This document shows positions 1-64,000 of a stretch of DNA of 64,000 nucleotides, piece by piece; within the stretch, counting starts at the first letter, position 1, and each line of letters starts with the position of its first letter. The notes under the pieces were generated by a model. That model ran no database searches. It was not told where the DNA came from and saw only the letters and a list, made by a program, of their open reading frames with translations. This DNA comes from an uncultured Gemmatimonadota bacterium (lineage in GTDB: Bacteria; JAAXHH01): positions 1,568,001 through 1,632,000 of the forward strand of contig OX638340.1 of assembly GCA_951812955.1 (NCBI GenBank), in the 5' to 3' direction. The position numbers were made by a program, and so were the translations under genes.

Positions 1-506
1 CCATCCACGCGCTGGATCTGCGGCTGGATCACCTTGGTGACGATGTTGTAGAACTCCGCGGGGTCCCCGCTCCACGCCACGCTGAAATTGTAGATGGGCA
101 TATCGTTCGGGTTCCAGCGCCGGATCCGGATGCGTTCGACGTCGGCGGGCAGTTCGCCCCGGACCTGATCGATCCGGTCCCGGACCTCCATGGCCGCCAT
201 GTTCATGTCCGTCCCGGTCTCGAACTCGATGCGCACCCGCGCGTTGTCGTCGCGGGAGTTGGACTCCATGCTCTTCATGTTGCTCAGCGTGCCGAAGGCG
301 TCCTCCAGCGGCCGCGTAATCAGCCGTTCCACTTCCTCGGGCGACGAGGAGGGGTAGGGCACGCTGACGTTCAGGGACGGGAAGGACATGTCCGGCAGGA
401 ACATCAACGGTAGCTTGGTGTAGGATATCATACCCAGCGTGACGACACTGACGATGATCATGATCGTCGTCACCGGGCGGTTTACGGAAAACTCGGCTAT
501 GCTCAT
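1..506 (-). CDS. RND efflux permease (AcrB/MdtC-like), N-terminal part only; the gene runs off the left edge of the window
   Basis: Minus-strand translation from the ATG at 504-506 gives MSIAEFSVNRPVTTIMIIVSVVTLGMISYTKLPLMFLPD, a typical RND N-terminal TM1 and periplasmic porter start. Its ATG overlaps the TGA of the upstream RND gene in an ATGA junction. Confidence 0.8.
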   Translation of the reverse strand, partial: MSIAEFSVNRPVTTIMIIVSVVTLGMISYTKLPLMFLPDMSFPSLNVSVPYPSSSPEEVERLITRPLEDAFGTLSNMKSMESNSRDDNARVRIEFETGTDMNMAAMEVRDRIDQVRGELPADVERIRIRRWNPNDMPIYNFSVAWSGDPAEFYNIVTKVIQPQIQRVD

Positions 507-3500
507 AGCTCTGCCACCTCCTGGGACACCGGTTGCCCGGTTGTTCTTGTGAATAGCTCGTATACCTTTGCCACGGCCGTCTCGATCGTCATGTAGATGA
601 GCGGCACGAGGACCAGCGTCACCACCGTACCGGCGATCAGGCCGCCGATCACGGTGATGGCCATGGGCGCACGCAACTCGGCGCCTTCACCCACGCCGAT
701 GGCCATGGGCAGCAAGCCGAGCACGGTGGTTGCCGTCGTCATCATGATGGGCCACAACCGAGTCTGCGCCGCCTCGACAATGGCGTCCTGCAGTTCCGTT
801 CCCTTCCGGCGCAACTGGTTGATGTAGTCCACCAGCACGATAGCGTTGTTTACCACGATCCCGGTCAGCATGATCACTCCGATCAGCACAACCACGCTGA
901 TCGTCTGGCCCGTGAGCACCAGCGTCGCTACTACGCCAATGATCGAGAACGGAAAAGTGAACATAATCACGAAGGGATGGAGCAGCGATTCGAACTGCGA
1001 CGCCATGACCAGATAGACGAGAAAGATCGAGAGCAGAATGGCGAACTGCAGGCTCGTGAAAGCCACCTGCATTTCCTCGTTCTGCCCCTTTATCCCCACG
1101 ACGAAATCGATAGGAAGCATGAAGCCGTCTATGATCCCCTGAATGTCTTCGGCCGCGTCTCCGAGCGAACGGCCCGACAAACCCGCGGACACGATGGCGA
1201 CCCGTTGCTGGTTGACCCTCCTGATCTCGCTCGGGCCCTGGGCGACACGGACTTCCGCCACGGCCGAGAGCGGAACGGACACCGCGCCTTCCGGGTTTAC
1301 CACCAGCCGCCGTATGGCGTCCAGGCTCAGCCGGGTCTCGTCCTCGGCCCACACACGGATGTCGATCTTCCGGTCCCGCCTCGTTAGCTCCGTGGCCACG
1401 TTGCCCTGGACCTTGTTCTGAACGATCTGGGTGACTGTGCCCAGGTTGAGGCCCAGGTTGGCAAGCTTCCTTCTATCGAAGAGGATCTGCACCTCGGGGT
1501 TTCCGCCTTCCATGCTGGCCTTCACGTCGGTCAGGCCGGGCACCAGGGACATCTCCGACGCGAGGTCTTCGGAAACTTCCGTCAGCCGGGTAAGGTTGTA
1601 TCCGCTGACTTCCACCTCCACCGGATTCTTGAAGCTGAAGAGCGCGGGACGGGCGAACTCGGGCGCTTCGATGCCGGGTATGGGTTCGAAACTGGTCCGC
1701 AAGCGGTTCATGACTTCCTCTTCCACCGCACCGCGGAGTCCGGGTTCAAGCCGGATGTGCAACTGCCCGATGTTCTCCCGTTCCTCGCCGGCGTTGCCGC
1801 CGGACTGGCCCATGGTTCCCGCCAGCACGTACACCGTGCTCACTTCCGGGTAGTCTGAGGCGATGTCCGACATGCGAATCAACACGTCCTCGGTTACCGG
1901 CAGCGGCGTACCCACGGGCAGCTTGACATTGACGAAGAACTCGCCCTGGCTCATCTGCGGGATCAGTTCGATACCGATCGTGGGAACGACATAGAGGGAA
2001 CCTGCCAGCACGGCGGTCCCTGCGAAAAGCGTGAGCGCGCGGTTGACCAGGGCCCATCGGAGGAAGGGCGGGTAGGCCCGGCGGATGACGGGGAAGATCC
2101 GGTCGAAAACCCAGCCCGCGGGCCAGAGTACGGTGCGCACGATCGCCCATGCCGACCAGAGCGTCCATCGCACGAGATAAAACACGCCGGTTACGACATA
2201 TCCCAGTACCTGGGAGAACCCGTTCCAGATCGCGCCGAAAATGGTACGGATCTTACCCAGCGCCGTAGTCGGTTCCTGCGCGGATTGATCGTCCGCGTCG
2301 TTTATGGACGCTTCCCGGTCTCGGTGCAGGATCGACGATATCACCGGTATCAGGGTGACGGCCACCAGGGTGGCCACGATGAGCGAGAAAGTGACGGCCA
2401 GCGCAAGGTCCCGAAACAACTGACCCGCGATGCCTTCCACAAAGACGATGGGCACGAAGACGCACACCGTGGTTAGCGTTGCGGCCACGACGGCCTGTCC
2501 GACCTCCGATGCGCCGAGGCGAACCCGTTCCGCAACGGGCTGATCTCCCCCTCGTCTTCGGTGCCGGTCGATGCCCTCCAGCACCACGATGGAGTTGTCC
2601 ACCAGCATTCCGACCCCCAGGGCCAGGCCGCCGAGGGACATGATGTTCAGCGAGACGTCGAAAACATAGAGAAAGAAAAACGTGGTGACCACCGAAATGG
2701 GGATGGACACGCCGATGATGAGACTGCTCGAACTACGTAGGAAGAGATACAGGACCAGGATGGCGAGTATACCGCCGTACAAGGCCGTCTTGAGCACTTC
2801 GTCCACCGACTGCTGGATGAAAATCGACTGGTCGAAGACGACTTCCAGATTCACCCCGGCGGTGAGTCCCTCCATGTCCGCCCGCACCGAGTCCAGCCGG
2901 TCCTTGACCACGCGCCCGACCTGGATCGTATTGGTTCCGGCTTCCTTGTAGATGGCGATCTCGATACTTTCCCGGCCGTCGATCCGCGCGGAGAGCTTGC
3001 GTTCCTTGTGGCTTTTTGAGACCGAGGCTACGTCGGAAAGCAGGATGGGCACGGTGTTGACCTGGCCGACGATGATATCGCCGATCTCGTCCACGGCCTG
3101 GAACTCGTTCAGGATTCGCACCAGGTATTCCGTCTCGCCGTCCTTGATGGTACCGCCCGCGATATTGACGTTTTCCTGCTCGAGCCGGGTGGCCACCTGG
3201 GTGATGGGAATCCCGAGGCTGGCCAGCCTGGATTCGTCCAGCTCTACGTGGATTTCTTCTTCCAGTCCACCGCTGATCTTGACGGCGGCGACGCCCTCGA
3301 GGGCTTCAAGCTCGCGCTTGATCTCCTCTTCCGCCATGATCCGAAGCGCGGTAAGGCTCTCGTTACCTGACAGGGCAATGCGCAGGATCGGGTCGAGGCT
3401 CGGGTCGAAGCGAAGCAGAATGGGCTTCTCGGCCGCCTGGGGCAAATTGAGCAGGTCGATCTTCTCCCGCACGTTCAGGCTGGCGAAGTCCATGTTGGTG

Positions 3501-3793
3501 CCCCACTCGAACTCCAGGATGACGTCGGACCGTTCCGGGCGCGATATGGAGCTGACGCGCACCACGCCGGTCACCACGCCCACCGCTTCCTCGATGGGTT
3601 CGGAAACGAGGTTCTCGATCTCGTTCGGTGCGGCGCCGATGTATTCGGTCCGCACCGTCAGGGTCGGGTACGTGATGTCCGGGAGCAGGTTGATGGGCAG
3701 CCGTGAGAATGCGATGGAGCCGAAGAGCAGCATCGCCGTCATCAACATGATGATCGTTACGGGCCTGCCGATGGAAAAACCGATGATTTTCAT
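503..3793 (-). CDS. RND family efflux transporter permease (HAE1/AcrB-like), 1096 aa
   Basis: 1096-aa ORF with a 12-TM RND architecture. N-terminus reads MKIIGFSIGRPVTIIMLMTAMLLFG, with large periplasmic loops and conserved TM4/TM10 regions. Lies in an operon with a membrane-fusion protein. Confidence 0.9.
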   Translation of the reverse strand: MKIIGFSIGRPVTIIMLMTAMLLFGSIAFSRLPINLLPDITYPTLTVRTEYIGAAPNEIENLVSEPIEEAVGVVTGVVRVSSISRPERSDVILEFEWGTNMDFASLNVREKIDLLNLPQAAEKPILLRFDPSLDPILRIALSGNESLTALRIMAEEEIKRELEALEGVAAVKISGGLEEEIHVELDESRLASLGIPITQVATRLEQENVNIAGGTIKDGETEYLVRILNEFQAVDEIGDIIVGQVNTVPILLSDVASVSKSHKERKLSARIDGRESIEIAIYKEAGTNTIQVGRVVKDRLDSVRADMEGLTAGVNLEVVFDQSIFIQQSVDEVLKTALYGGILAILVLYLFLRSSSSLIIGVSIPISVVTTFFFLYVFDVSLNIMSLGGLALGVGMLVDNSIVVLEGIDRHRRRGGDQPVAERVRLGASEVGQAVVAATLTTVCVFVPIVFVEGIAGQLFRDLALAVTFSLIVATLVAVTLIPVISSILHRDREASINDADDQSAQEPTTALGKIRTIFGAIWNGFSQVLGYVVTGVFYLVRWTLWSAWAIVRTVLWPAGWVFDRIFPVIRRAYPPFLRWALVNRALTLFAGTAVLAGSLYVVPTIGIELIPQMSQGEFFVNVKLPVGTPLPVTEDVLIRMSDIASDYPEVSTVYVLAGTMGQSGGNAGEERENIGQLHIRLEPGLRGAVEEEVMNRLRTSFEPIPGIEAPEFARPALFSFKNPVEVEVSGYNLTRLTEVSEDLASEMSLVPGLTDVKASMEGGNPEVQILFDRRKLANLGLNLGTVTQIVQNKVQGNVATELTRRDRKIDIRVWAEDETRLSLDAIRRLVVNPEGAVSVPLSAVAEVRVAQGPSEIRRVNQQRVAIVSAGLSGRSLGDAAEDIQGIIDGFMLPIDFVVGIKGQNEEMQVAFTSLQFAILLSIFLVYLVMASQFESLLHPFVIMFTFPFSIIGVVATLVLTGQTISVVVLIGVIMLTGIVVNNAIVLVDYINQLRRKGTELQDAIVEAAQTRLWPIMMTTATTVLGLLPMAIGVGEGAELRAPMAITVIGGLIAGTVVTLVLVPLIYMTIETAVAKVYELFTRTTGQPVSQEVAEL

Positions 3794-3839
3794 GTATAGA
3801 TTACCGTGTCACCTTGGAATTTGAGTTATTGTCGCAAAT

Positions 3840-4304
3840 TTAATGCTCGTCACCGATCAGTTCGTGAATCATCTGGACCAGTGCCTTGCTCGCCTCATCC
3901 ATGTTCGCCGACTCGCGGCGGGCCCCGAGGTAAAGATCCGCATACTGCTTGCAGATCGTAAGCGATGGCGCGAAGGCGCCGGCCGAATCCAGCTCGCGGC
4001 GCACACAGTCCACCGTACGATGAAACGTCTCGACCGTATCGAGGAACCCGTCCTTCAGTTCGGCCTCGCGCACTTTGCCCCAGATATCGGCCAGCACATC
4101 GCCTATTTCGGCCGGTTCGCAAACGCACAGGGTGTGCAGTTTCGGCCAGACCGCCCGGAACCGCTTCTCGACCTCTTCAAGCTTGTCCTCGCCGGGACTT
4201 TCAAGGGTCAGGGACCGCTGGATCAGTTTCTCGTATTCCGGTCCTTCCTGTGCCGCGGCGGGGATCGATATAGACGCAATAAGGAGCAATACTAACCAAC
4301 GCAT
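3840..4304 (-). CDS. Small secreted hypothetical protein (signal peptide, 4 Cys) encoded between the MFP and RND genes
   Basis: Opens with a signal peptide, MRWLVLLLIASISIPAAAQE. Same strand and spacing as the efflux operon. No recognisable family. Confidence 0.5.
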   Translation of the reverse strand: MRWLVLLLIASISIPAAAQEGPEYEKLIQRSLTLESPGEDKLEEVEKRFRAVWPKLHTLCVCEPAEIGDVLADIWGKVREAELKDGFLDTVETFHRTVDCVRRELDSAGAFAPSLTICKQYADLYLGARRESANMDEASKALVQMIHELIGDEH

Positions 4305-4380
4305 AATCTACCTCCCGTGACTGGGCATGTTGATTTCGCGTTCGTGTCTGACTCTTTGTGCTCGGTGATCGGTCAATTCG

Positions 4381-5979
4381 CTACTGCGGACGTCCGCCTC
4401 CATCCATCTTTCGCATATTGCGGAACTGCTCGATCATGAAAGCACGCTGCCTCTCTTCGTCCTCCGCGAAGCTCGGATCCTCTTCCACCTGCTTGTCGTA
4501 GGCCGCCTTGATCTCGGGATTCCGGAACATCCGCTCCTTCATCTGGGCGAGATCCATGTTCATCATACGGTTGCCGCCGCGCATGCCCCCGGTTCCGCCA
4601 CCGTCACCCTGTCCCGCGCCGCCCGCACCGGTCCTGCCGGATCCGCCGATTCCTTCCTGTGCCACCGGACGCCGTTCCGCGTTGCCCTGGCCGCCATCCG
4701 GGTTCGCCGTCGATGCTGCAGGCGCATCGGTCGATTCCGCACCCGAGCCGCCCCTACCTGCCGGCCGGGCGCCTGTTCCGCCATTCGTTCCTCCGGACCG
4801 TCCGCCCATTGCACCAGGCCTGCCGGCCATTCCCGATGGATCGCCGCCCATGCCACCGTCCATGCCTGCCGCGGCGGGCGGGGTCTGTCCAGCGATGCGT
4901 ACAGGCGCGCCGTTCCGGAGTCCTTCCTGGCCCACTGTAATGATGGAATCACCGTCGGACAGACCGGACAGCACCTCGACGTATTCCCCTTCGGCGATGC
5001 CGATTTCAAGGAGCCGCTTTTCGGCCGTGCCGTCCTGGAAAAGAAAGGCGTAGGATCCCTCCGCCTCGGCCACCAGGGCCTTCTTCTCGACCTGCAGCAC
5101 TTCTTCGTGGTTTGCGATCACCAGGTTGACGGTGGTAAACATGCCGGGTCTCAGCGTGCCTTGCCGATCCCTGATTTCCACCGTGACCTTTACCGTTCCG
5201 CTCTGGGGATCCACGACGGGACTGATCCGGGCGACCCGGCCCGCGTGGGTCTGGTCCGATCCCTCGACATTAATGCGCACGGACTGACCGGGCCGAACCT
5301 GTCCGATATCCTTTTCGGGCACGTATATGCGGGCAAGTAGCGGATCGAGATCCGCCGTCCGGAATACCACGTCATTCGCGTTCACCAGGTTTCCCACCTC
5401 GATCAACCGCTCCGTGATTATGCCGGAGAAAGGACTTCGAATCGTAGCGTATTCCAGTTGAAGCTTCGCCGACTCGTACTGGGTCTGTGCGGCCTCGTAC
5501 TGGAACTTCGTCTGTTCGAATTCCTGGCTGCTGAGCAGTTCCCGATCCAGCAGTTCCTGGGACCGATTGTAGTTCGATTCCAGGCTGTTCATGTTCACTT
5601 CCCGTTCCTTGAGCGTCAATTCCAGCGTGTCGGTGTCGAGCTGGGCAAGTGGCTGCCCTTCCTCCACGCGGTCGCCCTCCTCGACCAGGATGGTTTCCAC
5701 GAGCCCTTGCGTGCGGGAGACCACGTCCACGTGCCGCTCCGCCTCCAGCGAAGTGTAGGTCAGCAGCGTCGCGGCGATATTTCCCCGGCCCACGGTTTTC
5801 ACTTCGACCGGTATGGAAGCGCCGGTGCGCGCCATCGCGCCCATGCCGGGCCTGCCGCCGCGCTGAGCCTGATCTCCGTTTTCCTCCGCCTCCTCGTCGC
5901 CGCCGCAGGCGAGCGTGCCCGCCAACGCCAGTACCATCGACCAGGAAGCCAGTTTCCCTATCCCGAACCGCTTGAACAT
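4381..5979 (-). CDS. RND efflux membrane-fusion protein (HlyD/AcrA family periplasmic adaptor lipoprotein) with a ~170-aa Gly-rich C-terminal extension
   Basis: Biotinyl-lipoyl-like and beta-barrel MFP motifs (YESAKLQLEYATIRSPFSGII, VVDPQSGTVKVTVEI). Lipobox LAGTLAC. A GAAGGAG RBS sits 7 nt before the ATG at 5979; the ORF extends to 5994. The C-terminal tail is rich in GGMGG/GGTGG repeats. Confidence 0.85.
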   Translation of the reverse strand: MFKRFGIGKLASWSMVLALAGTLACGGDEEAEENGDQAQRGGRPGMGAMARTGASIPVEVKTVGRGNIAATLLTYTSLEAERHVDVVSRTQGLVETILVEEGDRVEEGQPLAQLDTDTLELTLKEREVNMNSLESNYNRSQELLDRELLSSQEFEQTKFQYEAAQTQYESAKLQLEYATIRSPFSGIITERLIEVGNLVNANDVVFRTADLDPLLARIYVPEKDIGQVRPGQSVRINVEGSDQTHAGRVARISPVVDPQSGTVKVTVEIRDRQGTLRPGMFTTVNLVIANHEEVLQVEKKALVAEAEGSYAFLFQDGTAEKRLLEIGIAEGEYVEVLSGLSDGDSIITVGQEGLRNGAPVRIAGQTPPAAAGMDGGMGGDPSGMAGRPGAMGGRSGGTNGGTGARPAGRGGSGAESTDAPAASTANPDGGQGNAERRPVAQEGIGGSGRTGAGGAGQGDGGGTGGMRGGNRMMNMDLAQMKERMFRNPEIKAAYDKQVEEDPSFAEDEERQRAFMIEQFRNMRKMDGGGRPQ

Positions 5980-6136
5980 GAACTGCTCCTTCAAATGTTA
6001 GACCCGGTGCACACCGGTCTCTTGATTTCTCCGGCCAACCTGCCCGCCCAAAGGGCTTTCCCTGCTACTTCAAAAGGACCCGGCCATCCGGACACGCCAT
6101 TGAATGGCACGGTGCCGGCCACTTCGGCCAGCCCCG

Positions 6137-6595
6137 CTATCTTCGACGGTATCCGCTTCTGAATCGCTCCTTGATCATGGTGAAGAACTTCGTCTGCTGT
6201 TCCGGGGTCAGCACCTCTTTGTGCGCCACGATGAAATCGAATACGATGGCCTCCCGTTCCGCCTGGAGCGAATCCATCTGCGCCTTGATCCGGTCGATCT
6301 CTCCGCGGTCTGTATCCGGCGCCATGAGCAGATCGTACAACTGGTCGCGTTTTTCTCGGTAACCTTCCCGGTAAGGCGTCAGTTGATCTCCGAGTCCGGA
6401 ACGCATTTGCCTGACCTGTTCCGCCTGTGTTTCAGTGAGACCGAGCCGTTCGGTTATGGACATCCTTCCCTCGCGCCGATCCTGCCGGTCGCGCCGTTCG
6501 TCGTCACCCCAGCGGTGATAGGCGCGGGTGGCCAGAGAGGCCAGGTTGATGACGGTCAGCAGGACCACGCCCCATATGATCAGTTTCTTCTTCAT
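6137..6595 (-). CDS. Spy/CpxP/ZraP-family periplasmic LTXXQ-motif protein (envelope stress chaperone / metal-resistance associated)
   Basis: N-terminal signal/TM segment and two LTXXQ motifs (LTETQAEQV, LTPEQQTKF). Charged helical protein immediately downstream of a sigma/anti-sigma pair. Confidence 0.7.
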   Translation of the reverse strand: MKKKLIIWGVVLLTVINLASLATRAYHRWGDDERRDRQDRREGRMSITERLGLTETQAEQVRQMRSGLGDQLTPYREGYREKRDQLYDLLMAPDTDRGEIDRIKAQMDSLQAEREAIVFDFIVAHKEVLTPEQQTKFFTMIKERFRSGYRRR

Positions 6596-6668
6596 CTGCC
6601 CGGTTCTTTCCTCGATTTGCCGTCAGACTGAACGGCTTTTGTACCGGTGTGTTCGCTCATCTGCCGGA

Positions 6669-7172
6669 TTAATCCCCGATTTCGTCCAGGTCCGGCAGCA
6701 GATAGTCCAGCTCGACCGTCTCGGCCGAGATTTGCTGAAGATCATCGGCAAAAGAGTACGCCAGTATACCCGTTTCCGAAGGCATCGGTTCGACTTGCGC
6801 AGCTTCTCCTTCGGTGCCGCTGCCGAGATAGGCGCCGATCACGATTCCGGCGGCCATCGTGACGGCCATCAACGCCGGCCGGACGAGCAAGGCGATCCGC
6901 GTCCCGACCGTCGGACCAGGTTCGATGGAGTCCTCGCCTCGAAGAGCCGCCTCGAAACGCGTACGCAGCCGAAGGGTAGGTCCGGTCACGTGCAGAAGGC
7001 TATCGGAATGCCAGGTTTCCCGCAGCGCGTCTACCCGTTCACGGCATCGGGGGCAGGTACGCAGGTGCGCCTCGCACTGTACCCGTTCTTCCGACGGAAG
7101 TTCTCCGTCGATGTAGAGGATGATTCGATCTTCGAGGTGACGATGATTCACGATGGAAGCCCGCCTGGTCAT
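6669..7172 (-). CDS. Anti-sigma factor, zinc-finger (zf-HC2) type, single TM
   Basis: Carries HLRTCPRCRERVDAL, the H-x3-C-x2-C motif of zinc-finger anti-sigma factors, plus a central TM helix. Directly follows the ECF sigma gene. Confidence 0.7.
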   Translation of the reverse strand: MTRRASIVNHRHLEDRIILYIDGELPSEERVQCEAHLRTCPRCRERVDALRETWHSDSLLHVTGPTLRLRTRFEAALRGEDSIEPGPTVGTRIALLVRPALMAVTMAAGIVIGAYLGSGTEGEAAQVEPMPSETGILAYSFADDLQQISAETVELDYLLPDLDEIGD

Positions 7173-7317
7173 GGTCGTGTGGGTTAATGGGACGGTGCCA
7201 CTACCCGTCCTGTTCGGTCACTACCCGTCCTGTCCCTTCCTAATGTGCTTAGACAATCCATCCGCTTCAACCATTCGTTTTTTGTGCATTGCCCAGCGGC
7301 AGAATCGGGGCGAACGT

Positions 7318-7908
7318 CTAAAGATCGCCCAGCAGCGGCCGCAGACGCTTGCCGAGGTTCGTCTTGGCCCGGTGCAGCAGGGACTCCACCGCGGAAGGCG
7401 AACATTCCATTACCTGGGCGATGGACTTGTATGACATTCGTTCGAAATGGGAGAGGATCAGGGCGGTACGCTGTCTTTCAGGAAGCGCGTCGATCGCCTT
7501 CCCGACGATGCGTTCCCTGTCCGCCTGCTGAAGTTCCTCCTCTGCGCCGACGCTCCGGTTACCGTGCGACGTCGCTTCATCGGCGCCTTCGTTCCAGAAG
7601 TCGAGGGCAAGCCACTGTAACCGGCGTTTCCGGCGCCGGACGTTCAGGCACTGGTTTACCGCGATACGGTAGAGCCAGGTGCCCGGGTCGGCATCCCCTC
7701 TGAACCGGTCGTATGCTTCCATGGCCCGGACGAAAACCTCCTGGGTAATGTCCTCCGCCTCCTGCGGATGTTCCATGAGCCGGTAGCAGGTCTGGTAGAT
7801 GCGCGCATGCCAGGCATCGAAGAGCCTTCGAAAGACCTCCTGCCGGTCTTCGGGAGCGTCTTCCCGGCGATCTCCGGATTGCTGTTTTTCGGCCACTGGC
7901 AACGGCAC
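7318..7908 (-). CDS. ECF (sigma-70 family, RpoE-like) RNA polymerase sigma factor
   Basis: Region 2 (DITQEVFVRAMEAYDRF, WLYRIAVNQCLN) and region 4 helix-turn-helix (MSYKSIAQVMECSPSAVESLLHRAK) are recognisable. Confidence 0.85.
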   Translation of the reverse strand: MPLPVAEKQQSGDRREDAPEDRQEVFRRLFDAWHARIYQTCYRLMEHPQEAEDITQEVFVRAMEAYDRFRGDADPGTWLYRIAVNQCLNVRRRKRRLQWLALDFWNEGADEATSHGNRSVGAEEELQQADRERIVGKAIDALPERQRTALILSHFERMSYKSIAQVMECSPSAVESLLHRAKTNLGKRLRPLLGDL

Positions 7909-8231
7909 CTTTCAGTCTGTCCTGGCGGATCTGGGAAAACACGTGCGCCGTCAACAATACTGCGGGACGGACCATGAATTCCGCGGGCTATCTTACCCTT
8001 GCGCCTCGAACGAACGGTCGCTATAATGAAGACGTTCGAAAAACTACTGATTCCCATGCTGACGAACGCAATGGAACGCGATGCGACGGACCGTTCGACG
8101 GAGATCCCACGTCTTCCAGGGCTTTCGCCGGACCCGGTTTCCATCCAGAATATACCATTTGAACGCAGATTTCTTGTCTATATGTTGACCCGCCCGAAAG
8201 CGGAGAAGCCACGAAGCCTGCGCGACAGGGC

Positions 8232-9218
8232 ATGACGGAGGTGGACATGTCACCCATTACCGATGAGCAGATGGCATTCTTCAAAGACCAGGGATACCTG
8301 ATGGTGAGGGGGTTGCTGGATCAGGAGGAAGTACTCGATCCCGTGATCGAGGAATACGGTACCGTGCTCGATCAGTTGGCGGAAGAGCTTTTCCTGGCGG
8401 GTAAAATCGAATCGAAATACGAAGATCTGCCATTTGGCGAACGCATCACGAAAGTCTGGGGTGAAAGCGGCAAGGTCCATGCCCAGTGTTTCGATTTCAC
8501 CCTGCCCCAGGGCAACATCAAGGAAGACACGCCGTTCTGGTGCGGTCCGGCGGTGTTCAACGTCCTGACAGATCCGCGGCTGCTCGACGCCGTGGAGGCC
8601 TTCATCGGCCCCGAAATCTACTCCAACCCGGTCCAGCATGTACGCATCAAGCTTCCTGAACACTTGACGCCCATCAATCCGGCGACTGGGCGCATTCAGC
8701 TCGGCATATCCCCGTGGCACCAGGACAACGGCGTCGTCACGAAGGAGGCCGATGACACCCACATGCTCACGGTCTGGTTCTCGCTGAGGGAAGCGACGAT
8801 CGAACAGGGATGCCTCACCGTCATTCCCGAAAGCCACCGCGACGGCCTGCTGCACCACTGCCCTGACATCTGGGGCCTCGAAATTCCCGAGAAGGTGAAG
8901 GACCGGTCCGCCGCCGTTCCCATGCCGACCAAGCCCGGTGACGTCCTGTTCCTGCACAAGCACACCTGCCACTCGTCGCTGCCCAACAAGAGCAACGAGA
9001 TCCGGTGGAGCTACGACCTGAGGTACAACCCGATCGGCCAGGCCTCCGGACGGGGCGCCTTCCCGGGATTCGTGGCCCGCAGCCGGACCAATCCAGAGTG
9101 GGTCCTGACCGATCCCGTCGCGTGGAACCAGATGTGGCTGGATGCCAGGGACGCCCTCGCCGGCATGCCCAATCCGTCCTTCAACCGCTGGAGCAAGGAT
9201 CACGAAATCTGCGCGTGA
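8232..9218 (+). CDS. Phytanoyl-CoA dioxygenase (PhyH) family Fe(II)/2-oxoglutarate-dependent oxygenase
   Basis: PhyH-type HxD..H facial triad (WHQDNG ... HKHTCHSS) and the typical N-terminal FFKDQGYLMV motif. Confidence 0.8.
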   Translation: MTEVDMSPITDEQMAFFKDQGYLMVRGLLDQEEVLDPVIEEYGTVLDQLAEELFLAGKIESKYEDLPFGERITKVWGESGKVHAQCFDFTLPQGNIKEDTPFWCGPAVFNVLTDPRLLDAVEAFIGPEIYSNPVQHVRIKLPEHLTPINPATGRIQLGISPWHQDNGVVTKEADDTHMLTVWFSLREATIEQGCLTVIPESHRDGLLHHCPDIWGLEIPEKVKDRSAAVPMPTKPGDVLFLHKHTCHSSLPNKSNEIRWSYDLRYNPIGQASGRGAFPGFVARSRTNPEWVLTDPVAWNQMWLDARDALAGMPNPSFNRWSKDHEICA

Positions 9219-9386
9219 CAGGTCATCCCGTCCGGTAAATCTGCGCGTGACGCGCCATCTGTGCCAGAATCCACCCGGGCAAAGCGCGGCAGGATATGAA
9301 TGAATCCGGCGCCCGCCATTGGTGCGAGGGTGGCCGCGTCCGCAAGCTGGGGAACCACAAGCCCGGCCGGAACGATTCAACGCGAT

Positions 9387-10253
9387 TCACTGAAAACGCA
9401 CACCCGCCTTCGCTGCGGATTCCACCAGAAACCGCCTGACCTCCTCCACCTGTCCATAGTCGGTCAGGTGTTCCACGACCACACACGTCCATTCCGGCAA
9501 GGCCGAAGCGCGGCACAACAGGCGCCCGTAGTCCAGCACGCCCTGTCCGGCGGGCCGTTCCTCGAGGTGTACGATCGACTGTACCTCCCGGGCCGCCGAG
9601 TCCTTGGCGTGGACGTTCACGATTCGGCTTCCAAGGCGGTCGAAGGCATCGTCCATAAAAGCGCCCGAATCATACAGCGAAAGGGGATCGAGGATGTTGG
9701 CCGGATCGAAGTTGATGCCGACTCCGGGTTGGTCGATCTCCTCTAAAAGCGCTACGGCGCGGTCCACGGTGGACAGGATCGTCATGAGCGACATCTCCGG
9801 CGCGACGGATATGCCGAAATCGGCCGCGAACGGCGCGATTTCCTTCAACGCGACGGCCAGACGATCCAGCGCTTCCTCGCCGTGATTCTCCAGATGGGGA
9901 TACCATGCGTTCGCGGGGTGCATGCCCCCGGCCTCCGTGAGTAACACCCGGCAACCGAGGGCCGCGGCCAGGGGCACGCGATCCCGCAGGATCTGCAAGT
10001 GGGCCGCCGATTCACCAGGATCCGGACGCACGAACGGAGTGCCCACGCTCCAGACCTGGCCGATGGCGATCCCTTCCCCGTCCAGGATCTTTCGGACCTT
10101 GCCGGCAGCGTCCTTATCGACGGCGACGGACCGTTCCAGGTCCACGCCCACCGCGGAGAAACCAAGGTCCCTGATCCAGCTCGCGGTCCCCTTCGTGATC
10201 CGGTCGAGCGGCGGAACGAAACTATCCAGGCAGAGTCTCATGGGAGATTCCAA
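9387..10253 (-). CDS. Sugar phosphate isomerase/epimerase (xylose-isomerase-like TIM barrel)
   Basis: AP-endonuclease-2/xylose-isomerase-like TIM-barrel signatures (NVHAKD, VVVEH, divalent-metal ligand pattern). Confidence 0.75.
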   Translation of the reverse strand: MESPMRLCLDSFVPPLDRITKGTASWIRDLGFSAVGVDLERSVAVDKDAAGKVRKILDGEGIAIGQVWSVGTPFVRPDPGESAAHLQILRDRVPLAAALGCRVLLTEAGGMHPANAWYPHLENHGEEALDRLAVALKEIAPFAADFGISVAPEMSLMTILSTVDRAVALLEEIDQPGVGINFDPANILDPLSLYDSGAFMDDAFDRLGSRIVNVHAKDSAAREVQSIVHLEERPAGQGVLDYGRLLCRASALPEWTCVVVEHLTDYGQVEEVRRFLVESAAKAGVRFQ

Positions 10254-10288
10254 ATAACTGATTAACGCTTGTTTAATGAGTTAGTTAC

Positions 10289-10398
10289 GCGGATGATCGA
10301 GTGCTGCCGCACGGATGACAGAGCGCCGCCTTACGGATGATCGAGCGCTGCCGCACGGATGATTGAGTGCTGCAACACGGATGATCGGGCGCTACCGC
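10289..10398. repeat. Five tandem copies of a 22-bp direct repeat (consensus ACGGATGATCGAGYGCTGCCGC) in a divergent intergenic region
   Basis: Read directly from the sequence. Units start at 10289, 10311, 10333, 10355 and 10377. Confidence 0.9.
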
Positions 10399-10407
10399 GT
10401 GAAGAAA

Positions 10408-10437
10408 TTGACACTTTTGTATGTAATTTCATAATAT
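10408..10437 (+). promoter_or_regulatory. Sigma70-like promoter: TTGACA, 17-bp spacer, ATAATA, in an AT-rich tract just downstream of the iteron array
   Basis: TTGACA at 10408-10413 and ATAATA at 10431-10436. About 75 bp upstream of the methyltransferase start. Local AT-richness contrasts with the GC-rich genome. Confidence 0.5.
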
Positions 10438-10511
10438 ATGTATATTGAACGTGCGCAATAACGTATGCAATTATATTACGATTCCGCGCGAAGGCATATG
10501 CGAAGGAGGGC

Positions 10512-11153
10512 ATGCCGGTGAGCAGCAAGGAATTCTTTGATCGCGTCGCCCCGGACTGGGACGAAATGCGCGAGGGGTATTATTCCGAGGACGTCAGGGT
10601 GGGCGCCCTGGCGGCCGCAGCGGTCGAGAAGGGCAAAATCGCCGCGGACATCGGCGCCGGTACGGGCTTTATTTCGCAGGGTCTGATCGAGGAAGGGCTT
10701 CAGATCATCGCGGTCGACCAGTCAGAGGTCATCCTGAATGAAATGAAGGAAAAGTTCGCCCGATGGTCATCGATCGAATATCGCGTAGGGAACGCCCAGG
10801 ATATACCGATTCCTGATGAAACGGTCGACTACGCCTTTGCCAATATGTGTCTCCACCACGTTGAATCACCGCCTGTCGCCATCCGGGAAATGACAAGAAT
10901 CCTGAAACCGGCAGGAAAACTGGTGATCACGGACGCGGACGAGCATGAATTCGAGTTTCTGCGCGAAGAGCACCATGACCGCTGGCTGGGTTTCAAACGA
11001 TCCGATATCAGATCATGGTATCTGGAAGCGGGACTGGGAGAGGTAAGTGTCGAAAGCATAGGCTCCCTATGCGAAGTGCAGTCTTTATGTTGTGAAGAAT
11101 TCGCCCGTATCGGGATATTCGTGGCCTCGGGAGAGAAACGCGCAGGGCGTTGA
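10512..11153 (+). CDS. Class I SAM-dependent methyltransferase (Methyltransf_11/UbiE-like)
   Basis: Motif I IADIGAGTGFIS, post-I acidic residue and motif II. GGAGG RBS 6 nt upstream of the ATG. Confidence 0.8.
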   Translation: MPVSSKEFFDRVAPDWDEMREGYYSEDVRVGALAAAAVEKGKIAADIGAGTGFISQGLIEEGLQIIAVDQSEVILNEMKEKFARWSSIEYRVGNAQDIPIPDETVDYAFANMCLHHVESPPVAIREMTRILKPAGKLVITDADEHEFEFLREEHHDRWLGFKRSDIRSWYLEAGLGEVSVESIGSLCEVQSLCCEEFARIGIFVASGEKRAGR

Positions 11154-11256
11154 AGGCCACGCTGCGCGCCAGGTAGTGCTTGCTTTTGTACGGGCTACCG
11201 GCAAACTGCAAGGAATATCCGTCCTGCCCATCGAACCATTGAACCGGAACGCCAGC

Positions 11257-13107
11257 ATGCATCCTGCCACCGAACATATACACCTCGCCATCTGTCCTGA
11301 TCACAAGGCGCTTTCGCGGACCGTTGCCAGGGAGATCGTCGGGTACGCCCAGGCGCGCGCCGAGGCGGGGAAGATGGCCGTACTGGGCCTTTGTACGGGA
11401 TCCACGCCCATCGACGTGTACGGGGAACTGATCGCGCTGCACCGCGGCGGCGTCAGTTTCGAGAACATCGTCACCTTCAACCTCGACGAATACTACCCCA
11501 TGTCGCGGCAGTCGACCCAGAGTTACCACCGCTACATGCAGGAGTATCTCTTCGACCATGTGAACATACCCGAAGACCAGGTCTACATCCCGTTGGGCGA
11601 CCTCGCGCCGGAGGAGATCGAGGACCACTGCGCATGGTACGAGGAACGTATCCGATCCGTGGGCGGCATCGGCATCCAGCTCCTGGGCATCGGGCGCACC
11701 GGCCATATCGGGTTCAACGAGCCCGGTTCCCTGCCGAACACGCGCACCCGGTTGATCCGCCTGGACGAGAGTACCCGCAAGGACGCCGCTTCCGATTTCT
11801 TCGGCGAGGACAACGTGCCCATCGAGGCGGTGACCATGGGCGTCGGCACCATCCTCGACGCGGAACGCATCATCCTCATGGCCACGGGCGAGCACAAGGC
11901 GCCCATCATCCGCAAGGCGGTGGAGGGCGAGGTCAGTCCGCTCGTGGCGGCCAGTTACCTTCAGAACCATCCGAACACGACGTTCTTCATCGATCCGCCC
12001 GCGTCCAGCGAACTGACCCGGGTAAAGCGGCCCTGGCTGAACAACCACGCGGTGGAATGGTCCGACCAGCTTTCGCAACGGGCCGTGCTCTGGCTTTGCG
12101 AGCAGGCGGAGAAGCCCGTATTGCACCTGCAGCGCCGGGACTACAACGCATACGACCTCTACTCCCTGGTGGATACCGTCCAGACAGTCGACGAACTCAA
12201 CCGGAAGACCTTCGACGCGGTCCGCGCCAAGATCTACGGCCGCGAGGACTTTTTCACCAACAAGCGCTGCGTCTGCTTCTCGCCTCATCCGGACGACGAC
12301 GTCATCTCCATGGGCGGCACGCTGTACCGGTTGTCCGGCGCCGGGAACGACATTACCATCGCTTACATGACCAGCGGGAACATCGCCGTATTCGACGAAG
12401 ACGTGAAGCGGCTTATCGATTTCATCGGCCTGACCTTCCGGGACCTGGGATGCGCCCACGCGAAGTTCGACGGAATCGTGGATACGGTGAGTTCCTTCAT
12501 CGAGACGAAACTGCCCGGACAGGTGGATATCCCCGAAGTCCAGATCATCAAGACCAACATCCGCCGGTCCGAAGCCATCGCGGCGGCGTCGACGCTGAAC
12601 ATCCCGCCGGAAAAGACCCGGTTCCTGGACCTGCCCTTCTACAAGACCGGGCAGGTGAAGAAGCATCCCATCGGCGATGAAGACGTGCGGATCGTCCTCG
12701 ATATCCTGAACGACGTCCGTCCGGAAGTTGTTTTCGTCGCCGGCGACCTCTCCGACCCGCACGGAACCCACCGCATATGCAAGGAAGTCATCGACCGGGC
12801 CCTCACTGTCTACGACAGGACGGACCCCGACGTGTGGCTTTACCGGGGCGCGTGGCAGGAGTGGGAAGTGGACGAGGCGGACGTGTTCATTCCCCTCTCG
12901 TACGAAGATCTCCAACGCAAGATCCAGGCCATATTCCGGCACGAATCCCAGAAGGATACCGCCATGTTCCCCGGTGCGTACGACGACAGGGAGTTCTGGG
13001 AGCGGGTGCAGGACCGGAATACCCACACGGCTCGGCGTCTAGACAAACTGGGTTTCCCCCAGTACTACGCCATGGAAGCCTTCGTCCTCGAGCGCGGCGG
13101 GGCGTGA
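11257..13107 (+). CDS. nagB: Bifunctional-type glucosamine-6-phosphate deaminase (NagB) domain fused to a C-terminal LmbE/PIG-L-family N-acetylglucosaminyl deacetylase-like domain
   Basis: N-terminal half carries NagB motifs (LGLCTGSTP, LGIGRTGHIGFNEPGS, VTMGVGTI). C-terminal half carries the PIG-L signature (CFSPHPDDDVISMGG ... DLSDPHGTHR). Start chosen at 11257 (MHPATEH) to avoid overlap with the upstream gene; the ORF is open from 11092. Confidence 0.8.
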   Translation: MHPATEHIHLAICPDHKALSRTVAREIVGYAQARAEAGKMAVLGLCTGSTPIDVYGELIALHRGGVSFENIVTFNLDEYYPMSRQSTQSYHRYMQEYLFDHVNIPEDQVYIPLGDLAPEEIEDHCAWYEERIRSVGGIGIQLLGIGRTGHIGFNEPGSLPNTRTRLIRLDESTRKDAASDFFGEDNVPIEAVTMGVGTILDAERIILMATGEHKAPIIRKAVEGEVSPLVAASYLQNHPNTTFFIDPPASSELTRVKRPWLNNHAVEWSDQLSQRAVLWLCEQAEKPVLHLQRRDYNAYDLYSLVDTVQTVDELNRKTFDAVRAKIYGREDFFTNKRCVCFSPHPDDDVISMGGTLYRLSGAGNDITIAYMTSGNIAVFDEDVKRLIDFIGLTFRDLGCAHAKFDGIVDTVSSFIETKLPGQVDIPEVQIIKTNIRRSEAIAAASTLNIPPEKTRFLDLPFYKTGQVKKHPIGDEDVRIVLDILNDVRPEVVFVAGDLSDPHGTHRICKEVIDRALTVYDRTDPDVWLYRGAWQEWEVDEADVFIPLSYEDLQRKIQAIFRHESQKDTAMFPGAYDDREFWERVQDRNTHTARRLDKLGFPQYYAMEAFVLERGGA

Positions 13108-13377
13108 CGTCCCCTCGGTGCGTTCGAGGCGTTTTTAACATGCGACGCGCCGGCCTCGGCCTCCCGACGAACCCCTCGAAAAGCAGTTGCTCTCCCGATC
13201 TTCAATCCATTATATTGGCCTGCTTGCTTGACGGCACCTGACCGGGGTCGCGACGGCGCTGAGATCCCGCACGGTGACATCCGCACGTCGAACGATCAGG
13301 ATGTCGAATCAAACTGGGTGTTGAACGATCCGGAAGTAGAACCATCGCCCGGGAACCGGGGACCATCGGAGGCACAA

Positions 13378-14325
13378 GTGCGCATAGCGGTATTCGGTAC
13401 AGGAGGCGTAGGCGGCTACTATGGAGGACGGCTTGCCGAGGCAGGAGAGGAAGTCGTATTCATCGCACGCGGCGAGCATCTGGAAGCCCTGCGGCAGAAC
13501 GGCATCCGCGTGGAAAGCACGAAGGGTGATTTCACGCTGCCCTCCATCGAAGCCATCGGGGATCCAAGGGAAGCCGGCGACGTGGACGTCGTCATGCTTT
13601 GCGTCAAGTGCTGGCAGGTGCCCGAAGCCCTCGACGGTCTCCGGCCCTTGCTCGGACCCGATACCTGTATCCTGCCCATGGAGAACGGGGTGGAGACGCC
13701 GGAGCAACTCGCCGCGGAGTTCGGCTGGCGGCACGTACTCGGCGGCGTCTGCGGGATCGTCTCGTTCATCGCCGAACCGGGTCTCATCCGGCATGTCGCC
13801 TACGAACCATTTGTCAATTTCGGGGAATGGGACAACCGCAGCAGCGAACGGGTCGACCGGTTGCGCCTGGCATTCGATCGCGCCAGGGGACTCATCGTCG
13901 ATACGCCGCCGGATATTCAGGCCGCCATGTGGCGCAAGTACATCCTCATCGCTTCGTGGAGCGGGATCGGCGGCGTGACCCGCGCGCCGATTGGCATCGT
14001 CCGCAGCCAGCCCGGCACCCGGCGGCTCCTCGAGACGGCCATGGAGGAGATCCACCGCGTGGCCACCGCCGTGGGCATCAGCCTGCCGGACGACATCGTA
14101 GCCCGGACCCTGGCCATTCTGGACAGCGTCGAATACGGCGGCACCGCCTCCATGCAGCGGGATATCATGGAAGGTAGATTCTCCGAGTTGGAAGCCCAGA
14201 CTGGCGCGCTGGTCCGCATGGGCAGGGAAGCGGGCGTGCCCACGCCGGTCAACGATTTCGTGTACCATTCGCTGCGGCCGATGGAACTTCGAACCCGAAA
14301 GCAGGTATCCTTCGAGACGCCCTGA
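13378..14325 (+). CDS. panE: 2-dehydropantoate 2-reductase (PanE/ApbA family ketopantoate reductase)
   Basis: N-terminal Rossmann VRIAVFGTGGVGGYYGGRLAEAG and the ApbA C-terminal domain. GTG start at 13378 is preceded by a GGAGG RBS at a 5-nt spacer; the ORF is open upstream to 13228. Confidence 0.75.
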   Translation: MRIAVFGTGGVGGYYGGRLAEAGEEVVFIARGEHLEALRQNGIRVESTKGDFTLPSIEAIGDPREAGDVDVVMLCVKCWQVPEALDGLRPLLGPDTCILPMENGVETPEQLAAEFGWRHVLGGVCGIVSFIAEPGLIRHVAYEPFVNFGEWDNRSSERVDRLRLAFDRARGLIVDTPPDIQAAMWRKYILIASWSGIGGVTRAPIGIVRSQPGTRRLLETAMEEIHRVATAVGISLPDDIVARTLAILDSVEYGGTASMQRDIMEGRFSELEAQTGALVRMGREAGVPTPVNDFVYHSLRPMELRTRKQVSFETP

Positions 14326-14386
14326 GTCGCGGGCAGTATACATTCAGGGTCCGGAGTCGCGGGCAGTATCGTTTCAGGCGCACTGT

Positions 14387-14612
14387 GGCGCCCGGGGCGC
14401 GACCCGAGACGATCCGAGACGACCCGAGACTCATCTGACGACCGAGGCGCGATGTGGCGCCCGGGGTACGACCCGAGACTCATCTGACGACCGAGGCGCA
14501 CTGTGGCGCCCGGGGTACGACCCGAGACTCATCTGACGACCGAGGCGCGATGTGGCGCCCGGGGCGCGACCCGAGACGACCCGAGATGATCCGAGACACA
14601 TCTGACGACCGA
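14387..14612. repeat. Four tandem copies of a 49-bp repeat (GGCGCRMTGTGGCGCCCGGGGYRCGACCCGAGACTCATCTGACGACCGA); the two outer copies carry an extra 10-20 bp of nested GACCCGAGAC sub-repeat
   Basis: Read directly. Units at 14387-14445, 14446-14494, 14495-14543 and 14544-14612. Preceded by two AGTCGCGGGCAGTAT copies at 14326-14369. Ends 24 bp before the corrinoid-locus start codon. Confidence 0.9.
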
Positions 14613-14635
14613 ACCGGCCTGCCGGAGCAACCCGC

Positions 14636-15634
14636 ATGAAGTCATTTCTTGAACGCATTGCCGACGATCGTCCCCTCCTTTACGACGGCGGTTTCGGCAC
14701 CGAGCTCTTCGTCCGGGGCATCGAACTGGCCAACAGCGCACTGGCCAACGAACTTTACCCCGACATTGTCAGAGACATCCATTTCGATTATATTGAAGCA
14801 GGCGCGGAAGTGGTGGGAACGAATACGTTCGTGGCGTCTTATCCCCATCTCGAAATGGCCGGGAAGGACGCCTCGGAATCCGAGCAGCTGATCCGGCTTT
14901 CCTTGGAACACGCCCGAGCCGCCATCGAGCGAAGCGGCAGGGAGGTGTACCTGGCCGGTTCCATCGGACCATTGCCGGGCGCCATCGAGGCCGACAGCGG
15001 CGACACGGAGTTCGGCATTGCCAACAGCATCGCCCGGGACGCCCACGAGCGCGTGGGAACGGTCCTGGCGGCAGGCGGGGTGGATTTCTTCTGTGTCGAG
15101 ACCATGTTCTCCGCCAACGAGGCGGCCCTGGCCATCGACGTATTGAGGCAGTTCGGCCTGCCCATCGCCGTGAACCAGACGTACAAATATACGAAGGACC
15201 GCGCCACGGGCGAGGTCGTTTACAAGACCGACTGGGGTCATTCGGCAGCCGATCTCCTGGAGATCCTGGCAGGCGGCGCGCAGTCTGGCGGTGGCGACCT
15301 GCTCGAGCATGTGCAGATCGTCGGCCTGAACTGCGGGGCGGAATCCCGGCGCGACGAGCACACGGGCATGCCTTACGCCATCAGCGGCATCGGCCAGTTG
15401 AAACGCGCCATGGAAGCCAGGGCAGAGGAACCGAAACGCATGATGGCCTACCCGAACGCCGGGAAGGCGCGTCTCGATGAGCAGCACCGGACCTATTACG
15501 ACAATACCCCGGAAGAGATGGCGGCCTCCGTACCGAATCTCCTCGAGGCCGGCGCTTTCTTCATCGGCGGCTGCTGCGGCACGGGCGTCGCCCACATCCG
15601 GGCCTTCCGCGAAGCGATGGACAGGATGGCATGA
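14636..15634 (+). CDS. Homocysteine S-methyltransferase-domain protein (MetH N-terminal / BHMT / MmuM type, Pfam S-methyl_trans), zinc-dependent thiol methyltransferase
   Basis: Signature motifs LYDGGFGTEL, VGTNTF, GLNCG and GGCCGTG (the Cys triad for Zn), in the order expected for the Hcy-binding barrel. Confidence 0.85.
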   Translation: MKSFLERIADDRPLLYDGGFGTELFVRGIELANSALANELYPDIVRDIHFDYIEAGAEVVGTNTFVASYPHLEMAGKDASESEQLIRLSLEHARAAIERSGREVYLAGSIGPLPGAIEADSGDTEFGIANSIARDAHERVGTVLAAGGVDFFCVETMFSANEAALAIDVLRQFGLPIAVNQTYKYTKDRATGEVVYKTDWGHSAADLLEILAGGAQSGGGDLLEHVQIVGLNCGAESRRDEHTGMPYAISGIGQLKRAMEARAEEPKRMMAYPNAGKARLDEQHRTYYDNTPEEMAASVPNLLEAGAFFIGGCCGTGVAHIRAFREAMDRMA

Positions 15635-15900
15635 CGAAGTACCAGGTTCTTTACTGGCGTGACATTCCGGCGCAGGTGCGCGTCTACGGAGGACGGCGTC
15701 CACTTTCACGCCAGATGCCCGACTGGTTCCAGCAGGAAATCGACCGGGTGGCCATGCGGGACGGACTCACTGGTACCGACGCCTACCTGGACGAGTGGCA
15801 CTGGTCTGAAAAACAGGAATGGACCGGCGAAGAGAAAGAACCCGATACGGTGGCGGAAGCCATTTTGAAGCGGCTCGAAGACGGGTTCGACAAGGGATAA
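15631..15900 (+). CDS. Small hypothetical protein (89 aa), translationally coupled to the upstream methyltransferase
   Basis: Its ATG overlaps the upstream stop in an ATGA junction at 15631-15634. Coding-like GC3. No family assigned with certainty. Confidence 0.55.
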   Translation: MTKYQVLYWRDIPAQVRVYGGRRPLSRQMPDWFQQEIDRVAMRDGLTGTDAYLDEWHWSEKQEWTGEEKEPDTVAEAILKRLEDGFDKG

Positions 15901-16034
15901 AACCGGACGCGACGGGCAAGGAGCAAATGCGGCGGGCAGTTATCAAGTCCGTCCGCAACCAGCCACAGCAATGGTCGGACGCGACGGGCAAGGAGCAGGA
16001 CCGGGCAGCATCGAAAACGTAAGAGGCGGCAGAT

Positions 16035-16673
16035 ATGGGTCAAACAGTCGACATAGGCAGGCGCATCGAACTGGTTCCGCTGGATCCCCATTTCGGGGAC
16101 ATATCCATCGGTCTTTACCGCCAGCACGACGATACCGGGCCGGTCTACCAGGTATACACCTACAGCCGGCGGGAAGGCGTCGAGGACCGTATCGCCTTTG
16201 TGGTAAAGGCCATGGGAGTACTGGGCGGGATGGAACAGGCCAGCGGCGGACGCCTTCGGTTCCCCTGCGGCCATGAACATCACATGGGGGTAAAGCGGGT
16301 GTTTCTCGAAGCCTGCAAGCTGGACCCTGCCGGCCCCGCGGAACCGCGGCCCCTGGAGATCCTCGACAAGAAATCGGGCCTTCAAATCCAGGTCCTGAGC
16401 GAGGGAGACGGCGTGTATCGCGTCACGGCCCATGGGGAAGGCAAGGACCGCGAGCGTCGCATTTCCTTCATCGCCGGTGGTCTGATGAAGCTGGCCGAGA
16501 TAGACGAGGTAAGCGGCACGCTGGACCAGGTGGTTTTTCCCTGCGCCCGTGTCCACGACGCGATGATCGGGCAATTGCTGGTCCGCGCGCCGAACGTCCG
16601 GGCCGTCCTGCGCGAGCAAGAGGCCGTGCTGAGTAGGGGCGTCCTGGCGGCGCCCAGCCAGCAGGATGGTTAG
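16035..16673 (+). CDS. Hypothetical protein (212 aa) inside the corrinoid methyltransferase locus; possibly DUF1638-like (unverified)
   Basis: AAGAGG RBS 9 nt upstream of the ATG and strong GC3 codon bias. Same strand as the locus. The opposing 667-aa ORF is judged a shadow. Confidence 0.5.
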   Translation: MGQTVDIGRRIELVPLDPHFGDISIGLYRQHDDTGPVYQVYTYSRREGVEDRIAFVVKAMGVLGGMEQASGGRLRFPCGHEHHMGVKRVFLEACKLDPAGPAEPRPLEILDKKSGLQIQVLSEGDGVYRVTAHGEGKDRERRISFIAGGLMKLAEIDEVSGTLDQVVFPCARVHDAMIGQLLVRAPNVRAVLREQEAVLSRGVLAAPSQQDG

Positions 16674-16751
16674 TAGTAACCATAGAGCCCGAATGATGAC
16701 TACGCGATCACGCGATCGTCGAAAGCTCGATCGATCGATAAGGAGGCAGTC

Positions 16752-17795
16752 ATGAGCGACGACCTCATCAGGGAGATGAAGGGCCGGGATCGGGTGCTGG
16801 CCGCCCTCAGGCGGGAGCCCGTGGATCGCACGCCCGTATGCAATCCGACGTCTGTCGCCACGGTGGAGCTGATGGACCTGGTCGACGCCCCCTTTCCGGA
16901 TGCCAACCGGGACCCGGAACTGATGGCCCGGCTGGCGGCCACCGGGTACACCGAGCTGGGTTTCGACAGCATCATGCCGGTCTTCACCATTATCCAGGAA
17001 TCCTCCGCGCTGGGCTGCAAGATCCAGTGGGAGCAAAAGGACAACTGGCCCACGGTTAAGATGCGCGAGCCTATCTGGGAAGACGTGGACGACATCAACG
17101 TCCCGTCCGATTTCCTTACGCACCAGGACACGAAATGCGTCCTCGACGCCATCAGCCTGCTCAAAAAGGAATACGGCGACGAGGTGGCCATCATCGGCAA
17201 GACCATGGGGCCGTGGTCGCTGGGTTACCACTGCTTCGGCGTGGAGCCCTTCCTGCTCATGTCCCTGGATGACCCCGGGAAGACCCACCTCGCCCTCGAC
17301 CGTATGAAGGAGGCCACAGTGGAGTTCGGCATCGCGCAGATCGAGGCCGGGGCGGACGCCCTGACCCTGCCGGACCACGCCACGGGCGACCTGGTGAGCG
17401 GCGAGTATTACCGGCGGTTCCTGAGGGACCTGCACATCGAACTCGTCGAACGGATCCCCATCCCGCTGATCATGCACATCTGCGGAAGGACCGTGGACCG
17501 CATGGGCTACATCGCGGAGACCGGCTTCGCAGCCTTTCACTACGATTCGAAAAACAAGCCCCAGGAATCCATGGAGGCCGTGGACGGCCAGATATCCCTC
17601 GTGGGCAACATCAACAACCCCGAGACGCTCTTCGCACGGGGTCCCGAAGAGGTGACCGGGGAAGTTTGCAGAAACCTGGAGCACGGGATTCACATGGTGG
17701 GACCGGAATGCGCGGTACCCCTCCAGGCGTCCATCGAGAACCTGAAGGCGATCCCCCAGGCCGTGAAAGACTGGCACCGCACACACGCGGCTTGA
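16752..17795 (+). CDS. MtaA/CmuA-type methyltransferase of the uroporphyrinogen decarboxylase (URO-D) family (methylcobamide-dependent methyltransferase)
   Basis: URO-D fold motifs (RTPVC, MPVFTII, IHICG). AAGGAGG RBS. Adjacent to the corrinoid protein, which is the usual context for MtaA-like rather than HemE enzymes. Confidence 0.85.
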   Translation: MSDDLIREMKGRDRVLAALRREPVDRTPVCNPTSVATVELMDLVDAPFPDANRDPELMARLAATGYTELGFDSIMPVFTIIQESSALGCKIQWEQKDNWPTVKMREPIWEDVDDINVPSDFLTHQDTKCVLDAISLLKKEYGDEVAIIGKTMGPWSLGYHCFGVEPFLLMSLDDPGKTHLALDRMKEATVEFGIAQIEAGADALTLPDHATGDLVSGEYYRRFLRDLHIELVERIPIPLIMHICGRTVDRMGYIAETGFAAFHYDSKNKPQESMEAVDGQISLVGNINNPETLFARGPEEVTGEVCRNLEHGIHMVGPECAVPLQASIENLKAIPQAVKDWHRTHAA

Positions 17796-17936
17796 GGCGC
17801 AAAGGAGTCAGCTGTACGCGAGGCGCAAAGGCCACGCATTGAAAACGGGATCAGCCGCAGCGGCCGGTGCGGTCCGACTCACCGCGCGGCAGGCGGCAAA
17901 ATCGGCATGAACCAGGGAGGACCGGGAAGAAGCGCA

Positions 17937-18700
17937 TGGCAGAACTCAACGATATAGCCAACGACTTTCTTAAAGACGAAATAGAAGAGTTCATCGAAAG
18001 ACCCAACGAGCGGACGCGGATCATCGATGCCTTCGCCCGGGCGACGCCGGCCATGCAGGAGATCTCCGCGGCGCTCATCGACGGGGACAACGGCACGGTC
18101 GACACGCTTACCCGGGCGGCGCTGGACGATGGTATCGAGGCCCTGGAGGTGATGGACGACGGCCTGATCAACGGCATGAGCATCGTGGGCATCAAGTTCC
18201 GGGAGAACTTCATCTTCGTCCCGGAGGTCCTGGCCTGTGCCCGCGCCATGAAGGCCGGCATGGCCCACATCGAACCCATTCTCTCCGCCTCGGGCATCCA
18301 GCCGGTCGGCAAGGTCATCATGGGCACGGTCAAGGGCGACCTTCACGACATCGGTAAAAACCTGTGCATCATGATGCTGCGCGGCGCCGGGTTCGTGGTC
18401 CATGACCTCGGTGTAGACACCTCCGAGGACGAGTTCATGGACGCCGTGGAGGAACACGAAGCCCCCCTGGTGGGCATGTCGGCCCTGCTCACCACGACCA
18501 TGCCCAACATGGGCAAGACCATCGACGCTTTCATCGATAACGACATGCGTGAAGACGTAAAGATCATGGTGGGCGGCGCGTCGGTCACCCAGGAGTTCGC
18601 CGATGACATGGGCGCCGACGGCACCGCCGAAGACGCGGTTGGATGCGTGGAACTGGCCAACCGCCTCCTCGTGGAACTCAAGCAGGAACAGGAAGCCTGA
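17937..18700 (+). CDS. Corrinoid (cobalamin-binding) protein, MtaC/MtbC/MetH-B12-domain type
   Basis: N-terminal B12-binding_2 cap helix bundle followed by a Rossmann B12-binding domain with the DxHxxG motif (GDLHDIGKN) and MVGG. An alternative GTG at 17867 is less likely. Confidence 0.85.
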
Positions 18701-18845
18701 GTAAGTTAATCGCACCTCACGGCCTGGCGGACCGGCGGTCCGATCCCGTTTCGGCGCGGGTGGTTAAGTGGCACGGCCGGGAAAGCAGCCGGGCTGGCAG
18801 ATTGGCGCGGCTGGCCGCAGCAGGATCCCTTCCCTACATTAATCC

Positions 18846-20873
18846 ATGAAAAAGATCGACAAGGCGGCGTACCAGAAGCGCCTGGACCGCATCACGGCCA
18901 TCTTCAAGGACATGATGGCTCACGCGACAGAACAGGCCACCTACCGCTGCCCATACAAAAACCGTTTTGACGAATGTACCGCCCGGTTCGGGTGCCGTAA
19001 CCAGCGCAAACCGAGGGAAGCCGGCGGCCTGCTCATGTGCGGAGGGGACGACAAACTCGACTACCGCGGCGCATGGGAGACGGAGGAAGCCCCGCACGAA
19101 AGACCGGAGCAGGTACATACGACGGATCAAAAACCGGACGCACGCCCGTCTGCGGTGCGAGAAGATGTTGTGGCTACGAGCATGGATGAAGCAGATCGTA
19201 CAGGACGGGCCGCGCCGAATGTGACCATGGATACGTCCTCAGATCCACCCGGCGGCACGGTAACCGACGGCACGACGACCCGGCCCGCGGTCATCGGCAA
19301 ATCCATCTTCGATTACGCCGACGACCTCGCCGTCCAGGTGCCCACCTCCTGTTTCCGCAACGGCATATGTCACGAGTGCATCGTGGAAATCAAACAAGGG
19401 ATGGAAGGGCTCGTGCCCAGGTCCAAGCCGGAATCCTTCCTGCGCGAGAACTACCGGCTCGCCTGCCAGGCGCGCGTGATCGACCCCAATGTGGACATCG
19501 CCTTCGCTCCGCTCCGCCGAACGCCCAAGATCCTGACCGTTACCGAAGAAAAGGAAACGCCGCTCGATCCCCTGGTCACCCGGCGGGGCGATGACATCTT
19601 CTACGACGGCGAGCAGGTCGACCTGTTCCGCGGACACGTGTACGGGCTCGCGATCGACCTGGGCACGACCACGGTGGTCATGGATTTCGTGGACCTGGAG
19701 ACCGGCCGGAGCGTCCACGTCTGTTCCTTCGAGAACCCCCAGCGCTTCGGCGGCAGCGACGTGATGCACCGCATCTCATACGACGGCGGGTTCGAGGACG
19801 AACTCTGGAACGCCATCATCAACGCCGTCAACCACGAGATCATGGACTGGTGCGAGCGGACGGAAACCGCGCGGCAGGAGATCTACGAGATCGTCGTGGC
19901 GGGCAACTCCACCATGCGCGACCTCTTCTTCCGCCTCGACGTACAGAGCATCGGCCAGAAACCCTACAAGTCGCAGATCGAAAACGAATACCTCGCGGGC
20001 GAACGAGATACCACGGCGCTGACCATCGGCACCCGGCGGCTCGGCCTGCGGGCCAATCCAAAGGCCCGTGTCTACGGCCTGCCCATTATCGCCAGCCACG
20101 TGGGCGGCGACGTGACGGCCGACCTGGCCACCGTCGACCTGGCTGCGCGGCCGGGCGTATCCATGCTGGTGGACGTGGGCACCAATACCGAGGTGGTCGT
20201 GGCAGGCAACGGACGCATGGTCACGGCTTCGTGCCCCGCCGGTCCCGCCTTCGAGGGCGGCGGAATCAAGTACGGCATGCCAGGCTACGAAGGCGCCATT
20301 GAAACATTGAAGTGGGAAGACGGGCGGTTCGACTGGCGCACCATCGGAGACTCCGCGCCCCAGGGCATCTGCGGCTCCGGGCTGATCGATCTCCTCGCCG
20401 AACTGCGCCGCCACGGCATGATGAGCCCGAAGGGGGTGTTCCCCGACCGGAAACAATTCGAGGTGCCCGTCGTAGCCGAATCCGGCATCACCCTGTCCCG
20501 GCAGGACGCCAGCAACCTGGCCCAGGCCAAGGCAGCCAACTACTGCGGCCAATACATCGTCCTCCGCGCCTTCGGCGTCGCGCCGGGCGACGTGGACCGG
20601 CTCTTCCTTGCGGGCGGTTTCGCCAACTACGTGGACGTGCGAAACGCCATCGACATCGGGTTCCTGGCCCCCGTGCCCGAAGACCGCATCTTCAAGGTCG
20701 GCAACGCCGCCGTCCAGGGTGCCCGGGAGATCCTCCTCTCCCGTTCGCGCCGCAAGGAAATGGAAACGCAGGTCAAGGACATCGAGCACATCGAGCTCGA
20801 GACTACCCCCGACTTTTTCGAGATCTTCGTCGAAGCCTGCCAGTTCAAGCCTATGCCGGGCGTGCTGGTGTAG
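18846..20873 (+). CDS. RACo-type reductive activator of corrinoid proteins ([2Fe-2S] ferredoxin domain plus ASKHA ATPase) with an unusual ~135-aa N-terminal extension
   Basis: Plant-type ferredoxin Cys pattern (CFRNGICHECIV ... LACQARV), then an ASKHA/DUF4445-like region (GLAIDLGTTTVV, VDVGTNTE, ICGSGLIDL). Start is uncertain; in-frame ATGs at about 19182 and 19227 are alternatives. Confidence 0.8.
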   Translation: MKKIDKAAYQKRLDRITAIFKDMMAHATEQATYRCPYKNRFDECTARFGCRNQRKPREAGGLLMCGGDDKLDYRGAWETEEAPHERPEQVHTTDQKPDARPSAVREDVVATSMDEADRTGRAAPNVTMDTSSDPPGGTVTDGTTTRPAVIGKSIFDYADDLAVQVPTSCFRNGICHECIVEIKQGMEGLVPRSKPESFLRENYRLACQARVIDPNVDIAFAPLRRTPKILTVTEEKETPLDPLVTRRGDDIFYDGEQVDLFRGHVYGLAIDLGTTTVVMDFVDLETGRSVHVCSFENPQRFGGSDVMHRISYDGGFEDELWNAIINAVNHEIMDWCERTETARQEIYEIVVAGNSTMRDLFFRLDVQSIGQKPYKSQIENEYLAGERDTTALTIGTRRLGLRANPKARVYGLPIIASHVGGDVTADLATVDLAARPGVSMLVDVGTNTEVVVAGNGRMVTASCPAGPAFEGGGIKYGMPGYEGAIETLKWEDGRFDWRTIGDSAPQGICGSGLIDLLAELRRHGMMSPKGVFPDRKQFEVPVVAESGITLSRQDASNLAQAKAANYCGQYIVLRAFGVAPGDVDRLFLAGGFANYVDVRNAIDIGFLAPVPEDRIFKVGNAAVQGAREILLSRSRRKEMETQVKDIEHIELETTPDFFEIFVEACQFKPMPGVLV

Positions 20874-21122
20874 GGTGGATTGTCGACCTCGGGTATTCTA
20901 TACTAGATCTGGGATGGGAATTCAACTATTGCTATAGATCGGGTTAAAGTACTCACTGATGCATGTTCAGCCTGAGGCCTCCACAAAGAAATCATCGGTT
21001 CGAAAGGTCTGCATTTTGAGTTCCTGAATGTATTGTGATGTCTTTTATGTTGCGTGTTTTCAATATGTACAGTATTCGTTAGAAATATAGATAGTGGTGC
21101 CAACATTTTCATCGAGATTGCT

Positions 21123-21347
21123 ATGCGTCGATTCAAGATCATTGTTGAAGAACATCAGGATGGTTACGTAGCGTATCCATTAGGGCTCTCCGGAATAGTT
21201 GTTGGCCAGGGTGATACGTACGACAACGCGGTAGCGGATGTCAAATCTGCTATAGAATTCCATATCGAGAGCTTTGGAACAACGGTATTTGAGGAAGAAT
21301 CTGACGTTCTTCGCGCTTTCGTCACTGATGCGGAGTTCGTAGACTGA
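21123..21347 (+). CDS. hicB: HicB-like antitoxin (UPF0150 family)
   Basis: MRRFKIIVEEHQDGYVAYPLGLSGIVVGQGDTYDNAVADVKSAIEFHIE matches the HicB/UPF0150 pattern. Lies in a low-GC region. Confidence 0.6.
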   Translation: MRRFKIIVEEHQDGYVAYPLGLSGIVVGQGDTYDNAVADVKSAIEFHIESFGTTVFEEESDVLRAFVTDAEFVD

Positions 21348-21541
21348 TGGCAGGTTTTCCTGTCGACGCACCTCGTCAACGAGTTAAACGTACTCTGAGC
21401 AAACTGGGATTCAAGGTCGTCCGTGAAGGCAATCATATAAACAGTTCTTGTTTCCGCTCTATGCGGAATTACTGTAGTCCATGGCTTTGTTGCCAGCAAC
21501 TCGCTGAGATTCCCCCCTATCGGATATTCCAAAAACACTGA
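21347..21541 (+). CDS. hicA: HicA-like toxin candidate (YcfA family N-terminus), possibly degenerate in its C-terminal half
   Basis: RVKRTLSKLGFKVVREGNHI resembles the HicA dsRBD-like start, but downstream the sequence loses the conserved HP...VP...G motifs. Overlaps the hicB stop in a TGATG junction. Confidence 0.35.
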   Translation: MAGFPVDAPRQRVKRTLSKLGFKVVREGNHINSSCFRSMRNYCSPWLCCQQLAEIPPYRIFQKH

Positions 21542-21550
21542 ACCCGCAAA

Positions 21551-22495
21551 ATGTTCCACCTCCGTCCCGCCCGTCCCTCGTCCGATGAATCGGGCATCGC
21601 TTCCGTCGTCAACGCCTTCGAACAGAATCCGGTTTCAGTAGATACCGTACGCGAGTGGCTGACCCATGGTGCGCCGGGCAGAATCAGCTATCGCCAGGTG
21701 GCTGTGACCCGTGACGACGTCGTTGCAGGTTACGCGGTGTCGGTGCATGAAACCTGGAATCCGGAAGGGCAGTTCTATGCCTGGGTGGGCGTGGCGCCTG
21801 CGTGGCGGGGACGAGGTATCGGCTCAGCGCTGTACATAGACTTGATGCAATTTCTGGAGCAACACGACGCCGGTACGATTACGAGCGAGGTCCGGGACGA
21901 CTGCGCCATCTCGCTGGCATTCGCCGAGCGACACGGATTCGAAAAAGACCGGCATCTGTTTCAGTCGAGCCTGGACCTCGAAGCCTTCGACGAATCACCC
22001 TATCTGGGCACGCTTGGCGGAGTCGCCGAGGCGGGTATACGTGTGCGCTCAATTGCGGATTTCGGCGACACGCCGGACGCTCGCAGGAAACTCTACGAAG
22101 TCAACGCGATAACCGACCAGGACGTGCCTGGCTGGATCGGACCCGGGCTTTCCTTTGAGGAATTCAACGAGTGGGTGTACGTTTCGGAATGGTACCGGCC
22201 GGATGGCCAGTTGCTTGCGGCCGATGGGGATCGCTGGGTCGGGATCTGTGCGGTGCGGCTATACCCCGATGCGTGCCTGGCCTTCAACGTGCACACCGGG
22301 GTGATCCGGGCGTATCGAAAGCGTCATGTCGCGGTGGCGCTGAAACTGGCCGCGATTCGCTATGCCAGGAATCAAGGCGCGCGATCACTCAGTACGCACA
22401 ACGATTCGATGAACGGCCCCATGCTGGCGCTCAACCGGAAATTAGGTTATGTCCCGGAGCCGGGACGGTATACGCTGCGTGGGACGATGACCTGA
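21551..22495 (+). CDS. GNAT family N-acetyltransferase (tandem GNAT-like domains)
   Basis: Acetyl-CoA binding motif AWRGRGIGSALY and a second GNAT-like half. Confidence 0.75.
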   Translation: MFHLRPARPSSDESGIASVVNAFEQNPVSVDTVREWLTHGAPGRISYRQVAVTRDDVVAGYAVSVHETWNPEGQFYAWVGVAPAWRGRGIGSALYIDLMQFLEQHDAGTITSEVRDDCAISLAFAERHGFEKDRHLFQSSLDLEAFDESPYLGTLGGVAEAGIRVRSIADFGDTPDARRKLYEVNAITDQDVPGWIGPGLSFEEFNEWVYVSEWYRPDGQLLAADGDRWVGICAVRLYPDACLAFNVHTGVIRAYRKRHVAVALKLAAIRYARNQGARSLSTHNDSMNGPMLALNRKLGYVPEPGRYTLRGTMT

Positions 22496-22575
22496 AGCCC
22501 TCCGGTACATCTCAGTCATTCAATTCGAGAATGAAGTCCTTTCCAGGCTCACGACACGCAGAACGCGGACGCCCC

Positions 22576-22977
22576 TTACCCTCCCATCATCGCAATACGC
22601 CGTGCCATCCACTCTACGTAGGCCGTACGTGTCATTCCCCGCCTGTCTGCCTCGCTATCTATAAACACCGCCACGCCTTCGTCAATCGCCATATGTATGC
22701 GCACGCTACGCCCGGACTGACGGATTAACGGCACTGTCGTCAGGGCCTCTCCCGGCTCTGTACTAACCTGCTCCAGTTTACTTGGTTGGATTACCCTGTC
22801 CCCATCAGTTTCCGTTTCAATTACGTAATCTCGTAGTGCTTCTTCAGCGTTCAGCAATGCCTCGTCGATGGTGTCGCCCATAGCGGCGATTCCTGGAAGA
22901 TCCGGGAAGGATACGCCATAGGCACCCATTTCACCATCTATCAATGCCGGATATCGGATAGCATTAAATACCTGCAT
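22576..22977 (-). CDS. hicB: HicB family antitoxin with C-terminal ribbon-helix-helix-like DNA-binding region
   Basis: YPALIDGEMGAYGVSFPDLPGIAAMGDTIDEALLNAEEALRDY is a classic HicB N-domain. Immediately downstream of the hicA gene on the minus strand. Confidence 0.75.
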   Translation of the reverse strand: MQVFNAIRYPALIDGEMGAYGVSFPDLPGIAAMGDTIDEALLNAEEALRDYVIETETDGDRVIQPSKLEQVSTEPGEALTTVPLIRQSGRSVRIHMAIDEGVAVFIDSEADRRGMTRTAYVEWMARRIAMMGG

Positions 22978-23001
22978 GTCTGAACCCTCCTACATCAAGG
23001 A

Positions 23002-23244
23002 CTAGATCTGCCAGTTTGCTTTCTTCGCAATGGTTCGTACGACACCTGGCGATATTCTCCTGTGTCTCGGCAGCGTAATTACACCTCGATTACATGGATG
23101 GCGGTAAACGTCATGCTTGGCCCCATGCCGGAACAGGTACCAACCTTCCTTTTTAATCGTCGCTCGATTTTGGTCGTGTTGGATTCCATTAAGCCACGCA
23201 ATTTTGTGCAAATATATGCACATAATGAGTTTCTTGTCAATCAT
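23002..23244 (-). CDS. hicA: HicA family mRNA interferase toxin
   Basis: KKEGWYLFRHGAKHDVYRHPCNRGVITLPRHRRISPGVVRTIAKKANW matches the HicA/YcfA pattern (G-W, HP, TVP, G-T-L). Confidence 0.65.
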   Translation of the reverse strand: MIDKKLIMCIYLHKIAWLNGIQHDQNRATIKKEGWYLFRHGAKHDVYRHPCNRGVITLPRHRRISPGVVRTIAKKANWQI

Positions 23245-23339
23245 TTCTTATTCAGTCGAGTTTCTTGTTAAAACCTCGACTAATGGAGTAATGACACCGT
23301 GGTGGACACAGCCAGTGCGAGATGTACATACGCGGAGTA

Positions 23340-23352
23340 TCTACATTGTAGA
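23340..23352. promoter_or_regulatory. Perfect inverted repeat TCTACA-T-TGTAGA just upstream of the mazE RBS; candidate MazE/MazEF autoregulatory operator
   Basis: Palindrome read directly from the sequence. AGGAGG RBS at 23356-23361; mazE ATG at 23367. Confidence 0.45.
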
Positions 23353-23366
23353 CACAGGAGGCTCGA

Positions 23367-23606
23367 ATGAAATCCCGTGTGAAGAAATGGGGCAACAGCC
23401 TGGCACTTCGCATCCCGAAACCTGTCACGGTCCAGATGGGCGTCAAGGACGATTCACCCGTTGTACTCGTGCTCCGGGGCAAGGAATTGACCCTTGTACC
23501 GTTGGAACGAACTCATCTGAAACTCCCCGAGTTGCTTTCGGGCATCTCGAGACATAACCTGCACGGAAGAACTAGCATCGGAAGCCCCGGTGCCGGTGAA
23601 GCATAA
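23367..23606 (+). CDS. mazE: MazE/PemI-type antitoxin (SpoVT/AbrB swapped-hairpin domain)
   Basis: KKWGNSLALRIPK motif. Sits immediately upstream of the mazF-like gene. Confidence 0.75.
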   Translation: MKSRVKKWGNSLALRIPKPVTVQMGVKDDSPVVLVLRGKELTLVPLERTHLKLPELLSGISRHNLHGRTSIGSPGAGEA

Positions 23607-23962
23607 TGGGTACAACGACCTACGTACCCGTTCGGGGCGAGGTGGTGTGGGTCTACTCCCGAGCGCGGGAGGGATCATACCTGCCTTCGAGGCGTCCCGC
23701 CGTTACCATATCTCCCGAACCCTACAATCGTCGGACCGGCCTGGCTCTTTTCTGCCCGGTCACTGGCGAAGAGAAGGGATATCCCTTCGAAGTCAAGATT
23801 CCACCCGGACTGCCGGTGCCCGGGGTTATCCTGTCCGATCAGTTGGAAAGCGTGGACTGGCGATCCGGTGCGATGGAACGGATCTGTGCGCTGCCCTCGG
23901 AGACGATGGATGAAGTCCTCCGAAAATCCGCGGCGCTGCTCGATGGGGAAGACCGGCCTTGA
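23606..23962 (+). CDS. mazF: MazF/PemK family endoribonuclease toxin
   Basis: YVPVRGEVVWV ... RRPAVTISPEPYNRRTGLALFCPVTGEEKGYPFEV matches PemK/MazF. Overlaps the mazE stop in a TAATG junction. Confidence 0.8.
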   Translation: MGTTTYVPVRGEVVWVYSRAREGSYLPSRRPAVTISPEPYNRRTGLALFCPVTGEEKGYPFEVKIPPGLPVPGVILSDQLESVDWRSGAMERICALPSETMDEVLRKSAALLDGEDRP

Positions 23963-24032
23963 CGGGAAACAGCAATAGTGTCATTACTTCAGATGAGAGC
24001 ATTCGAGAACTGCATGGCACCGGGGAACAACC

Positions 24033-25025
24033 TTGTCTCAGCCAACCATGAAACGCGTCATCAAACCCGAAGGCCTCCACCGGATCGAGATCGAAGAGGT
24101 GCCAATACCCGAGCCGGGTGCCGGAGAAATCCGTGTGAAGGCTGCCTGCAGCCTGATCAGCCGGGGTTCGGAACTGGGTGGCCGTTATACGCGGGAACAC
24201 GCGGTTAGCCCGGACATCATGGGCTATTCCATGGCGGGGACGGTGGACGCCCTGGGGGAAGGCATCGAACACCTGGAAATCGGGGACCGCGTCGTCGCGC
24301 TGGCGCCCCACGCCCAGTACGTCGTCCGGCCTGCCCGGCTCGTTTTTCCGTGGGACCAGACTGTCGTCATGCCCATGCCGGCGGACCTTTCCTTCGACAG
24401 CGCGCCTTACTACCCGCTCACGGCCGGTGCGGTTACCTGGGTGGAAGTGGAGGATATTCAGCCCCAGGACACGGTTGTCGTGCTCGGCCAGGGTCTCGTT
24501 GGCAACCTGATCCTTCAGGTCATCAAGGCGAATGGAGCCGGCAGGGTGGTGGCCGTGGACGCACTGGCCAATCGGTGTGCCTTGGCAGCGGAGTTTGGTG
24601 CCGATACGGTAGTCAACGCCCGCGAGGAAGATCCCGTCAAGGCCGTGAAGCGCCTTACCAACGGATTAGGGGCCGACATCGTGATCTACGCCGTGGGCGG
24701 TCCGGCTGGACCTACAGCGTTTGAGCAGGGACTCGACATGCTCGCCATTGGCGGGCTGATCCACCTGATCGGACTGTACGAGGACCAGCCTCTTTCTCTG
24801 CCTTCAGGTAAGATTCAGGGACGCAAACTGCTGGGAGGTTACTTCCGGACTCAAGCGGGTGCCCGCCAGTCCCGACGCGCCATGGAACTCCTCGCCTCGG
24901 GCGCGATCCGGACCGATCGAATGACCACGCACCGCTTTACCTGGCGCCAGGCAGCCGACGCTTTTGCGCTACTTTACGAGAAACCGAGCGACGCGTTAGG
25001 CGTCCTGCTCGATTGGCAGGATTGA
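24033..25025 (+). CDS. Zinc-type medium-chain dehydrogenase/reductase (MDR) family oxidoreductase
   Basis: GroES-like N-domain and Rossmann VLGQGLVGNL. Polyol/threonine dehydrogenase-like topology. Confidence 0.75.
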   Translation: MSQPTMKRVIKPEGLHRIEIEEVPIPEPGAGEIRVKAACSLISRGSELGGRYTREHAVSPDIMGYSMAGTVDALGEGIEHLEIGDRVVALAPHAQYVVRPARLVFPWDQTVVMPMPADLSFDSAPYYPLTAGAVTWVEVEDIQPQDTVVVLGQGLVGNLILQVIKANGAGRVVAVDALANRCALAAEFGADTVVNAREEDPVKAVKRLTNGLGADIVIYAVGGPAGPTAFEQGLDMLAIGGLIHLIGLYEDQPLSLPSGKIQGRKLLGGYFRTQAGARQSRRAMELLASGAIRTDRMTTHRFTWRQAADAFALLYEKPSDALGVLLDWQD

Positions 25026-25028
25026 GCG

Positions 25029-25922
25029 CTAAACCAATCCCAGCCTCGTCAACAGGTCGTTCAGGTCCGCCAGGGTCCCGTCGTCCAGCGGAACGAAGGG
25101 CTGGCGAGCCCGGGCGGTCTTGATGGCGCCCCGTCTCTGGTAGACGTTCTTGCGGATGGAAAGCCCGATACCGGGCTGGCCCTCGAAGCGGATCAACGGG
25201 CAATACCTGTAAAAGGTCTCGGTAGCGCCGTCGATGTCGCCGGACATGTACTTCGTGTGGATGTCCTTCAGGATGTCCGGGTAGGCGAAGCCGGTCATGG
25301 TGCCCATGCATCCATGGCGCAGTTCCTCGAGGAGCATGACGCCGCCCAGGCCGCCGAAGATCTCCATGTTCGGATTGGCCGCGAGCACCTGGCTGGCCTT
25401 CCTCGGAGATGGTTCCTCCTCCAGCTTGAGAAACCGGCACTGCGGGGAGCGGTCGGCGATGGCCGCGATGAAGTCGATGCTCATCAGGACCCCGCTGCTG
25501 GTGGGGTGATCCTGTACCACGATCGGCAACGACACGGCGTCGGCCACCTTGAGGTAGTGGGCGAGCAATGCCTCGTCCGTGCCCTTGGCCAGCTTGGACG
25601 GCGCCACCATGAGCGAGGAGGCGCCCAGTTCTTCCGCCCGTCTGCTGAGCGCAACGCAACCGTCCGTTCCCGTGTGGCTGGTTCCCACGCAGATGGGGAT
25701 GCGGCCATTCGCCGCCTCGACCACGCCGGCGATCACCTGGTCCCGTTCGGATTCCACCAGCTTGCTGGTCTCACCCATGACGCCAAGTATGGTTATACCG
25801 TCGATACCCAGATCGATCAGGAAATGGGTCAGCGTCGACAGGCTGCCCGTGTCCAGGCTGCCGTCCTCTTCGAACGGGGTTGGGGCGATGGTATACACGC
25901 CCTTAGGGTCTTGGTCTGCCAT
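25029..25922 (-). CDS. Dihydrodipicolinate synthase/N-acetylneuraminate lyase (DapA) family class I aldolase
   Basis: DHDPS-family TIM barrel (GVMGETSKL, Schiff-base Lys region). Start chosen at MADQDP; the ORF extends to 25943. Confidence 0.8.
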   Translation of the reverse strand: MADQDPKGVYTIAPTPFEEDGSLDTGSLSTLTHFLIDLGIDGITILGVMGETSKLVESERDQVIAGVVEAANGRIPICVGTSHTGTDGCVALSRRAEELGASSLMVAPSKLAKGTDEALLAHYLKVADAVSLPIVVQDHPTSSGVLMSIDFIAAIADRSPQCRFLKLEEEPSPRKASQVLAANPNMEIFGGLGGVMLLEELRHGCMGTMTGFAYPDILKDIHTKYMSGDIDGATETFYRYCPLIRFEGQPGIGLSIRKNVYQRRGAIKTARARQPFVPLDDGTLADLNDLLTRLGLV

Positions 25923-26000
25923 GCGAATTCCTTTCAAAATCAAAATTTGAAACTGAGGTTAGGAAGCTGGTTCCGTGATGCCGTGAGCCAGTTCTTTCGA

Positions 26001-27377
26001 TCAGCCGGGTTTCAGCCAGCGGCCGTGGCCTGGCCGACCCGTGATTTTGCCGTCCTCGTATACCGTCTCGCCGCGGACCATGGTACGCTGGACGCGGCCC
26101 TTCATGGGCATGCCATGCACGATGCGCATGACATCCCTTGCCTTGGTGAAGCAGGTGTTCCGGTCAAAGGTCCACCGCGCGTCCATGTCCACGAAGGTGA
26201 GATCGGCGTCGTTTCCGATCGAGATGCGCCCTTTCCCGGGGAGCCTGAAGATCTCGGCCTGGCGGGTTGACATCAGCCTGACGAGGTCGGTAATGGGCAG
26301 GCGGCCGTCATTGACCGCGGTCAGCATCAGGGGCGCCATGGATTCGAGTCCGGGCAGTCCGGGCGGAATGGCGAAGATGTCGTCCCCTTCCTTTTCCTCG
26401 GGCCGGAAGGGAGAATGGTCGCTGCCGACGAATTCCAGGGTTCCGTCATGCAGGTAGGACCAGAGCGCTTCGACCTCTTCGGCGGGACGCAGGGCGGGAT
26501 TGCACTTGGCGAAACCGCGGTGCACGGACAAGACCTGGTCGGTCAGGAAGAGATACTGGGGACAGGTCTCCGCGATGACGTCTAGCCCCCTGGCCTTGGC
26601 CTCCTTTACCATCTGTGCGGCACGCGGACTTGACAGGTGTACGACCTCCACCGGACCGCCGGCCTCGGCGGCCAGGCTCATCATGATCGCGACCGATGTG
26701 TCTTCCACGATGGACGGCCGGCTTTCGGCGTGGGCCAGGCCATCGTTGCGGCCCTCCGCGGACAATCGGGCGATGAGCGTCTCGATCATGGGCCAGTTCT
26801 CGCAGTGGAAGCTGTGGCGCAGGCCCGTGGCGGCCGTGGCCGCCATCACGTCCCGCAGCAGCGAGTAGTCCAGGCACCAGAGGCCGAAGAACTCGCCCTC
26901 GCGGTGGGTCGGCGGCGCGGTCAGGAAGGTCTTGAAGGCCACGGCACCCGCGTCGGCCACCTCGGCGATCAGGTCCACGTTCTGATGTCCGGCGGCGCCG
27001 TAGAGACCGAAATCGATCAACGTAGTTTCGCCGATGGCCTCGCCCCGTTTGCGTACGCCCTCGGCGGAACTGGCGGCAACCGGCGAGATGGGCATTTCCA
27101 GCAGGGTCGTTATGCCGCCCGCGGCTGCGGCACTCGTACCGGAGACGGGGTCCTCCCGCTCTTCGTGGCCGGGCGACCGGAGATGGACGTGGGGATCGAT
27201 CAGGCCGGGCAGGACGTGCAATCCCTTCGCTGAGATCTGCCGGGAGGAGTCGGGCCGGGCATCGGGCTCGAGTACACCGGCGATGCGGCCGTCCCGCACG
27301 GCGATCGTGGCGGCTGTTACGCCTTCCTGGTTGACCACCAGGCCATCGGTTACGATGAGGTCAAATGTGGTAGCCAT
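26001..27377 (-). CDS. Cyclic amidohydrolase (allantoinase/dihydropyrimidinase/dihydroorotase superfamily)
   Basis: Metal-binding DPHVHLR motif and a 458-aa amidohydrolase fold, with later His/Asp ligands present. Confidence 0.8.
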   Translation of the reverse strand: MATTFDLIVTDGLVVNQEGVTAATIAVRDGRIAGVLEPDARPDSSRQISAKGLHVLPGLIDPHVHLRSPGHEEREDPVSGTSAAAAGGITTLLEMPISPVAASSAEGVRKRGEAIGETTLIDFGLYGAAGHQNVDLIAEVADAGAVAFKTFLTAPPTHREGEFFGLWCLDYSLLRDVMAATAATGLRHSFHCENWPMIETLIARLSAEGRNDGLAHAESRPSIVEDTSVAIMMSLAAEAGGPVEVVHLSSPRAAQMVKEAKARGLDVIAETCPQYLFLTDQVLSVHRGFAKCNPALRPAEEVEALWSYLHDGTLEFVGSDHSPFRPEEKEGDDIFAIPPGLPGLESMAPLMLTAVNDGRLPITDLVRLMSTRQAEIFRLPGKGRISIGNDADLTFVDMDARWTFDRNTCFTKARDVMRIVHGMPMKGRVQRTMVRGETVYEDGKITGRPGHGRWLKPG

Positions 27378-27553
27378 GGCTTACTCCCGTTGGCGCAGGC
27401 GTCGACAACCGCCTGCATGTTTGAACCGCGATGGGACGCGAGAAACCCGAGTCGAAACATCAGCGTGGCGGCGGGACCAGGCGGGCTGCCCAAAGCACCC
27501 GATGCGCCGGACCGGTCGGGCAAGGCAGTCCAGGCGGGCCGCCAGCAACGGCC

Positions 27554-28570
27554 TCATCCGTCCATGTCCACAATCATCACCCAGGCCGGCGACGGTCCCA
27601 CGTCATACACGCCGATCGGCGAGAGCGCGCCCGTATCCTGATCAATACTGTAAGCGGCGAGTCGGCCCGATTCCTGGCCCGCGGCGTAGAGGAACCGGCC
27701 CCGCGGATCCAGGTTGAAGGCCCGCGGCATTTTTTCGGTCGGCGCCTGGCCAATGGCGGTCAGGAGTCCGGAGACCGGATCGATCGCGAACCCGGCGATG
27801 CTGTCGTGACCCCGGTTGCTCGCGTAAACGAACCGGCCCGAAGGATGGATGTGGATCTGCGAACAGGTGTTTTCACCAGTAAAATCCAATGGCAACGTCG
27901 ATACTGTCTGCAGCGCCTCCAGCGTTCCCCGGTCCGGGTCGAACCGATAGGCCGTCATGCTGCTTCCCTGTTCATTGTCGGCGTAGAGCACGTTCAGCGT
28001 GGGATGATGACAGTAATGACGCGGACCCGTATCCGGGGGCTGGGCGACCCTGGGCGGATCGTTTGGCGTCAGCCTGCCCGTGTTTTCGTCGAACCGGAAC
28101 TGGTAGATCATGTTCGACTCGGCCACATGGGGCACGAAGGCGAAACGGTTCGAAGCGTCGGTCTGAATGTAATGGGCGCATCGGGCCGTCTCCTGCCGGT
28201 CAACGGGCGGCGCCTGGACCATGCCGTCGTCCCCGATGGCGTGAACGCCCGCCACGGCCAGTCCATAGGAAGCGGACAGGAGAAAACGCCCGGTGTTGTC
28301 CAGGGCCATGTACGTCGTGTCCCAGTCGAAGGGCGTGGTGCCCTGCAGCGATATGCTACCTGTATTTCGATCCAGGCTATACGTCTGCACAGACGGCTCG
28401 CCACGTAGTCCGGCATACAGGTGTTCAAGGTCGGTATCCACGACCTGGGGCATCACGCCGGCCCCCGCGGCGACATCTTCTTTGTGGGCCAAACCGCCGC
28501 TTTCGGGATCCATTTCGTAGATGGCGATTTTGCCCTCGCCGGTGATGGACAGGTACAAGTAAAACGCCAT
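27554..28570 (-). CDS. Lactonase, 7-bladed beta-propeller (6-phosphogluconolactonase / 3-carboxymuconate cycloisomerase-like) family
   Basis: Repeated propeller blade motifs (e.g. HPSGRFVYASNRG, DPRGRFLYAAGQESG) typical of the YbhE/Pgl lactonase family. Confidence 0.75.
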   Translation of the reverse strand: MAFYLYLSITGEGKIAIYEMDPESGGLAHKEDVAAGAGVMPQVVDTDLEHLYAGLRGEPSVQTYSLDRNTGSISLQGTTPFDWDTTYMALDNTGRFLLSASYGLAVAGVHAIGDDGMVQAPPVDRQETARCAHYIQTDASNRFAFVPHVAESNMIYQFRFDENTGRLTPNDPPRVAQPPDTGPRHYCHHPTLNVLYADNEQGSSMTAYRFDPDRGTLEALQTVSTLPLDFTGENTCSQIHIHPSGRFVYASNRGHDSIAGFAIDPVSGLLTAIGQAPTEKMPRAFNLDPRGRFLYAAGQESGRLAAYSIDQDTGALSPIGVYDVGPSPAWVMIVDMDG

Positions 28571-28779
28571 CGAATTCCCCTTCCCGCACGGCTGCGAGCC
28601 ATGGCACCGCAGTATCGGTATACCTCGTATTAAAAACGGCAGGTCTGATCGAAAAACAGGAAATCAATTTGCAGGCCGCCCGTCTGACCGTCAAGCCTCA
28701 TTTCCCGGTACAACCGTTGCCTTCCAGGTCATTCAAAACACCGCGGCGCGTTTAAATCCAGATCGCATAACACTACCCA

Positions 28780-29628
28780 TCAGCGCTTCCTGGCGATGAT
28801 GTCCTGCCGCGTCGTACTGGCGGTAGTCACCACGACGTTTTCCGCGGAGAAGGCCTCGGTGTCCTCAGTGGGTGGACCGTACAGGGCGTAGGATCCGGCG
28901 GGCATGAAGTAGGCCGAGTACTGTCCGCCTTCGTCAGAATAGACCGTCACCGAATCCGTCCTGCCGGGTTGAAACAAGGTTATGGGGTACCCACTCAGCG
29001 TCACGTCGTCCCGGAGGACCGCCGGCGTGGTGTTGTCGTGCTTGACGCTGCCTGAAACCTGGCCGGAGCTCGCCAGGTCGACCAGGCGGCCTGCCGGCGA
29101 GAACCTCATCCCGGTAATGTCGTGGACCCGTTGGATATCGCCCTCAAATGTGATCGAACGTATCAGGTCGAAATCGATTACGACGTCCGCCTTCCTGCCG
29201 CGCTCGACGACCACCGAGGTGTTTGCTTCGGCGATCATCTCCCTGCCCTGCGGATCCGTATACACTTCGTTGAACTGCACGCCATTCAACAGGGTCACCG
29301 TGACTTCGTGGATGTTGAGGCGTGCGGCGTCGTATCTACCCTCGACCAGGGAGAACACTTCCAGGACCCGCGTATCGCTTCCCCCCAGTTCGAACAGGTC
29401 GACGGTATGGGTCAAGGTGCCGGGGGTTCCGAACTCGCTGTTTGCCGTGGAACGAACGGACACGCCCGACATGACCACCACGACCGATCTGACGTGGTGC
29501 GGGATCGGAGTCTGAGCAGCCAGGCGCAACTGCAGGTCACTGATGACGCTTGATGTCGGGTCGCCGCAACCTGGGATAGCGGTCACCAGGAGCAGGATCA
29601 GAAGGCAATGACAGATTCGTTTTTTCAT
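28780..29628 (-). CDS. Hypothetical lipoprotein (signal peptide plus lipobox AIPGCG), beta-rich
   Basis: MKKRICHCLLILLLVTAIPGCG lipoprotein signal. No confident family. Confidence 0.6.
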   Translation of the reverse strand: MKKRICHCLLILLLVTAIPGCGDPTSSVISDLQLRLAAQTPIPHHVRSVVVVMSGVSVRSTANSEFGTPGTLTHTVDLFELGGSDTRVLEVFSLVEGRYDAARLNIHEVTVTLLNGVQFNEVYTDPQGREMIAEANTSVVVERGRKADVVIDFDLIRSITFEGDIQRVHDITGMRFSPAGRLVDLASSGQVSGSVKHDNTTPAVLRDDVTLSGYPITLFQPGRTDSVTVYSDEGGQYSAYFMPAGSYALYGPPTEDTEAFSAENVVVTTASTTRQDIIARKR

Positions 29629-29933
29629 GATCCGGATAGTCCATGAAGTCCGGCACGCACTGATTTATCCAACCTGTTCCGCAATCGGTTCAGCCTGAAA
29701 AGTACAGTTTCTTGACGTCTGTGTAAACTTGTTCCTTTTAAGCAGTTAACGCGATTTCCCGGAGCTTCGGCCACCGTATCTCCTGTCGTAAGCAGGTTAG
29801 GCGCAGGGTAAGCGACGGAAGCCTTAAAGGGTCTATTGAATCAAATGACTGCGGGGTAATCACTTTCTATTGCCAAAGAGACCGCATTTACCTATATCTA
29901 TAGAATTGTGAACTTCACAGCCGGAGTTTTTCG

Positions 29934-30437
29934 ATGATCGACGCCAGCCGGAAATTTCTCTTCGCCATCGCCGCCACGCTGCTCGTGGTTACACTTAGCG
30001 TTTCGGGCGAACTCTCGGAGGCCGTCCCGGAGCCCCCGGTCGACGCACCAACGGGCGCATCAGCCAACAAACCCATCCAGGTAGACTGGAACCTCCTGTC
30101 CAGCCTCAACTACCGTACCGGCAAACCAAGCGCGGAGTTGGCGGCGCTCGATGGCAAATTCGTAAAGGTCCCCGGATTTACGGTAACGCTTGAAGACTGG
30201 GCGTCCTCTGCGAAGGAATTCCTCCTCGTTCCCTATGTCGGCGCCTGCATCCACACGCCCCCGCCCCCGCCCAACCAGCTCGTCTACATAGAGATGGTGA
30301 AGGGCAAATGGGCGTTTCTGGACGGGTGGAACCCGGTGTGGGTCGAGGGCGTACTCAAGATCGAGATGACCAAGAGCGTGTACGGCCCCGTCGGCTTCAC
30401 CATCACCGGCCAGCGGGTCTATCCGTACGAGTACTGA
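29934..30437 (+). CDS. Secreted DUF3299-like protein, encoded upstream of a MacB/FtsX-type ABC transporter
   Basis: Signal peptide, then VPYVGACIHTPPPPPNQLVYIEM, which is characteristic of DUF3299. Gene neighbourhood with an ABC ATPase and FtsX permease. Confidence 0.6.
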   Translation: MIDASRKFLFAIAATLLVVTLSVSGELSEAVPEPPVDAPTGASANKPIQVDWNLLSSLNYRTGKPSAELAALDGKFVKVPGFTVTLEDWASSAKEFLLVPYVGACIHTPPPPPNQLVYIEMVKGKWAFLDGWNPVWVEGVLKIEMTKSVYGPVGFTITGQRVYPYEY

Positions 30438-30584
30438 TCCGCGATGCGGACACCGACGTGATCTGCAGAGCAGACACCTGTTTGACCAGCGATGCGGACA
30501 GTTGTGTGAATTTTGCGCGCGCACTCGCTGAGCCGGGTACCCGCCGTTTTTCGTGGATCTACGCTTCGAGGGGATAAGCTATAG

Positions 30585-31268
30585 ATGAGTTTCACAGTCG
30601 ACGTCCGACGCCTGCGCTTCCGCTACGGAGGCGGCCCCTGGGTGTTGGACATCCCCGAGTTGACCCTCGAGCGGGGGACACGCGCGTTCCTGTTCGGTCC
30701 CAGCGGCAGCGGCAAGACGACGCTACTCGGTGTGCTGGCGGGGGTCCTGGAAGCGACTGAGGGCGAGATCAGGGTGCTGGGCGAAGACCTTGCCTCACTG
30801 TCGGGAGCACGGCGGGACGCCTTCCGGGCGGAGCACATCGGCTATGTCTTCCAGATGTTCAACCTCATCCCCTACCTGTCGGTGCTCGACAATATCGCCC
30901 TTCCTGTTCGCATGCACGCGGGGCGCCGGGCCCGGCTGGACGGCAAGGGTGTGAAGGAGACCGCCGCGCTGCTTGCCGAACACCTCCAGATCGGAAACCT
31001 GCTGGATAACCAGGTGACCGAACTTTCGGTGGGACAGCAGCAAAGGGTTGCGGCCTGCCGTGCGCTCATCGGGGCCCCGGAGCTCATCGTCGCCGATGAA
31101 CCGACCTCCTCCCTGGACTTCGACCGCCGCGAGGCCTTCCTCGATCTGCTCTTCCAGGAATGCGAGCGTGCCGGCGCAACGTTGGTGTTCGTGAGCCACG
31201 ACCGCACGCTGGAGGGCAAGTTCTCCCGCACCATCTCGCTTCCCGACATCAACAAGGCGTTGCGCTGA
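30585..31268 (+). CDS. ABC transporter ATP-binding protein (MacB/LolD-like)
   Basis: Walker A GPSGSGKTT, signature LSVGQQQR, Walker B LIVADEPT. Confidence 0.85.
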   Translation: MSFTVDVRRLRFRYGGGPWVLDIPELTLERGTRAFLFGPSGSGKTTLLGVLAGVLEATEGEIRVLGEDLASLSGARRDAFRAEHIGYVFQMFNLIPYLSVLDNIALPVRMHAGRRARLDGKGVKETAALLAEHLQIGNLLDNQVTELSVGQQQRVAACRALIGAPELIVADEPTSSLDFDRREAFLDLLFQECERAGATLVFVSHDRTLEGKFSRTISLPDINKALR

Positions 31269-32731
31269 TGGTGATTCTGGACCTCGCGCTCAAGTCGCTC
31301 CGCAACCGCGCCTTCAGCACCTCGCTCACGGTAGGCTCCATCGCCCTCAGCGTCGCCCTCATGATCGGCGTCGAGAACGTGCGCATGGGCATGCGCGAGA
31401 GTTTCTCAAACACCATCAGCCAGACCGATCTGATCGTCGGTACCAAGGGCGGCACGATTCAGTTGCTATTGTATTCGGTCTTCGGCTTGGGATCACCCAC
31501 GGAGAATGTTTCGTGGGAGGCCTACAGGCAGTGGGCGGAGCATCCCGCGGTCGCTTGGACCATCCCATACAGTCTTGGGGACAGTCACAGAGGATTCCGG
31601 GTCATCGGCACGAACCAGGACTTCCATCGTCACTACCGCTACCGCGGAGGTCAGGAAATCGCGCTGGCGGAGGGAAGGGCGAACGTGGATCTATTCGATG
31701 TAACCCTGGGCGCGGACGTGGCAGCCGAGTTGAATTACGCGTTGGGCGACGAGATTGCGGTGACGCACGGGCTCGGTGAGGTGGGTTTCCTGAACCACGA
31801 CCACATGCCCTTCACGGTCGTGGGCGTCCTCGCCAAGACATTCACCCCCGTTGACCGAGCGATCTACGTGTCCCTCGAGGGCATGGAGGCCATCCACTGG
31901 GAGGGCGGTGCCCCTCCGGCGTCGGACGACGAACACGTCCACGATGAGACGGATGCGGCCACCGCGGACGATGGACACGTCCACGATGAGGCGGATGCGG
32001 CCACCGCGGACGATGGACACGACGAAGAGGCGGATGCGGCCACCGCGGACGATGGGCACGACGAAGAGACGGATACGGCCACTGCGGACGACGAACACGT
32101 CCACGATGAGGCGGATGAGGCCACCGCGGACGATGGGCACGACGAGGCGGTGGATTTTTCGATCGAGGATGTCGAAGTCAGGCAGGTGACGTCGTTCTTC
32201 GTGGGGATGACCAGCCGCCGGGACGTGCTACAACTGCAGCGCCAGATCAACGATTTCGAGAACGAGCCCATGATGGCCGTGATCCCCGGAGTCGCCCTGA
32301 ACGAGATGTGGCAGGGCCTGGGTTACGCCGAGACCGGCCTCCGGCTGGTGACCATCTTCGTCGTGTTGGTAGGGTTACTGGGCATGCTGGTCTCACTCTA
32401 CACGTCGCTTAACGAGCGCCGACGGGAAATGGCGATCCTGCGCGCCGTCGGGGCGGGACCCAACCGAATCGTCTCACTGCTGGTGCTCGAGTCGGTGTGC
32501 CTGTCCGCGGCGGGAGCCATCGGCGGACTCGCCCTGGTTTACATGTTGCTCTCAGCCGGACAGTCGTTTGTCGAGGCGCAAGTCGGGCTCTACATTCCGA
32601 TCCGGCCCCCCGGCTCAATCGAATTCCTCTACCTGGCCGCCGTGGTGACGGCCGGATTCGTGATGGGCTTCGTGCCCGCACTCAAGGCCTACCGCACGGC
32701 ACTCCATGACGGACTGTCGGTACGGGTGTAA
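31268..32731 (+). CDS. FtsX-like ABC transporter permease (MacB-type periplasmic domain) with a His/Asp-rich tandem-repeat insertion
   Basis: N-terminal TM plus MacB_PCD-like region, then C-terminal FtsX 3-TM bundle (MAILRAVGAGP ...). ATG overlaps the upstream stop. The repeat insertion lies at 31925-32155. Confidence 0.8.
   Translation: MVILDLALKSLRNRAFSTSLTVGSIALSVALMIGVENVRMGMRESFSNTISQTDLIVGTKGGTIQLLLYSVFGLGSPTENVSWEAYRQWAEHPAVAWTIPYSLGDSHRGFRVIGTNQDFHRHYRYRGGQEIALAEGRANVDLFDVTLGADVAAELNYALGDEIAVTHGLGEVGFLNHDHMPFTVVGVLAKTFTPVDRAIYVSLEGMEAIHWEGGAPPASDDEHVHDETDAATADDGHVHDEADAATADDGHDEEADAATADDGHDEETDTATADDEHVHDEADEATADDGHDEAVDFSIEDVEVRQVTSFFVGMTSRRDVLQLQRQINDFENEPMMAVIPGVALNEMWQGLGYAETGLRLVTIFVVLVGLLGMLVSLYTSLNERRREMAILRAVGAGPNRIVSLLVLESVCLSAAGAIGGLALVYMLLSAGQSFVEAQVGLYIPIRPPGSIEFLYLAAVVTAGFVMGFVPALKAYRTALHDGLSVRV
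31925..32155 (+). repeat. In-frame tandem repeat (about 5.5 units of 39-42 bp) encoding His/Asp-rich repeats HVHDEADAATADDG in the periplasmic domain of the FtsX permease
   Basis: Read directly. Encoded peptide is DDEHVHDETDAATADDGHVHDEADAATADDGHDEEADAATADDGHDEETDTATADDEHVHDEADEATADDGHDEAVD. Confidence 0.85.
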
Positions 32732-33216
32732 TGGGTTCTTCGCTCGACTTCCACCGAGCGACGGGATCTTGGGGCTCCTGGCAGGCTCCGGCCGAACCAC
32801 GGATTCCTGGCGTCCGTGTAAGATTATTCTTTTTAAGCAGTTACCTCAGATTTGCCCTGCGCGTCAATTCTTCCTCGATTACCGGAACCAGTCTGTCTGA
32901 ATTCGTAACCACACCGGAGATCATGCGAGTTTGCAAGTTTTTTCACTTTACGCTCGGCTCCGGCGACAGTCACCTGGCTACTTATAAAAAACAACGTCCT
33001 GAATAACTTGTTATTGTATACTTCCATCCATTCCCCGTCCTAATCCAGAAAACGCGAGCTCCAGGGGGAGGACTGCAGACGTTGAATCTTGGCCGGGACA
33101 GCTTATAACTTGATACCCGGCAGCAGGTCGTGTCCTGGAGGCAAGGTAAGGCATTACGGACAGCCATTTTACGTTGACACCCGCCGATCCGTGAGCCTAT
33201 ATTGCCTGCCTGCCAG

Positions 33217-33301
33217 GGTGGGGTGTCTGAGTGGCCGAAAGAGACGGTCTTGAAAACCGTTGTACCTTTGCGGGTACCGTGGGTTCGAATCCCACCCCCA
33301 C
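33217..33301 (+). tRNA. tRNA-Ser (anticodon TGA), type II with long variable arm
   Basis: Manually folded. Acceptor GGTGGGG/CCCCACC, D-stem GTCT/AGAC, anticodon stem ACGGT/ACCGT with loop CTTGAAA, T-arm GTGGG-TTCGAAT-CCCAC, discriminator G. CCA is not encoded. Confidence 0.85.
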
Positions 33302-33325
33302 CGTCCAACGGCTCTGGAGATCATT

Positions 33326-33417
33326 CCGGAGAGGTGCGAGAGTGGCTGAATCGGATCGACTGCTAATCGATTGTGGGTCAAAAAACCTACCGAGGGTTCG
33401 AATCCCTCCCTCTCCGT
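33326..33417 (+). tRNA. tRNA-Ser (anticodon GCT), type II
   Basis: Manually folded. Acceptor GGAGAGG/CCTCTCC, anticodon stem ATCGA/TCGAT with loop CTGCTAA, T-arm GAGGG-TTCGAAT-CCCTC, discriminator G. Confidence 0.85.
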
Positions 33418-33489
33418 CAGAAGTATCAAAGCCGGTCCTGGTCGGCCGAATATCAGAAGTATCAAAGCCGCTCCTGGTCGGCCGAATAG
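33418..33489. repeat. Two tandem 36-bp direct repeats (TCAGAAGTATCAAAGCCGNTCCTGGTCGGCCGAATA) beginning at the nucleotide after the tRNA-Ser(GCT) 3' end
   Basis: Read directly. Copies at 33418-33453 and 33454-33489. Confidence 0.85.
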
Positions 33490-33536
33490 CGGCATTCACC
33501 GGGCTCCGGCCCGCATCGGAAGCCCCATCCAGGAAT

Positions 33537-33608
33537 ACCATCGGGAGCCCTGTACTTTGAATTACCATCGGGAGCCCTATTCTTGAGATTCCATCAGGAG
33601 CGCCATTC
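33537..33608. repeat. About 2.5 tandem copies of a 28-bp repeat (TACCATCGGGAGCCCT core) upstream of a small membrane-protein gene
   Basis: Read directly. Cores at 33537-33552 and 33565-33580, with a degenerate third copy at 33591-33606. Confidence 0.7.
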
Positions 33609-34037
33609 ATGCAGTACCAGTTGAAGCGAATCGACCCGTGGTCCGCGTGCAAGATTACTTTTCTCATCGCCGGCGTTGTGGGGTTCGTTGTTGGGGCGCT
33701 TTACGCCGTGCTGATCACGATGATGGCGAGTTTCATGGGCATGGTGGGGATGTCCGAAGGCATGCCCGATGAGATGGGCTATATCGTAGGGGCCACAGGC
33801 TTCATCGCGGTCGTAGCCTGGATCGTAATCACCATCCTGTACGCCGTGGTCGGTGCCCTGGTGGTCTCGCTGGCTACCTGGCTGTACAACCTGTTGGCGG
33901 GCGCGATCGGCGGCGTGCAACTGACCTTCGAAGCCTTACCGTCAGTTGTGCCCGCTCCGACTGAAGCGACGACACCCGGTTCCGACACTTCGACCGCGAC
34001 GGGAGACGCCGGCGGTTCAGAACCCCAGGCAACGTAA
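33609..34037 (+). CDS. Small integral membrane protein (DUF3566-like), hypothetical
   Basis: Two to three hydrophobic TM helices and a Thr/Ser/Gly-rich tail. Coding-like codon usage. Confidence 0.5.
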   Translation: MQYQLKRIDPWSACKITFLIAGVVGFVVGALYAVLITMMASFMGMVGMSEGMPDEMGYIVGATGFIAVVAWIVITILYAVVGALVVSLATWLYNLLAGAIGGVQLTFEALPSVVPAPTEATTPGSDTSTATGDAGGSEPQAT

Positions 34038-34043
34038 CGATCT

Positions 34044-35618
34044 ATGTCCCGGTCCGTACGCGTCCGCTTTGCCCCCAGCCCCACCGGACTGCTGCACATC
34101 GGCAGCGCCCACACGGGCCTGTTCAACTGGCTCTTTGCCCGCAAGGAAAAGGGCCGTTTTCTCCTGCGCATCGAAGATACCGACACCGCCCGATCCCGTC
34201 AGGAATGGGTCGATGCCATTTACGAGGTGCTGGAGTGGATGGGCATGGACTGGGACGAGGATGTGGTCTACCAATCCCGCCGTATTGAACGGCACGTTGA
34301 CCGCGCCCGGCATCTGGTCGAAACCGGCAGGGCCTACCGGTGCTACTACCTCCCTGAAGAGCTGGAAGCGAAGAAAAAGGAAGCCCTGGCGGAGGGCCGG
34401 TCCTGGCGAAACGACCGCCGCTACGCGGACATCACCGCCGCGGAGGCGGAAGCGCTGGAGGCCGAAGGCCGCAAGCCGGTCATCCGGCTCAAGATTCCCG
34501 AAGGCAAAACCATATTCCGGGACCGGATACTTGGCGAGATCGAGGTGGGGAACGAGACCATCGACGATTTCGTTATCGTACGGTCCAACGGCACGCCCCT
34601 GTACCACCTGGCCGTAGTGGTCGACGACGTGGACATGGAGGTGTCCCACGTCATCCGGGGCATCGACCACGTCACCAATACGACCAAGCACATCCACCTG
34701 TTCCAGGCCCTGGGCGCCGAGTTGCCCGAATTCGCCCATTTACCCAGTATTTTGGGAGAAGACAAGAAGAAGCTGTCGAAGCGCCACGGCGCCGCGTCCG
34801 TCTCCGAATACCGCGACGCCGGCTACCTGTCCGACGCCGTGGTCAACTTCCTCTCGCTGCTCGGGTGGCAGACAGGCGACGACCAGGAGTTCTTCACCCG
34901 CGCCGAACTCATGGAGCGATTCTCCCTGGACCAGGTCCACAAGCGGGACACCGTCTTTGACCTGCGCAAATTCGAGTGGCTGAACGGCCAGCACATCATG
35001 GCACTGTCCAACGAGGAACTGTGGACCCTGGCGAAGCCATTCCTGAAGCGCGAAGGGCTCGTTGGCGATCGGCCCAGCGGCAGCGAGAAGACCGACTGTC
35101 ATTCCGAAAGACAGACCGTCGACGGCAATACCAGCGGACAGCCCGAAGGACAGACTGATGGGCGGCCCAAAGGAAAGACCGCAGGCCACGCTTACGCGAT
35201 GGAAGTCGTCGCTCTGCTCAGGGAGCGATGCCGCACGTTGGCCGACTTCGCGGTCCAGGGAAGGTTCTTCTTCACGGACGACTTCGACTACAATTCAAAG
35301 GCCGTACGAAAGCACTGGGCGAAAGAGCCGGATGCCGTGTCCGAACGGATCGTCTGGCTCCGAGACGAGTTCGCGGTCCTCGAAGTGTTCGACGTCGAAG
35401 CAGTGGAGGGCGTCATCAGGGATCTGTCGGAACGTCACGGGCTGAAGGCGGCCCAGTTCATCCATCCCTGCCGCGTGGCGCTGACCGGTGAAATGGCCGG
35501 CCCGTCCCTGTTCCACCTGGTTGCCGTGCTGGGAAAAGCGGTATGTGTCGAACGCCTGAACCGCGCACTAGATCGTCTGCCGGACGCCATCGAGCAGGCG
35601 GCGGTGAACCAGGGCTAA
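34044..35618 (+). CDS. gltX: Glutamate--tRNA ligase (GluRS) with a low-complexity insertion in the C-terminal region
   Basis: Class I HIGH motif (PTGLLHIGSAHT) and KMSKS (KLSKR). Contains an unusual Gly/Gln/Thr-rich insert, GDRPSGSEKTDCHSERQTVDGNTSGQPEGQTDGRPKGKTAG. Confidence 0.9.
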   Translation: MSRSVRVRFAPSPTGLLHIGSAHTGLFNWLFARKEKGRFLLRIEDTDTARSRQEWVDAIYEVLEWMGMDWDEDVVYQSRRIERHVDRARHLVETGRAYRCYYLPEELEAKKKEALAEGRSWRNDRRYADITAAEAEALEAEGRKPVIRLKIPEGKTIFRDRILGEIEVGNETIDDFVIVRSNGTPLYHLAVVVDDVDMEVSHVIRGIDHVTNTTKHIHLFQALGAELPEFAHLPSILGEDKKKLSKRHGAASVSEYRDAGYLSDAVVNFLSLLGWQTGDDQEFFTRAELMERFSLDQVHKRDTVFDLRKFEWLNGQHIMALSNEELWTLAKPFLKREGLVGDRPSGSEKTDCHSERQTVDGNTSGQPEGQTDGRPKGKTAGHAYAMEVVALLRERCRTLADFAVQGRFFFTDDFDYNSKAVRKHWAKEPDAVSERIVWLRDEFAVLEVFDVEAVEGVIRDLSERHGLKAAQFIHPCRVALTGEMAGPSLFHLVAVLGKAVCVERLNRALDRLPDAIEQAAVNQG

Positions 35619-35705
35619 GATCGGTATTTTCCGAGTGTGACGATGCGTGATGAATCACGAAGAGGCACGACGAAGCACGACGAAACGTGATGAAAGGATA
35701 GCGCG

Positions 35706-36164
35706 ATGACCGATTCGAATGCCACAGAGAAACTCACCTTTTCGATTACCATCGACGCTTCTAGGGAACAGGTGTGGCACGCCCTGTTCGACGACGAACC
35801 GTTCCGGAAGTGGTCGCGCGAATTTGCCGAAGGATCCCACTTCGTTGGGGACTGGAGCGTGGGCAGCGAAATACGGTTCCTGGTCGAGGGCGATGACGGG
35901 ATGGTCAGCATGATCGACGAGAACCGCACGCACGAGTACATGTCCATCCGGCACATCGGGTACATCAGGAAGGGCGTGGAGGACAGGGAAAGCGACGAGG
36001 TGAAGTCGTGGTCACCGGCCTTCGAGAATTACACGCTGCGGGACGCCGACGGGAGCACCCATCTGACCGTGGTAACGGACACGTTCAATGACTTCGTGGA
36101 GTACTTCAACGAAACCTGGCCCAAGGCGCTGGAGGTTGTCAAACAGACCGCCGAGGCCGAATAA
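35706..36164 (+). CDS. SRPBCC superfamily protein (AHSA1/activator-of-Hsp90-ATPase-like, polyketide-cyclase-like fold)
   Basis: Size and motifs (ITIDASREQVWHALFDDEPFRKW) fit the AHSA1/SRPBCC family. Confidence 0.7.
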   Translation: MTDSNATEKLTFSITIDASREQVWHALFDDEPFRKWSREFAEGSHFVGDWSVGSEIRFLVEGDDGMVSMIDENRTHEYMSIRHIGYIRKGVEDRESDEVKSWSPAFENYTLRDADGSTHLTVVTDTFNDFVEYFNETWPKALEVVKQTAEAE

Positions 36165-36282
36165 GCCGGGTGGGTGGACGGCCTTCTACGCGGTACGGAC
36201 CGATGGGCGGAGTGACGATGGGCGGCATGCACGCGTGCTTTCGGTACCATCGGTACTCGACCAGCAACGCCGCGACCTTCAC

Positions 36283-37419
36283 TTACCCCCGCTTCCGGTA
36301 CCACCGGTACTCGACCAGCATGGCGATGACCAGCACACTGCAGCAGAGCACGTAAGGCATGCGCAGGCCGATGATCTGGGCCAGATATCCGCCGATCAGA
36401 GGCCCCGAAACCATGCCCAGCCCGATGAACATTTCGTTTCGGGCGCCCTTCTCTCCCTTTCTTTCTTCCTGGAAAAAAGAATAGAACTGGCTCGCCGAAA
36501 AGGCGGCGCCGACCAGCAACCCAACGGATCCGAAGGCAACGGCCAGTACCACGGGTGAATCCTGCGTCGCCACGACGATCATGCCGACCGCGGCGGTGAT
36601 CTGGGGGATGACAAGGGGCCTGAGCCGGAACTGCCACCAGGTGGTGTACTTCGCGACCAGGAAGATCAACATCTGTATGAACCTGGGAATGGCCAGGAGG
36701 ATGCCGAGCGTGTCGGGCCGGATGAGCAGCGAGGCGGCAAGTTTGGGAAACTGGTTGTTGAGCATGCCGATCATGAAGAAGGCCGTGAAACTGGCCGTCC
36801 AGGCGATCCAGCGGAAGCGCGCGATGTCCACGGGCGCGTGGGGTTCTTCCTCTGGCCCCTCTTCACGGACCGCGGTCGATCTGAACCACGGCAGGATGAT
36901 CGCCAGCGCGAGGAAGGCCATGCCGATGGTACCGGTCGCAAAGGGCACCCGGGGACCCACCAGGTAGAGGTAGCCTCCCGCCGCGGGTCCCAGCATGAAC
37001 CCCAGGGTCCAGAACATGTTGAACGTGCCAAGGGTCTTCACCATTTGCCCCCGACTGCGGTTCTCGGCCAGGATGGCCTGCAATGAAGGCCAGAAGAGGG
37101 CCAGCAATCCCCATCCCAGGGCGGCGCCGACTAGCAGCATCCAGTAGTTTACCGCGAAATAGAGCATGCAGAAAACCGCCGCGGTCAGGCCGGCGGCGAT
37201 GGCCAGGAGCCGGCGACGGTCGAACCGGTCCGCCAGTTTGCCTGTGAAGGTGCAGCCCACGGTGAAACTGAGCGAGCCAGCGGTGCCTATGAACCCCAGT
37301 TCCACCACCGACGCGCCCATGTCGAGGGCTCGCAGGGGCACGGCGAAGGAAACCAGGCCCGTGCAGAAGTCCATGGCGAAAGCTGTGATAAAGAGGAAGT
37401 AGTCGGAACGCTTGAGCAC
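36283..37419 (-). CDS. MFS (major facilitator superfamily) transporter
   Basis: Twelve predicted TM helices. MFS motif A-like GKLADRFDRRRLL between TM2 and TM3. Confidence 0.8.
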   Translation of the reverse strand: MLKRSDYFLFITAFAMDFCTGLVSFAVPLRALDMGASVVELGFIGTAGSLSFTVGCTFTGKLADRFDRRRLLAIAAGLTAAVFCMLYFAVNYWMLLVGAALGWGLLALFWPSLQAILAENRSRGQMVKTLGTFNMFWTLGFMLGPAAGGYLYLVGPRVPFATGTIGMAFLALAIILPWFRSTAVREEGPEEEPHAPVDIARFRWIAWTASFTAFFMIGMLNNQFPKLAASLLIRPDTLGILLAIPRFIQMLIFLVAKYTTWWQFRLRPLVIPQITAAVGMIVVATQDSPVVLAVAFGSVGLLVGAAFSASQFYSFFQEERKGEKGARNEMFIGLGMVSGPLIGGYLAQIIGLRMPYVLCCSVLVIAMLVEYRWYRKRG

Positions 37420-37474
37420 GGGTCAGGTAAGACTCCGGATGTCATGGGTCATGGGACGTGTCTGCACGGCGGGC

Positions 37475-39199
37475 CTATGAGAGGCTTCGCTGGGCCGTGC
37501 CACGGGAGAAGTAGTTGGAACCCAGTAGCACGACGGACACGAGCAGCAGGAGCAGGACGGCGTAGGCCGCGGCGCTGCCGATGTTGAACTGGCGCAGGTG
37601 GGACAGAATCTCCATGGCGATTGGACGGTTGTCGTAGACGTACAGGAGGATGGACGCCACGAATTCGCCCAGGGCGGTGACAAAGGCAAGCAGTGTGCCG
37701 GCGAGCACGCCGGGTCCGATGAGCGGCAGGGTGACGCGGCGGAAGGCGTAGAACCACCCCGCGCCGAGGTTGCGCGCCGCTTCTTCCAGGGAGTCGTCCA
37801 GCTGTCTGAAGGCCGCCGCTGAAGCCCGGAACACGATGGGCAGGTGGCGGACGAAATAGGCGATGGGCAACAGCCAGAATGAGCCCACGAGCACCTGGCC
37901 GAAGCTGAAGGGCGTGCCCTGGCTGAAGGCGACGATCAGGTTGATGGCCACCACGGTGCCGGGCAGCGCCCAGGGCACCATCACGAGGGCGTCGAGCAGT
38001 TTGCGGCCCCGGAATGCGCCCTTCACCACCAGGTAGGCCGCGCTGACCCCTATGGCCACGTCGGCCGCCGTGGAAATCACCGCCATGTTCACACTGTTCC
38101 GGATCGGTTCCCAGAAGGTGGGATCCTGGAAAAGCCTGCCGTAGTTGTCCGATGTATATACCTGGGGCAGAATCTGGTGCGTCCACGTACCATCCTGTAC
38201 GAAGGAAAGCAGGAGGATGGTCAGATGGGGCAGCAGGAGCACGATCACCATGGCGATACCGGCACCACCCGCGAGCAGGCGCGCCCAGCGCCCGCGTATC
38301 TCGCGCCGAAGAACAGCCGTGCCCTTGGTGCTCATGGTGTATTGCCGGCGCCCCTCGTAGTGGCGCATCCAGAAGAGAAAGGCGATGGAGAAAGCGGAGA
38401 GGACCACGGTCTGCGTGACAGCCATGGCCATGTCGCCGTTCAGTTTGGACGTGTAGATGTTGAGGCTGAGAAAACGGAATCCCCCGGCGAAGATGAACGG
38501 CGCGCTGAAGGAGTTCATGGACGTCATGAAGACCAGGAGCGTGGCGCCCACCAGCGCCGGCGTCAGCAGGGGCAGGGTGACGGATCGGAAACTGAACCAG
38601 GACGACGCGCCCAGGTTGCGGGCCGCCTCCATGACCGCCGGATCGATGCCTCTCAGCGCGGCCGAAGTGAACAGGTAGAAGAAGACGTACATCGTATAAC
38701 CGTGCACGAGCAGCACGGCCCACACCCCGTTCAGCGAGAAGGGCGGCCGTTCCAGGCCAAGGGCCGCCTGGATGAGTCGCGGGACCATACCGCTTTCGCT
38801 GTAGAGAAAGAGGAATGCGAGCACACCCACCAGGGGCGGCAGGACGATAGGCAGCGTGGCCAGCGCCGAGAAGACGGACCGGCCCGGAAAGTCGTAGTGG
38901 GTGAAGATGAGGGCCAGGGGCACGCCGATCAGCGCCGAGAGCAGCACGCTCCCCACGGAGACCATGACACTGTTGAAGAGACCCTCCATGTAGGAGGGGT
39001 ATTCGGGATCGAAAAACTCGCCGTAATTGCCGAAGCCGAACTGTCCCTCGCGGAACAGGCTCTCCCAGAGCACAAGTGCGGCGGGATAGACGACGTAGCC
39101 GAGGAGGATGAATCCCAGCAGGATGAATACGAAGGTCCGGGGCTGGCGAAGGGCGGTGAGTAGGGCACCGGGCTGGCGGAGGGTGGCGGGCTGGGTCAT
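37475..39199 (-). CDS. ABC transporter permease, iron(III)/thiamine-type (FbpB/ThiP-like, two fused BPD_transp_1 domains)
   Basis: 574 aa with duplicated permease domains and EAA-like loops. Chosen over the overlapping Arg/Pro-rich 595-aa frame, which lacks TM character. Confidence 0.85.
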   Translation of the reverse strand: MTQPATLRQPGALLTALRQPRTFVFILLGFILLGYVVYPAALVLWESLFREGQFGFGNYGEFFDPEYPSYMEGLFNSVMVSVGSVLLSALIGVPLALIFTHYDFPGRSVFSALATLPIVLPPLVGVLAFLFLYSESGMVPRLIQAALGLERPPFSLNGVWAVLLVHGYTMYVFFYLFTSAALRGIDPAVMEAARNLGASSWFSFRSVTLPLLTPALVGATLLVFMTSMNSFSAPFIFAGGFRFLSLNIYTSKLNGDMAMAVTQTVVLSAFSIAFLFWMRHYEGRRQYTMSTKGTAVLRREIRGRWARLLAGGAGIAMVIVLLLPHLTILLLSFVQDGTWTHQILPQVYTSDNYGRLFQDPTFWEPIRNSVNMAVISTAADVAIGVSAAYLVVKGAFRGRKLLDALVMVPWALPGTVVAINLIVAFSQGTPFSFGQVLVGSFWLLPIAYFVRHLPIVFRASAAAFRQLDDSLEEAARNLGAGWFYAFRRVTLPLIGPGVLAGTLLAFVTALGEFVASILLYVYDNRPIAMEILSHLRQFNIGSAAAYAVLLLLLVSVVLLGSNYFSRGTAQRSLS

Positions 39200-39207
39200 G
39201 ATCCGGT

Positions 39208-40329
39208 TCAGTCCCCCAGGATGACCGCCTGGTCACCAGGGATGTGGACGCGCACCGTATCGCCCGGCTGACTTGATGCCATTGGAACTACCGCATTCTC
39301 GACGACCTGGATGGGCACGCCCCCGGCATCGATGGTGAACTCGACAGTCGCGCCTTTGAAACGCCGAGTGGAAACGATACCAGCAATGGTGCTTTCCGCG
39401 TCATCGCCGGTCAACCGTGCGGCCTGGGGATGCAGAGCCAGGTGAACGGCGCCTTCGGCGTGTTTGGCGCTTTCTGCCGATTCGGCCTCTGCGGACGGCG
39501 AGGACGGCGCACCTTCATCGGCCGGCGTGGCCGGCGCGGGCAGCGGGACGGTCAGTCCGCTTTCATGTCGGAATACGGTACCGCCCCTTTCGGACGAGAC
39601 CACGCCCTCCCACAGGTTCATGTTGCCCATGAAGGCGGCCACGAAGCGGTTGGCCGGCCTGCGATAAATCACCTCCGGCCGGTCCAGCTGCCGGCACTCG
39701 CCCTCCTCCATCACCGCGATCCGATCGGAAACGGCCAGCGCTTCCTCCTGGTCGTGGGTGACGTAAACGGCCGTGATGCCCAGTTTCGTCTGCAGCTCCC
39801 GGATCTGGTCCCGCGTCTCCTCACGCAACTTGGTATCCAGGTTGGACAGGGGTTCGTCGAGCAGCAACAGGTCGGGTTCGATGACCACGGCCCGGGCAAG
39901 GGCCACCCGCTGCTGCTGTCCGCCCGACAACTGGGGTACGGGACGCCTTTCCAGCCCGGTCAGCCCCACCAGGTCGAGCGCCCGCGCCACACGGTCGGCT
40001 ATCTCGGGTCCGGCCACCTTCCGGGTGCGCAGACCAAAGGCCACGTTCTCGAAAACGGTCATATGGGGGAAGAGGGCGTAGTTCTGGAAGACCATCCCGG
40101 TGTTGCGCCGGTGGGCGGGTAGACTGGTGACGTCCTGGCCGTCGAAGTGTACCGCGCCGGACGTGGGGAAGATGAACCCGGCGATCATGCGGAGTATGGT
40201 GGTCTTCCCGCAGCCACTCGGTCCCAGCAGGCTGAAGAACTCACCGTCGGCGACGGTCAGGCTGATGCCCTTGACGACCGGGGTGTCGTCGAAATGCTTG
40301 GTGAGGCGATCGAGGGTGACCTGGGCCAT
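39208..40329 (-). CDS. ABC transporter ATP-binding protein (FbpC/PotA-like with C-terminal TOBE domain)
   Basis: Walker [10 protein letters not shown], signature LSGGQQQR, Walker B LLLLDEPLS, plus a C-terminal TOBE-like region. Confidence 0.9.
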   Translation of the reverse strand: MAQVTLDRLTKHFDDTPVVKGISLTVADGEFFSLLGPSGCGKTTILRMIAGFIFPTSGAVHFDGQDVTSLPAHRRNTGMVFQNYALFPHMTVFENVAFGLRTRKVAGPEIADRVARALDLVGLTGLERRPVPQLSGGQQQRVALARAVVIEPDLLLLDEPLSNLDTKLREETRDQIRELQTKLGITAVYVTHDQEEALAVSDRIAVMEEGECRQLDRPEVIYRRPANRFVAAFMGNMNLWEGVVSSERGGTVFRHESGLTVPLPAPATPADEGAPSSPSAEAESAESAKHAEGAVHLALHPQAARLTGDDAESTIAGIVSTRRFKGATVEFTIDAGGVPIQVVENAVVPMASSQPGDTVRVHIPGDQAVILGD

Positions 40330-40371
40330 GGGCGTATATCGTTAGGGAACCGTTGCGGAAGGCGAAAGGAC

Positions 40372-41403
40372 TTAACCCCGGTCCTTGATGTTGTCGTCCC
40401 AGTACTTCATCCAGGTCCTTGACTGTTCGGAGAATACCTTCCAGTCGATGTCGAAGGGAGCGACGGAAAGATCGGCCATCCACGAGGGGAGAAGTTCCCT
40501 GGGTATGTCGCCGCGGGTCGGGATCCGGTAATACTCGGTGGCCTGCACGACCGTGTGGTCGACATTGGTCACGAATTCGTAGAACAGCCGGGCGTCGTTC
40601 GGATTCTTGCTGTTGGCGATGAGCGCGATGCCGTCGGTCAGCACCGGCGCGCCGCTGGCCGGCACCACGAAATCGAAGGGATAGTCGTACCGGTCCACCT
40701 GCAGCATGATGTCGCTCATGAGCCAGATGGAAACCAGCCCTTCCTTCCGGGCGAGCTTCTGGAACATCATGTTCGGGTCGGCGGCGTAATCCTTCGTGTT
40801 GGCGTCGAGCCGCGTGAGCCATTCATACCCCGCGTCGGGCAGGCCGGAATCCCGGTACGTGCGCCAGATCATCCCCGAGTATACCGTCCGCATCGTGCCC
40901 GAAGCCAGGGGGTAACGGATCACGATCAGGTCCCGCCACTTCGGATCGAGGAGTTCGTCCCAGTCCCGGGGCGCCGTTTCACTGGTCAGCTCGAGATTGT
41001 TGAAGGCGATTACGGGAATCAGCTGCGCCGTGCCGTACCAGTGGTCTTCCTCGTCCCGGAACTCAGGGAGCACGGCTTCCGCCCAGGTAGGCCGGTAGGG
41101 ACTGAGCAGGCCCTCGTCGGCTGCCTGGATGAAGTTGGTCGCCGGCGCGCCCCACCAGACGTCTCCCTGGGGATTGGCCCGTTCGGAGCGTACCCGGTCG
41201 AGCACGTCCTGCGAACCCATGTCGAGCCAGCGGATGTCGACATCCGGATGCGCGGCCTCGAAGCGTTTTTCGAACTCGGGCAGGATCGGTTTTCCGTGGG
41301 GAGAATAGACCGTCACGATCCGTTTGTCGGGATCGCCGCCGGTGCAGCCCATCGCCAGGACGGCCACGCACAGTGCGATCGTTGACCATTTCAAGTGTGT
41401 CAT
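40372..41403 (-). CDS. ABC transporter periplasmic substrate-binding lipoprotein (iron(III)/FbpA-like family)
   Basis: Lipobox LAMGCTGG. SBP_bac_1/8-like sequence. Operonic with the FbpBC-like genes. Start chosen at MTHLKW; the ORF extends to 41505. Confidence 0.8.
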   Translation of the reverse strand: MTHLKWSTIALCVAVLAMGCTGGDPDKRIVTVYSPHGKPILPEFEKRFEAAHPDVDIRWLDMGSQDVLDRVRSERANPQGDVWWGAPATNFIQAADEGLLSPYRPTWAEAVLPEFRDEEDHWYGTAQLIPVIAFNNLELTSETAPRDWDELLDPKWRDLIVIRYPLASGTMRTVYSGMIWRTYRDSGLPDAGYEWLTRLDANTKDYAADPNMMFQKLARKEGLVSIWLMSDIMLQVDRYDYPFDFVVPASGAPVLTDGIALIANSKNPNDARLFYEFVTNVDHTVVQATEYYRIPTRGDIPRELLPSWMADLSVAPFDIDWKVFSEQSRTWMKYWDDNIKDRG

Positions 41404-41595
41404 GAACCCATCCCGCGAACGTGCCAATACCGATTCAGGAGCCCAGCCACGGCGCCGCGTATTGACGTGCAAGCGCCAGCGCAAGGCGTGGCTAGATATT
41501 ACCACGAAGCGGAAAGGGTGTCAACGCGGATTTGACGACAGGTCCGGTGGAATCGTGCCACGAAACCACGGGGCGCCGGGATCCCGCCGTATGGA

Positions 41596-42378
41596 TCAGG
41601 CAAGCCGGACTACCTCGGCCTTCGACCGGAATAGTTCCCCGCAGTAGATCCCTTCAAATGCCGAACCGCGTACGGTCTCGACGATACGGCGGGCCAGCGC
41701 GCGGCCGTCCTCGTCACCGGCACAGGAAAGATACAGGGATAGGGGAACGGATTCCGGGAAGGCGCGCTGGTACGCGTCGGGGTGACTGACCACCCCTGCG
41801 ATCACTTCCGGCGTTACGGGTTCGCCCTGTGCCAACCCGGTCAACCTGGCTACGCGCTCCGGGCGGTGCACCTGCCGGTCGTTCAGGAGGATGCCAACGG
41901 ACTTCAGGCTGGCGACGACTACGCCGCGGGTCGTCCCCGCCGGCACCACGGGCTCGTGGTCTCCCGGCGCCTTAAACAACCTCGCTCGGGCGCCGTCGGC
42001 CTTCATCAGCAGCAGGTCGGGCGCGCAGATCTTCCGCAAAGTGTCCAGTTCCTCCGTTTCCAGGCCCTTGAGCTTATCGGGCCTGGGCCGGGATCGGAGG
42101 ACCGTCAAGTGCCGGCGCGTTTTCAGTTCGCGGGGAAGGATCTCGGGCCAGTCCGGCGTCTCGCCGGTCACGTAGAACCCGCGGGTCTGCTTCGACGTGG
42201 GGGGATGGAGATGGGTCGTGGACGTGGTGATCACGGCGTAACCCCGGTCGACGGCTTCGCCCGCCAGCCGGTACATCAGCGTGGCCTTGCCGCCGCTGCC
42301 CACGATGGCTACGGCCTCTCCCCGGCTGATACAGAACATGTCCAGATAAGGCGTTTCCGGCGAACGACCGCTCACCAT
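41596..42378 (-). CDS. YqeC-like protein (putative selenium-dependent hydroxylase accessory protein family) - tentative
   Basis: N-terminal P-loop-like AIVGSGGKATLMYRLA and overall size resemble the YqeC family. No partner genes are nearby, so the call is low-confidence. Confidence 0.4.
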   Translation of the reverse strand: MVSGRSPETPYLDMFCISRGEAVAIVGSGGKATLMYRLAGEAVDRGYAVITTSTTHLHPPTSKQTRGFYVTGETPDWPEILPRELKTRRHLTVLRSRPRPDKLKGLETEELDTLRKICAPDLLLMKADGARARLFKAPGDHEPVVPAGTTRGVVVASLKSVGILLNDRQVHRPERVARLTGLAQGEPVTPEVIAGVVSHPDAYQRAFPESVPLSLYLSCAGDEDGRALARRIVETVRGSAFEGIYCGELFRSKAEVVRLA

Positions 42379-43094
42379 TCACCCCGCGGATTGATGTGGA
42401 TCGTTCGGGGCAGGTTCTTCAGGAAGCGCCGCACGAGGGCCATGCCCACGAGGAATCCGCCGATGTGCGCGTACCAGGCCACGCCGTCGCTGCCGATGCC
42501 CAGAATCTGCCGCAGGAACCAGATCCCAAGGATGATGACTGCGGGCACGTGGATAATCTGGATGAAGATGAACAGCAGGATGAAGGTCTTGATGTAGGCC
42601 CGAGGGTACAGGATGAAATAGGCGCCCAGGACGCCCGCGATGGCGCCGCTGGCGCCGATCATGGGAATGGCGGAATCGGGCTCGGAGATCACGTGCACCA
42701 GGGTGGCGCAGAGGCCAGTCAGTATATAGAAGAGCAGGAAGCGGCCCGAACCCATGGCGCTTTCCACGCTGTTGCCGAAGATCCACAGGTATAGCATGTT
42801 GCCGGCGAGATGCATGAAACCCCCGTGAACGAACATGGCCGTGAACAGCGTCAGGGGGAAGGGCACCAGGGCGTCGGGGTAATGCAGGGAGGTACCCGGA
42901 ATGGGAATGACGTCCCGGTCGACGAAACGGGTCAGTTCAAAGGGTATGGCCGCCGTCTTGAAAATGAATATCTGCTCACCCACCGGTCCCAGGACAAACT
43001 GGAATAGAAAGACCGCCGCGTTGGCGGCGAGCAGCGCGTAGGTGATAACGGGCCGGGAGAATGACGGGCTTTCAGCCTGGAGCGGTAGGAGCAT
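42372..43094 (-). CDS. Rhomboid family intramembrane serine protease
   Basis: Six TM helices. Catalytic GASGAIAGVLGAY (GxSG) and HIGGFLVGMAL (His) motifs. Confidence 0.8.
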   Translation of the reverse strand: MLLPLQAESPSFSRPVITYALLAANAAVFLFQFVLGPVGEQIFIFKTAAIPFELTRFVDRDVIPIPGTSLHYPDALVPFPLTLFTAMFVHGGFMHLAGNMLYLWIFGNSVESAMGSGRFLLFYILTGLCATLVHVISEPDSAIPMIGASGAIAGVLGAYFILYPRAYIKTFILLFIFIQIIHVPAVIILGIWFLRQILGIGSDGVAWYAHIGGFLVGMALVRRFLKNLPRTIHINPRGEW

Positions 43095-43156
43095 GGGAAG
43101 GAGGTCGGTTCGTTACCGGCGGGACGGGGATCCATCCGGCCGGAAAAGGTTCCGTC

Positions 43157-45139
<1,983 letters not shown>

Positions 45140-45241
45140 AGGAAAACCCGTCGAGAAGTTTGGCGTAATTTCGACTGGCTAAAGAGGTGCCGCGACCCGT
45201 ATAATATATGCCGAAACAGCCTTAAACGCAAAGGAGAGAAA

Positions 45242-46066
45242 ATGTCTCATCCATTGTTTGACCTGAGCGGACGCGTCGCCCTGGTCTCCGGCGCGGCCAG
45301 CGGCATGGGCCGGGCGGCGTCCATCGGATTCGCCGAAGCGGGGGCGGATCTCATGCTGGCCGATATAAACGAGGAAGGCCTGCAGGATACGGTAAAAGAG
45401 ATCACGCGCCTGGGCCGCCGTGCCGAACCGGTCGTGTGCGACGTCTCCAACGGCGCGCAGATCCGCGCGATGTTCGCAAAGCTGGACGAAACCTACGGAC
45501 GCATCGACGTACTCGCCAACATCGCCGGCGAGGGCGGCGCCCACCGGTCGCCCCTGGAGATCACCGAAGCGGGACTCATCCAGACCCTGAACAACCTGGT
45601 CGTCGGGCGGTATGTCTGCTGCCAGGAAGGCGCTAAGCGCATGATCGACGCCGGCCGGGGCAGCATCATCAACATCGTGTCCATCGCCGGGCTATCGGCC
45701 CTCGGCCGCGGCCACATGGCCTACAGCATCGCCATGGGCGGCGTGGCCCAGATGGTTCGGGAGATGAGCACCGAATGGAGCAGCAAGGGGGTGCGCGTCA
45801 ACGCCATCGTGTGCGCCCAGATCATGAACAGGGACCTGGAGCGCCGCATCGGCGCCGATGCCAAGCTGGGCGACACTTATCTGCGGGGTATCCCCATCGG
45901 CCGTCTGGGCAAATCGGAAGACATCCAGGGTCTCGCCATCTTCCTCGCCTCCGACGCTTCAAGCTGGGTCACCGGGGCGCTGATGCCGCTGGATGGCGGC
46001 AACACGGCCAAGAACGCGGGCGGGTCGCATCCAAGACAGCCGAATGCGCCGGACGAGCAGAAGTAG
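45242..46066 (+). CDS. SDR family short-chain dehydrogenase/reductase
   Basis: TGxxxGxG-type ALVSGAASGMGRA, NAG-like region NIAG, and a catalytic YxxxK region. Confidence 0.85.
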   Translation: MSHPLFDLSGRVALVSGAASGMGRAASIGFAEAGADLMLADINEEGLQDTVKEITRLGRRAEPVVCDVSNGAQIRAMFAKLDETYGRIDVLANIAGEGGAHRSPLEITEAGLIQTLNNLVVGRYVCCQEGAKRMIDAGRGSIINIVSIAGLSALGRGHMAYSIAMGGVAQMVREMSTEWSSKGVRVNAIVCAQIMNRDLERRIGADAKLGDTYLRGIPIGRLGKSEDIQGLAIFLASDASSWVTGALMPLDGGNTAKNAGGSHPRQPNAPDEQK

Positions 46067-46139
46067 GGCCGATCACGATAAGGTCGCAATTCCAGTACAA
46101 TACTCAGGATCGGTTGAATAGGGCTCAGCACGCGGCGGA

Positions 46140-46643
46140 CTACAACCCAGCCCGCTCTTTAACGAAGTCTACGAAGTCATCCGGACTTTCCGGGGAGACT
46201 ATAGCCGTCTGATCCCGGAACTTCAGGACGACGGACCGCTTCGGGTCTGTCGCATAGGCGCGATAAGCACCCAGTTTCGTATTCCGGAATCGCCCGCAGA
46301 AACAGAAAAGCCCGCCGACTCCCAACGTCCGAAGAGAACGTGCCATCGCCTCTGGATCCGCCTCCACGGACACCAGTTCCTTGAGGTCCATTTTCGACTG
46401 CCAGCCCAGGCGTTGTACCAGTAGCATATCGTCCGTTACCACATAGCCCCGGATCATCCAGCATGCCGATACGACAAGCAGCAAGGCAGGCATTACGACA
46501 GCGGCCAGGAAAAACAGGATGCTGGACCCGGACCCCACATCCTCCAGCCGGGATATCCCGAAAATCACCAGGATAACCAGGAACGAGACCGTCAATCCAG
46601 TGATCCATTTCACGGAGGTACTCCAGGGCGCTCCGAATCTCAT
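46140..46643 (-). CDS. Membrane-anchored bacterial PH-domain (bPH/YdbS-like) protein, hypothetical
   Basis: Two TM helices followed by a PH-like beta region. Start at MRFGAPW gives an ATGA overlap with the upstream gene; the ORF extends to 46721. Confidence 0.5.
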   Translation of the reverse strand: MRFGAPWSTSVKWITGLTVSFLVILVIFGISRLEDVGSGSSILFFLAAVVMPALLLVVSACWMIRGYVVTDDMLLVQRLGWQSKMDLKELVSVEADPEAMARSLRTLGVGGLFCFCGRFRNTKLGAYRAYATDPKRSVVLKFRDQTAIVSPESPDDFVDFVKERAGL

Positions 46644-47059
46644 TTTGAAATCCTCCCCGCCAGATCGGCCAGCAGTGCGATCAGGCCCGACGCGATGGCG
46701 AATGTCCCGATCCATATCCATCGGATCGGTGTATGACTCAGATTAAACTCCAGCACCTCCCAGAACACACCAATCATTCCCCCGTAGAAGAAGAAAAACA
46801 CGAAATTCATAGCAGCGGGGATGATGTCCCCTACCTGGTGAACCATGCGATGGAAAACAACGGCATCAGCGGCTATCAGCAGGACGGTGAACAAAACAAA
46901 CATGTCCCGCCCCAGCCACAGGTTTGGTTCATCATCCAAACTGAATTGAATGGCCATGTCAGCGGGCAGCTGGCTTCTGACTGCCAGACTATAGAGTAGC
47001 CAGCAGGCTGCGCAGGTCCAGGCCAGTACCACCAATATGCGTTGGGATGAGGTGGTCAT
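46640..47059 (-). CDS. Small multi-pass membrane protein, hypothetical
   Basis: Four hydrophobic helices. Translationally coupled to the downstream bPH-domain gene. Confidence 0.5.
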   Translation of the reverse strand: MTTSSQRILVVLAWTCAACWLLYSLAVRSQLPADMAIQFSLDDEPNLWLGRDMFVLFTVLLIAADAVVFHRMVHQVGDIIPAAMNFVFFFFYGGMIGVFWEVLEFNLSHTPIRWIWIGTFAIASGLIALLADLAGRISK

Positions 47060-47129
47060 TTTCTACCTTGCAATCATGTACGGGAACAAAGTAAATGTGG
47101 TAGCGGACGCTCAGTAAAATGCCCGGGAA

Positions 47130-48251
47130 TTACCGATCGAGCATCAGGGATACCCCGGTCTGCCCATCAAACAGGTGGATCTTCTCAGAATCGAAAAAAA
47201 CATCCAGACCGTCCCCCCTGTCCATCCGACTGTCCGGCCGGGTGCGGACCTTGACGTTGCTGCCGCCTACATCCACGGTCAGGTAGAGGTCGCTGCCCAT
47301 GGGCTCGCGGACCACGACGGACGCCCGGGCCACCGGTGTGTTTCCGGGCTCCGGATTGGTCTCGCTTTCTATCCCGATATCCTCCGCGCGGGCGCCAAGG
47401 AAAACCTCCCGTCCTAGTGGATCTTCTATTCGCTCGACCATGGACTGCGAGACGTTGCACGCAAATCCATCGCCCACCACCCGCCAGGCGCCGGCGGCCG
47501 ATTCCTGCTGCTGCAGCACCCCTTTGAGCAGGTTAATGGGCGGACTCCCCACAAATCCGGCCACAAAGGTATTGGCGGGGTTGTCGTAGATGGACTCGGG
47601 CGTTCCGATCTGCTGGATTTCGCCATCCTTCATCACCACGATCCGGTCGGAGAGGATGAGCGACTCGGCCTGATCGTGGGTGACGTAGACGAAGGTCATT
47701 TCCAGGTCGCCGTGAAGCCGCTTCAACTCCGTGCGCATCACCACCCGCAGTTGCGCGTCCAGGTTGGACAGGGGTTCGTCGAGAAGGAACACGCCCGGAT
47801 CGCGGACGATGGCGCGCGCCAGGGCGACCCGCTGCCGCTGGCCTCCGCTCAGTGCACGGGGCTTGCGGTCCAGTAGAAGCTCGATCTCCATGGTCTTCGC
47901 CGCCTCCAGCACGAGCCGCTTCCGGTCCTCTGTCGGCACGCCGCGCATCTTCAGTCCAAAAGCAACATTGTCGAAGACGCTCATGTGGGGATACAGAGCG
48001 TAGGTCTGGAACACCATGGCGATGTCCCGCCGTTCGGGCGGCACGGCCGTTACGTTCCAGTCGTCGAACCACACCTCGCCCGCCGTAGGGGATTCCAAAC
48101 CGGCGATCATGTTGAGCAGGGTGGTCTTGCCACAGCCGGAAGGACCCAGGAGCGTCAGGAACTCGCGGTCGGCGATGTCGAGAGTAACGTTGTCGACCGC
48201 AACCACGTCTCCGAAGTGCTTCGTAAGGTTTTTCAAACGGACTCGTGCCAA
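47130..48251 (-). CDS. ABC transporter ATP-binding protein, carbohydrate-import type (MalK/UgpC-like with TOBE domain)
   Basis: Walker [10 protein letters not shown], signature LSGGQRQR, Walker [10 protein letters not shown], and a C-terminal regulatory/TOBE domain. Confidence 0.9.
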
Positions 48252-48355
48252 TGAAATACCTCCAATGTTGCGCGATCAACCGACTTCCTGACCACCAGGT
48301 CTATCGGTTACCATTTCGTCCCGTTGCCAGTTCACCCGGCCAACGTGTAACCCGC

Positions 48356-49201
48356 CTAACCGGTCACCGAACCGCCGATGCCCTGGATGATGAGCCGCTG
48401 GAATAAGAAGGACAGGACCAGGGGCAGGAGGATGACCAGCACGCCGCCCGCGGCGATGACGGTGAAGGGCACCTGCAGTTCCTGGGCGAAATCCGACGCC
48501 AGCACCGTCACCGGCCTGGAGGCGATGGTGGTGGTGAAGAGCAGGGCGAAAAGGAACTCACCCCAGGACGCGATAAAAGCGAAGATGCCCACGGCCACCA
48601 ACCCCGGCGTGGTGACGGGCAGAAAGACCCTTACCAGAGCGCCCAGCGGCGTACAGCCGTCGACCCGCGCGGCCCGTTCCAGGTCCAGGGGCACGGTTTG
48701 GAAATATCCCTTCAGTATCCAGATGGTAAACGGCAGGGTAAATGTCGTGTGGGACAGGATCACCGACAGGTGCGTGTCCAGTAGTCCGTAACTCCGCATC
48801 AGCAGGTACATGGGAATCATGATTGCCACGCCGGGCACGCTCCTGGATCCGAGGTAGAAGAGCAGGAGCAGCAGGTTGCCCCGGAAGGGCAGGCGCGCCA
48901 GGGCATAGGCTGCCAGGGATCCGCAGGTCAGGTTGAGGAGCATCACCGCGGTGCCGATGATCAGGCTGTTGACGATGGCCCGGGGAAACTGGCGAGCGAT
49001 GGCGGCACCCACGTCCGCCGACCGGCCGTCCACCTGGAAATAGAGGTTGTAGTTCCCCATCGTGGGCTCCTCCGGCCACCAGCGCTGCTGCGTCACTTCC
49101 CGTTCGGGCATGAAACTGACTGCGGTCACCCAGGCGAAGGGCAGGGTCAGGTAGACCACGGCCACCAGGGCGTAGATGTAAAGCGAGGCGCGACGCCACA
49201 T
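48356..49201 (-). CDS. Carbohydrate ABC transporter permease (MalG/UgpE-like)
   Basis: Six TM helices and an EAA loop (LERAARVDGC). Confidence 0.85.
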   Translation of the reverse strand: MWRRASLYIYALVAVVYLTLPFAWVTAVSFMPEREVTQQRWWPEEPTMGNYNLYFQVDGRSADVGAAIARQFPRAIVNSLIIGTAVMLLNLTCGSLAAYALARLPFRGNLLLLLFYLGSRSVPGVAIMIPMYLLMRSYGLLDTHLSVILSHTTFTLPFTIWILKGYFQTVPLDLERAARVDGCTPLGALVRVFLPVTTPGLVAVGIFAFIASWGEFLFALLFTTTIASRPVTVLASDFAQELQVPFTVIAAGGVLVILLPLVLSFLFQRLIIQGIGGSVTG

Positions 49202-49210
49202 GGTTTTCTC

Positions 49211-50140
49211 CTATCCCTGTACGAGTCCGCGGCGGTAGAGCAGCCGGATGTAGATGACGGCCAGGGTCATGGTGATCACGGTTATCAAGTACGAATAGGC
49301 GTTGGCACCGCCGAAATCGAGGCGGGCGAAGGCTTCCTTGTAGGTCTGCCAGGCGATCACGTGGGTGGCGTCGCCGGGTCCGCCTCCGGTGAGCGCGTAG
49401 ATCAGGTCGAAGGCCCGGAAGCCGTTCATGGTCTCGAAGATGGCGACGACGAGTACGGCGTGGTAGAGCCAGGGCAGGGTGATGAAACGGAAGCGGTTCC
49501 ACGACGTGGCGCCGTCCACCCGGGCAGCCCGGTACTGCTCCGTCGGTATGGCCTGGATGGCCGCCAGGAAGATGATGCAGGCGAAGGGTACGCTGCGCCA
49601 CACGTGGGCACCGATGGCTGCGTTGAGCGCCACGAAAGGCGAGGCCATGCCAGTATATACAATGTCTAAACCGAACAGGTAGTTGACAACGGCAACGGAG
49701 TCCGCGAGCATGGCATTGAAAGCGCCGTAGTCACCGAGCAGGCCCACCCACATGAGCCCGTTGACCACGCCTGGTATGGCCCAGGGGATGAGCAGTAAGG
49801 CCCGGACCACGCCGCGGCCACGGAATGACTCGTGCAGCAGCAAGGCGATGGCCATAGCGATCACGATGACCAGCAGTACGGCCATGAAGGTGAAGTAAAG
49901 CGAGATCCAGAGGGCGTTCCAGAACTCGGAACTTGCGAGGATGGTCGCGTAGTTATCCAGGCCGTGGAAGTACACCTGGTCCGGCCGGCGCAGGTTGTAC
50001 CGGTGCAGGCTCATCCAGAAGGAGATGCCGATGGGATAGGCAATGAAGGCGAGAAGCAGGATAACCGCGGGCAGGTTCAGCAGCAGGGGCAGGGCGTCAC
50101 GCGTCCTCGACATGAGATGGGAGGGATTCAGTACGGTCAT
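49211..50140 (-). CDS. Carbohydrate ABC transporter permease (MalF/UgpA-like)
   Basis: Six TM helices and an EAA loop (YRAARVDGAT). Confidence 0.85.
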   Translation of the reverse strand: MTVLNPSHLMSRTRDALPLLLNLPAVILLLAFIAYPIGISFWMSLHRYNLRRPDQVYFHGLDNYATILASSEFWNALWISLYFTFMAVLLVIVIAMAIALLLHESFRGRGVVRALLLIPWAIPGVVNGLMWVGLLGDYGAFNAMLADSVAVVNYLFGLDIVYTGMASPFVALNAAIGAHVWRSVPFACIIFLAAIQAIPTEQYRAARVDGATSWNRFRFITLPWLYHAVLVVAIFETMNGFRAFDLIYALTGGGPGDATHVIAWQTYKEAFARLDFGGANAYSYLITVITMTLAVIYIRLLYRRGLVQG

Positions 50141-50150
50141 ATTCGCGACT

Positions 50151-51530
50151 TCAACTCCAATCCGCGATCAACTGGCGGCAGCGCTGCGCGATTTTGCCAA
50201 GTCCGTCGCGGGCGGACTGCTGCCCCAGGAGAACCTTCTGAATCTCCGGCTGGTAGTAGATCTTGAAGTCAGGGAACCACGGCGCCTTGATGTTCTCCCG
50301 CGGCCTGACGTACCGAGCCTGTTCCCGGACCTTTTCGATTTCGCCCCACTGTTCGGTCTGGTCGATCACCACAGGATCGTCCAGCAGCGACCGGTAGGCG
50401 AATCCGAGACCCCGCAGTCGGAACCAGCGGCGGGCCGTGTAGTATTCTCCTGCCGCGTCCTTCGCGCCCAGGAACTTCATCAATTCCCATGCGTCCTGCA
50501 TCCGGTCTTCCCGACACCGCGACGTGAGGCAGTACATCCGCGTCCAGCCCAGGGTACCGTTCTGTTCCGCCGAGATCGACGGAACCGGCGCCATCCGGTA
50601 CACCTTCGCGTGCTGAGCGTCGGACCCTCGCCGCTTGAGCTCATCGTCCGCGGCCGCCGAATTCCGCCGATTGTTCACGTATTCCAGGTCGTACTTGTTG
50701 AGGATGCCGTAGACCTGCCTGCCGCTGGCGACGTGATCGCGCATCTGCCCCGCGGTGAGCGACGAAGGAGAGATGATGCGGTGGCGTTGAATCCCGTCCG
50801 TGAGCCACTGCAGGATGGTTTCGGCCCGGCGATCCTCGTCGTCGGGAAACGTGGGATTGAGGTCATCGTCGAACAGCGTCGCTTCGCTGGCATAGTTCAG
50901 TGTCCACCAGTCGAGGAATCCGAGCACGCTTTGCCGGAAGTTCAGCATGATCGGATACTCGATTACGTCCCCTGCCGGCGTGCGGACCCGCGCCTCCCGG
51001 ACCTTGATGGCCTGCTCGGTCAGCTCGTCCAGTGTGCGGGCAGGGGCGTCGAAACCCGCCGCCTCGAGCATGGGCTCGTTGTAGATCCAGATGTTGAAGT
51101 CGGTGTAGTAGGGAAGCCCGTACCGCTCGCCGCCGTAGGTCATGGAAGAGAGGTTGTAGGAGAAGAGATCCGAGGTCGTCGCCGAAGTTTCCGGATCCGC
51201 GGCCAGGAGGTCGTCGCAGGGACGGAGCCAGCCCGCCTCGACCCACTCGGCGAAGTCGTCGTCGCGGACGTAGCAGCATTCCATGGGCGCCCCGCCCACG
51301 TGCAACGCCACCATCTTGTCGTGGTAGTTGCCCGACACCGCGTTGTAGTCCACGGTGATGCCAGTCTGCTGCTCGAAGTAGTCGAGGTTTTCCCGGACCA
51401 GGTCGGGTTCGTACACCCATCCCTTGAAGATGACGCCGGGCGAAGGCGCCGGACTGCATCTGGCCATCAGGCCCAGGCCCGCTGCGGTCGAAGACTGCAG
51501 GAACGTACGACGCGTCATCCGGGTTTTCAC
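50151..51530 (-). CDS. Extracellular solute-binding protein (family 1, sugar ABC importer) with Tat-type signal
   Basis: Twin-arginine-like N-terminus MKTRMTRRTFLQSSTAAGLGLMA. SBP_bac_1 size. Lies upstream of the two permeases and the ATPase. Confidence 0.85.
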   Translation of the reverse strand: MKTRMTRRTFLQSSTAAGLGLMARCSPAPSPGVIFKGWVYEPDLVRENLDYFEQQTGITVDYNAVSGNYHDKMVALHVGGAPMECCYVRDDDFAEWVEAGWLRPCDDLLAADPETSATTSDLFSYNLSSMTYGGERYGLPYYTDFNIWIYNEPMLEAAGFDAPARTLDELTEQAIKVREARVRTPAGDVIEYPIMLNFRQSVLGFLDWWTLNYASEATLFDDDLNPTFPDDEDRRAETILQWLTDGIQRHRIISPSSLTAGQMRDHVASGRQVYGILNKYDLEYVNNRRNSAAADDELKRRGSDAQHAKVYRMAPVPSISAEQNGTLGWTRMYCLTSRCREDRMQDAWELMKFLGAKDAAGEYYTARRWFRLRGLGFAYRSLLDDPVVIDQTEQWGEIEKVREQARYVRPRENIKAPWFPDFKIYYQPEIQKVLLGQQSARDGLGKIAQRCRQLIADWS

Positions 51531-51624
51531 GGGAAAGCGGTCCCTTCAGTAGGAAATCGTCCTGATGTGGCGGAACAGAAAGGTGCCATTGACCGGTGGC
51601 GATCGGGCACCAGCGAACCCGGGC

Positions 51625-52074
51625 TCAGCGCGCGCACGCCGGACACCGGTCCGTGTCCGGATCGTGGATGGGCTGTCCACACTCTGAGCACGGGCCAAGT
51701 GGATATTCGTCGGGTTGCGTGCGCGAACCGTGTTTATAGTTGATGGTCCGCCATACGGTCTCGCCGTCTTTCTCCGAGTAGCACAGCCAGCGGCCCTCTT
51801 TCTTACCGTCGTAGGATTTGCCCACGTGGGGACCGTAGTCACCTTCCCACTTCCTGGTTCCGTTCTCGTGGTAACAGACGTACCATCCTTCGTTCAGTCC
51901 GTTTTTGAAGAGACCTTCGCTCTGCTTGTTGCCGTTGCTGAAATACTGGATCCAATTACCGTCCTTTACACCCATCCGGTAATTGCCCTCGCTGCGTTTG
52001 TTGCCGTTGGCGAAATAAGAGACCCAGTAGCCGTCTTTCTTGCCGTTTACGGTATTGCCTTCGGAAAGGGCCAT
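51625..52074 (-). CDS. MORN-repeat (YwqK-like) protein with C-terminal CxxC..CxxC zinc-ribbon
   Basis: Tandem MORN-variant repeats (GKKDGYWVSYFANGNK / GVKDGNWIQYFSNGNK / GLNEGWYVCYHENG). C-terminus reads CSECGQPIHDPDTDRCPAC. Confidence 0.6.
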   Translation of the reverse strand: MALSEGNTVNGKKDGYWVSYFANGNKRSEGNYRMGVKDGNWIQYFSNGNKQSEGLFKNGLNEGWYVCYHENGTRKWEGDYGPHVGKSYDGKKEGRWLCYSEKDGETVWRTINYKHGSRTQPDEYPLGPCSECGQPIHDPDTDRCPACAR

Positions 52075-52253
52075 GGCCGATTCATCCTGTAATTAGATAT
52101 CTGAAGTACAGTCTATCGATTTCAGGATTAGCCTTGCGGTGCACAATGTACCCATGTTATTAAGGATACGACGTTTATTCAAGACCTTCTTGCGACATCG
52201 CGCCTGCGACATCGCACGACCGCTTTGAACCGCCACACGACAGGGATCCCGCC

Positions 52254-53042
52254 ATGCTGACGGAAGACCAGATTCATCATTTTCGGGTGTTTGGGTTTCT
52301 CGCGCTTAGACAGGTCTTCGACACCGAAGAGATCGAGCGGCTTGGCCGCCTCGCGGACGAGATATGGTCCGGCGAACTGGGCCACACGCCCTCAGAGGAG
52401 GAGCATGTTTCGATGGCGCCGTTCCTCGAACTGCATGACTCGACGGCCGAGTTGATCGAAGATGCCCGCCTCTATACGCCCATGACGCAGCTACTGGGAA
52501 AAGATATGATTTGGATGGGTTCGGAAGGTGTGCAGGGCACCATGACCCGGCGGCCCTATCACCACTGGCACGCAGACCGGCCCGGACCGCTGGAACTCGG
52601 CTACCTGCGCATAAAGATCATGATGTACCTGGACCCGATGCGTAAAGACGCGGGAGCCTTTCGCGTCATACCCGGGTCGCACCGGTCGCCTCTGCACGAG
52701 GAACTGACGCCGTTCCAGCAGCGGCACGGGCTTGAGGACCCTGCGTTTTTCGGCAACCGGGGAAGCGAAGTGCCGTGTCACGCCGTGGAGACGGACCCGG
52801 GCGACGCGGTGATCTTCAACCAGAGCCTCTATCACGCCGTGTACGGTAAAGCCGGACGCAGGCGTTACATCGCCCTCAAATACGCGACCCGTCCCACCAC
52901 CGACGCCCACCTTGCGTCCATCATGCAGTACAGTCCCGACGCGCTGAAACCCCACGAGCGGGCCGTTCAGTCGGAGAGTCCGCGCCTGCGGGCCATGATC
53001 AATGGGATCGACGAACTTAAGAGGCGGGCGGAAACCCTTTAG
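52254..53042 (+). CDS. Phytanoyl-CoA dioxygenase (PhyH) family oxygenase
   Basis: Triad WHADRP ... H in the PhyH arrangement. N-terminal FRVFGFLAL. Confidence 0.8.
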   Translation: MLTEDQIHHFRVFGFLALRQVFDTEEIERLGRLADEIWSGELGHTPSEEEHVSMAPFLELHDSTAELIEDARLYTPMTQLLGKDMIWMGSEGVQGTMTRRPYHHWHADRPGPLELGYLRIKIMMYLDPMRKDAGAFRVIPGSHRSPLHEELTPFQQRHGLEDPAFFGNRGSEVPCHAVETDPGDAVIFNQSLYHAVYGKAGRRRYIALKYATRPTTDAHLASIMQYSPDALKPHERAVQSESPRLRAMINGIDELKRRAETL

Positions 53043-53246
53043 GTCACTTTGCGTGATGGTAGTGAATGGGTTTTCCAAGACATAACCGACCGCTCCGCAA
53101 CAGACAGTTCAACAGTGAACAATTACTGATTTAAGTTCGAGCTTCCTGAGACTTTTTCTCGAGAAAAACAACATATAGTACCCGTATCTCAGATACCCGC
53201 CCGGTGTATCATGTAACATTCCTAAACAATTAAAAGTCTGAATATT

Positions 53247-54170
53247 ATGATGACAACCAATAACCTTGTCATAGAAACCGAGCTACTCACCAAGCGATTC
53301 GGCGATATTGTGGCCGTGGACGGCCTGTCGCTGGAAATCCCGCGCGGTCATGTATTCGGGCTTCTGGGTCCGAACGGTTCAGGCAAGACGACGACCATGG
53401 GTATGCTTCTCGGACTCGTGAGGCCGTCCGCAGGACGTTTCAGCCTGTTCGGAGGACGCATAACGCATAGGGAATCACTCACCCGGACCGGTGCCGTCGT
53501 GGAGTTCCCCTCCTTCTATCCGCACCTTTCGGGTCGTGACAATCTCGCCTACTTCCAGGAAGTATCTGGCAAGAGCGATGCGGTCGAACTGGATATGTTG
53601 CTGGATAAAGTAGGACTCGCCGAACGTGGAAAAGATCGTTTTCGTACTTACTCTCTCGGTATGAAGCAGCGGCTGGGACTGGCCTATGTCCTCCTGGGCA
53701 ATCCCGAACTCCTAATCCTGGACGAACCGACCAACGGAATGGACCCGGACGGCATGGCCGAAGTACGTGAACTTATTCGCAGCCTTGGCGACGGGGAACG
53801 CACCGTGCTGCTCTCCAGCCATCTGCTGCACGAGGTCGAACAGGTGTGCGACAGCGTGGCCATTCTTTCGCATGGCAGGCTCGTAGTCCAGGGTAGAGTC
53901 GACGACCTGGTTCACTCTCTGGCCGGGGAGAAGATCCTGCTTCGTACCACCGACAACGCGAAGGCGATCGAAGTGATCTCGAAGCTGGACTGGGTGACTG
54001 ACGTGACGTCGAAAGAGAAATCGATCCTGGTGTCGGCACCGCCGAAGAGGTCGACGGAGATTTCCGAGGTCCTCAGCAAGTCGGCCGTGTACATCGCGGA
54101 GATGACTTCCAGTCAGATGTCGCTGGAGGAATACTACTTCAATATTACGAGCGGTGCAAACGGGGACTGA
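53247..54170 (+). CDS. ABC transporter ATP-binding protein (ABC-2 exporter type)
   Basis: Walker A GPNGSGKTT, signature YSLGMKQR, Walker B LLILDEPTNG. Confidence 0.85.
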   Translation: MMTTNNLVIETELLTKRFGDIVAVDGLSLEIPRGHVFGLLGPNGSGKTTTMGMLLGLVRPSAGRFSLFGGRITHRESLTRTGAVVEFPSFYPHLSGRDNLAYFQEVSGKSDAVELDMLLDKVGLAERGKDRFRTYSLGMKQRLGLAYVLLGNPELLILDEPTNGMDPDGMAEVRELIRSLGDGERTVLLSSHLLHEVEQVCDSVAILSHGRLVVQGRVDDLVHSLAGEKILLRTTDNAKAIEVISKLDWVTDVTSKEKSILVSAPPKRSTEISEVLSKSAVYIAEMTSSQMSLEEYYFNITSGANGD

Positions 54171-54172
54171 AC

Positions 54173-55219
54173 ATGATCCGGCAAATCCTGAACCTGGCGC
54201 GTTGGGATGTGATCAAGCTCCGGCGACGATGGATGCCATGGGTGTTTCTGGTGTTCATCGTATTGTCCTCGCAGCTAAGGCTATTGACTGAATACCAAAA
54301 GTTTAGCAACGCAGACCCTGGACGGATAGAAGTTCAGGCGGGACCTGGTGACGAGGAGGGCGAATATACCACCATCGGCATTTCCTGCCTGGACATCCAG
54401 GACGGCGCGGTTGAATCCAGGCTGACGGGGATGCAGAATGAATACCGGAATAAGGCACTACAAGAGATAGAATCGCTCAGGGAGCGATGCCCGGGTACTC
54501 TTGCCATGTACGATACGGCTCGTAAGATCTTCCTCAATAATGCGGCGCTGCCAGGCAGCCTGTCTTTCGGCTTTGGTATGTTCGGGACTATGGGGTATGT
54601 GTTCGTCATGATCCTGGCAGCCATGGCAATGGGGGTCGAATACACCTGGGGGACGGCACGGCAGGTCTTGGCAAAGGGGTGTAGCCGCGGACGGTTTCTG
54701 GCGGCGAAAATCCTTGCTCTAATGGCCGTGGTCGGCATTGGACACCTGGTTGTAATGCTGTTTATGGGTATCAGCGGCCTGGTTATTTCGTACACTTTGG
54801 CGGATAATGGTATCACGACCGATGTAGTTCAGTGGTTAAGAGCGGGAGCGGACGCGATTAAATCAATGTACATGATGCTGCCTTACATCATCCTGGGGAT
54901 GTTCTTCGCGATACTGACCTCCTCGGCGTCATCGGGTATTGTAATCTCAGTGGTTTTTTTCATAGGCGAGTCGATTCTCAGGTGGATTATTGGCTCATAT
55001 CTGGGACCGGACGCGGCCCGGATTCTGATCTCCGTCAATACCCCGCTGTGGATGACGAGCCTGGAATTTCCGGCATTGGATGATCCCCCGGCGATTTACA
55101 ATTACATGAGAGACTTCCTGTCTACTTTCCTGCCCATCCTGGCTTACATCATTGTGTTTGGCAGCACCTCGTTTTGGCTATTCCATCGCAGGGACCTGCG
55201 TCCGTCCGCGGGAGGTTAA
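54173..55219 (+). CDS. ABC-2 family transporter permease
   Basis: Six TM helices with a large first extracytoplasmic loop. Directly follows the ATPase gene with a 2-nt gap. Confidence 0.7.
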   Translation: MIRQILNLARWDVIKLRRRWMPWVFLVFIVLSSQLRLLTEYQKFSNADPGRIEVQAGPGDEEGEYTTIGISCLDIQDGAVESRLTGMQNEYRNKALQEIESLRERCPGTLAMYDTARKIFLNNAALPGSLSFGFGMFGTMGYVFVMILAAMAMGVEYTWGTARQVLAKGCSRGRFLAAKILALMAVVGIGHLVVMLFMGISGLVISYTLADNGITTDVVQWLRAGADAIKSMYMMLPYIILGMFFAILTSSASSGIVISVVFFIGESILRWIIGSYLGPDAARILISVNTPLWMTSLEFPALDDPPAIYNYMRDFLSTFLPILAYIIVFGSTSFWLFHRRDLRPSAGG

Positions 55220-55325
55220 TCAGTCTTCGAAAGCGATTCAATATACCGGGCGCTGCAGATCGCATACTGTGCTAACCTTGACCTTTTGCTAAACAACTAC
55301 ATGCAATCATACGGAGGTAGTATCC

Positions 55326-55889
55326 ATGCCTGGATTCCTGAAAAAAAGAAGAATGATCGACGTGCTTTGCGTCCTCGCGATTATAGCCATCGGGGCATAC
55401 TGGTTCACATCCCCCTATTTCGCAGTCCGGAGTTTAAAAGCGGCGGTCGTTGATGCCGATGAGCAGGCTCTGGGTGAGATGATAGACTTCCCTGTCTTGC
55501 GAGAGAATCTGAAGGATCAGCTCAAGTCGGCGACAGATAGATGGGCCTTTGAACAAGGTGAACCGGAAGCTATCGCAGGTATGGCTTTGACGTGGCCCAT
55601 TGTAGATAGACTGATTGATGTCTACGTTACACCGGCCGGTTTTGCCCAACTAGGTACCAAAGTGGATGTTCCCGACGATGCCAATATCCCGTTCGCCGCT
55701 TTGTCTGGTTCATTCGGGGCAGGTATATTGAATCAAGAAGACTTCGTGATTGACAGGGGGCTTAGATCCTTCTCGCTTCATATACAGACCAAGAACGAGA
55801 AAGGTGATGAGATTGAAGTGGTATTCGAAGGCAATGGACTGAATTGGACCCTGGTAAATGTCATCTTACCATTAAACAGCCAGGGATAA
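55326..55889 (+). CDS. Membrane-anchored DUF2939-like hypothetical protein
   Basis: N-terminal TM anchor, then SPYFAVRSLKAAVVDADEQALGEMIDFPVLRENLK, which resembles DUF2939. Confidence 0.5.
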   Translation: MPGFLKKRRMIDVLCVLAIIAIGAYWFTSPYFAVRSLKAAVVDADEQALGEMIDFPVLRENLKDQLKSATDRWAFEQGEPEAIAGMALTWPIVDRLIDVYVTPAGFAQLGTKVDVPDDANIPFAALSGSFGAGILNQEDFVIDRGLRSFSLHIQTKNEKGDEIEVVFEGNGLNWTLVNVILPLNSQG

Positions 55890-56020
55890 TTACCGGCAAA
55901 ACGACCGGAAGACTGCCAGCCACTATTAGGAAACCGCCGGCCCGATGAAGCCACCGGACCGGCGGTCTTGATACATACTTCCCTACACCTCTCCACTACA
56001 CGTGCCCAGCATCACGCGCC

Positions 56021-56365
56021 TTACACAGCGTCCTCGTCTCTTTCCCCGCTGCTGATGCGAACAGTCTCTTCGACGGGGACAACGAAAATCTTACCGTCTC
56101 CCGTTCTGTCGCCTTCCGACTGGGCAGCCTTCCAAATCACGTCGACGATCTCGTCTTTCTGATCGTTGGTTACCGCAATTTCCATGCGGATCTTGGCCGC
56201 CAGGGGAATATCGACCTCCTGTCCCCGGTACAGGCCTGTGCGATGGGCGGTACGGCCATGCCCGGACACCCTGGACAGGGTCATGCCGGGGATGCCTTTC
56301 TCGACGAGCGCATTGCGGACGTCGTCGAGCTTTTCAGGTCTTATGATGGCTACGATTAGTTTCAT
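56021..56365 (-). CDS. glnK: Nitrogen regulatory protein P-II (GlnK-type, amtB-linked)
   Basis: MKLIVAIIRPEKLDDV start, T-loop RTGLYRGQE, and C-terminal DGKIFVVPVEETVRI. Immediately downstream of amt. Confidence 0.9.
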   Translation of the reverse strand: MKLIVAIIRPEKLDDVRNALVEKGIPGMTLSRVSGHGRTAHRTGLYRGQEVDIPLAAKIRMEIAVTNDQKDEIVDVIWKAAQSEGDRTGDGKIFVVPVEETVRISSGERDEDAV

Positions 56366-56453
56366 GCGTCTGACGTCTCCTGAAGTAATGGTCCTTGGGG
56401 TAGAATCGGGCAGCTATCTTTCTGCCCGTGAACCGCGCTGATTCCTTGGTCGA

Positions 56454-57755
56454 CTACAGGTGCGTCAGACCATAACCGTCCTCTCCGTGCTGGGAGTGGT
56501 CCAGGCCGACCTGCTGCTCATCTTCCGTAGCGCGGAGCCCGATCGTACGATCGATAAGCCACACAAGCACGCCTGTTCCAACGGCCGATAGCGCGACGGC
56601 GATGACCACGCCCTTGATCTGGATCAGGAACTGGGACCAACCACCGACGTCTGTGGCGACCAGCCCGACCAGCAGGGCGCCGAACATACCGCCGACGCCG
56701 TGAATGGCGAAGACGTCGAGCGTATCGTCATATCCCAGCTTGCCCTTGAGCTGAACCATCAGAAAACACACCACTGCCGCGCCGAACCCGAATACCAGGG
56801 CCCAGGCCGGGGTTACGCTGCCCGCGGCCGGCGTGATGGCGACCAGGCCGGCCAGAATACCGGAAACAATACCCAAGCTCGAGGCCTTGCCGTGATGAAT
56901 AAGCTCCGTAACGATCCAGCCCACGGCGCCGGCCGACGCGGAGATTTGGGTCACCGTCAATGCTTGCACGGCTGTTTCACCGGCGGACACGGCGGAACCG
57001 GCGTTGAAGCCGAACCAGCCGATCCAGAGCAGGCCAGCGCCGATGAGCGTCATCGTCAGGTTGTTTGGCTTCATGGCCCGGGAGGGATAACCGATCCGGG
57101 GACCAAGCACCATCGCGGCCACCAGGCCGGCCACGCCCGATGAAATATGTACCACCGTACCGCCCGCAAAGTCAATGGCGCCATCCTTGAAGAGCATGCC
57201 ATCCGCGTTCCAGACCATGTAGCACAGGGGTTCGTACACGACGAAACCCCAGAGCAGGATCAGCAGGCAGTAGGCGCCGAACTTCACGCGTTCGGCGATG
57301 GCTCCCGCGATCAGTGCAGGGGTGATGATGGCGAACATGCCCTGGAACATGGCGAACAGGTACGTGGGGACATTCGTCCCGTCCCAGATGGTCCCGGGAT
57401 CGACGCCTCCCAGCAGAAAGTAGTCGGAGCTCCAGCCGAGTACGCCCGGTATGATCGAGCTCGCGCCGAAGGCCAGGGCAAATCCGATTACCGTCCACTG
57501 CACGCCCATGATGCCCATGGCCGCGAAGCTGTGCATCATGGTGCCCAGCACGTTCCGGGTGCGCGTGAGCCCTCCGTAGAACATGGCCAGGCCGGGCAGC
57601 ATGAGCAGGACCAGGGCGCAACTGACGAGCATCCAGGCGGTATCCCCGGTGTTCAGCACGGCCGCCGGAGCCGCCGCCTCTTCCTGCGCGAGGACCACGC
57701 CGGGAACGCAAAGCGCCAGCGACGCGGAAATACGTAATATGCCACTAAGGGACAT
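56454..57755 (-). CDS. amtB: Ammonium transporter (Amt family)
   Basis: Signal peptide plus 11 TM helices. Conserved Amt twin-His and Phe-gate regions (e.g. DFAGGTVVHISSG). Confidence 0.9.
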   Translation of the reverse strand: MSLSGILRISASLALCVPGVVLAQEEAAAPAAVLNTGDTAWMLVSCALVLLMLPGLAMFYGGLTRTRNVLGTMMHSFAAMGIMGVQWTVIGFALAFGASSIIPGVLGWSSDYFLLGGVDPGTIWDGTNVPTYLFAMFQGMFAIITPALIAGAIAERVKFGAYCLLILLWGFVVYEPLCYMVWNADGMLFKDGAIDFAGGTVVHISSGVAGLVAAMVLGPRIGYPSRAMKPNNLTMTLIGAGLLWIGWFGFNAGSAVSAGETAVQALTVTQISASAGAVGWIVTELIHHGKASSLGIVSGILAGLVAITPAAGSVTPAWALVFGFGAAVVCFLMVQLKGKLGYDDTLDVFAIHGVGGMFGALLVGLVATDVGGWSQFLIQIKGVVIAVALSAVGTGVLVWLIDRTIGLRATEDEQQVGLDHSQHGEDGYGLTHL

Positions 57756-57954
57756 ACGGAAAACCTCCCTGTTGTGATGGAATAGACACGACCATTCGAA
57801 AATGAGATAGTAATATAGCGCCCGACTGTTACAGGGATATTTCCCGGAGGTTAAATCCGTGTAAACTGAGGGAAATTACTAAAAACGTGTGGGTTTTTTG
57901 TGGATATGGGCGGTGCTGGAAGGGACAATCACCCGTCGGGGCCCGGGTCGCGGA

Positions 57955-59706
57955 CTAGTACGGCAAATCGCCCGTCGGGTCATTGGCGTAGCGCGAGGTG
58001 CCCAGCGTGAGACTTGCGCCGGCCCCGGGCGCTAGATCCACCGTCAGGGTCCGGCCGTGCACAGGGTGTTCCTCACCGCCGCCGACCCGGGCGGTCGTCC
58101 ACTGGTGTTCTCCGTACGTTCCACCCTGGACCACGACAGTCCGAGGTTCGAGCTGGTTGAGGTTGACGAGGATGACGCTCGTCTCCTCCGCGGTCAATCC
58201 CTCCACCAGGGCTCCTACGTCGGCAGGCAGTCCCGGCCTGCCCCTGAGCGGGTCGTAGTAGCGCAGGCGGGTGTGTAACGGCTTTCCCACCCGCGGGACC
58301 GTTCCGCCCATGGTCAGTTCGACCAGTGCGTCGACCGTGGCAGGACGAAAGGCGTTCGGGTTGTCCGACAGCCGCGTATCGGGCGTGGTGGGATCGTCGT
58401 ACATGTCCTGCACTTTCCGGCGTACCACGCCGATGTCCCGTTGCAGCGCTTCGACGGGGTAGCCGGGGTTGTTTCCTTCGAGGAAATCAATCCAGGGACA
58501 GGTCACGCGGCCGCGGTCCGCCTCGTCCATGGACCAGTAGTAGATGTCGAGGGCCCCGTCGTCGTAGGGTTCGTTCTCCCACTCGTACCATCCGTCATCG
58601 TTGTGCATGCGGGGATACATCTTCACGCCATCGACCATCCGGCTGTTCGCGTTCACCCCGTCAAGGGTCGTCCGCCAGGGTTCCAGGTAACGCCGGTCGC
58701 CCGTGAGAATGAGCGCGTTGCCGAATCCGTCCAGGCACCGGGCGATCCCGAGGCGGCTCTTGGGTTCACCGGAGTGGGGCGTGATCGTTGTGTGGGCCCA
58801 GCCGTACACGCCGCCCCACCAGCGTCCGCCTGCGGTGCCTCCGATCGTGCCGTCCAGGCCGATGTTCGACGGGATGATCCCGCCGTTCGCCCGGGTCCGC
58901 TCCACCCAGGCGTCGGTGTACTCGAGCAGCCAGTCCTTGTACTTCTTATCCTTTGTATGCACGTAAGCGTTGAAAGCCATGCAGGTGGCGGCCAGGTTAA
59001 GCGGGTGATCCCCGGCCACGTCTTCGTAGCCTATGTAGTGGTCCAGCATGTCCTGGTAGTGCCGCTCCCCGTGAGCCAGAATGAAGCGGCCGTCCTCGAT
59101 GCGGTCGCCGGCCCAGTCGAGGGGCGTGGTCTTGCGCAGGAGCGATCCCCGGCTGCCGTTGAACATGCTGCGGATGAGCCTGTGCTCCGGATCCCAGTTG
59201 GGTACTTCGATCTGACCGGGCAGTTCGTCGCCTTCCATGAAGAATCCCGCGAACCGGCGGAGCCGCTGGATATGGCGGTCGTCACCGGGGTCGCACAACC
59301 CGATGGTCCCCGTCACCGCGTTGCCTTCCTGGTGGTGGGCCCAGTCGAACATCACGGGAAACTCCCGGTAGTACATGCCCTCGCGGGCGAATTCCACCTC
59401 CTCCGTCTTGGCCTCGGTATACTGGCGCAGATGACCTTCCTGGGCCTTCTGGCACATGGCGACCAAGTCGTCCGATCCCCCGATCAGGTAGAGAGCGGGC
59501 ACGTTGGTGAGGTTCTCGATGGCGTCGTCGGGGCCGTCCAGCGCGCCCCAGCGCTCGACGCACAGCAGGTAGCCCCGTTCGTCGAAATACCGGTCGTAGA
59601 ACGCCCGCGTGTGTTCATTGTTGGCCCGGATCAACTCGCGTTCGAGCAGGGCCCATGGCGGCGGCGGCATGGGCGTGGTGATCGATAGGACGGCATGCTG
59701 AGGCAT
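57955..59706 (-). CDS. Large hypothetical protein (583 aa), Trp/Tyr/Asp-rich, no confident family
   Basis: Long ORF with coding-like GC3. The antisense 415-aa ORF is judged a shadow. Confidence 0.6.
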   Translation of the reverse strand: MPQHAVLSITTPMPPPPWALLERELIRANNEHTRAFYDRYFDERGYLLCVERWGALDGPDDAIENLTNVPALYLIGGSDDLVAMCQKAQEGHLRQYTEAKTEEVEFAREGMYYREFPVMFDWAHHQEGNAVTGTIGLCDPGDDRHIQRLRRFAGFFMEGDELPGQIEVPNWDPEHRLIRSMFNGSRGSLLRKTTPLDWAGDRIEDGRFILAHGERHYQDMLDHYIGYEDVAGDHPLNLAATCMAFNAYVHTKDKKYKDWLLEYTDAWVERTRANGGIIPSNIGLDGTIGGTAGGRWWGGVYGWAHTTITPHSGEPKSRLGIARCLDGFGNALILTGDRRYLEPWRTTLDGVNANSRMVDGVKMYPRMHNDDGWYEWENEPYDDGALDIYYWSMDEADRGRVTCPWIDFLEGNNPGYPVEALQRDIGVVRRKVQDMYDDPTTPDTRLSDNPNAFRPATVDALVELTMGGTVPRVGKPLHTRLRYYDPLRGRPGLPADVGALVEGLTAEETSVILVNLNQLEPRTVVVQGGTYGEHQWTTARVGGGEEHPVHGRTLTVDLAPGAGASLTLGTSRYANDPTGDLPY

Positions 59707-59921
59707 GGGGACTCCTGGTTCTTCGGGCGTATTCGCAGGAAGGACGTTTCATCCGGAGGTTTGGAAAACAGGCAACAACATATAACTGGAAGCCGCGGGT
59801 GTCAACCACGCCGGTCCGCGTGTTACCGCCGTCATTGACGGGCCCGTTCGGTATATCTATATTCGCGGTACGTTTCGACACGCGATTTACCTTTACGAAC
59901 CCTGATTCAGCCAGGCAGAAA

Positions 59922-60749
59922 ATGGACTTCACACCCCTTGCTCCGGCGCAGCGGGAACACTTCCGGGAGAACGGATTCCTGATCGTCAAGGACGCCCTCG
60001 ACGACGATCTCCGCAACCGGGTGACGGCGGTCGGCGACCGGTTCATGGAGACCGCAGGACCGATCCACAACTATTACGCCAACCGGTACATCGACCTCAC
60101 CCTGGACGACGCCCTGGTCGAACTCACCACCAACAGCCGCACGGTATCCCTGGTGGTGCAGCTCCTTTCCTACAACATCCACCTCATGCGGGGACACCTC
60201 ATCTACAAGTATCCCCAGCCGGCTTCTGACGAGCCGCTCTATCCTGACGGCGACGGCCGGTCCTTCCGCAATTGGCACCGCGACTTGAACAACTTTACGC
60301 CCGACCACCCGATCCGGGGGACGGTGGCTATTCGCGTCGGGTACTGTTTGACGGACTTCCCATCTCCCGACGCCGGGGTGACCATGCTCGTGCCCGGAAG
60401 CCACAAGCTGAACGAAGCCTTGCGGTTCAAGGAGGGCGCCCTCGACCCGCCGGGGTTCATCGAACCCGCGCTCGAGGCGGGCGATGCTTACATCTTCAGC
60501 ACCAGCACCTATCACACGCCAGCTGTCAACTTCACCAGCGACACCACCAAGGTCCTGCTTATCAGCTACACCTACCGCTGGTGGGCCCAGCAGCATCCGA
60601 CACCGCCGGACGAAGTGCTCGATAGCATGGATCCCATCACGGCGCAACTGTTCTGCAAACCCTGGGAAGGCGACGACGTGCCCCTTCGGGCATGGGCGGC
60701 GGAACAAGGGCTGCCGGTGGAAGATCCCCCCATGCGGGTATTCGAGTAG
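59922..60749 (+). CDS. Phytanoyl-CoA dioxygenase (PhyH) family oxygenase
   Basis: NGFLIVKDAL N-terminal motif, WHRD(L) HxD triad, distal His (SHK). Start at MDFTPL; the ORF is open from 59799. Confidence 0.8.
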   Translation: MDFTPLAPAQREHFRENGFLIVKDALDDDLRNRVTAVGDRFMETAGPIHNYYANRYIDLTLDDALVELTTNSRTVSLVVQLLSYNIHLMRGHLIYKYPQPASDEPLYPDGDGRSFRNWHRDLNNFTPDHPIRGTVAIRVGYCLTDFPSPDAGVTMLVPGSHKLNEALRFKEGALDPPGFIEPALEAGDAYIFSTSTYHTPAVNFTSDTTKVLLISYTYRWWAQQHPTPPDEVLDSMDPITAQLFCKPWEGDDVPLRAWAAEQGLPVEDPPMRVFE

Positions 60750-60846
60750 CGGGACTTTTTCCACTGACCAGATTGTTAGTCGTGTTCAATAAGATGATGG
60801 TCCCTGCATGCACCAGGCTTGTCGGGGATTGTACAAAGGAGCAGTC

Positions 60847-61683
60847 ATGCCCAAATCAGACTGGCCGGAACTTGCCGGCGCGGCCCAGCAGCGATGGAAC
60901 CAGAATGCGGCCTTCTGGGACGATTACATGGGCGAGCAAAGCAACACGTTCCACAATTTGCTGGTGCGTCCGGCCATGGAACGACTGCTGGCCGTGCAGC
61001 CCGGTGACAGCGTGCTGGATATCGGGTGTGGGAACGGAAACTTCTCGCGGCATCTCGCGGGGTTGGGCACCCGGGTCACGGCGATCGACGGCAGCGCGGA
61101 GATGATCGATCGTGCTCGAAAGCGCACGGAGGGACGTGCGAAAGGAGGTCCGGAAAACGGTAACGCGGGCAGTTTAGATTACCGGGTGATCGATGTGACG
61201 GATTCCGAGCGGCTGGTTGAACTGGGTAGGAATACCTTCGACGCGGCCGTGTCGAACATGGCCATCATGGACATGGCCGTAATCGGTCCGATGTTCGAGG
61301 CTGTCCACGGTCTCCTCAAGCCTGGCGGCGTCTTCGTCTGCAGTCTGACGCACCCGTGCTTCCAGGCGCCATACGCGGTACGCTATGCAGAACAGGAAGA
61401 CCGTGACGGGGAAATGATCAAAAGGTTCGGGATCAAGATCGAGCGTTATCTTACGCCGCGGCCCTTCGAGGGCCTGGGTATCGTGAGACAACCCGTGCCG
61501 CAATACTATTTCCACCGCCCCTTGTCCGTGCTGCTGACCACGTGCTTTGAGGCGGGATTCGTCCTGGACGGAATCGAGGAAAGGGCATTCGACGATAGCG
61601 TTAAGGCCGATCGCGAACTGTCCTGGGCGAACTTCCGGGAAACCCCGCCCATGATGGCCGTGCGTCTCAGGAGACTGGATTAG
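60847..61683 (+). CDS. Class I SAM-dependent methyltransferase
   Basis: Motif I VLDIGCGNGNFS. AGGAG RBS before the ATG at 60847. Confidence 0.75.
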   Translation: MPKSDWPELAGAAQQRWNQNAAFWDDYMGEQSNTFHNLLVRPAMERLLAVQPGDSVLDIGCGNGNFSRHLAGLGTRVTAIDGSAEMIDRARKRTEGRAKGGPENGNAGSLDYRVIDVTDSERLVELGRNTFDAAVSNMAIMDMAVIGPMFEAVHGLLKPGGVFVCSLTHPCFQAPYAVRYAEQEDRDGEMIKRFGIKIERYLTPRPFEGLGIVRQPVPQYYFHRPLSVLLTTCFEAGFVLDGIEERAFDDSVKADRELSWANFRETPPMMAVRLRRLD

Positions 61684-61801
61684 TTTCCAATCTGGCGGCC
61701 AGGGGGTATACGTCCGCCAGGCGCTGACTGTACGACAACTTACCTGAATTTCGCGCTCAGGTTCCGATCGCGCGGCAACCTGCAAGAACCACGCGCGCGG
61801 A

Positions 61802-62488
61802 CTACAAACTAACCGATTCCCCCGGCTTCAGCACGACGCAGCGTGCCAGGTCGCCCACCTTTTTGACGAACTCGGCGGGATCCTGCTCGATCACCGGAAA
61901 AGTGTTGTAGTGGACCGGGATCACGGTTCCCGCGCCGATCATCCGGACGGCCTCCACCGCGTCGTCGATTCCCATGGTGTAGTTGTCCCCGATGGGCAGG
62001 ATCACCACGTCCGGTTTCTCCATCCGTCCGATCAGGGCCATGTCGCCGAAGAGTCCCGTGTCCCCCGTATTGTAGATCGTCTTCCCGTCGAAATCGACGA
62101 TAATGCCGGCCGGATTGCCCAGGTAAACGATGGTCCCGTCGTCCGATGTCACCGACGAACTGTGCGTCGCCTGCGTCAACTTTACCCTTCCGAAGGGGAA
62201 GGTGTGCGATCCGCCGATCCCCAGATCGTGGGTATCGGCGCCCTGGGCCTCGCAGTAGTTGGCGAGTTCGAAGGAGGCGATGATCTTCGCTCCGCTTCGT
62301 AGGGCAACGGGCACGGCGTCGCCGATATGGTCGGAGTGACCATGAGTCAGCAGTATGTAATCGGGGTTCAGATCGTCCGCTGAAATCGTCGCCAACGGAT
62401 TGCCTGTGATGAAGGGATCGAACAGCAGATCATGGTTGCCGTCGGTCAGCGAATAACTGGCGTGTGCGTGATAGGTGAGTTCGGCCAT
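61802..62488 (-). CDS. Metal-dependent hydrolase, MBL-fold (UPF0173 family)
   Basis: LLTHGHSDHIGD metallo-beta-lactamase motif. About 228 aa. Confidence 0.8.
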   Translation of the reverse strand: MAELTYHAHASYSLTDGNHDLLFDPFITGNPLATISADDLNPDYILLTHGHSDHIGDAVPVALRSGAKIIASFELANYCEAQGADTHDLGIGGSHTFPFGRVKLTQATHSSSVTSDDGTIVYLGNPAGIIVDFDGKTIYNTGDTGLFGDMALIGRMEKPDVVILPIGDNYTMGIDDAVEAVRMIGAGTVIPVHYNTFPVIEQDPAEFVKKVGDLARCVVLKPGESVSL

Positions 62489-62524
62489 GATTTCGTTCCT
62501 CGATTGTAATTGTGGAACAAGAAA

Positions 62525-62556
62525 AGCGGCCGGGGTGGCGTGTCGCCCCGGCCGCT
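62525..62556 (-). terminator. Rho-independent terminator for tpx: 11-bp GC-rich stem (AGCGGCCGGGG/CCCCGGCCGCT) followed on the minus strand by TTTTCTTGTT
   Basis: Hairpin read directly. Located about 100 nt downstream of the tpx stop on the minus strand. Confidence 0.6.
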
Positions 62557-62660
62557 TCTCAGGAATGGATCGCAGATACCGATCGATCTGGTTGGCCTGA
62601 TCGACCTGGTCGGACCGGTAGGACTGGCTGTTTCGTCCGCGCTTACTGTTCCGTCCGCGC

Positions 62661-63179
62661 TCAGACGGCGGATCGGGCAGCCGCCAGGGCGGCGTCGTAA
62701 TCCGGTTCCTCGGTGATTTCCGTCACGTACTCCGCGTGCCGCACGGTGTTTGAGGCGTCGACCACGAAGACGGCCCGCGCCAACAAGCGCAGTTCCTTGA
62801 TCACGGCGCCGTAGGCCACGCCCAGTGAAGTGTCGCGGTGGTCGGATAGCGCCGTCACGTTTTCGGCACCCGCATCGCCGCACCAGCGCTTCTGGGCGAA
62901 GGGCAGGTCCGTGCTGACCGCCAACACCTCGATGTTGTCACCCAGACCCGCGGCCTCCTGGTTGAATCGCCGGATTTCGGTATCGCAGACCGGCGTGTCG
63001 AGGGAAGGCACGAGGCAGATGACCTTTACTTTTCCCTCGTAATTCGCCAGCGTAACGGCGGAAAGGTCATCGCCCAGCACGGAAAAGTCCGGCGCAGCGT
63101 CTCCCACCTTCACTTCGTCACCGACCAGCGTTAAGCCATTTCCTTGAAAGGTTGCCGCACCGGCTCTTTCAGTCGCCAT
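62661..63179 (-). CDS. tpx: Thiol peroxidase (Tpx, atypical 2-Cys peroxiredoxin)
   Basis: Peroxidatic Cys motif SLDTPVCDTE, resolving Cys (RWCG), and Tpx-family C-terminus FVVDASNTVRHAEY. Start at MATERAG; the ORF extends to 63332. Confidence 0.85.
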   Translation of the reverse strand: MATERAGAATFQGNGLTLVGDEVKVGDAAPDFSVLGDDLSAVTLANYEGKVKVICLVPSLDTPVCDTEIRRFNQEAAGLGDNIEVLAVSTDLPFAQKRWCGDAGAENVTALSDHRDTSLGVAYGAVIKELRLLARAVFVVDASNTVRHAEYVTEITEEPDYDAALAAARSAV

Positions 63180-63366
63180 GATGTATGCTCTCCTTGCTGT
63201 GAAACGATTGTTGGAATCGGATTCTGGAAACTGATAGCAGATTCGAATACAGGCCACGTGATCTACGCGCGCACCTCGCGCACAACACGAATGTGCACTA
63301 CAGGGGTTTGCCGTAGGAAATGTCGCCGTCAACTCCGGCGCAACCTACGCGCGGGCCCCGCCGCTG

Positions 63367-64000
63367 TCAAGCGATTATGCCGTCCCGCTTGAGCATCGAA
63401 ACCGCCCCGTCAAAAGCCTCCACCGTACGTTCCACGTCCCCGGTGGTATGGACCGCCGAGGTCAATCCGTCGACCCCCATGCAATCTACGCCGTTCAGGA
63501 GCAACGCCTGCCGTATGGCGTGCAGCATATCCGCGTCGCCCCGGCGGTCCGCGGAGGCCGTTCCCGCCGAAAGGATCTTGAATCCGGAGAAGGAACCGTA
63601 GACCCGCCAGTTGTCCATGCCATTGGCTGCCAGCACCTCCGACATCCGGGCGCGAAGCTCCGCTGCCCGTTCGTTGGCGACGGCGATGTCGCGGCCGTCG
63701 GCGATGTGCTTGAGCATGGCGATACCCGCGGCCGCAGAGAGCGGGTTCGCGTTGAAGGTCCCGTAGTGCAGCATCTTCTGGTCCGTCTGCCACTCAGGGT
63801 CGTCCCGAAGCTCCAGGAGTTCCATGATGTCCGCGCGTCCGACCAGGGCCCCGCCGTTTAATCCGGCCGCCACGATCTTGGCCAGCGTGCTCAGGTCCGG
63901 CCTGACCCCATAGTGTTCCTGTGCGCCACCCGGCGCGCACCGAAATCCCGTCACGACTTCGTCCATGATGAAAATGACGCCGTACCGTTCGGTGAGATCC
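63367..64000 (-). CDS. Class III (aspartate aminotransferase family) PLP-dependent aminotransferase/aminomutase (HemL/GSA-aminomutase-like), C-terminal part; the N-terminus lies beyond the right edge
   Basis: MDEVVTGFR...TLAKIVAAGLNGGA region (PLP-Lys area) and C-terminal domain. The ORF is still open at the window edge. Confidence 0.8.
   Translation of the reverse strand, partial: DLTERYGVIFIMDEVVTGFRCAPGGAQEHYGVRPDLSTLAKIVAAGLNGGALVGRADIMELLELRDDPEWQTDQKMLHYGTFNANPLSAAAGIAMLKHIADGRDIAVANERAAELRARMSEVLAANGMDNWRVYGSFSGFKILSAGTASADRRGDADMLHAIRQALLLNGVDCMGVDGLTSAVHTTGDVERTVEAFDGAVSMLKRDGIIA

What the first reader, a model, noticed from the sequence alone, without database searches (positions are those of the whole stretch)
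20875..23965. Low-GC toxin-antitoxin islet: HicB/HicA-like, GNAT, HicA/HicB, MazE/MazF
Between the corrinoid locus and the MDR dehydrogenase gene, the sequence composition drops sharply (AT-rich at 20880-21550 and 23000-23360).

Three type II TA modules lie within 3 kb:
- A B-A-ordered Hic pair whose HicA looks C-terminally degenerate (no conserved HP...VP motifs after GNHI).
- A canonical hicA-hicB pair on the minus strand with an RHH-extended HicB.
- A mazEF pair preceded by a perfect TCTACA-T-TGTAGA operator palindrome.

This looks like a horizontally acquired addiction island next to the accessory methyltransferase cassette.
Basis: partly seen in the sequence, partly recalled or inferred. 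Interest (0 to 1): 0.55.

Follow-up and report, generated by a model that had tools for sequence, protein, structure and literature searches.

The report
Old toxin-antitoxin islet, mostly decayed
This is a small cluster of three ordinary toxin-antitoxin gene pairs plus an acetyltransferase, inherited across a whole clade of sponge- and coral-associated bacteria rather than recently acquired, and in this genome two of the three toxin genes are broken, so only mazEF looks like a working pair.

Summary
The low-GC dips and the genes are real. GC falls to 0.40 at about 20850-21150, the lowest in the window, and to 0.44 at 22800-23500.

- **hicA1 (21347-21541)** is not frameshifted. A 189-bp stretch is replaced by AAA at 21439-21441. 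Near-identical contigs L001 and L002 keep a full 78-aa HicA. L045 and L046 carry a second, independent deletion.
- **hicA2** is not intact here. The conserved gene is 62 aa and starts at 23189. The window lacks one base between 23154 and 23155, so the 80-aa ORF is an out-of-frame fusion. None of 10 related contigs shares this gap, so it is either a private mutation or an assembly error.
- **The islet is not strain-accessory.** GNAT and mazEF lie between the same flanking genes in all 17 species representatives compared (RACo 83-96% identical), and hicB2 in 15 of them. One outgroup lacks the islet.

hicA2 was lost through at least five different deletions. hicB2 nevertheless stays under strong purifying selection (dN/dS 0.07), behind an invariant promoter palindrome. 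mazEF is intact in every species.

Verdict: ordinary members of known families. The decay pattern is instructive, with one mildly interesting conserved orphan antitoxin.

The parts
20874..21122 (.). AT-rich leader (GC 0.40) upstream of hicB1. Together with hicB1 and hicA1 it forms a ~680-bp segment. That segment is absent from most related species, where GNAT starts about 58 nt after the RACo stop.
21123..21347 (+). hicB1: a 74-aa single-domain HicB-like antitoxin. It has only the toxin-binding N-terminal fold and no DNA-binding domain. In this window it is an orphan.
   Evidence: Pfam HicB_lk_antitox gives only 15.5 bits, below the cut-off. There are 813 homologues, about 70% identical across phyla, several named HicB family antitoxin. 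The AF2 model has pLDDT 87 and its 11 best PDB matches are HicB structures.
21347..21541 (+). hicA1 deletion allele. Codons 1-31 (through GNHI) are HicA and the rest is unrelated read-through. 189 bp are replaced by AAA at 21439-21441. The start overlaps the hicB1 stop (TGATG).
   Evidence: The window ORF matches HicA only at residues 12-31. L001 and L002 have the full 78-aa gene, which scores 45.6 bits against Pfam HicA_toxin. The same junction occurs in L003-L006. L045 and L046 carry a different deletion.
21551..22495 (+). Two-domain GNAT acetyltransferase of 314 aa. It is a resident gene of the islet and is not part of a TA pair.
   Evidence: Pfam Acetyltransf_1 70 bits. The match to MshD is weak and well below its cut-off. 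It is present in all relatives and tracks the flank phylogeny best (Spearman 0.74). It is convergent with hicB2.
22576..22977 (-). hicB2: a 133-aa HicB antitoxin with an N-terminal HicB fold and a C-terminal RHH-type DNA-binding region.
   Evidence: Pfam 65.7 bits. B. pseudomallei HicB 6g1n matches at E 1.4e-8 over residues 9-122. dN/dS is 0.067 across species.
23002..23189 (-). hicA2 carrying a -1 frameshift. The conserved ATG is at 23187-23189. One base is missing between 23154 and 23155. From the conserved start the product is 36 aa and stops at 23079. The HicA body (23002-23153) is read only in the other frame.
   Evidence: Alignment with L001-L006 and L043-L046. Inserting one C restores the 62-aa HicA2 found in relatives, which scores 46.4 bits against Pfam HicA_toxin.
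23205..23240 (-). hicA2B2 promoter and putative HicB2 operator. The -35 TTGACA is at 23240-23235 and the -10 TATATT at 23216-23211. The -10 is the spacer of the palindrome TGTGCA-TATATT-TGCACA (23205-23222).
   Evidence: The promoter scan gives an 11/12 match and the inverted repeat is I6. The 19-nt ATGTGCATATATTTGCACA is invariant in seven loci from six species while its flanks vary. Both ATGs of the 80-aa ORF (23244, 23223) lie upstream of the predicted transcription start.
23340..23352 (+). Palindrome TCTACA-T-TGTAGA between the mazE promoter region and the Shine-Dalgarno sequence (AGGAGG 23356-23361). It is a putative MazE operator half-site pair.
   Evidence: The perfect form occurs only in the window's species. 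The half-site GTATCTACA and further TAGAYAC-like copies recur in most species. It is not significant on its own.
23367..23606 (+). mazE: a 79-aa AbrB/SpoVT-type antitoxin.
   Evidence: Pfam MazE_antitoxin 31.7 bits. It is intact in all 20 loci. dN/dS is 0.20.
23606..23962 (+). mazF: a 118-aa PemK/MazF endoribonuclease toxin. Its start overlaps the mazE stop (TAATG). It is the only apparently intact toxin gene of the islet in this window.
   Evidence: Pfam PemK_toxin 67.3 bits. Solved MazF 7d28 matches at E 3e-25, with the RRPA and PVT..KGYPFEV motifs conserved. It is intact in all 20 loci. dN/dS is 0.22.

Best explanation
The segment 20874-24032 is an old, clade-wide islet at a variable chromosomal site between the RACo gene and an MDR dehydrogenase gene. 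The host clade consists of sponge- and coral-associated bacteria whose MAGs are labelled Latescibacterota or Gemmatimonadota.

**Contents**
- A resident two-domain GNAT.
- Three type II toxin-antitoxin modules at different stages of decay.

**State of each module in this window**
- mazEF is intact. MazF would cleave RNA, and MazE would neutralise it and repress the operon at TAGAYAC-type sites upstream.
- hicB1-hicA1 has lost the C-terminal two-thirds of the toxin through a 189-bp deletion. This leaves a single-domain HicB1 with no partner.
- hicA2-hicB2 has a 1-nt deletion that uncouples the HicA2 body from its conserved start codon. HicB2 is therefore also effectively an orphan.

**How HicB2 is likely regulated**
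HicB2 probably still represses its own near-consensus promoter by binding the conserved palindrome that embeds the -10 box.

**What is shown and what is inferred**
- Shown: gene identities, the lesions, their polymorphism, conservation of the islet across species, and the selection regime.
- Inferred: the RNase activities, the operator binding, and the loss of toxicity of the two hicA alleles.
For: **Families**
- Pfam and PDB matches for HicB2, MazE, MazF, full-length HicA1 and the 62-aa HicA2.
- The HicB1 fold model matches HicB structures.

**Lesions**
- hicA1: 189 bp replaced by AAA. Intact alleles are in L001 and L002. The same junction is in L003-L006. A second deletion is in L045 and L046.
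- hicA2: a 1-nt gap at 23154/23155, repairable in silico to the relatives' protein.
- Other hicA2 changes in related contigs: a nonsense codon in L001, ATG>ATA in L002, and H>P in the LPRH motif in L004 and L006.

**Age and inheritance**
- The islet is present in all 17 species representatives compared, including the basal L014, L018 and L020. It is absent in the outgroup L022.
- Gene identities correlate with flank identities.

**Recurrent toxin loss**
- At least five distinct hicA2 deletion junctions occur among species.
- mazEF is intact everywhere.

**Selection**
- hicB2 dN/dS is 0.067. It is 0.079 in species that lack hicA2. The flanking genes range from 0.08 to 0.145.

**Promoter and operator**
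- An 11/12 sigma-70-type match.
- A 19-nt invariant palindrome spanning the -10 box, found in six species.
- HicB operators that overlap the -10 box are documented for Y. pestis HicB3 (review PMC11594946).
Against: - The hicA2 frameshift is unique to the window (0 of 10 related contigs). The missing base sits next to a run of five identical bases. It may be an assembly error, in which case hicA2B2 would be intact here.
- No activity, expression or DNA binding was measured.
- dS is saturated (above 1) for many species pairs. The dN/dS values are most reliable for the closer pairs (dS 0.2-0.5), where they are still 0.05-0.13.
- Some allele discordances show that inheritance is not purely vertical:
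  - L028 mazEF is 60-72% identical to the window although the flanks are 96% identical.
  - hicB2 is identical in L014 and L020.
- The mazE promoter itself was not located.
Confidence: 0.75

Rival explanations
1. One reading: a recently and horizontally acquired, strain-accessory addiction island with three working TA modules that stabilise the neighbouring methyltransferase cassette.
For: - Low GC and low GC3.
- The HicB1 family is about 70% identical across unrelated phyla, which suggests the module is mobile.
- hicBA1 is patchy among species and other cargo occupies the same site.
Against: - The GNAT and mazEF core is present at the same site in all 17 species representatives compared, including basal ones. 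hicB2 is present in 15 of them.
- No integrase, adjacent tRNA or bracketing repeats.
- Two of the three toxin genes are disrupted in the window.
- Low GC3 of hicB2 persists in all species despite dS above 1.
Confidence: 0.08
2. The 1-nt gap in hicA2 is an assembly or sequencing error, so this strain has a working hicA2B2 module as well as mazEF.
For: - None of 10 related contigs has the gap.
- The missing base abuts a run of five identical bases.
- Adding one base restores a protein identical to the relatives'.
Against: - hicA2 is independently damaged in sister strains (nonsense, start loss) and deleted in many species, so a real private frameshift fits the trend.
- The missing base is the C next to the run, not a change in the length of the run itself.
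Confidence: 0.3
3. The locus is primarily an anti-phage defence hotspot. mazEF, and the hicAB modules where they are intact, would act as abortive-infection systems rather than as addiction or stabilisation modules.
For: - L010 carries a short pAgo system (REase-APAZ plus pAgo; E 4.9e-143 and 2.4e-175) directly after RACo.
- Cargo at the site varies in L019, L014 and L017.
- HicA domains have been proposed to act in phage defence (bioRxiv 10.1101/2023.12.08.570793, title seen).
Against: - No islet protein matches a PADLOC model.
- The toxins are being lost rather than diversified.
- Only one relative carries a recognised defence system at the site.
Confidence: 0.25
4. The GNAT is the toxin of a GNAT/RHH toxin-antitoxin pair (TacAT/AtaRT-like), with the RHH-bearing HicB2 as its antitoxin.
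For: - A GNAT lies next to an RHH-domain protein.
- hicB2 is retained wherever hicA2 is lost.
Against: - The GNAT is 314 aa with two GNAT domains and has an MshD-like architecture. From general knowledge, GNAT toxins are single-domain proteins of about 170 aa.
- The two genes are convergent and so are not an operon.
- L017 and L028 keep the GNAT without hicB2, and L003, L014 and L017 have a broken GNAT.
Confidence: 0.03

Closest known systems
HicAB of Burkholderia pseudomallei and Yersinia pestis HicA3B3 (toxin gene first, HicB with RHH DNA-binding domain)
   Same: - hicA2-hicB2 has the inverse order, toxin gene first, with a 24-nt spacer and its own Shine-Dalgarno sequence for hicB2.
- HicB2 aligns with B. 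pseudomallei HicB over both domains.
- The palindromic candidate operator overlaps the -10 box, as reported for Y. pestis BS2 (PMC11594946).
   Different: - The toxin gene is frameshifted in this window and has been deleted in many sister species, while HicB2 stays highly conserved.
- Operator binding was not tested.
Short hicB-hicA cassettes (UPF0150-like single-domain HicB followed by a COG1724 HicA)
   Same: - hicB1-hicA1 has the antitoxin gene first, overlapping stop and start codons, and a 74-aa HicB with only the toxin-binding fold.
- The full-length allele encodes a 78-aa HicA with the GNHI histidine motif.
   Different: - The window carries a deletion allele that lacks about 47 codons of HicA.
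- HicB1 falls below the Pfam HicB threshold.
- It has no DNA-binding domain, so any autoregulation must work in another way.
MazEF (E. coli MazEF; PemK/Kid superfamily)
   Same: - Antitoxin-toxin order with overlapping stop and start.
- AbrB-type MazE and a PemK-fold MazF with full-length matches to solved MazF proteins.
- Palindromic sites upstream.
   Different: - It scores below the NCBIfam equivalog cut-off for E. coli MazF (83.5 bits against 120). It is a family member, not an orthologue.
- Cleavage specificity is unknown.
Orphan antitoxins and decaying TA loci, as catalogued in Klebsiella pneumoniae (PMC7192599)
   Same: - Antitoxin genes persist in their original context after the toxin is lost.
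- That paper proposes anti-addiction or cross-neutralising roles.
   Different: The orphan state here arose repeatedly, through at least five deletion types plus point lesions, across species of one clade. The orphan is also under stronger constraint than its housekeeping neighbours.

Membership tests
HicA toxin (Pfam PF07927 / COG1724) | Full-length match to the HicA profile above the gathering score | tested here: not met
   - Window hicA1: 15.1 bits against 27, residues 12-31 only.
- Window hicA2: the body scores 40 bits inside an 80-aa ORF, but it is out of frame with the conserved start.
- The intact alleles in relatives pass, at 45.6 and 46.4 bits.
HicA toxin (Pfam PF07927 / COG1724) | Conserved histidine of the G-x-x-H motif, needed for RNase activity (His23/24 in E. 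coli, B. pseudomallei and S. meliloti HicA; PMC11594946) | tested here: met
   GNHI is retained in the hicA1 remnant and GAKHD in the hicA2 body. In hicA1 the downstream strands and helix of the dsRBD fold are deleted.
HicA toxin (Pfam PF07927 / COG1724) | Growth arrest on expression, relieved by the cognate HicB | not testable with these tools
   Needs expression assays.
HicB antitoxin (Pfam PF15919) | Profile match above the gathering score, with an N-terminal HicB fold plus a DNA-binding domain | tested here: met
   HicB2 scores 65.7 bits over profile positions 1-122 of 123. It aligns to B. pseudomallei HicB, including the C-terminal RHH region.
HicB antitoxin (Pfam PF15919) | The same criteria applied to HicB1 | tested here: inconclusive
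   - The sequence profile fails (15.5 bits against 27), and a profile search against the PDB gives nothing significant.
- The AF2 model (pLDDT 87) has HicB structures as its 11 best PDB matches: probability up to 1.00, TM 0.62, but E about 0.05.
- Homologues are named HicB family antitoxin by NCBI and JGI.
- There is no DNA-binding domain.
MazEF / PemK-Kid type II TA | PemK_toxin and MazE (AbrB/SpoVT) profile matches above the gathering scores, with antitoxin-toxin order | tested here: met
   - 67.3 bits against 23.1 for the toxin and 31.7 against 24.7 for the antitoxin.
- The stop and start codons overlap as TAATG.
- Solved MazF proteins match at E 3e-25.
MazEF / PemK-Kid type II TA | Equivalog-level identity with E. 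coli MazF or MazE (NCBIfam PRK09907 / PRK09798) | tested here: not met
   83.5 bits against 120 for MazF and 29.3 against 113 for MazE. This is membership at family level only.
Recently acquired genomic island | Atypical base composition | tested here: met
   However, the low GC3 is stable across species.
Recently acquired genomic island | Mobility signatures: integrase, an adjacent tRNA, or bracketing direct repeats | tested here: not met
   - The nearest tRNAs are at 33217-33418.
- No direct repeats bracket the islet.
- There is no integrase-sized ORF in the islet.
Recently acquired genomic island | Presence or absence varies among close relatives | tested here: not met
   - GNAT and mazEF are present in all 17 species representatives compared, and hicB2 in 15 of them. 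Only the outgroup L022 lacks the islet.
- The criterion is met only for the hicBA1 sub-module.
GNAT/RHH toxin-antitoxin (TacAT, AtaRT type) | A single-domain GNAT toxin co-transcribed downstream of its RHH antitoxin | tested here: not met
   The GNAT is 314 aa with two GNAT domains and is convergent with hicB2.

The most novel reading that the evidence does not exclude
HicB2 may have been domesticated as a toxin-independent factor. It could act as an 'anti-addiction' immunity protein against HicA toxins brought in by mobile elements or phages, as a neutraliser of HicA paralogues elsewhere in the genome, or as a transcription factor.

Three observations fit this reading:
- hicB2 survives at least five independent deletions of hicA2.
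- Its dN/dS (about 0.07) is lower than that of neighbouring housekeeping genes.
- In several lineages it keeps an invariant operator-promoter.

A related hint is that none of the nine strains of the window's species for which both loci could be read has hicA1 and hicA2 intact together. That could reflect interference between the two Hic modules.
Probability: 0.25. Interest if true: 0.45.

Novelty: new member of a known kind. Interest (0 to 1): 0.27.

Why it matters
For annotation:
- Two of the three 'toxins' should be marked as pseudogenes or remnants.
- The 80-aa hicA ORF should not be annotated as a protein.
- The islet should not be called a recent island.

For biology, the locus is a compact natural series of TA decay:
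- Intact, point-mutated, internally deleted and fully deleted toxin alleles occur at one orthologous site, both across about 17 species and within one species.
- The antitoxin is retained under strong constraint throughout.

This makes the locus a convenient system for testing why orphan antitoxins persist in host-associated bacteria. It does not reveal a new kind of system.

Tried and rejected
- Exact-sequence look-ups of the window's GNAT and MazF found nothing. The source genome is apparently not in that collection, so the frameshift could not be checked against an independent copy.
- NCBIfam gave no match for any of the four Hic proteins.
- Sequence and profile searches of HicB1 against the PDB gave nothing significant. 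The fold search was needed.
- PADLOC has no model that matches the islet proteins.
- Rfam gave no RNA family in 20500-24300 at E up to 1.
- The terminator scan found nothing above the shuffled expectation.
- A frameshift in hicA1 was considered. None of the three frames after GNHI continues the HicA sequence, and the relatives show a deletion instead.
- The GNAT as a TA toxin was rejected on size, domain count and orientation.
- The other low-GC segments of the window (10.2, 29.6, 32.8, 51.9 and 53-56 kb) were screened by eye for small TA-like ORFs. None was evident. No profile search was run on them.
- The mazE promoter could not be placed convincingly by consensus.

Full report
**1. What is in the sequence**

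The region between the RACo gene (18846-20873; Pfam RACo_C_ter, Raco_middle, Fer2) and an MDR zinc-dehydrogenase gene (24033-25025) holds seven small genes or remnants:
- hicB1, 21123-21347 (+)
- a hicA1 remnant, 21347-21541 (+)
- a two-domain GNAT, 21551-22495 (+)
- hicB2, 22576-22977 (-)
- hicA2, 23002-23189 (-)
- mazE, 23367-23606 (+)
- mazF, 23606-23962 (+)

Composition is atypical:
- Against a window mean GC of 0.609 (sd 0.047 in 300-bp windows), there are troughs at 20751-21550 (minimum 0.40, the lowest in the 64 kb) and 22801-23500 (minimum 0.44).
- GC3 rises from 0.42-0.53 in the hic genes, through 0.61-0.70 in mazE, mazF and the GNAT, to 0.72-0.83 in the flanks.

The observation of a low-GC cluster of TA genes is therefore correct.

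**2. Family assignments**

- HicB2, MazE, MazF and the GNAT pass the Pfam gathering scores.
- HicB2 aligns with the solved B. pseudomallei HicB over residues 9-122, including the C-terminal RHH-type region (E 1.4e-8).
- MazF aligns end to end with solved MazF proteins (E 3e-25 to 1e-18), with the RRPA and PVT..KGYPFEV motifs conserved. It scores below the NCBIfam equivalog cut-off for E. coli MazF, so it is a family member and not an orthologue.
- HicB1 fails the Pfam threshold (15.5 bits).
  - It has 813 homologues, about 70% identical across Rokubacteria, Methylomirabilales, Brocadia, Nitrospira and others. Several are named HicB family antitoxin.
  - An AlphaFold2 model built on 30 of them (pLDDT 87) has HicB structures as its 11 best PDB matches (6g26_B: probability 1.00, TM 0.62, rmsd 2.4 Å).
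  - It is a single-domain HicB with no DNA-binding domain.

**3. hicA1 is a deletion allele**

- An exact-protein look-up of HicB2 retrieved six contigs about 96% identical to the window, with the same gene order (L001-L006).
- L001 and L002 carry 189 extra bases exactly after the GNHI codons. They encode a 78-aa HicA, MAGFPVDAPRQRVKRTLSKLGFKVVREGNHISMVRVNPDGTRTPLTMPSHSRIKSSTLRRICTQAGIARKDFLEAYESS. It passes Pfam HicA_toxin over the whole profile (45.6 bits).
- In the window and in L003-L006 those 189 bases are replaced by AAA, at window 21439-21441. The junction is identical in all of them, so this was a single event that is still polymorphic.
- Two JGI contigs, L045 and L046, carry a different and larger deletion of the same gene.
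'Frameshifted' is not: none of the three frames continues HicA.

**4. hicA2 is not intact in the window**

- In the related contigs the gene is 62 aa: MESNTTKIERRLKKEGWYLFRHGAKHDVYRHPCNRGVITLPRHRRISPGVVRTIAKKANWQI (46.4 bits). It starts at the ATG that corresponds to window 23187-23189.
- The window lacks one base between 23154 and 23155. Translation from the conserved start then gives 36 aa and stops at 23079. The HicA body is read in another frame, which happens to stay open upstream to an ATG at 23244.
- Both upstream ATGs (23244 and 23223) lie within or upstream of a near-consensus promoter (section 5), so they precede the predicted transcript start.
- Inserting one C restores the relatives' protein exactly.
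- A scan of the metagenome collection for either allele found four more contigs, all with the base present. The gap is thus unique to the window (0 of 10). It is either a private mutation or an assembly error, and I cannot tell which.
- It fits a trend among sister contigs:
  - L001 has a nonsense codon at position 14.
  - L002 has ATG>ATA at the start.
  - L004 and L006 have H>P in the conserved LPRH motif.

**5. Promoter and operator**

- On the minus strand, TTGACA (23240-23235), an 18-nt spacer and TATATT (23216-23211) match the sigma-70 consensus at 11 of 12 positions.
- The -10 hexamer is the spacer of a perfect palindrome, TGTGCA-TATATT-TGCACA (23205-23222).
- The 19-mer ATGTGCATATATTTGCACA is invariant in the window, L003, L008, L007, L024, L021 and L011 while the surrounding intergenic sequence varies. 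L014 and L020 carry a close variant.
- This is the expected arrangement for autorepression by an RHH HicB. In Y. pestis the main HicB3 operator overlaps the -10 box (PMC11594946). Binding here is inferred.
What recurs across species is the half-site GTATCTACA, with further TAGAYAC-like copies upstream.
- A perfect palindrome of that size is expected about 0.6 times in such a region by chance.

**6. Evolutionary context**

- A search with RACo in species-representative genomes gave 36 loci. The hosts are uncultured MAGs labelled Latescibacterota, Gemmatimonadota or simply 'bacterium', with Poribacteria further out.
- In all 17 species representatives compared (RACo 83-96% identical), GNAT, mazE and mazF lie between RACo and the MDR gene. 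hicB2 is there in all but L017 and L028.
- A tree of the flanking proteins places the islet at the base of the clade. The outgroup L022 has an 874-bp, 43% GC spacer at the site instead.
- Identities of the islet genes correlate with those of the flanks: Spearman 0.74 for GNAT, 0.62 for mazE, 0.40 for mazF and 0.28 for hicB2.
- There are clear discordances, which imply some allele exchange:
  - L028's flanks are 96% identical to the window but its mazF is 60% identical.
  - L028's mazE is closest to those of L008 and the basal clade.
  - hicB2 is identical in L014 and L020.
- hicBA1 is patchy:
  - It is complete in the window's species, L011 and L012.
  - L009 has hicB1 only.
  - L028 has a 5'-truncated hicA1 only.
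- The site also holds other cargo:
  - a bPH_1 gene after mazF in most species, lost in the window's species
  - a 313-aa AT-rich ORF in L019
  - a short pAgo system directly after RACo in L010
- No integrase, adjacent tRNA or bracketing repeat is present.
- hicB2 GC3 stays at 0.47-0.65 in every species although synonymous divergence between them exceeds 1. The low GC is a stable feature and not evidence of recent transfer.

**7. Recurrent toxin loss with antitoxin retention**

- hicA2 is intact in only six of the 17 species representatives.
- Among the others, the intergenic sequences show at least five different deletion junctions:
  - L011 keeps the promoter-operator fused to hicB2.
  - L009 has its own junction.
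  - L012, L013, L015 and L019 share one junction, which removed the promoter.
  - L018 and L016 each have their own.
- L017 and L028 have lost the whole module.
- hicB2 nevertheless has the lowest dN/dS of all the genes compared:

| Gene | Median dN/dS |
|---|---|
| hicB2, all pairs | 0.067 |
| hicB2, species without hicA2 | 0.079 |
| hicB2, species with hicA2 | 0.059 |
| DHDPS | 0.08 |
| RACo | 0.12 |
| MDR | 0.145 |
| GNAT | 0.165 |
| mazE | 0.20 |
| mazF | 0.22 |

- Many pairs are saturated at synonymous sites. The closer pairs (dS 0.2-0.5) give 0.05-0.13 for hicB2.
- mazE and mazF are full-length in all 20 loci.
- Orphan antitoxins in their original context are a known phenomenon, with anti-addiction and cross-neutralisation proposed as explanations (PMC7192599).

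**8. Mechanism proposed**

- Shown: the identities, the lesions, the conservation and the selection regime.
- Inferred:
  - mazEF is the only functional pair in this strain. MazF would be an endoribonuclease, and MazE would be its neutraliser and a repressor.
  - The two hicA alleles are non-toxic. hicA1 lacks the strands and helix that follow the catalytic histidine. The hicA2 body is untranslated.
  - HicB2 continues to be made and to repress its own promoter, and it is retained for a function beyond neutralising its neighbouring toxin.
- Confidence in the overall picture is about 0.75. The main uncertainty is whether the hicA2 gap is real.

**9. Novelty and verdict**

- All components belong to well-known families, and a decaying TA locus with an orphan antitoxin is a known kind of thing.
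- The finding is a new member of a known kind, with an unusually clear comparative record of decay.
- Interest is low to moderate (0.27).
- The most novel reading that remains open is that HicB2 has been domesticated for a toxin-independent or trans-acting role (probability about 0.25).

Noticed in passing
L010:11052-13936: In a relative with 85% RACo identity, the position directly downstream of RACo holds a short prokaryotic Argonaute system: an REase-APAZ partner (PADLOC E 4.9e-143) plus a short pAgo (E 2.4e-175). The contig ends before the rest of the site can be seen.
   Followed up: partly
window 23963-24032; L007, L008, L011-L013, L015, L016, L018, L019, L024 downstream of mazF: These relatives carry a conserved 125-aa bacterial PH-domain gene (Pfam bPH_1, E 1.6e-48) between mazF and the MDR gene. 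The window's species has only 70 bp there. L028 and L020 seem to keep only fragments on the opposite-strand ORF lists.
   Followed up: partly
L028:12029-12280: In the sister species, a deletion removed the AT-rich leader, hicB1 and the first 7 codons of hicA1. An 81-aa ORF with an otherwise intact HicA1 body (92% identical) is left immediately after RACo. This locus has neither hicB1 nor hicB2, so it is an apparent orphan toxin body.
   Followed up: no
window 23254-23284 and the equivalent position in all related loci: An inverted repeat AGTCGAG...CTCGACTAAT lies between the divergent hicA2 and mazE genes and is conserved in every species examined, including those with divergent mazEF alleles. 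In the window, the -35 region of the hicA2 promoter is also duplicated 31 bp upstream (GAGTTTCTTGTCAA and GAGTTTCTTGTTAA). The function is unknown.
   Followed up: no
window, L001-L006, L045, L046 (hicA1 and hicA2 loci): Both loci could be read in nine contigs of the window's species. None has both hicA1 and hicA2 intact: L001 and L002 keep hicA1 but have damaged hicA2, and the others have hicA1 deleted. The sample is small and the contigs are not independent.
   Followed up: partly
L019:12133-13074 (islet coordinates 114-1055): A 313-aa AT-rich ORF is inserted between RACo and the GNAT in one species. It has no Pfam match at E up to 0.1 and no PADLOC match.
   Followed up: partly
L003, L014, L017, L020 (GNAT): The GNAT is split or truncated in several relatives: two ORFs in L003 and L014, an internal deletion in L017, and an N-terminal truncation in L020. 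It is therefore dispensable in some lineages.
   Followed up: no
L014 islet 2596-3465; L017 islet 2074-2943: Two species have an extra 289-aa ORF between the PH-domain remnant and the MDR gene. It was not run against any family library.
   Followed up: no
L028 and L008 mazEF: L028's flanks are 96% identical to the window, but its MazF is 60% and its MazE 72% identical. Its MazE is 86% identical to L008's and 83% to that of the basal L020. This points to allele replacement or an old polymorphism at mazEF.
   Followed up: partly
window 52951-56000, 29551-30000, 10201-10550, 51851-52300, 32751-33100: The window has other segments with GC below 0.50. Inspection of their ORFs by eye showed no obvious TA genes. 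The 53-56 kb stretch contains a membrane-protein-like 348-aa ORF and a 187-aa ORF.
   Followed up: partly

What the first reader, a model, noticed from the sequence alone, without database searches (positions are those of the whole stretch)
31925..32155. His/Asp-rich tandem-repeat insertion (HVHDEADAATADDG x ~5.5) in the periplasmic domain of a MacB/FtsX-type permease
A DNA repeat of 39-42 bp encodes a strongly acidic, His-punctuated repeat inside the extracytoplasmic domain of the permease. The permease is encoded with a DUF3299 protein and a MacB-like ATPase.

Repeats like this are typical of metal-binding (Zn/Ni/Cu) or cation-sponge segments. It may adapt the exporter to a metal-related role, or it may be a recent, unstable repeat expansion. 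Copy number could vary between strains.
Basis: seen in the sequence. Interest (0 to 1): 0.55.

Follow-up and report, generated by a model that had tools for sequence, protein, structure and literature searches.

The report
Histidine-rich repeat loop in zinc-transporter permease
A short DNA repeat whose copy number varies between close relatives encodes a floppy, acidic, histidine-studded loop on the outer face of a zinc-starvation-type ABC transporter; it appears in operons that lack the separate histidine-rich zinc-binding protein found in related bacteria, and may take over its job.

Summary
The repeat is real. It has 5.4 in-frame copies of a 39/42-bp unit at 31923-32145. These encode DDxH(VH)DExDAATA units inside the periplasmic domain of a 487-aa FtsX/MacB-type permease.

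The operon is DUF3299, ABC ATPase, permease. It is homologous to the Zur-regulated Zrg (Vibrio) and PA4063-PA4066 (Pseudomonas) systems:
- The permease is 48% identical to a Pseudomonas PA4065-type permease.
- The DUF3299 protein matches the PA4066 structure 4hsp.

AlphaFold models the repeat as disordered, directly after invariant His210.

All 120 closest orthologues (marine Gemmatimonadota, Palauibacter group) carry the repeat at this site, with a loop of 26-202 aa. Alleles at least 97% identical outside the loop range from 27 to 95 aa, so copy number varies within a population.

Across the wider family, 43% of representatives have at least 4 His in this loop, built from unrelated repeat units.

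His-rich loops and the His-rich periplasmic protein ZrgA are nearly mutually exclusive:
- 1 of 18 His-rich-loop operons has ZrgA.
- 83 of 99 plain-loop operons have it.

Best reading: a tethered metal-capture antenna, probably for zinc, that stands in for ZrgA. Metal binding and regulation are untested. This is a new variant of a known system.

The parts
29870..29898 (+). Candidate sigma-70-type promoter of the operon: TTGCCA (29870-29875), 17-nt spacer, TATATC (29893-29898).
   Evidence: Read from the sequence. The TATTGCCAAnAG and CTATATnTAT blocks recur upstream of the DUF3299 gene in relatives L001 and L072. The promoter scan did not report it, so this is weak evidence.
29934..30437 (+). 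DUF3299 periplasmic protein (ZrgE / PA4066 homologue), 167 aa, with an N-terminal hydrophobic signal or anchor and a conserved GACIHxPPPP motif.
   Evidence: Pfam PF11736, E 6e-32. PDB 4hsp (PA4066), E 7e-24.
30585..31268 (+). ABC ATPase of the YbbA/FtsE/LolD/MacB type, 227 aa. Its stop codon overlaps the permease start (TGATG).
   Evidence: Pfam ABC_tran, E 5e-30. NCBIfam best matches are YbbA, FtsE and LolD. The overlap is read.
31268..32731 (+). Type VII ABC (MacB-like) permease, 487 aa, homologue of the Zrg permease and PA4065. TM1 lies at residues 15-47, the periplasmic domain at about 48-339, and TM2-4 at 340-483.
   Evidence: Pfam MacB_PCD plus FtsX. AlphaFold2 pLDDT 86.9, pTM 0.79. Foldseek matches LolCDE, MacB and HrtBA, E down to 6e-14. 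P0065, a near-identical allele, is 48% identical (E 2e-146) to the permease of a Pseudomonas PA4063-66-type operon.
31898..32185 (+). Variable periplasmic loop (residues 211-306). It lies between helix 203-210, which ends in invariant His210, and the last beta-alpha-beta unit of the periplasmic domain before TM2.
   Evidence: Residues 220-286 have pLDDT below 50. The loop is 9-174 aa in 150 family representatives, median 29 aa.
31925..32128 (+). Five full tandem units of 42, 42, 39, 39 and 42 bp. They encode 14-aa HVH units and 13-aa single-His units.
   Evidence: TRF. Unit-by-unit codon table.
32129..32173 (+). Degenerate terminal unit DDGHDEAVDFSIEDV. Its tail (SIEDV) is the conserved C-terminal end of the ancestral loop.
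   Evidence: This tail is conserved in all 120 orthologues.

Best explanation
**What it is.** The 39/42-bp repeat encodes an intrinsically disordered, strongly acidic loop. Each unit carries one His or an HxH pair. The loop is displayed in the periplasm by the permease of a three-gene Zrg/PA4063-66-type ABC system: DUF3299 protein, ATPase, MacB-like permease.

**What it most likely does.** I propose it is a tethered, multivalent, low-affinity capture arm for a divalent transition metal, most likely Zn2+. It would concentrate metal next to a fixed, family-wide His/Asp cluster in the periplasmic domain (His167, His177, His210, Asp105, Asp196; the loop begins right after His210). In this role it would replace the His-rich loops of the stand-alone periplasmic zinc-binding protein ZrgA/PA4063, which these operons lack. 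ATP-driven movement of the periplasmic domain would then pass the metal on, either to the DUF3299 protein or into the cell.

**How copy number changes.** Units are gained and lost by slippage or unequal recombination between them.

**Shown here:**
- the repeat and its reading frame
- periplasmic location, by homology with solved type VII ABC permeases
- predicted disorder
- family assignment
- population-level copy-number variation
- recurrence of His-rich loops at this site
- their near-exclusion with ZrgA

**Inferred, not shown:**
- metal binding, and which metal
- hand-off to the conserved His/Asp residues
- direction of transport
- zinc-responsive regulation
For: **1. Family assignment.**
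- DUF3299 matches PA4066 (4hsp), E 7e-24.
- The permease is 48% identical over its full length to that of a Pseudomonas operon.
- That operon's other genes match PA4063 (7ahw, E 3e-65), V. cholerae ZrgA (8ezw) and PA4066 (E 3e-58).
- These systems are Zur-regulated. In Vibrio they are needed for growth under zinc limitation (PMC9817125, PMC9820375).

**2. Location.** The model is confident except at residues 220-286. It has the type VII ABC fold.

**3. Motif conservation.** In 514 units from 120 orthologues, the second His of HxH is kept in 96%. Asp-Asp precedes it in 91-96%. Lys and Arg are each 0.0% of residues. The linker between motifs varies.

**4. Recurrence.** Of 150 family representatives (37-84% identity), 64 have at least 4 His in this loop and 38 have at least 8. 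Of 38 loops longer than 45 aa, 34 are His-rich. They are built from unrelated units such as HEHESHDEHAA, EHGEHG, HDHDHD and DEHEKHSEH. They occur in Gemmatimonadota, Rhodobacteraceae and Oligoflexales.

**5. Complementarity with ZrgA.** Counts come from 117 loci with enough flanking DNA:
- loop with at least 8 His: ZrgA next to 0 of 14
- loop with 4-7 His: ZrgA next to 1 of 4
- loop with 0-3 His: ZrgA next to 83 of 99
- Fisher p 1.5e-10, not corrected for phylogeny

In the earlier, smaller locus set, collapsed to 70%-identity lineages, the counts are 0 of 10 against 12 of 23 (p 0.005). No ZrgA homologue was found in the 64-kb window. A related Longimicrobiales locus (L011) shows the converse: a plain permease loop next to a ZrgA with an (HDEDD)n loop.

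**6. Precedent.** The His-rich loop of ZrgA supplies 4-5 extra, mostly low-affinity zinc sites in vitro (PMC9820375). The loops of PA4063 contribute to micromolar zinc sites (PMC8561739).

**7. Conserved site.** His167, His177, His210, Asp105 and Asp196 are each kept in at least 150 of 151 sequences.

**8. Instability.** Among 17 alleles at least 97% identical outside the loop, loop lengths fall in five groups (27, 39, 53-55, 66-69, 79 aa) plus one allele of 95 aa. The five groups are spaced about one unit apart.
Against: - No metal-binding or expression data exist for this protein.
- No Zur box or other conserved operator was found upstream.
- Deleting the His-rich loop of V. cholerae ZrgA does not impair growth in zinc-poor medium (PMC9820375), so such loops can be dispensable.
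- Sixteen plain-loop operons also lack ZrgA, so a His-rich module is not obligatory.
- One locus (L113) has ZrgA together with a loop of 5 His.
- The association loses significance when lineages are collapsed at 60% identity (p 0.13).
- In this window's allele, 3 of 6 units have only one His.
- In P. aeruginosa the homologous transporter has been argued to export pyochelin-cobalt rather than import zinc (PMC11481552), so the direction and substrate of the family are unsettled.
- ZrgA could be encoded elsewhere in the genome, outside the window.
Confidence: 0.5

Rival explanations
1. Tolerated low-complexity expansion. A slippage-prone GAC/GAT/CAC-rich repeat sits in a surface loop that accepts insertions. 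It has little or no functional consequence, and its His content is incidental.
For: - Loop length ranges from 26 to 202 aa among close orthologues with no obvious constraint.
- Half of the family representatives have a plain 29-aa loop.
- Units in this allele have lost the second His.
- The ZrgA His-rich loop is dispensable in vivo (PMC9820375).
Against: - His-rich composition arose at the same site from unrelated units in at least nine lineages.
- Of 38 long loops, 34 are His-rich.
- HxH is kept in 96-97% of 514 units while the linkers drift.
- The loops are almost exclusive with ZrgA.
- All alleles stay in frame.
Confidence: 0.2
2. Metal sensor or gate rather than a supplier. The loop binds metal when it is plentiful and then inhibits or modulates the transporter. 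This role has been proposed for PA4063 and discussed for the His-rich loop of ZnuA.
For: - PA4063 binds zinc only at micromolar affinity, and a negative regulatory role was proposed for it (PMC8561739, PMC9820375).
- The loop sits between the two lobes of the periplasmic domain, just before the last beta-alpha-beta unit and TM2. Metal-induced ordering there could affect domain movement.
Against: - A sensor would not be expected to vary from 1 to about 14 units between close relatives.
- Nothing here separates sensing from supply.
Confidence: 0.15
3. Same architecture, different job. The system handles another metal (Ni, Co, Cu) or exports a metal or metallophore, as proposed for P. aeruginosa PA4064-65. 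The loop would then bind that metal, or act as a general cation buffer for Ca or Mg.
For: - The pyochelin-cobalt export model for the Pseudomonas homologue (PMC11481552).
- Type VII ABC proteins with solved structures are extruders or extractors, not importers (own knowledge of MacB, LolCDE and HrtBA).
- Neighbours of other His-rich-loop operons include HupE/UreJ and MerC genes.
- Relatives carry Met/Pro-rich repeats at the same loop, which suggests the loop's chemistry is tuned to the metal.
Against: - No membrane-fusion or outer-membrane partner and no metallophore synthesis genes lie near the operon.
- Vibrio genetics support zinc acquisition (PMC9817125, PMC9820375).
- His plus carboxylate is not a Ca/Mg-specific chemistry.
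- In relative L004, folE2, a typical zinc-starvation gene, lies next to the operon.
Confidence: 0.12
4. Assembly artefact, or a wrong reading frame (one of the overlapping ORFs on either strand is the real gene).
For: ORFs at 31691-32140 (-), 31864-32271 (-) and 31851-32189 (+) overlap the repeat.
Against: - Pfam domains flank the repeat in a single frame.
- More than 120 independent assemblies keep the frame and the site.
- The array spans only about 220 bp, with units that differ from one another.
Confidence: 0.01

Closest known systems
ZrgABCDE (Vibrio cholerae, V. parahaemolyticus) and PA4063-PA4066 (Pseudomonas aeruginosa): Zur-regulated ABC systems
   Same: - A separate ATPase.
- A 4-TM MacB-like permease, 48% identical to a Pseudomonas orthologue.
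- A DUF3299 periplasmic protein, ZrgE/PA4066.
- The conserved periplasmic His/Asp residues.
   Different: - No ZrgA/PA4063 gene.
- ZrgD was not looked for.
- Gene order is DUF3299, ATPase, permease rather than ZrgA, ATPase, permease, DUF3299.
- The permease carries the His-rich repeat, whereas the Pseudomonas permeases have a plain 29-aa loop.
- Regulation is unknown.
- The host is a marine Gemmatimonadota bacterium.
His-rich loops of ZrgA / PA4063 (Pfam PF10986, 'ZrgA family zinc uptake protein')
   Same: - Disordered, periplasmic loops rich in His, Asp and Glu, of variable length.
- They add several low-affinity zinc sites (PMC9820375, PMC8561739).
- Relative L011 has an (HDEDD)n repeat in its ZrgA.
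   Different: - Here the module is part of the membrane permease, not of a soluble protein.
- It is a clean 13-15-aa tandem repeat with one HxH pair per unit.
His-rich loop of ZnuA and other cluster A-I zinc-binding proteins
   Same: A flexible His/acidic loop of varied length attached to a zinc-uptake component. It is thought to capture or sense zinc (PMC9820375; own knowledge).
   Different: - An unrelated fold and transporter class: a type II importer with a soluble binding protein.
- Not organised as tandem repeats.
MacB, LolCDE, HrtBA, YbbAP and FtsEX: type VII 'mechanotransmission' ABC transporters
   Same: - Four TM helices.
[quoted passage not shown]
- A LolD/FtsE-like ATPase.
   Different: - Sequence identity is only 9-19%.
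- There is no MacA/TolC-type partner gene nearby.
- The conserved His/Asp set and the His-rich loop were identified only within this Zrg subfamily. MacB and LolC were not checked for them.

Membership tests
Zrg / PA4063-PA4066 zinc-starvation ABC system | Permease homologous to the Zrg permease / PA4065 (4 TM helices, large periplasmic domain) | tested here: met
   P0065 is 97.5% identical to the window protein outside the loop. It is 48% identical (E 2e-146) to the permease of Pseudomonas locus L063. That operon's flanking genes match PA4063 and PA4066 structures.
Zrg / PA4063-PA4066 zinc-starvation ABC system | Adjacent stand-alone ABC ATPase | tested here: met
   30585-31268, Pfam ABC_tran E 5e-30. 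Its stop codon overlaps the permease start.
Zrg / PA4063-PA4066 zinc-starvation ABC system | DUF3299 periplasmic protein (ZrgE / PA4066) in the operon | tested here: met
   PF11736, E 6e-32. PDB 4hsp, E 7e-24.
Zrg / PA4063-PA4066 zinc-starvation ABC system | ZrgA / PA4063 (PF10986) periplasmic zinc-binding protein in the operon | tested here: not met
   A profile built from 53 ZrgA homologues finds nothing in any ORF of the 64-kb window at E up to 10. ZrgA is also absent from relatives L001-L004, L007 and L072. The rest of the genome could not be searched.
Zrg / PA4063-PA4066 zinc-starvation ABC system | Zur-dependent, zinc-repressed expression | not testable with these tools
   No Zur-box model exists for Gemmatimonadota and there are no expression data. 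No conserved palindrome lies upstream. The only hint is folE2 next to the operon in relative L004.
Type VII ABC transporters (MacB / LolCDE / FtsEX superfamily) | [quoted passage not shown] | tested here: met
   Pfam. AlphaFold2 secondary structure. Foldseek probability 1.00 to LolCDE, MacB and HrtBA.
MacAB-TolC-type tripartite efflux pump | Membrane-fusion (MacA/HlyD) and outer-membrane partner genes with the pump | tested here: not met
   Neighbouring genes are a lactonase, a DUF4382 protein, two tRNA-Ser genes and gltX. No HlyD- or OEP-family gene was found near the operon in the window or in relatives.
Metal-binding His-rich loops (ZnuA / ZrgA type) | Demonstrated binding of Zn2+ or another transition metal | not testable with these tools
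   Only composition and conservation are available: HxH in 97% of units, and 14% His with 40% Asp+Glu across orthologue loops.

The most novel reading that the evidence does not exclude
The repeat is a built-in replacement for the soluble zinc-binding protein ZrgA. A MacB-fold ABC machine would then fish for its own metal with a tethered, expandable His-rich line and need no binding protein. Copy number (1 to about 14 units) would tune capture capacity to ambient metal in marine populations. The chemistry of the same loop would set metal preference: His/Asp in most lineages, Met/Pro in some Gemmatimonadaceae.
Probability: 0.3. Interest if true: 0.7.

Novelty: new variant of a known kind. Interest (0 to 1): 0.55.

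Why it matters
How Zrg/PA4063-66 systems work is an open question. The permease has the fold of an extruder, not an importer. The roles of ZrgA, of its His-rich loop and of the DUF3299 protein are unclear. Zinc import and pyochelin-cobalt export have both been proposed (PMC9820375, PMC11481552).

The pattern found here gives a concrete hypothesis:
- The His-rich module sits either on ZrgA or on the permease loop, and almost never on both.
- The permease loop begins next to a near-invariant set of three His and two Asp.

This points to the permease's periplasmic domain as the place where the metal is received. It also suggests that a loop-carrying permease could work without ZrgA.

This can be tested directly by swapping loops and deleting zrgA in Vibrio, and by peptide binding assays.

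The repeat also offers a natural allelic series, 1 to about 14 units in near-identical backgrounds. It could serve as a population marker of metal limitation in marine and sponge-associated Gemmatimonadota.

In the paper library searched here, no paper was found that describes His-rich loops in the permease.

Tried and rejected
- **Rfam scan of 29000-34500.** Only two tRNA-Ser genes turned up, so there is no riboswitch or other known RNA element on the operon.
- **Operator search upstream of the DUF3299 gene.** The repeat tool found no inverted repeats. By eye there is a palindrome TGTGAAcTTCACA (29907-29919) and CTATAtcTATAG. The left arm of the first is absent in L001, L072 and L004, so it cannot be called a conserved operator or Zur box.
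- **Promoter and terminator scan.** Nothing was informative for the operon.
- **Source contig look-up.** Looking up the window's own permease gave 'not on record'. Context was taken from orthologues instead.
- **Assembly artefact and alternative reading frames.** Both rejected.
- **Tripartite efflux pump.** Rejected because no adaptor or outer-membrane genes are present.
- **AlphaFold-database fold search.** That library was not available.
- **Spatial check of the conserved His/Asp residues.** Not possible, because model coordinates are not exposed.
- **Strict complementarity with ZrgA.** Rejected. Sixteen plain-loop operons lack ZrgA, and L113 has ZrgA together with 5 His in the loop.
Full report
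**Observation**

Tandem Repeats Finder reports one array at 31923-32141/32145. It has period 42 (5.4 copies, 86% matches, score 305). It also scores as period 39, and as an 81-bp double unit.

The array lies in a 487-aa ORF that starts at ATG 31268 and stops at 32731. Pfam finds MacB_PCD before the repeat and FtsX after it, so the repeat is internal to one gene.

In that frame there are five full units of 14, 14, 13, 13 and 14 aa: DDEHVHDETDAATA, DDGHVHDEADAATA, DDGHDEEADAATA, DDGHDEETDTATA and DDEHVHDEADEATA. They span 31925-32128. A degenerate terminal unit follows.

The loop (residues 211-306) holds 9 of the protein's 18 His, 39 Asp+Glu and 1 Lys+Arg.

**Gene context**

Three genes lie on the plus strand:
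- a DUF3299 protein at 29934-30437 (PF11736, E 6e-32)
- an ABC ATPase at 30585-31268, whose best NCBIfam matches are YbbA, FtsE and LolD
- the permease, whose start overlaps the ATPase stop codon

A DUF4382 lipoprotein and a lactonase lie upstream on the other strand. Two tRNA-Ser genes and gltX lie downstream.

The same upstream synteny (lactonase and DUF4382) holds in a related Gemmatimonadota genome, GCA_009835325.1.

**Structure**

AlphaFold2 with a 76-sequence alignment gives a confident model (mean pLDDT 86.9, pTM 0.79). The exception is residues 220-286, which have pLDDT below 50 and correspond to the repeat.

The loop leaves the fold after helix 203-210. It re-enters at strand 309-314, the start of the last beta-alpha-beta unit of the periplasmic domain before TM2 (340-383).

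Foldseek matches LolCDE, MacB, HrtBA, YbbAP and FtsEX with probability 1.00 and E down to 6e-14. This is a type VII ABC permease, and the loop faces the periplasm.

**Family**

- The DUF3299 protein matches PDB 4hsp, which is PA4066 of P. aeruginosa, at E 7e-24 (identity of 4hsp from PMC8561739).
- A genome scan returned many Pseudomonas loci at about 48% identity.
- In locus L063 the gene order is His-rich protein, ATPase, permease, DUF3299.
- The first of those genes matches PA4063 (7ahw, E 3e-65) and V. cholerae ZrgA (8ezw). The last matches PA4066 at E 3e-58.
- P0065, a near-identical allele of the window permease, is 48% identical to the L063 permease over all 421 residues, E 2e-146.

The window operon therefore belongs to the family of the Zur-regulated ZrgABCDE and PA4063-PA4066 systems. 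These are required with ZnuABC for growth of Vibrio in zinc-poor medium (PMC9817125, PMC9820375). In P. aeruginosa they have more recently been argued to export pyochelin-cobalt (PMC11481552).

**Orthologues and instability**

The 120 best database matches (68-100% identity) are marine Gemmatimonadota. Several are named Candidatus Palauibacter. All carry DDGH[AV]HDE...AEAAPA-type units at this site, with a loop of 26-202 aa.

Seventeen proteins are at least 97% identical to the window protein outside the loop. Their loop lengths fall in five groups (27, 39, 53-55, 66-69 and 79 aa) plus one allele of 95 aa. The five groups are spaced about one unit apart. Copy number therefore changes faster than the rest of the protein accumulates substitutions. 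The window allele, with five full units plus a degenerate one, is among the longest in its own group.

Across 514 units:
- the modal length is 15 aa
- the second His of the HxH pair is present in 96%
- Asp-Asp precedes it in 91-96%
- Lys and Arg are each 0.0% of residues
- the linker between motifs is far more variable

**The same loop across the family**

A search of 1.84 billion cluster representatives found 6,701 relatives, 940 of them at E up to 1e-30. In an alignment of the best 150 (37-84% identity), the loop has a median of 29 aa.

| Loop class | Representatives |
|---|---|
| 0-1 His | 75 |
| at least 4 His | 64 |
| at least 8 His | 38 |

Of the 38 loops longer than 45 aa, 34 are His-rich. 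They are built from unrelated units (HEHESHDEHAA, EHGEHG, HDHDHD, DEHEKHSEH), so the expansions arose independently.

Named carriers include Pseudoruegeria aquimaris (Rhodobacteraceae) and an Oligoflexales genome.

Two of the four long loops that are not His-rich (P0123, P0125) are Met/Pro-rich repeats (PPGTPMVMPGA).

**Complementarity with ZrgA**

I built a ZrgA profile from 53 locus-encoded homologues. Five of them were checked against Pfam PF10986, now titled 'ZrgA family zinc uptake protein'. I used it to scan all fetched loci.

It finds nothing in the 64-kb window. It also finds nothing in the contexts of His-rich-loop permeases from other lineages. Those operons are ATPase, permease, usually followed by DUF3299.

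Pooling genome and metagenome loci with enough flanking DNA gives 117 loci:

| His in loop | Loci | With ZrgA nearby |
|---|---|---|
| at least 8 | 14 | 0 |
| 4-7 | 4 | 1 (L113) |
| 0-3 | 99 | 83 |

Fisher's exact test gives p 1.5e-10, but the loci are not phylogenetically independent. For the earlier genome-locus set, collapsing to 70%-identity lineages gives 0 of 10 against 12 of 23 (p 0.005). At 60% identity the test loses power (p 0.13).

A telling pair lies within one lineage. L011 (Longimicrobiales, 65% identical permease) has a plain loop and an adjacent ZrgA with an (HDEDD)n repeat. The Palauibacter group has no ZrgA at the locus and carries the repeat on the permease.

**A conserved site next to the loop**

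In the 151-sequence alignment, His167, His177, His210, Asp105 and Asp196 of the periplasmic domain are each conserved in at least 150 sequences. His210 is the last residue before the variable loop.

Three His plus Asp is typical zinc-site chemistry (own knowledge). Whether these residues lie close together in space could not be checked.

**Interpretation**

The best-supported reading is that the loop is a tethered, multivalent metal-capture arm, probably for zinc. It would feed a fixed site on the permease's periplasmic domain and take the place of the His-rich loops of ZrgA.

This rests on homology, composition, recurrence and complementary distribution. It does not rest on any binding or expression measurement.

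Points against it:
- The ZrgA loop is dispensable in V. cholerae (PMC9820375).
- Sixteen plain-loop operons also lack ZrgA.
- No conserved operator was found upstream.
- Three of the six units in this allele carry a single His.
- The transport direction of the family is disputed (PMC11481552).

The rivals are a tolerated low-complexity expansion, a sensor or gate, another metal or an export role, and an artefact. They are scored in their own section.

**Novelty**

The transporter family and His-rich zinc loops are both known. Two things appear to be new:
- the His-rich module on the permease itself, as a fast-evolving tandem repeat
- its near-exclusive alternation with ZrgA

Searches of the held literature found no paper that describes either. 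I rate it a new variant of a known kind, of moderate interest. It gives a testable handle on how Zrg-type systems receive metal.

Noticed in passing
P0123 and P0125; L022 7001-8416; L055 6995-8383: Gemmatimonadaceae relatives carry Met/Pro-rich repeats (PPGTPMVMPGA, AMPGASPPP) at the same permease loop instead of His/Asp repeats. They also have no ZrgA nearby. Met-rich motifs suggest Cu(I)-type chemistry, so the loop may set metal preference.
   Followed up: partly
window permease residues D105, H167, H177, D196 and H210 (codons within 31268-31900): Three His and two Asp in the periplasmic domain are each conserved in at least 150 of 151 family representatives. This is a candidate fixed metal site. 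His210 directly precedes the variable loop. Spatial proximity was not checked.
   Followed up: partly
L004 8453-9271 (-): In a relative with an 81%-identical permease, folE2 lies convergent, immediately downstream of the permease. folE2 is the zinc-independent GTP cyclohydrolase I (PF02649, E 8e-95), a classic Zur-regulon gene. This hints at a zinc-starvation context.
   Followed up: no
L011 4114-4944 (-): A Longimicrobiales relative has a plain permease loop. Next to it is a ZrgA (PF10986, E 2e-35) whose own loop is an (HDEDD)n His/Asp repeat. This is the converse arrangement to the window.
   Followed up: yes
L113 (ZrgA at 1242-1853; permease at 4986-6284): This is the only locus found with both ZrgA and at least 4 His in the permease loop (5 His, no repeat, not acidic). 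It is an exception to the complementarity.
   Followed up: no
window 29907-29919: A perfect palindrome TGTGAAcTTCACA lies between the candidate -10 box (29893-29898) and the ribosome-binding site GGAG (29923-29926) of the DUF3299 gene. Its right arm and the ribosome-binding-site region are shared with L004 and L007. Its left arm is not found in L001, L072 or L004.
   Followed up: partly
window 33174-33418: Two tRNA-Ser genes, anticodons TGA (33217-33303) and GCT (33327-33418), lie downstream of the operon. A near-consensus sigma-70 promoter precedes them (TTGACA, 18 nt, TATATT; 33174-33203). The region has lower G+C than its surroundings.
   Followed up: no
window 28780-29628 (-): A DUF4382 lipoprotein is transcribed divergently from the operon. 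It holds the same position in relatives L001-L003. Its function and any link to the transporter are unknown.
   Followed up: no
L085 1008-2114 (-); L088 480-1387: Other His-rich-loop operons have metal-related neighbours. One has a HupE/UreJ-family gene, which is nickel/cobalt-transport-type. Another has two MerC-family genes.
   Followed up: no
window 37449-39236 (-): A 595-aa ORF has no Pfam match at E up to 1e-4. It sits between an MFS transporter gene and an ABC ATPase (with TOBE domain) plus solute-binding protein pair. It may be a divergent ABC permease.
   Followed up: no
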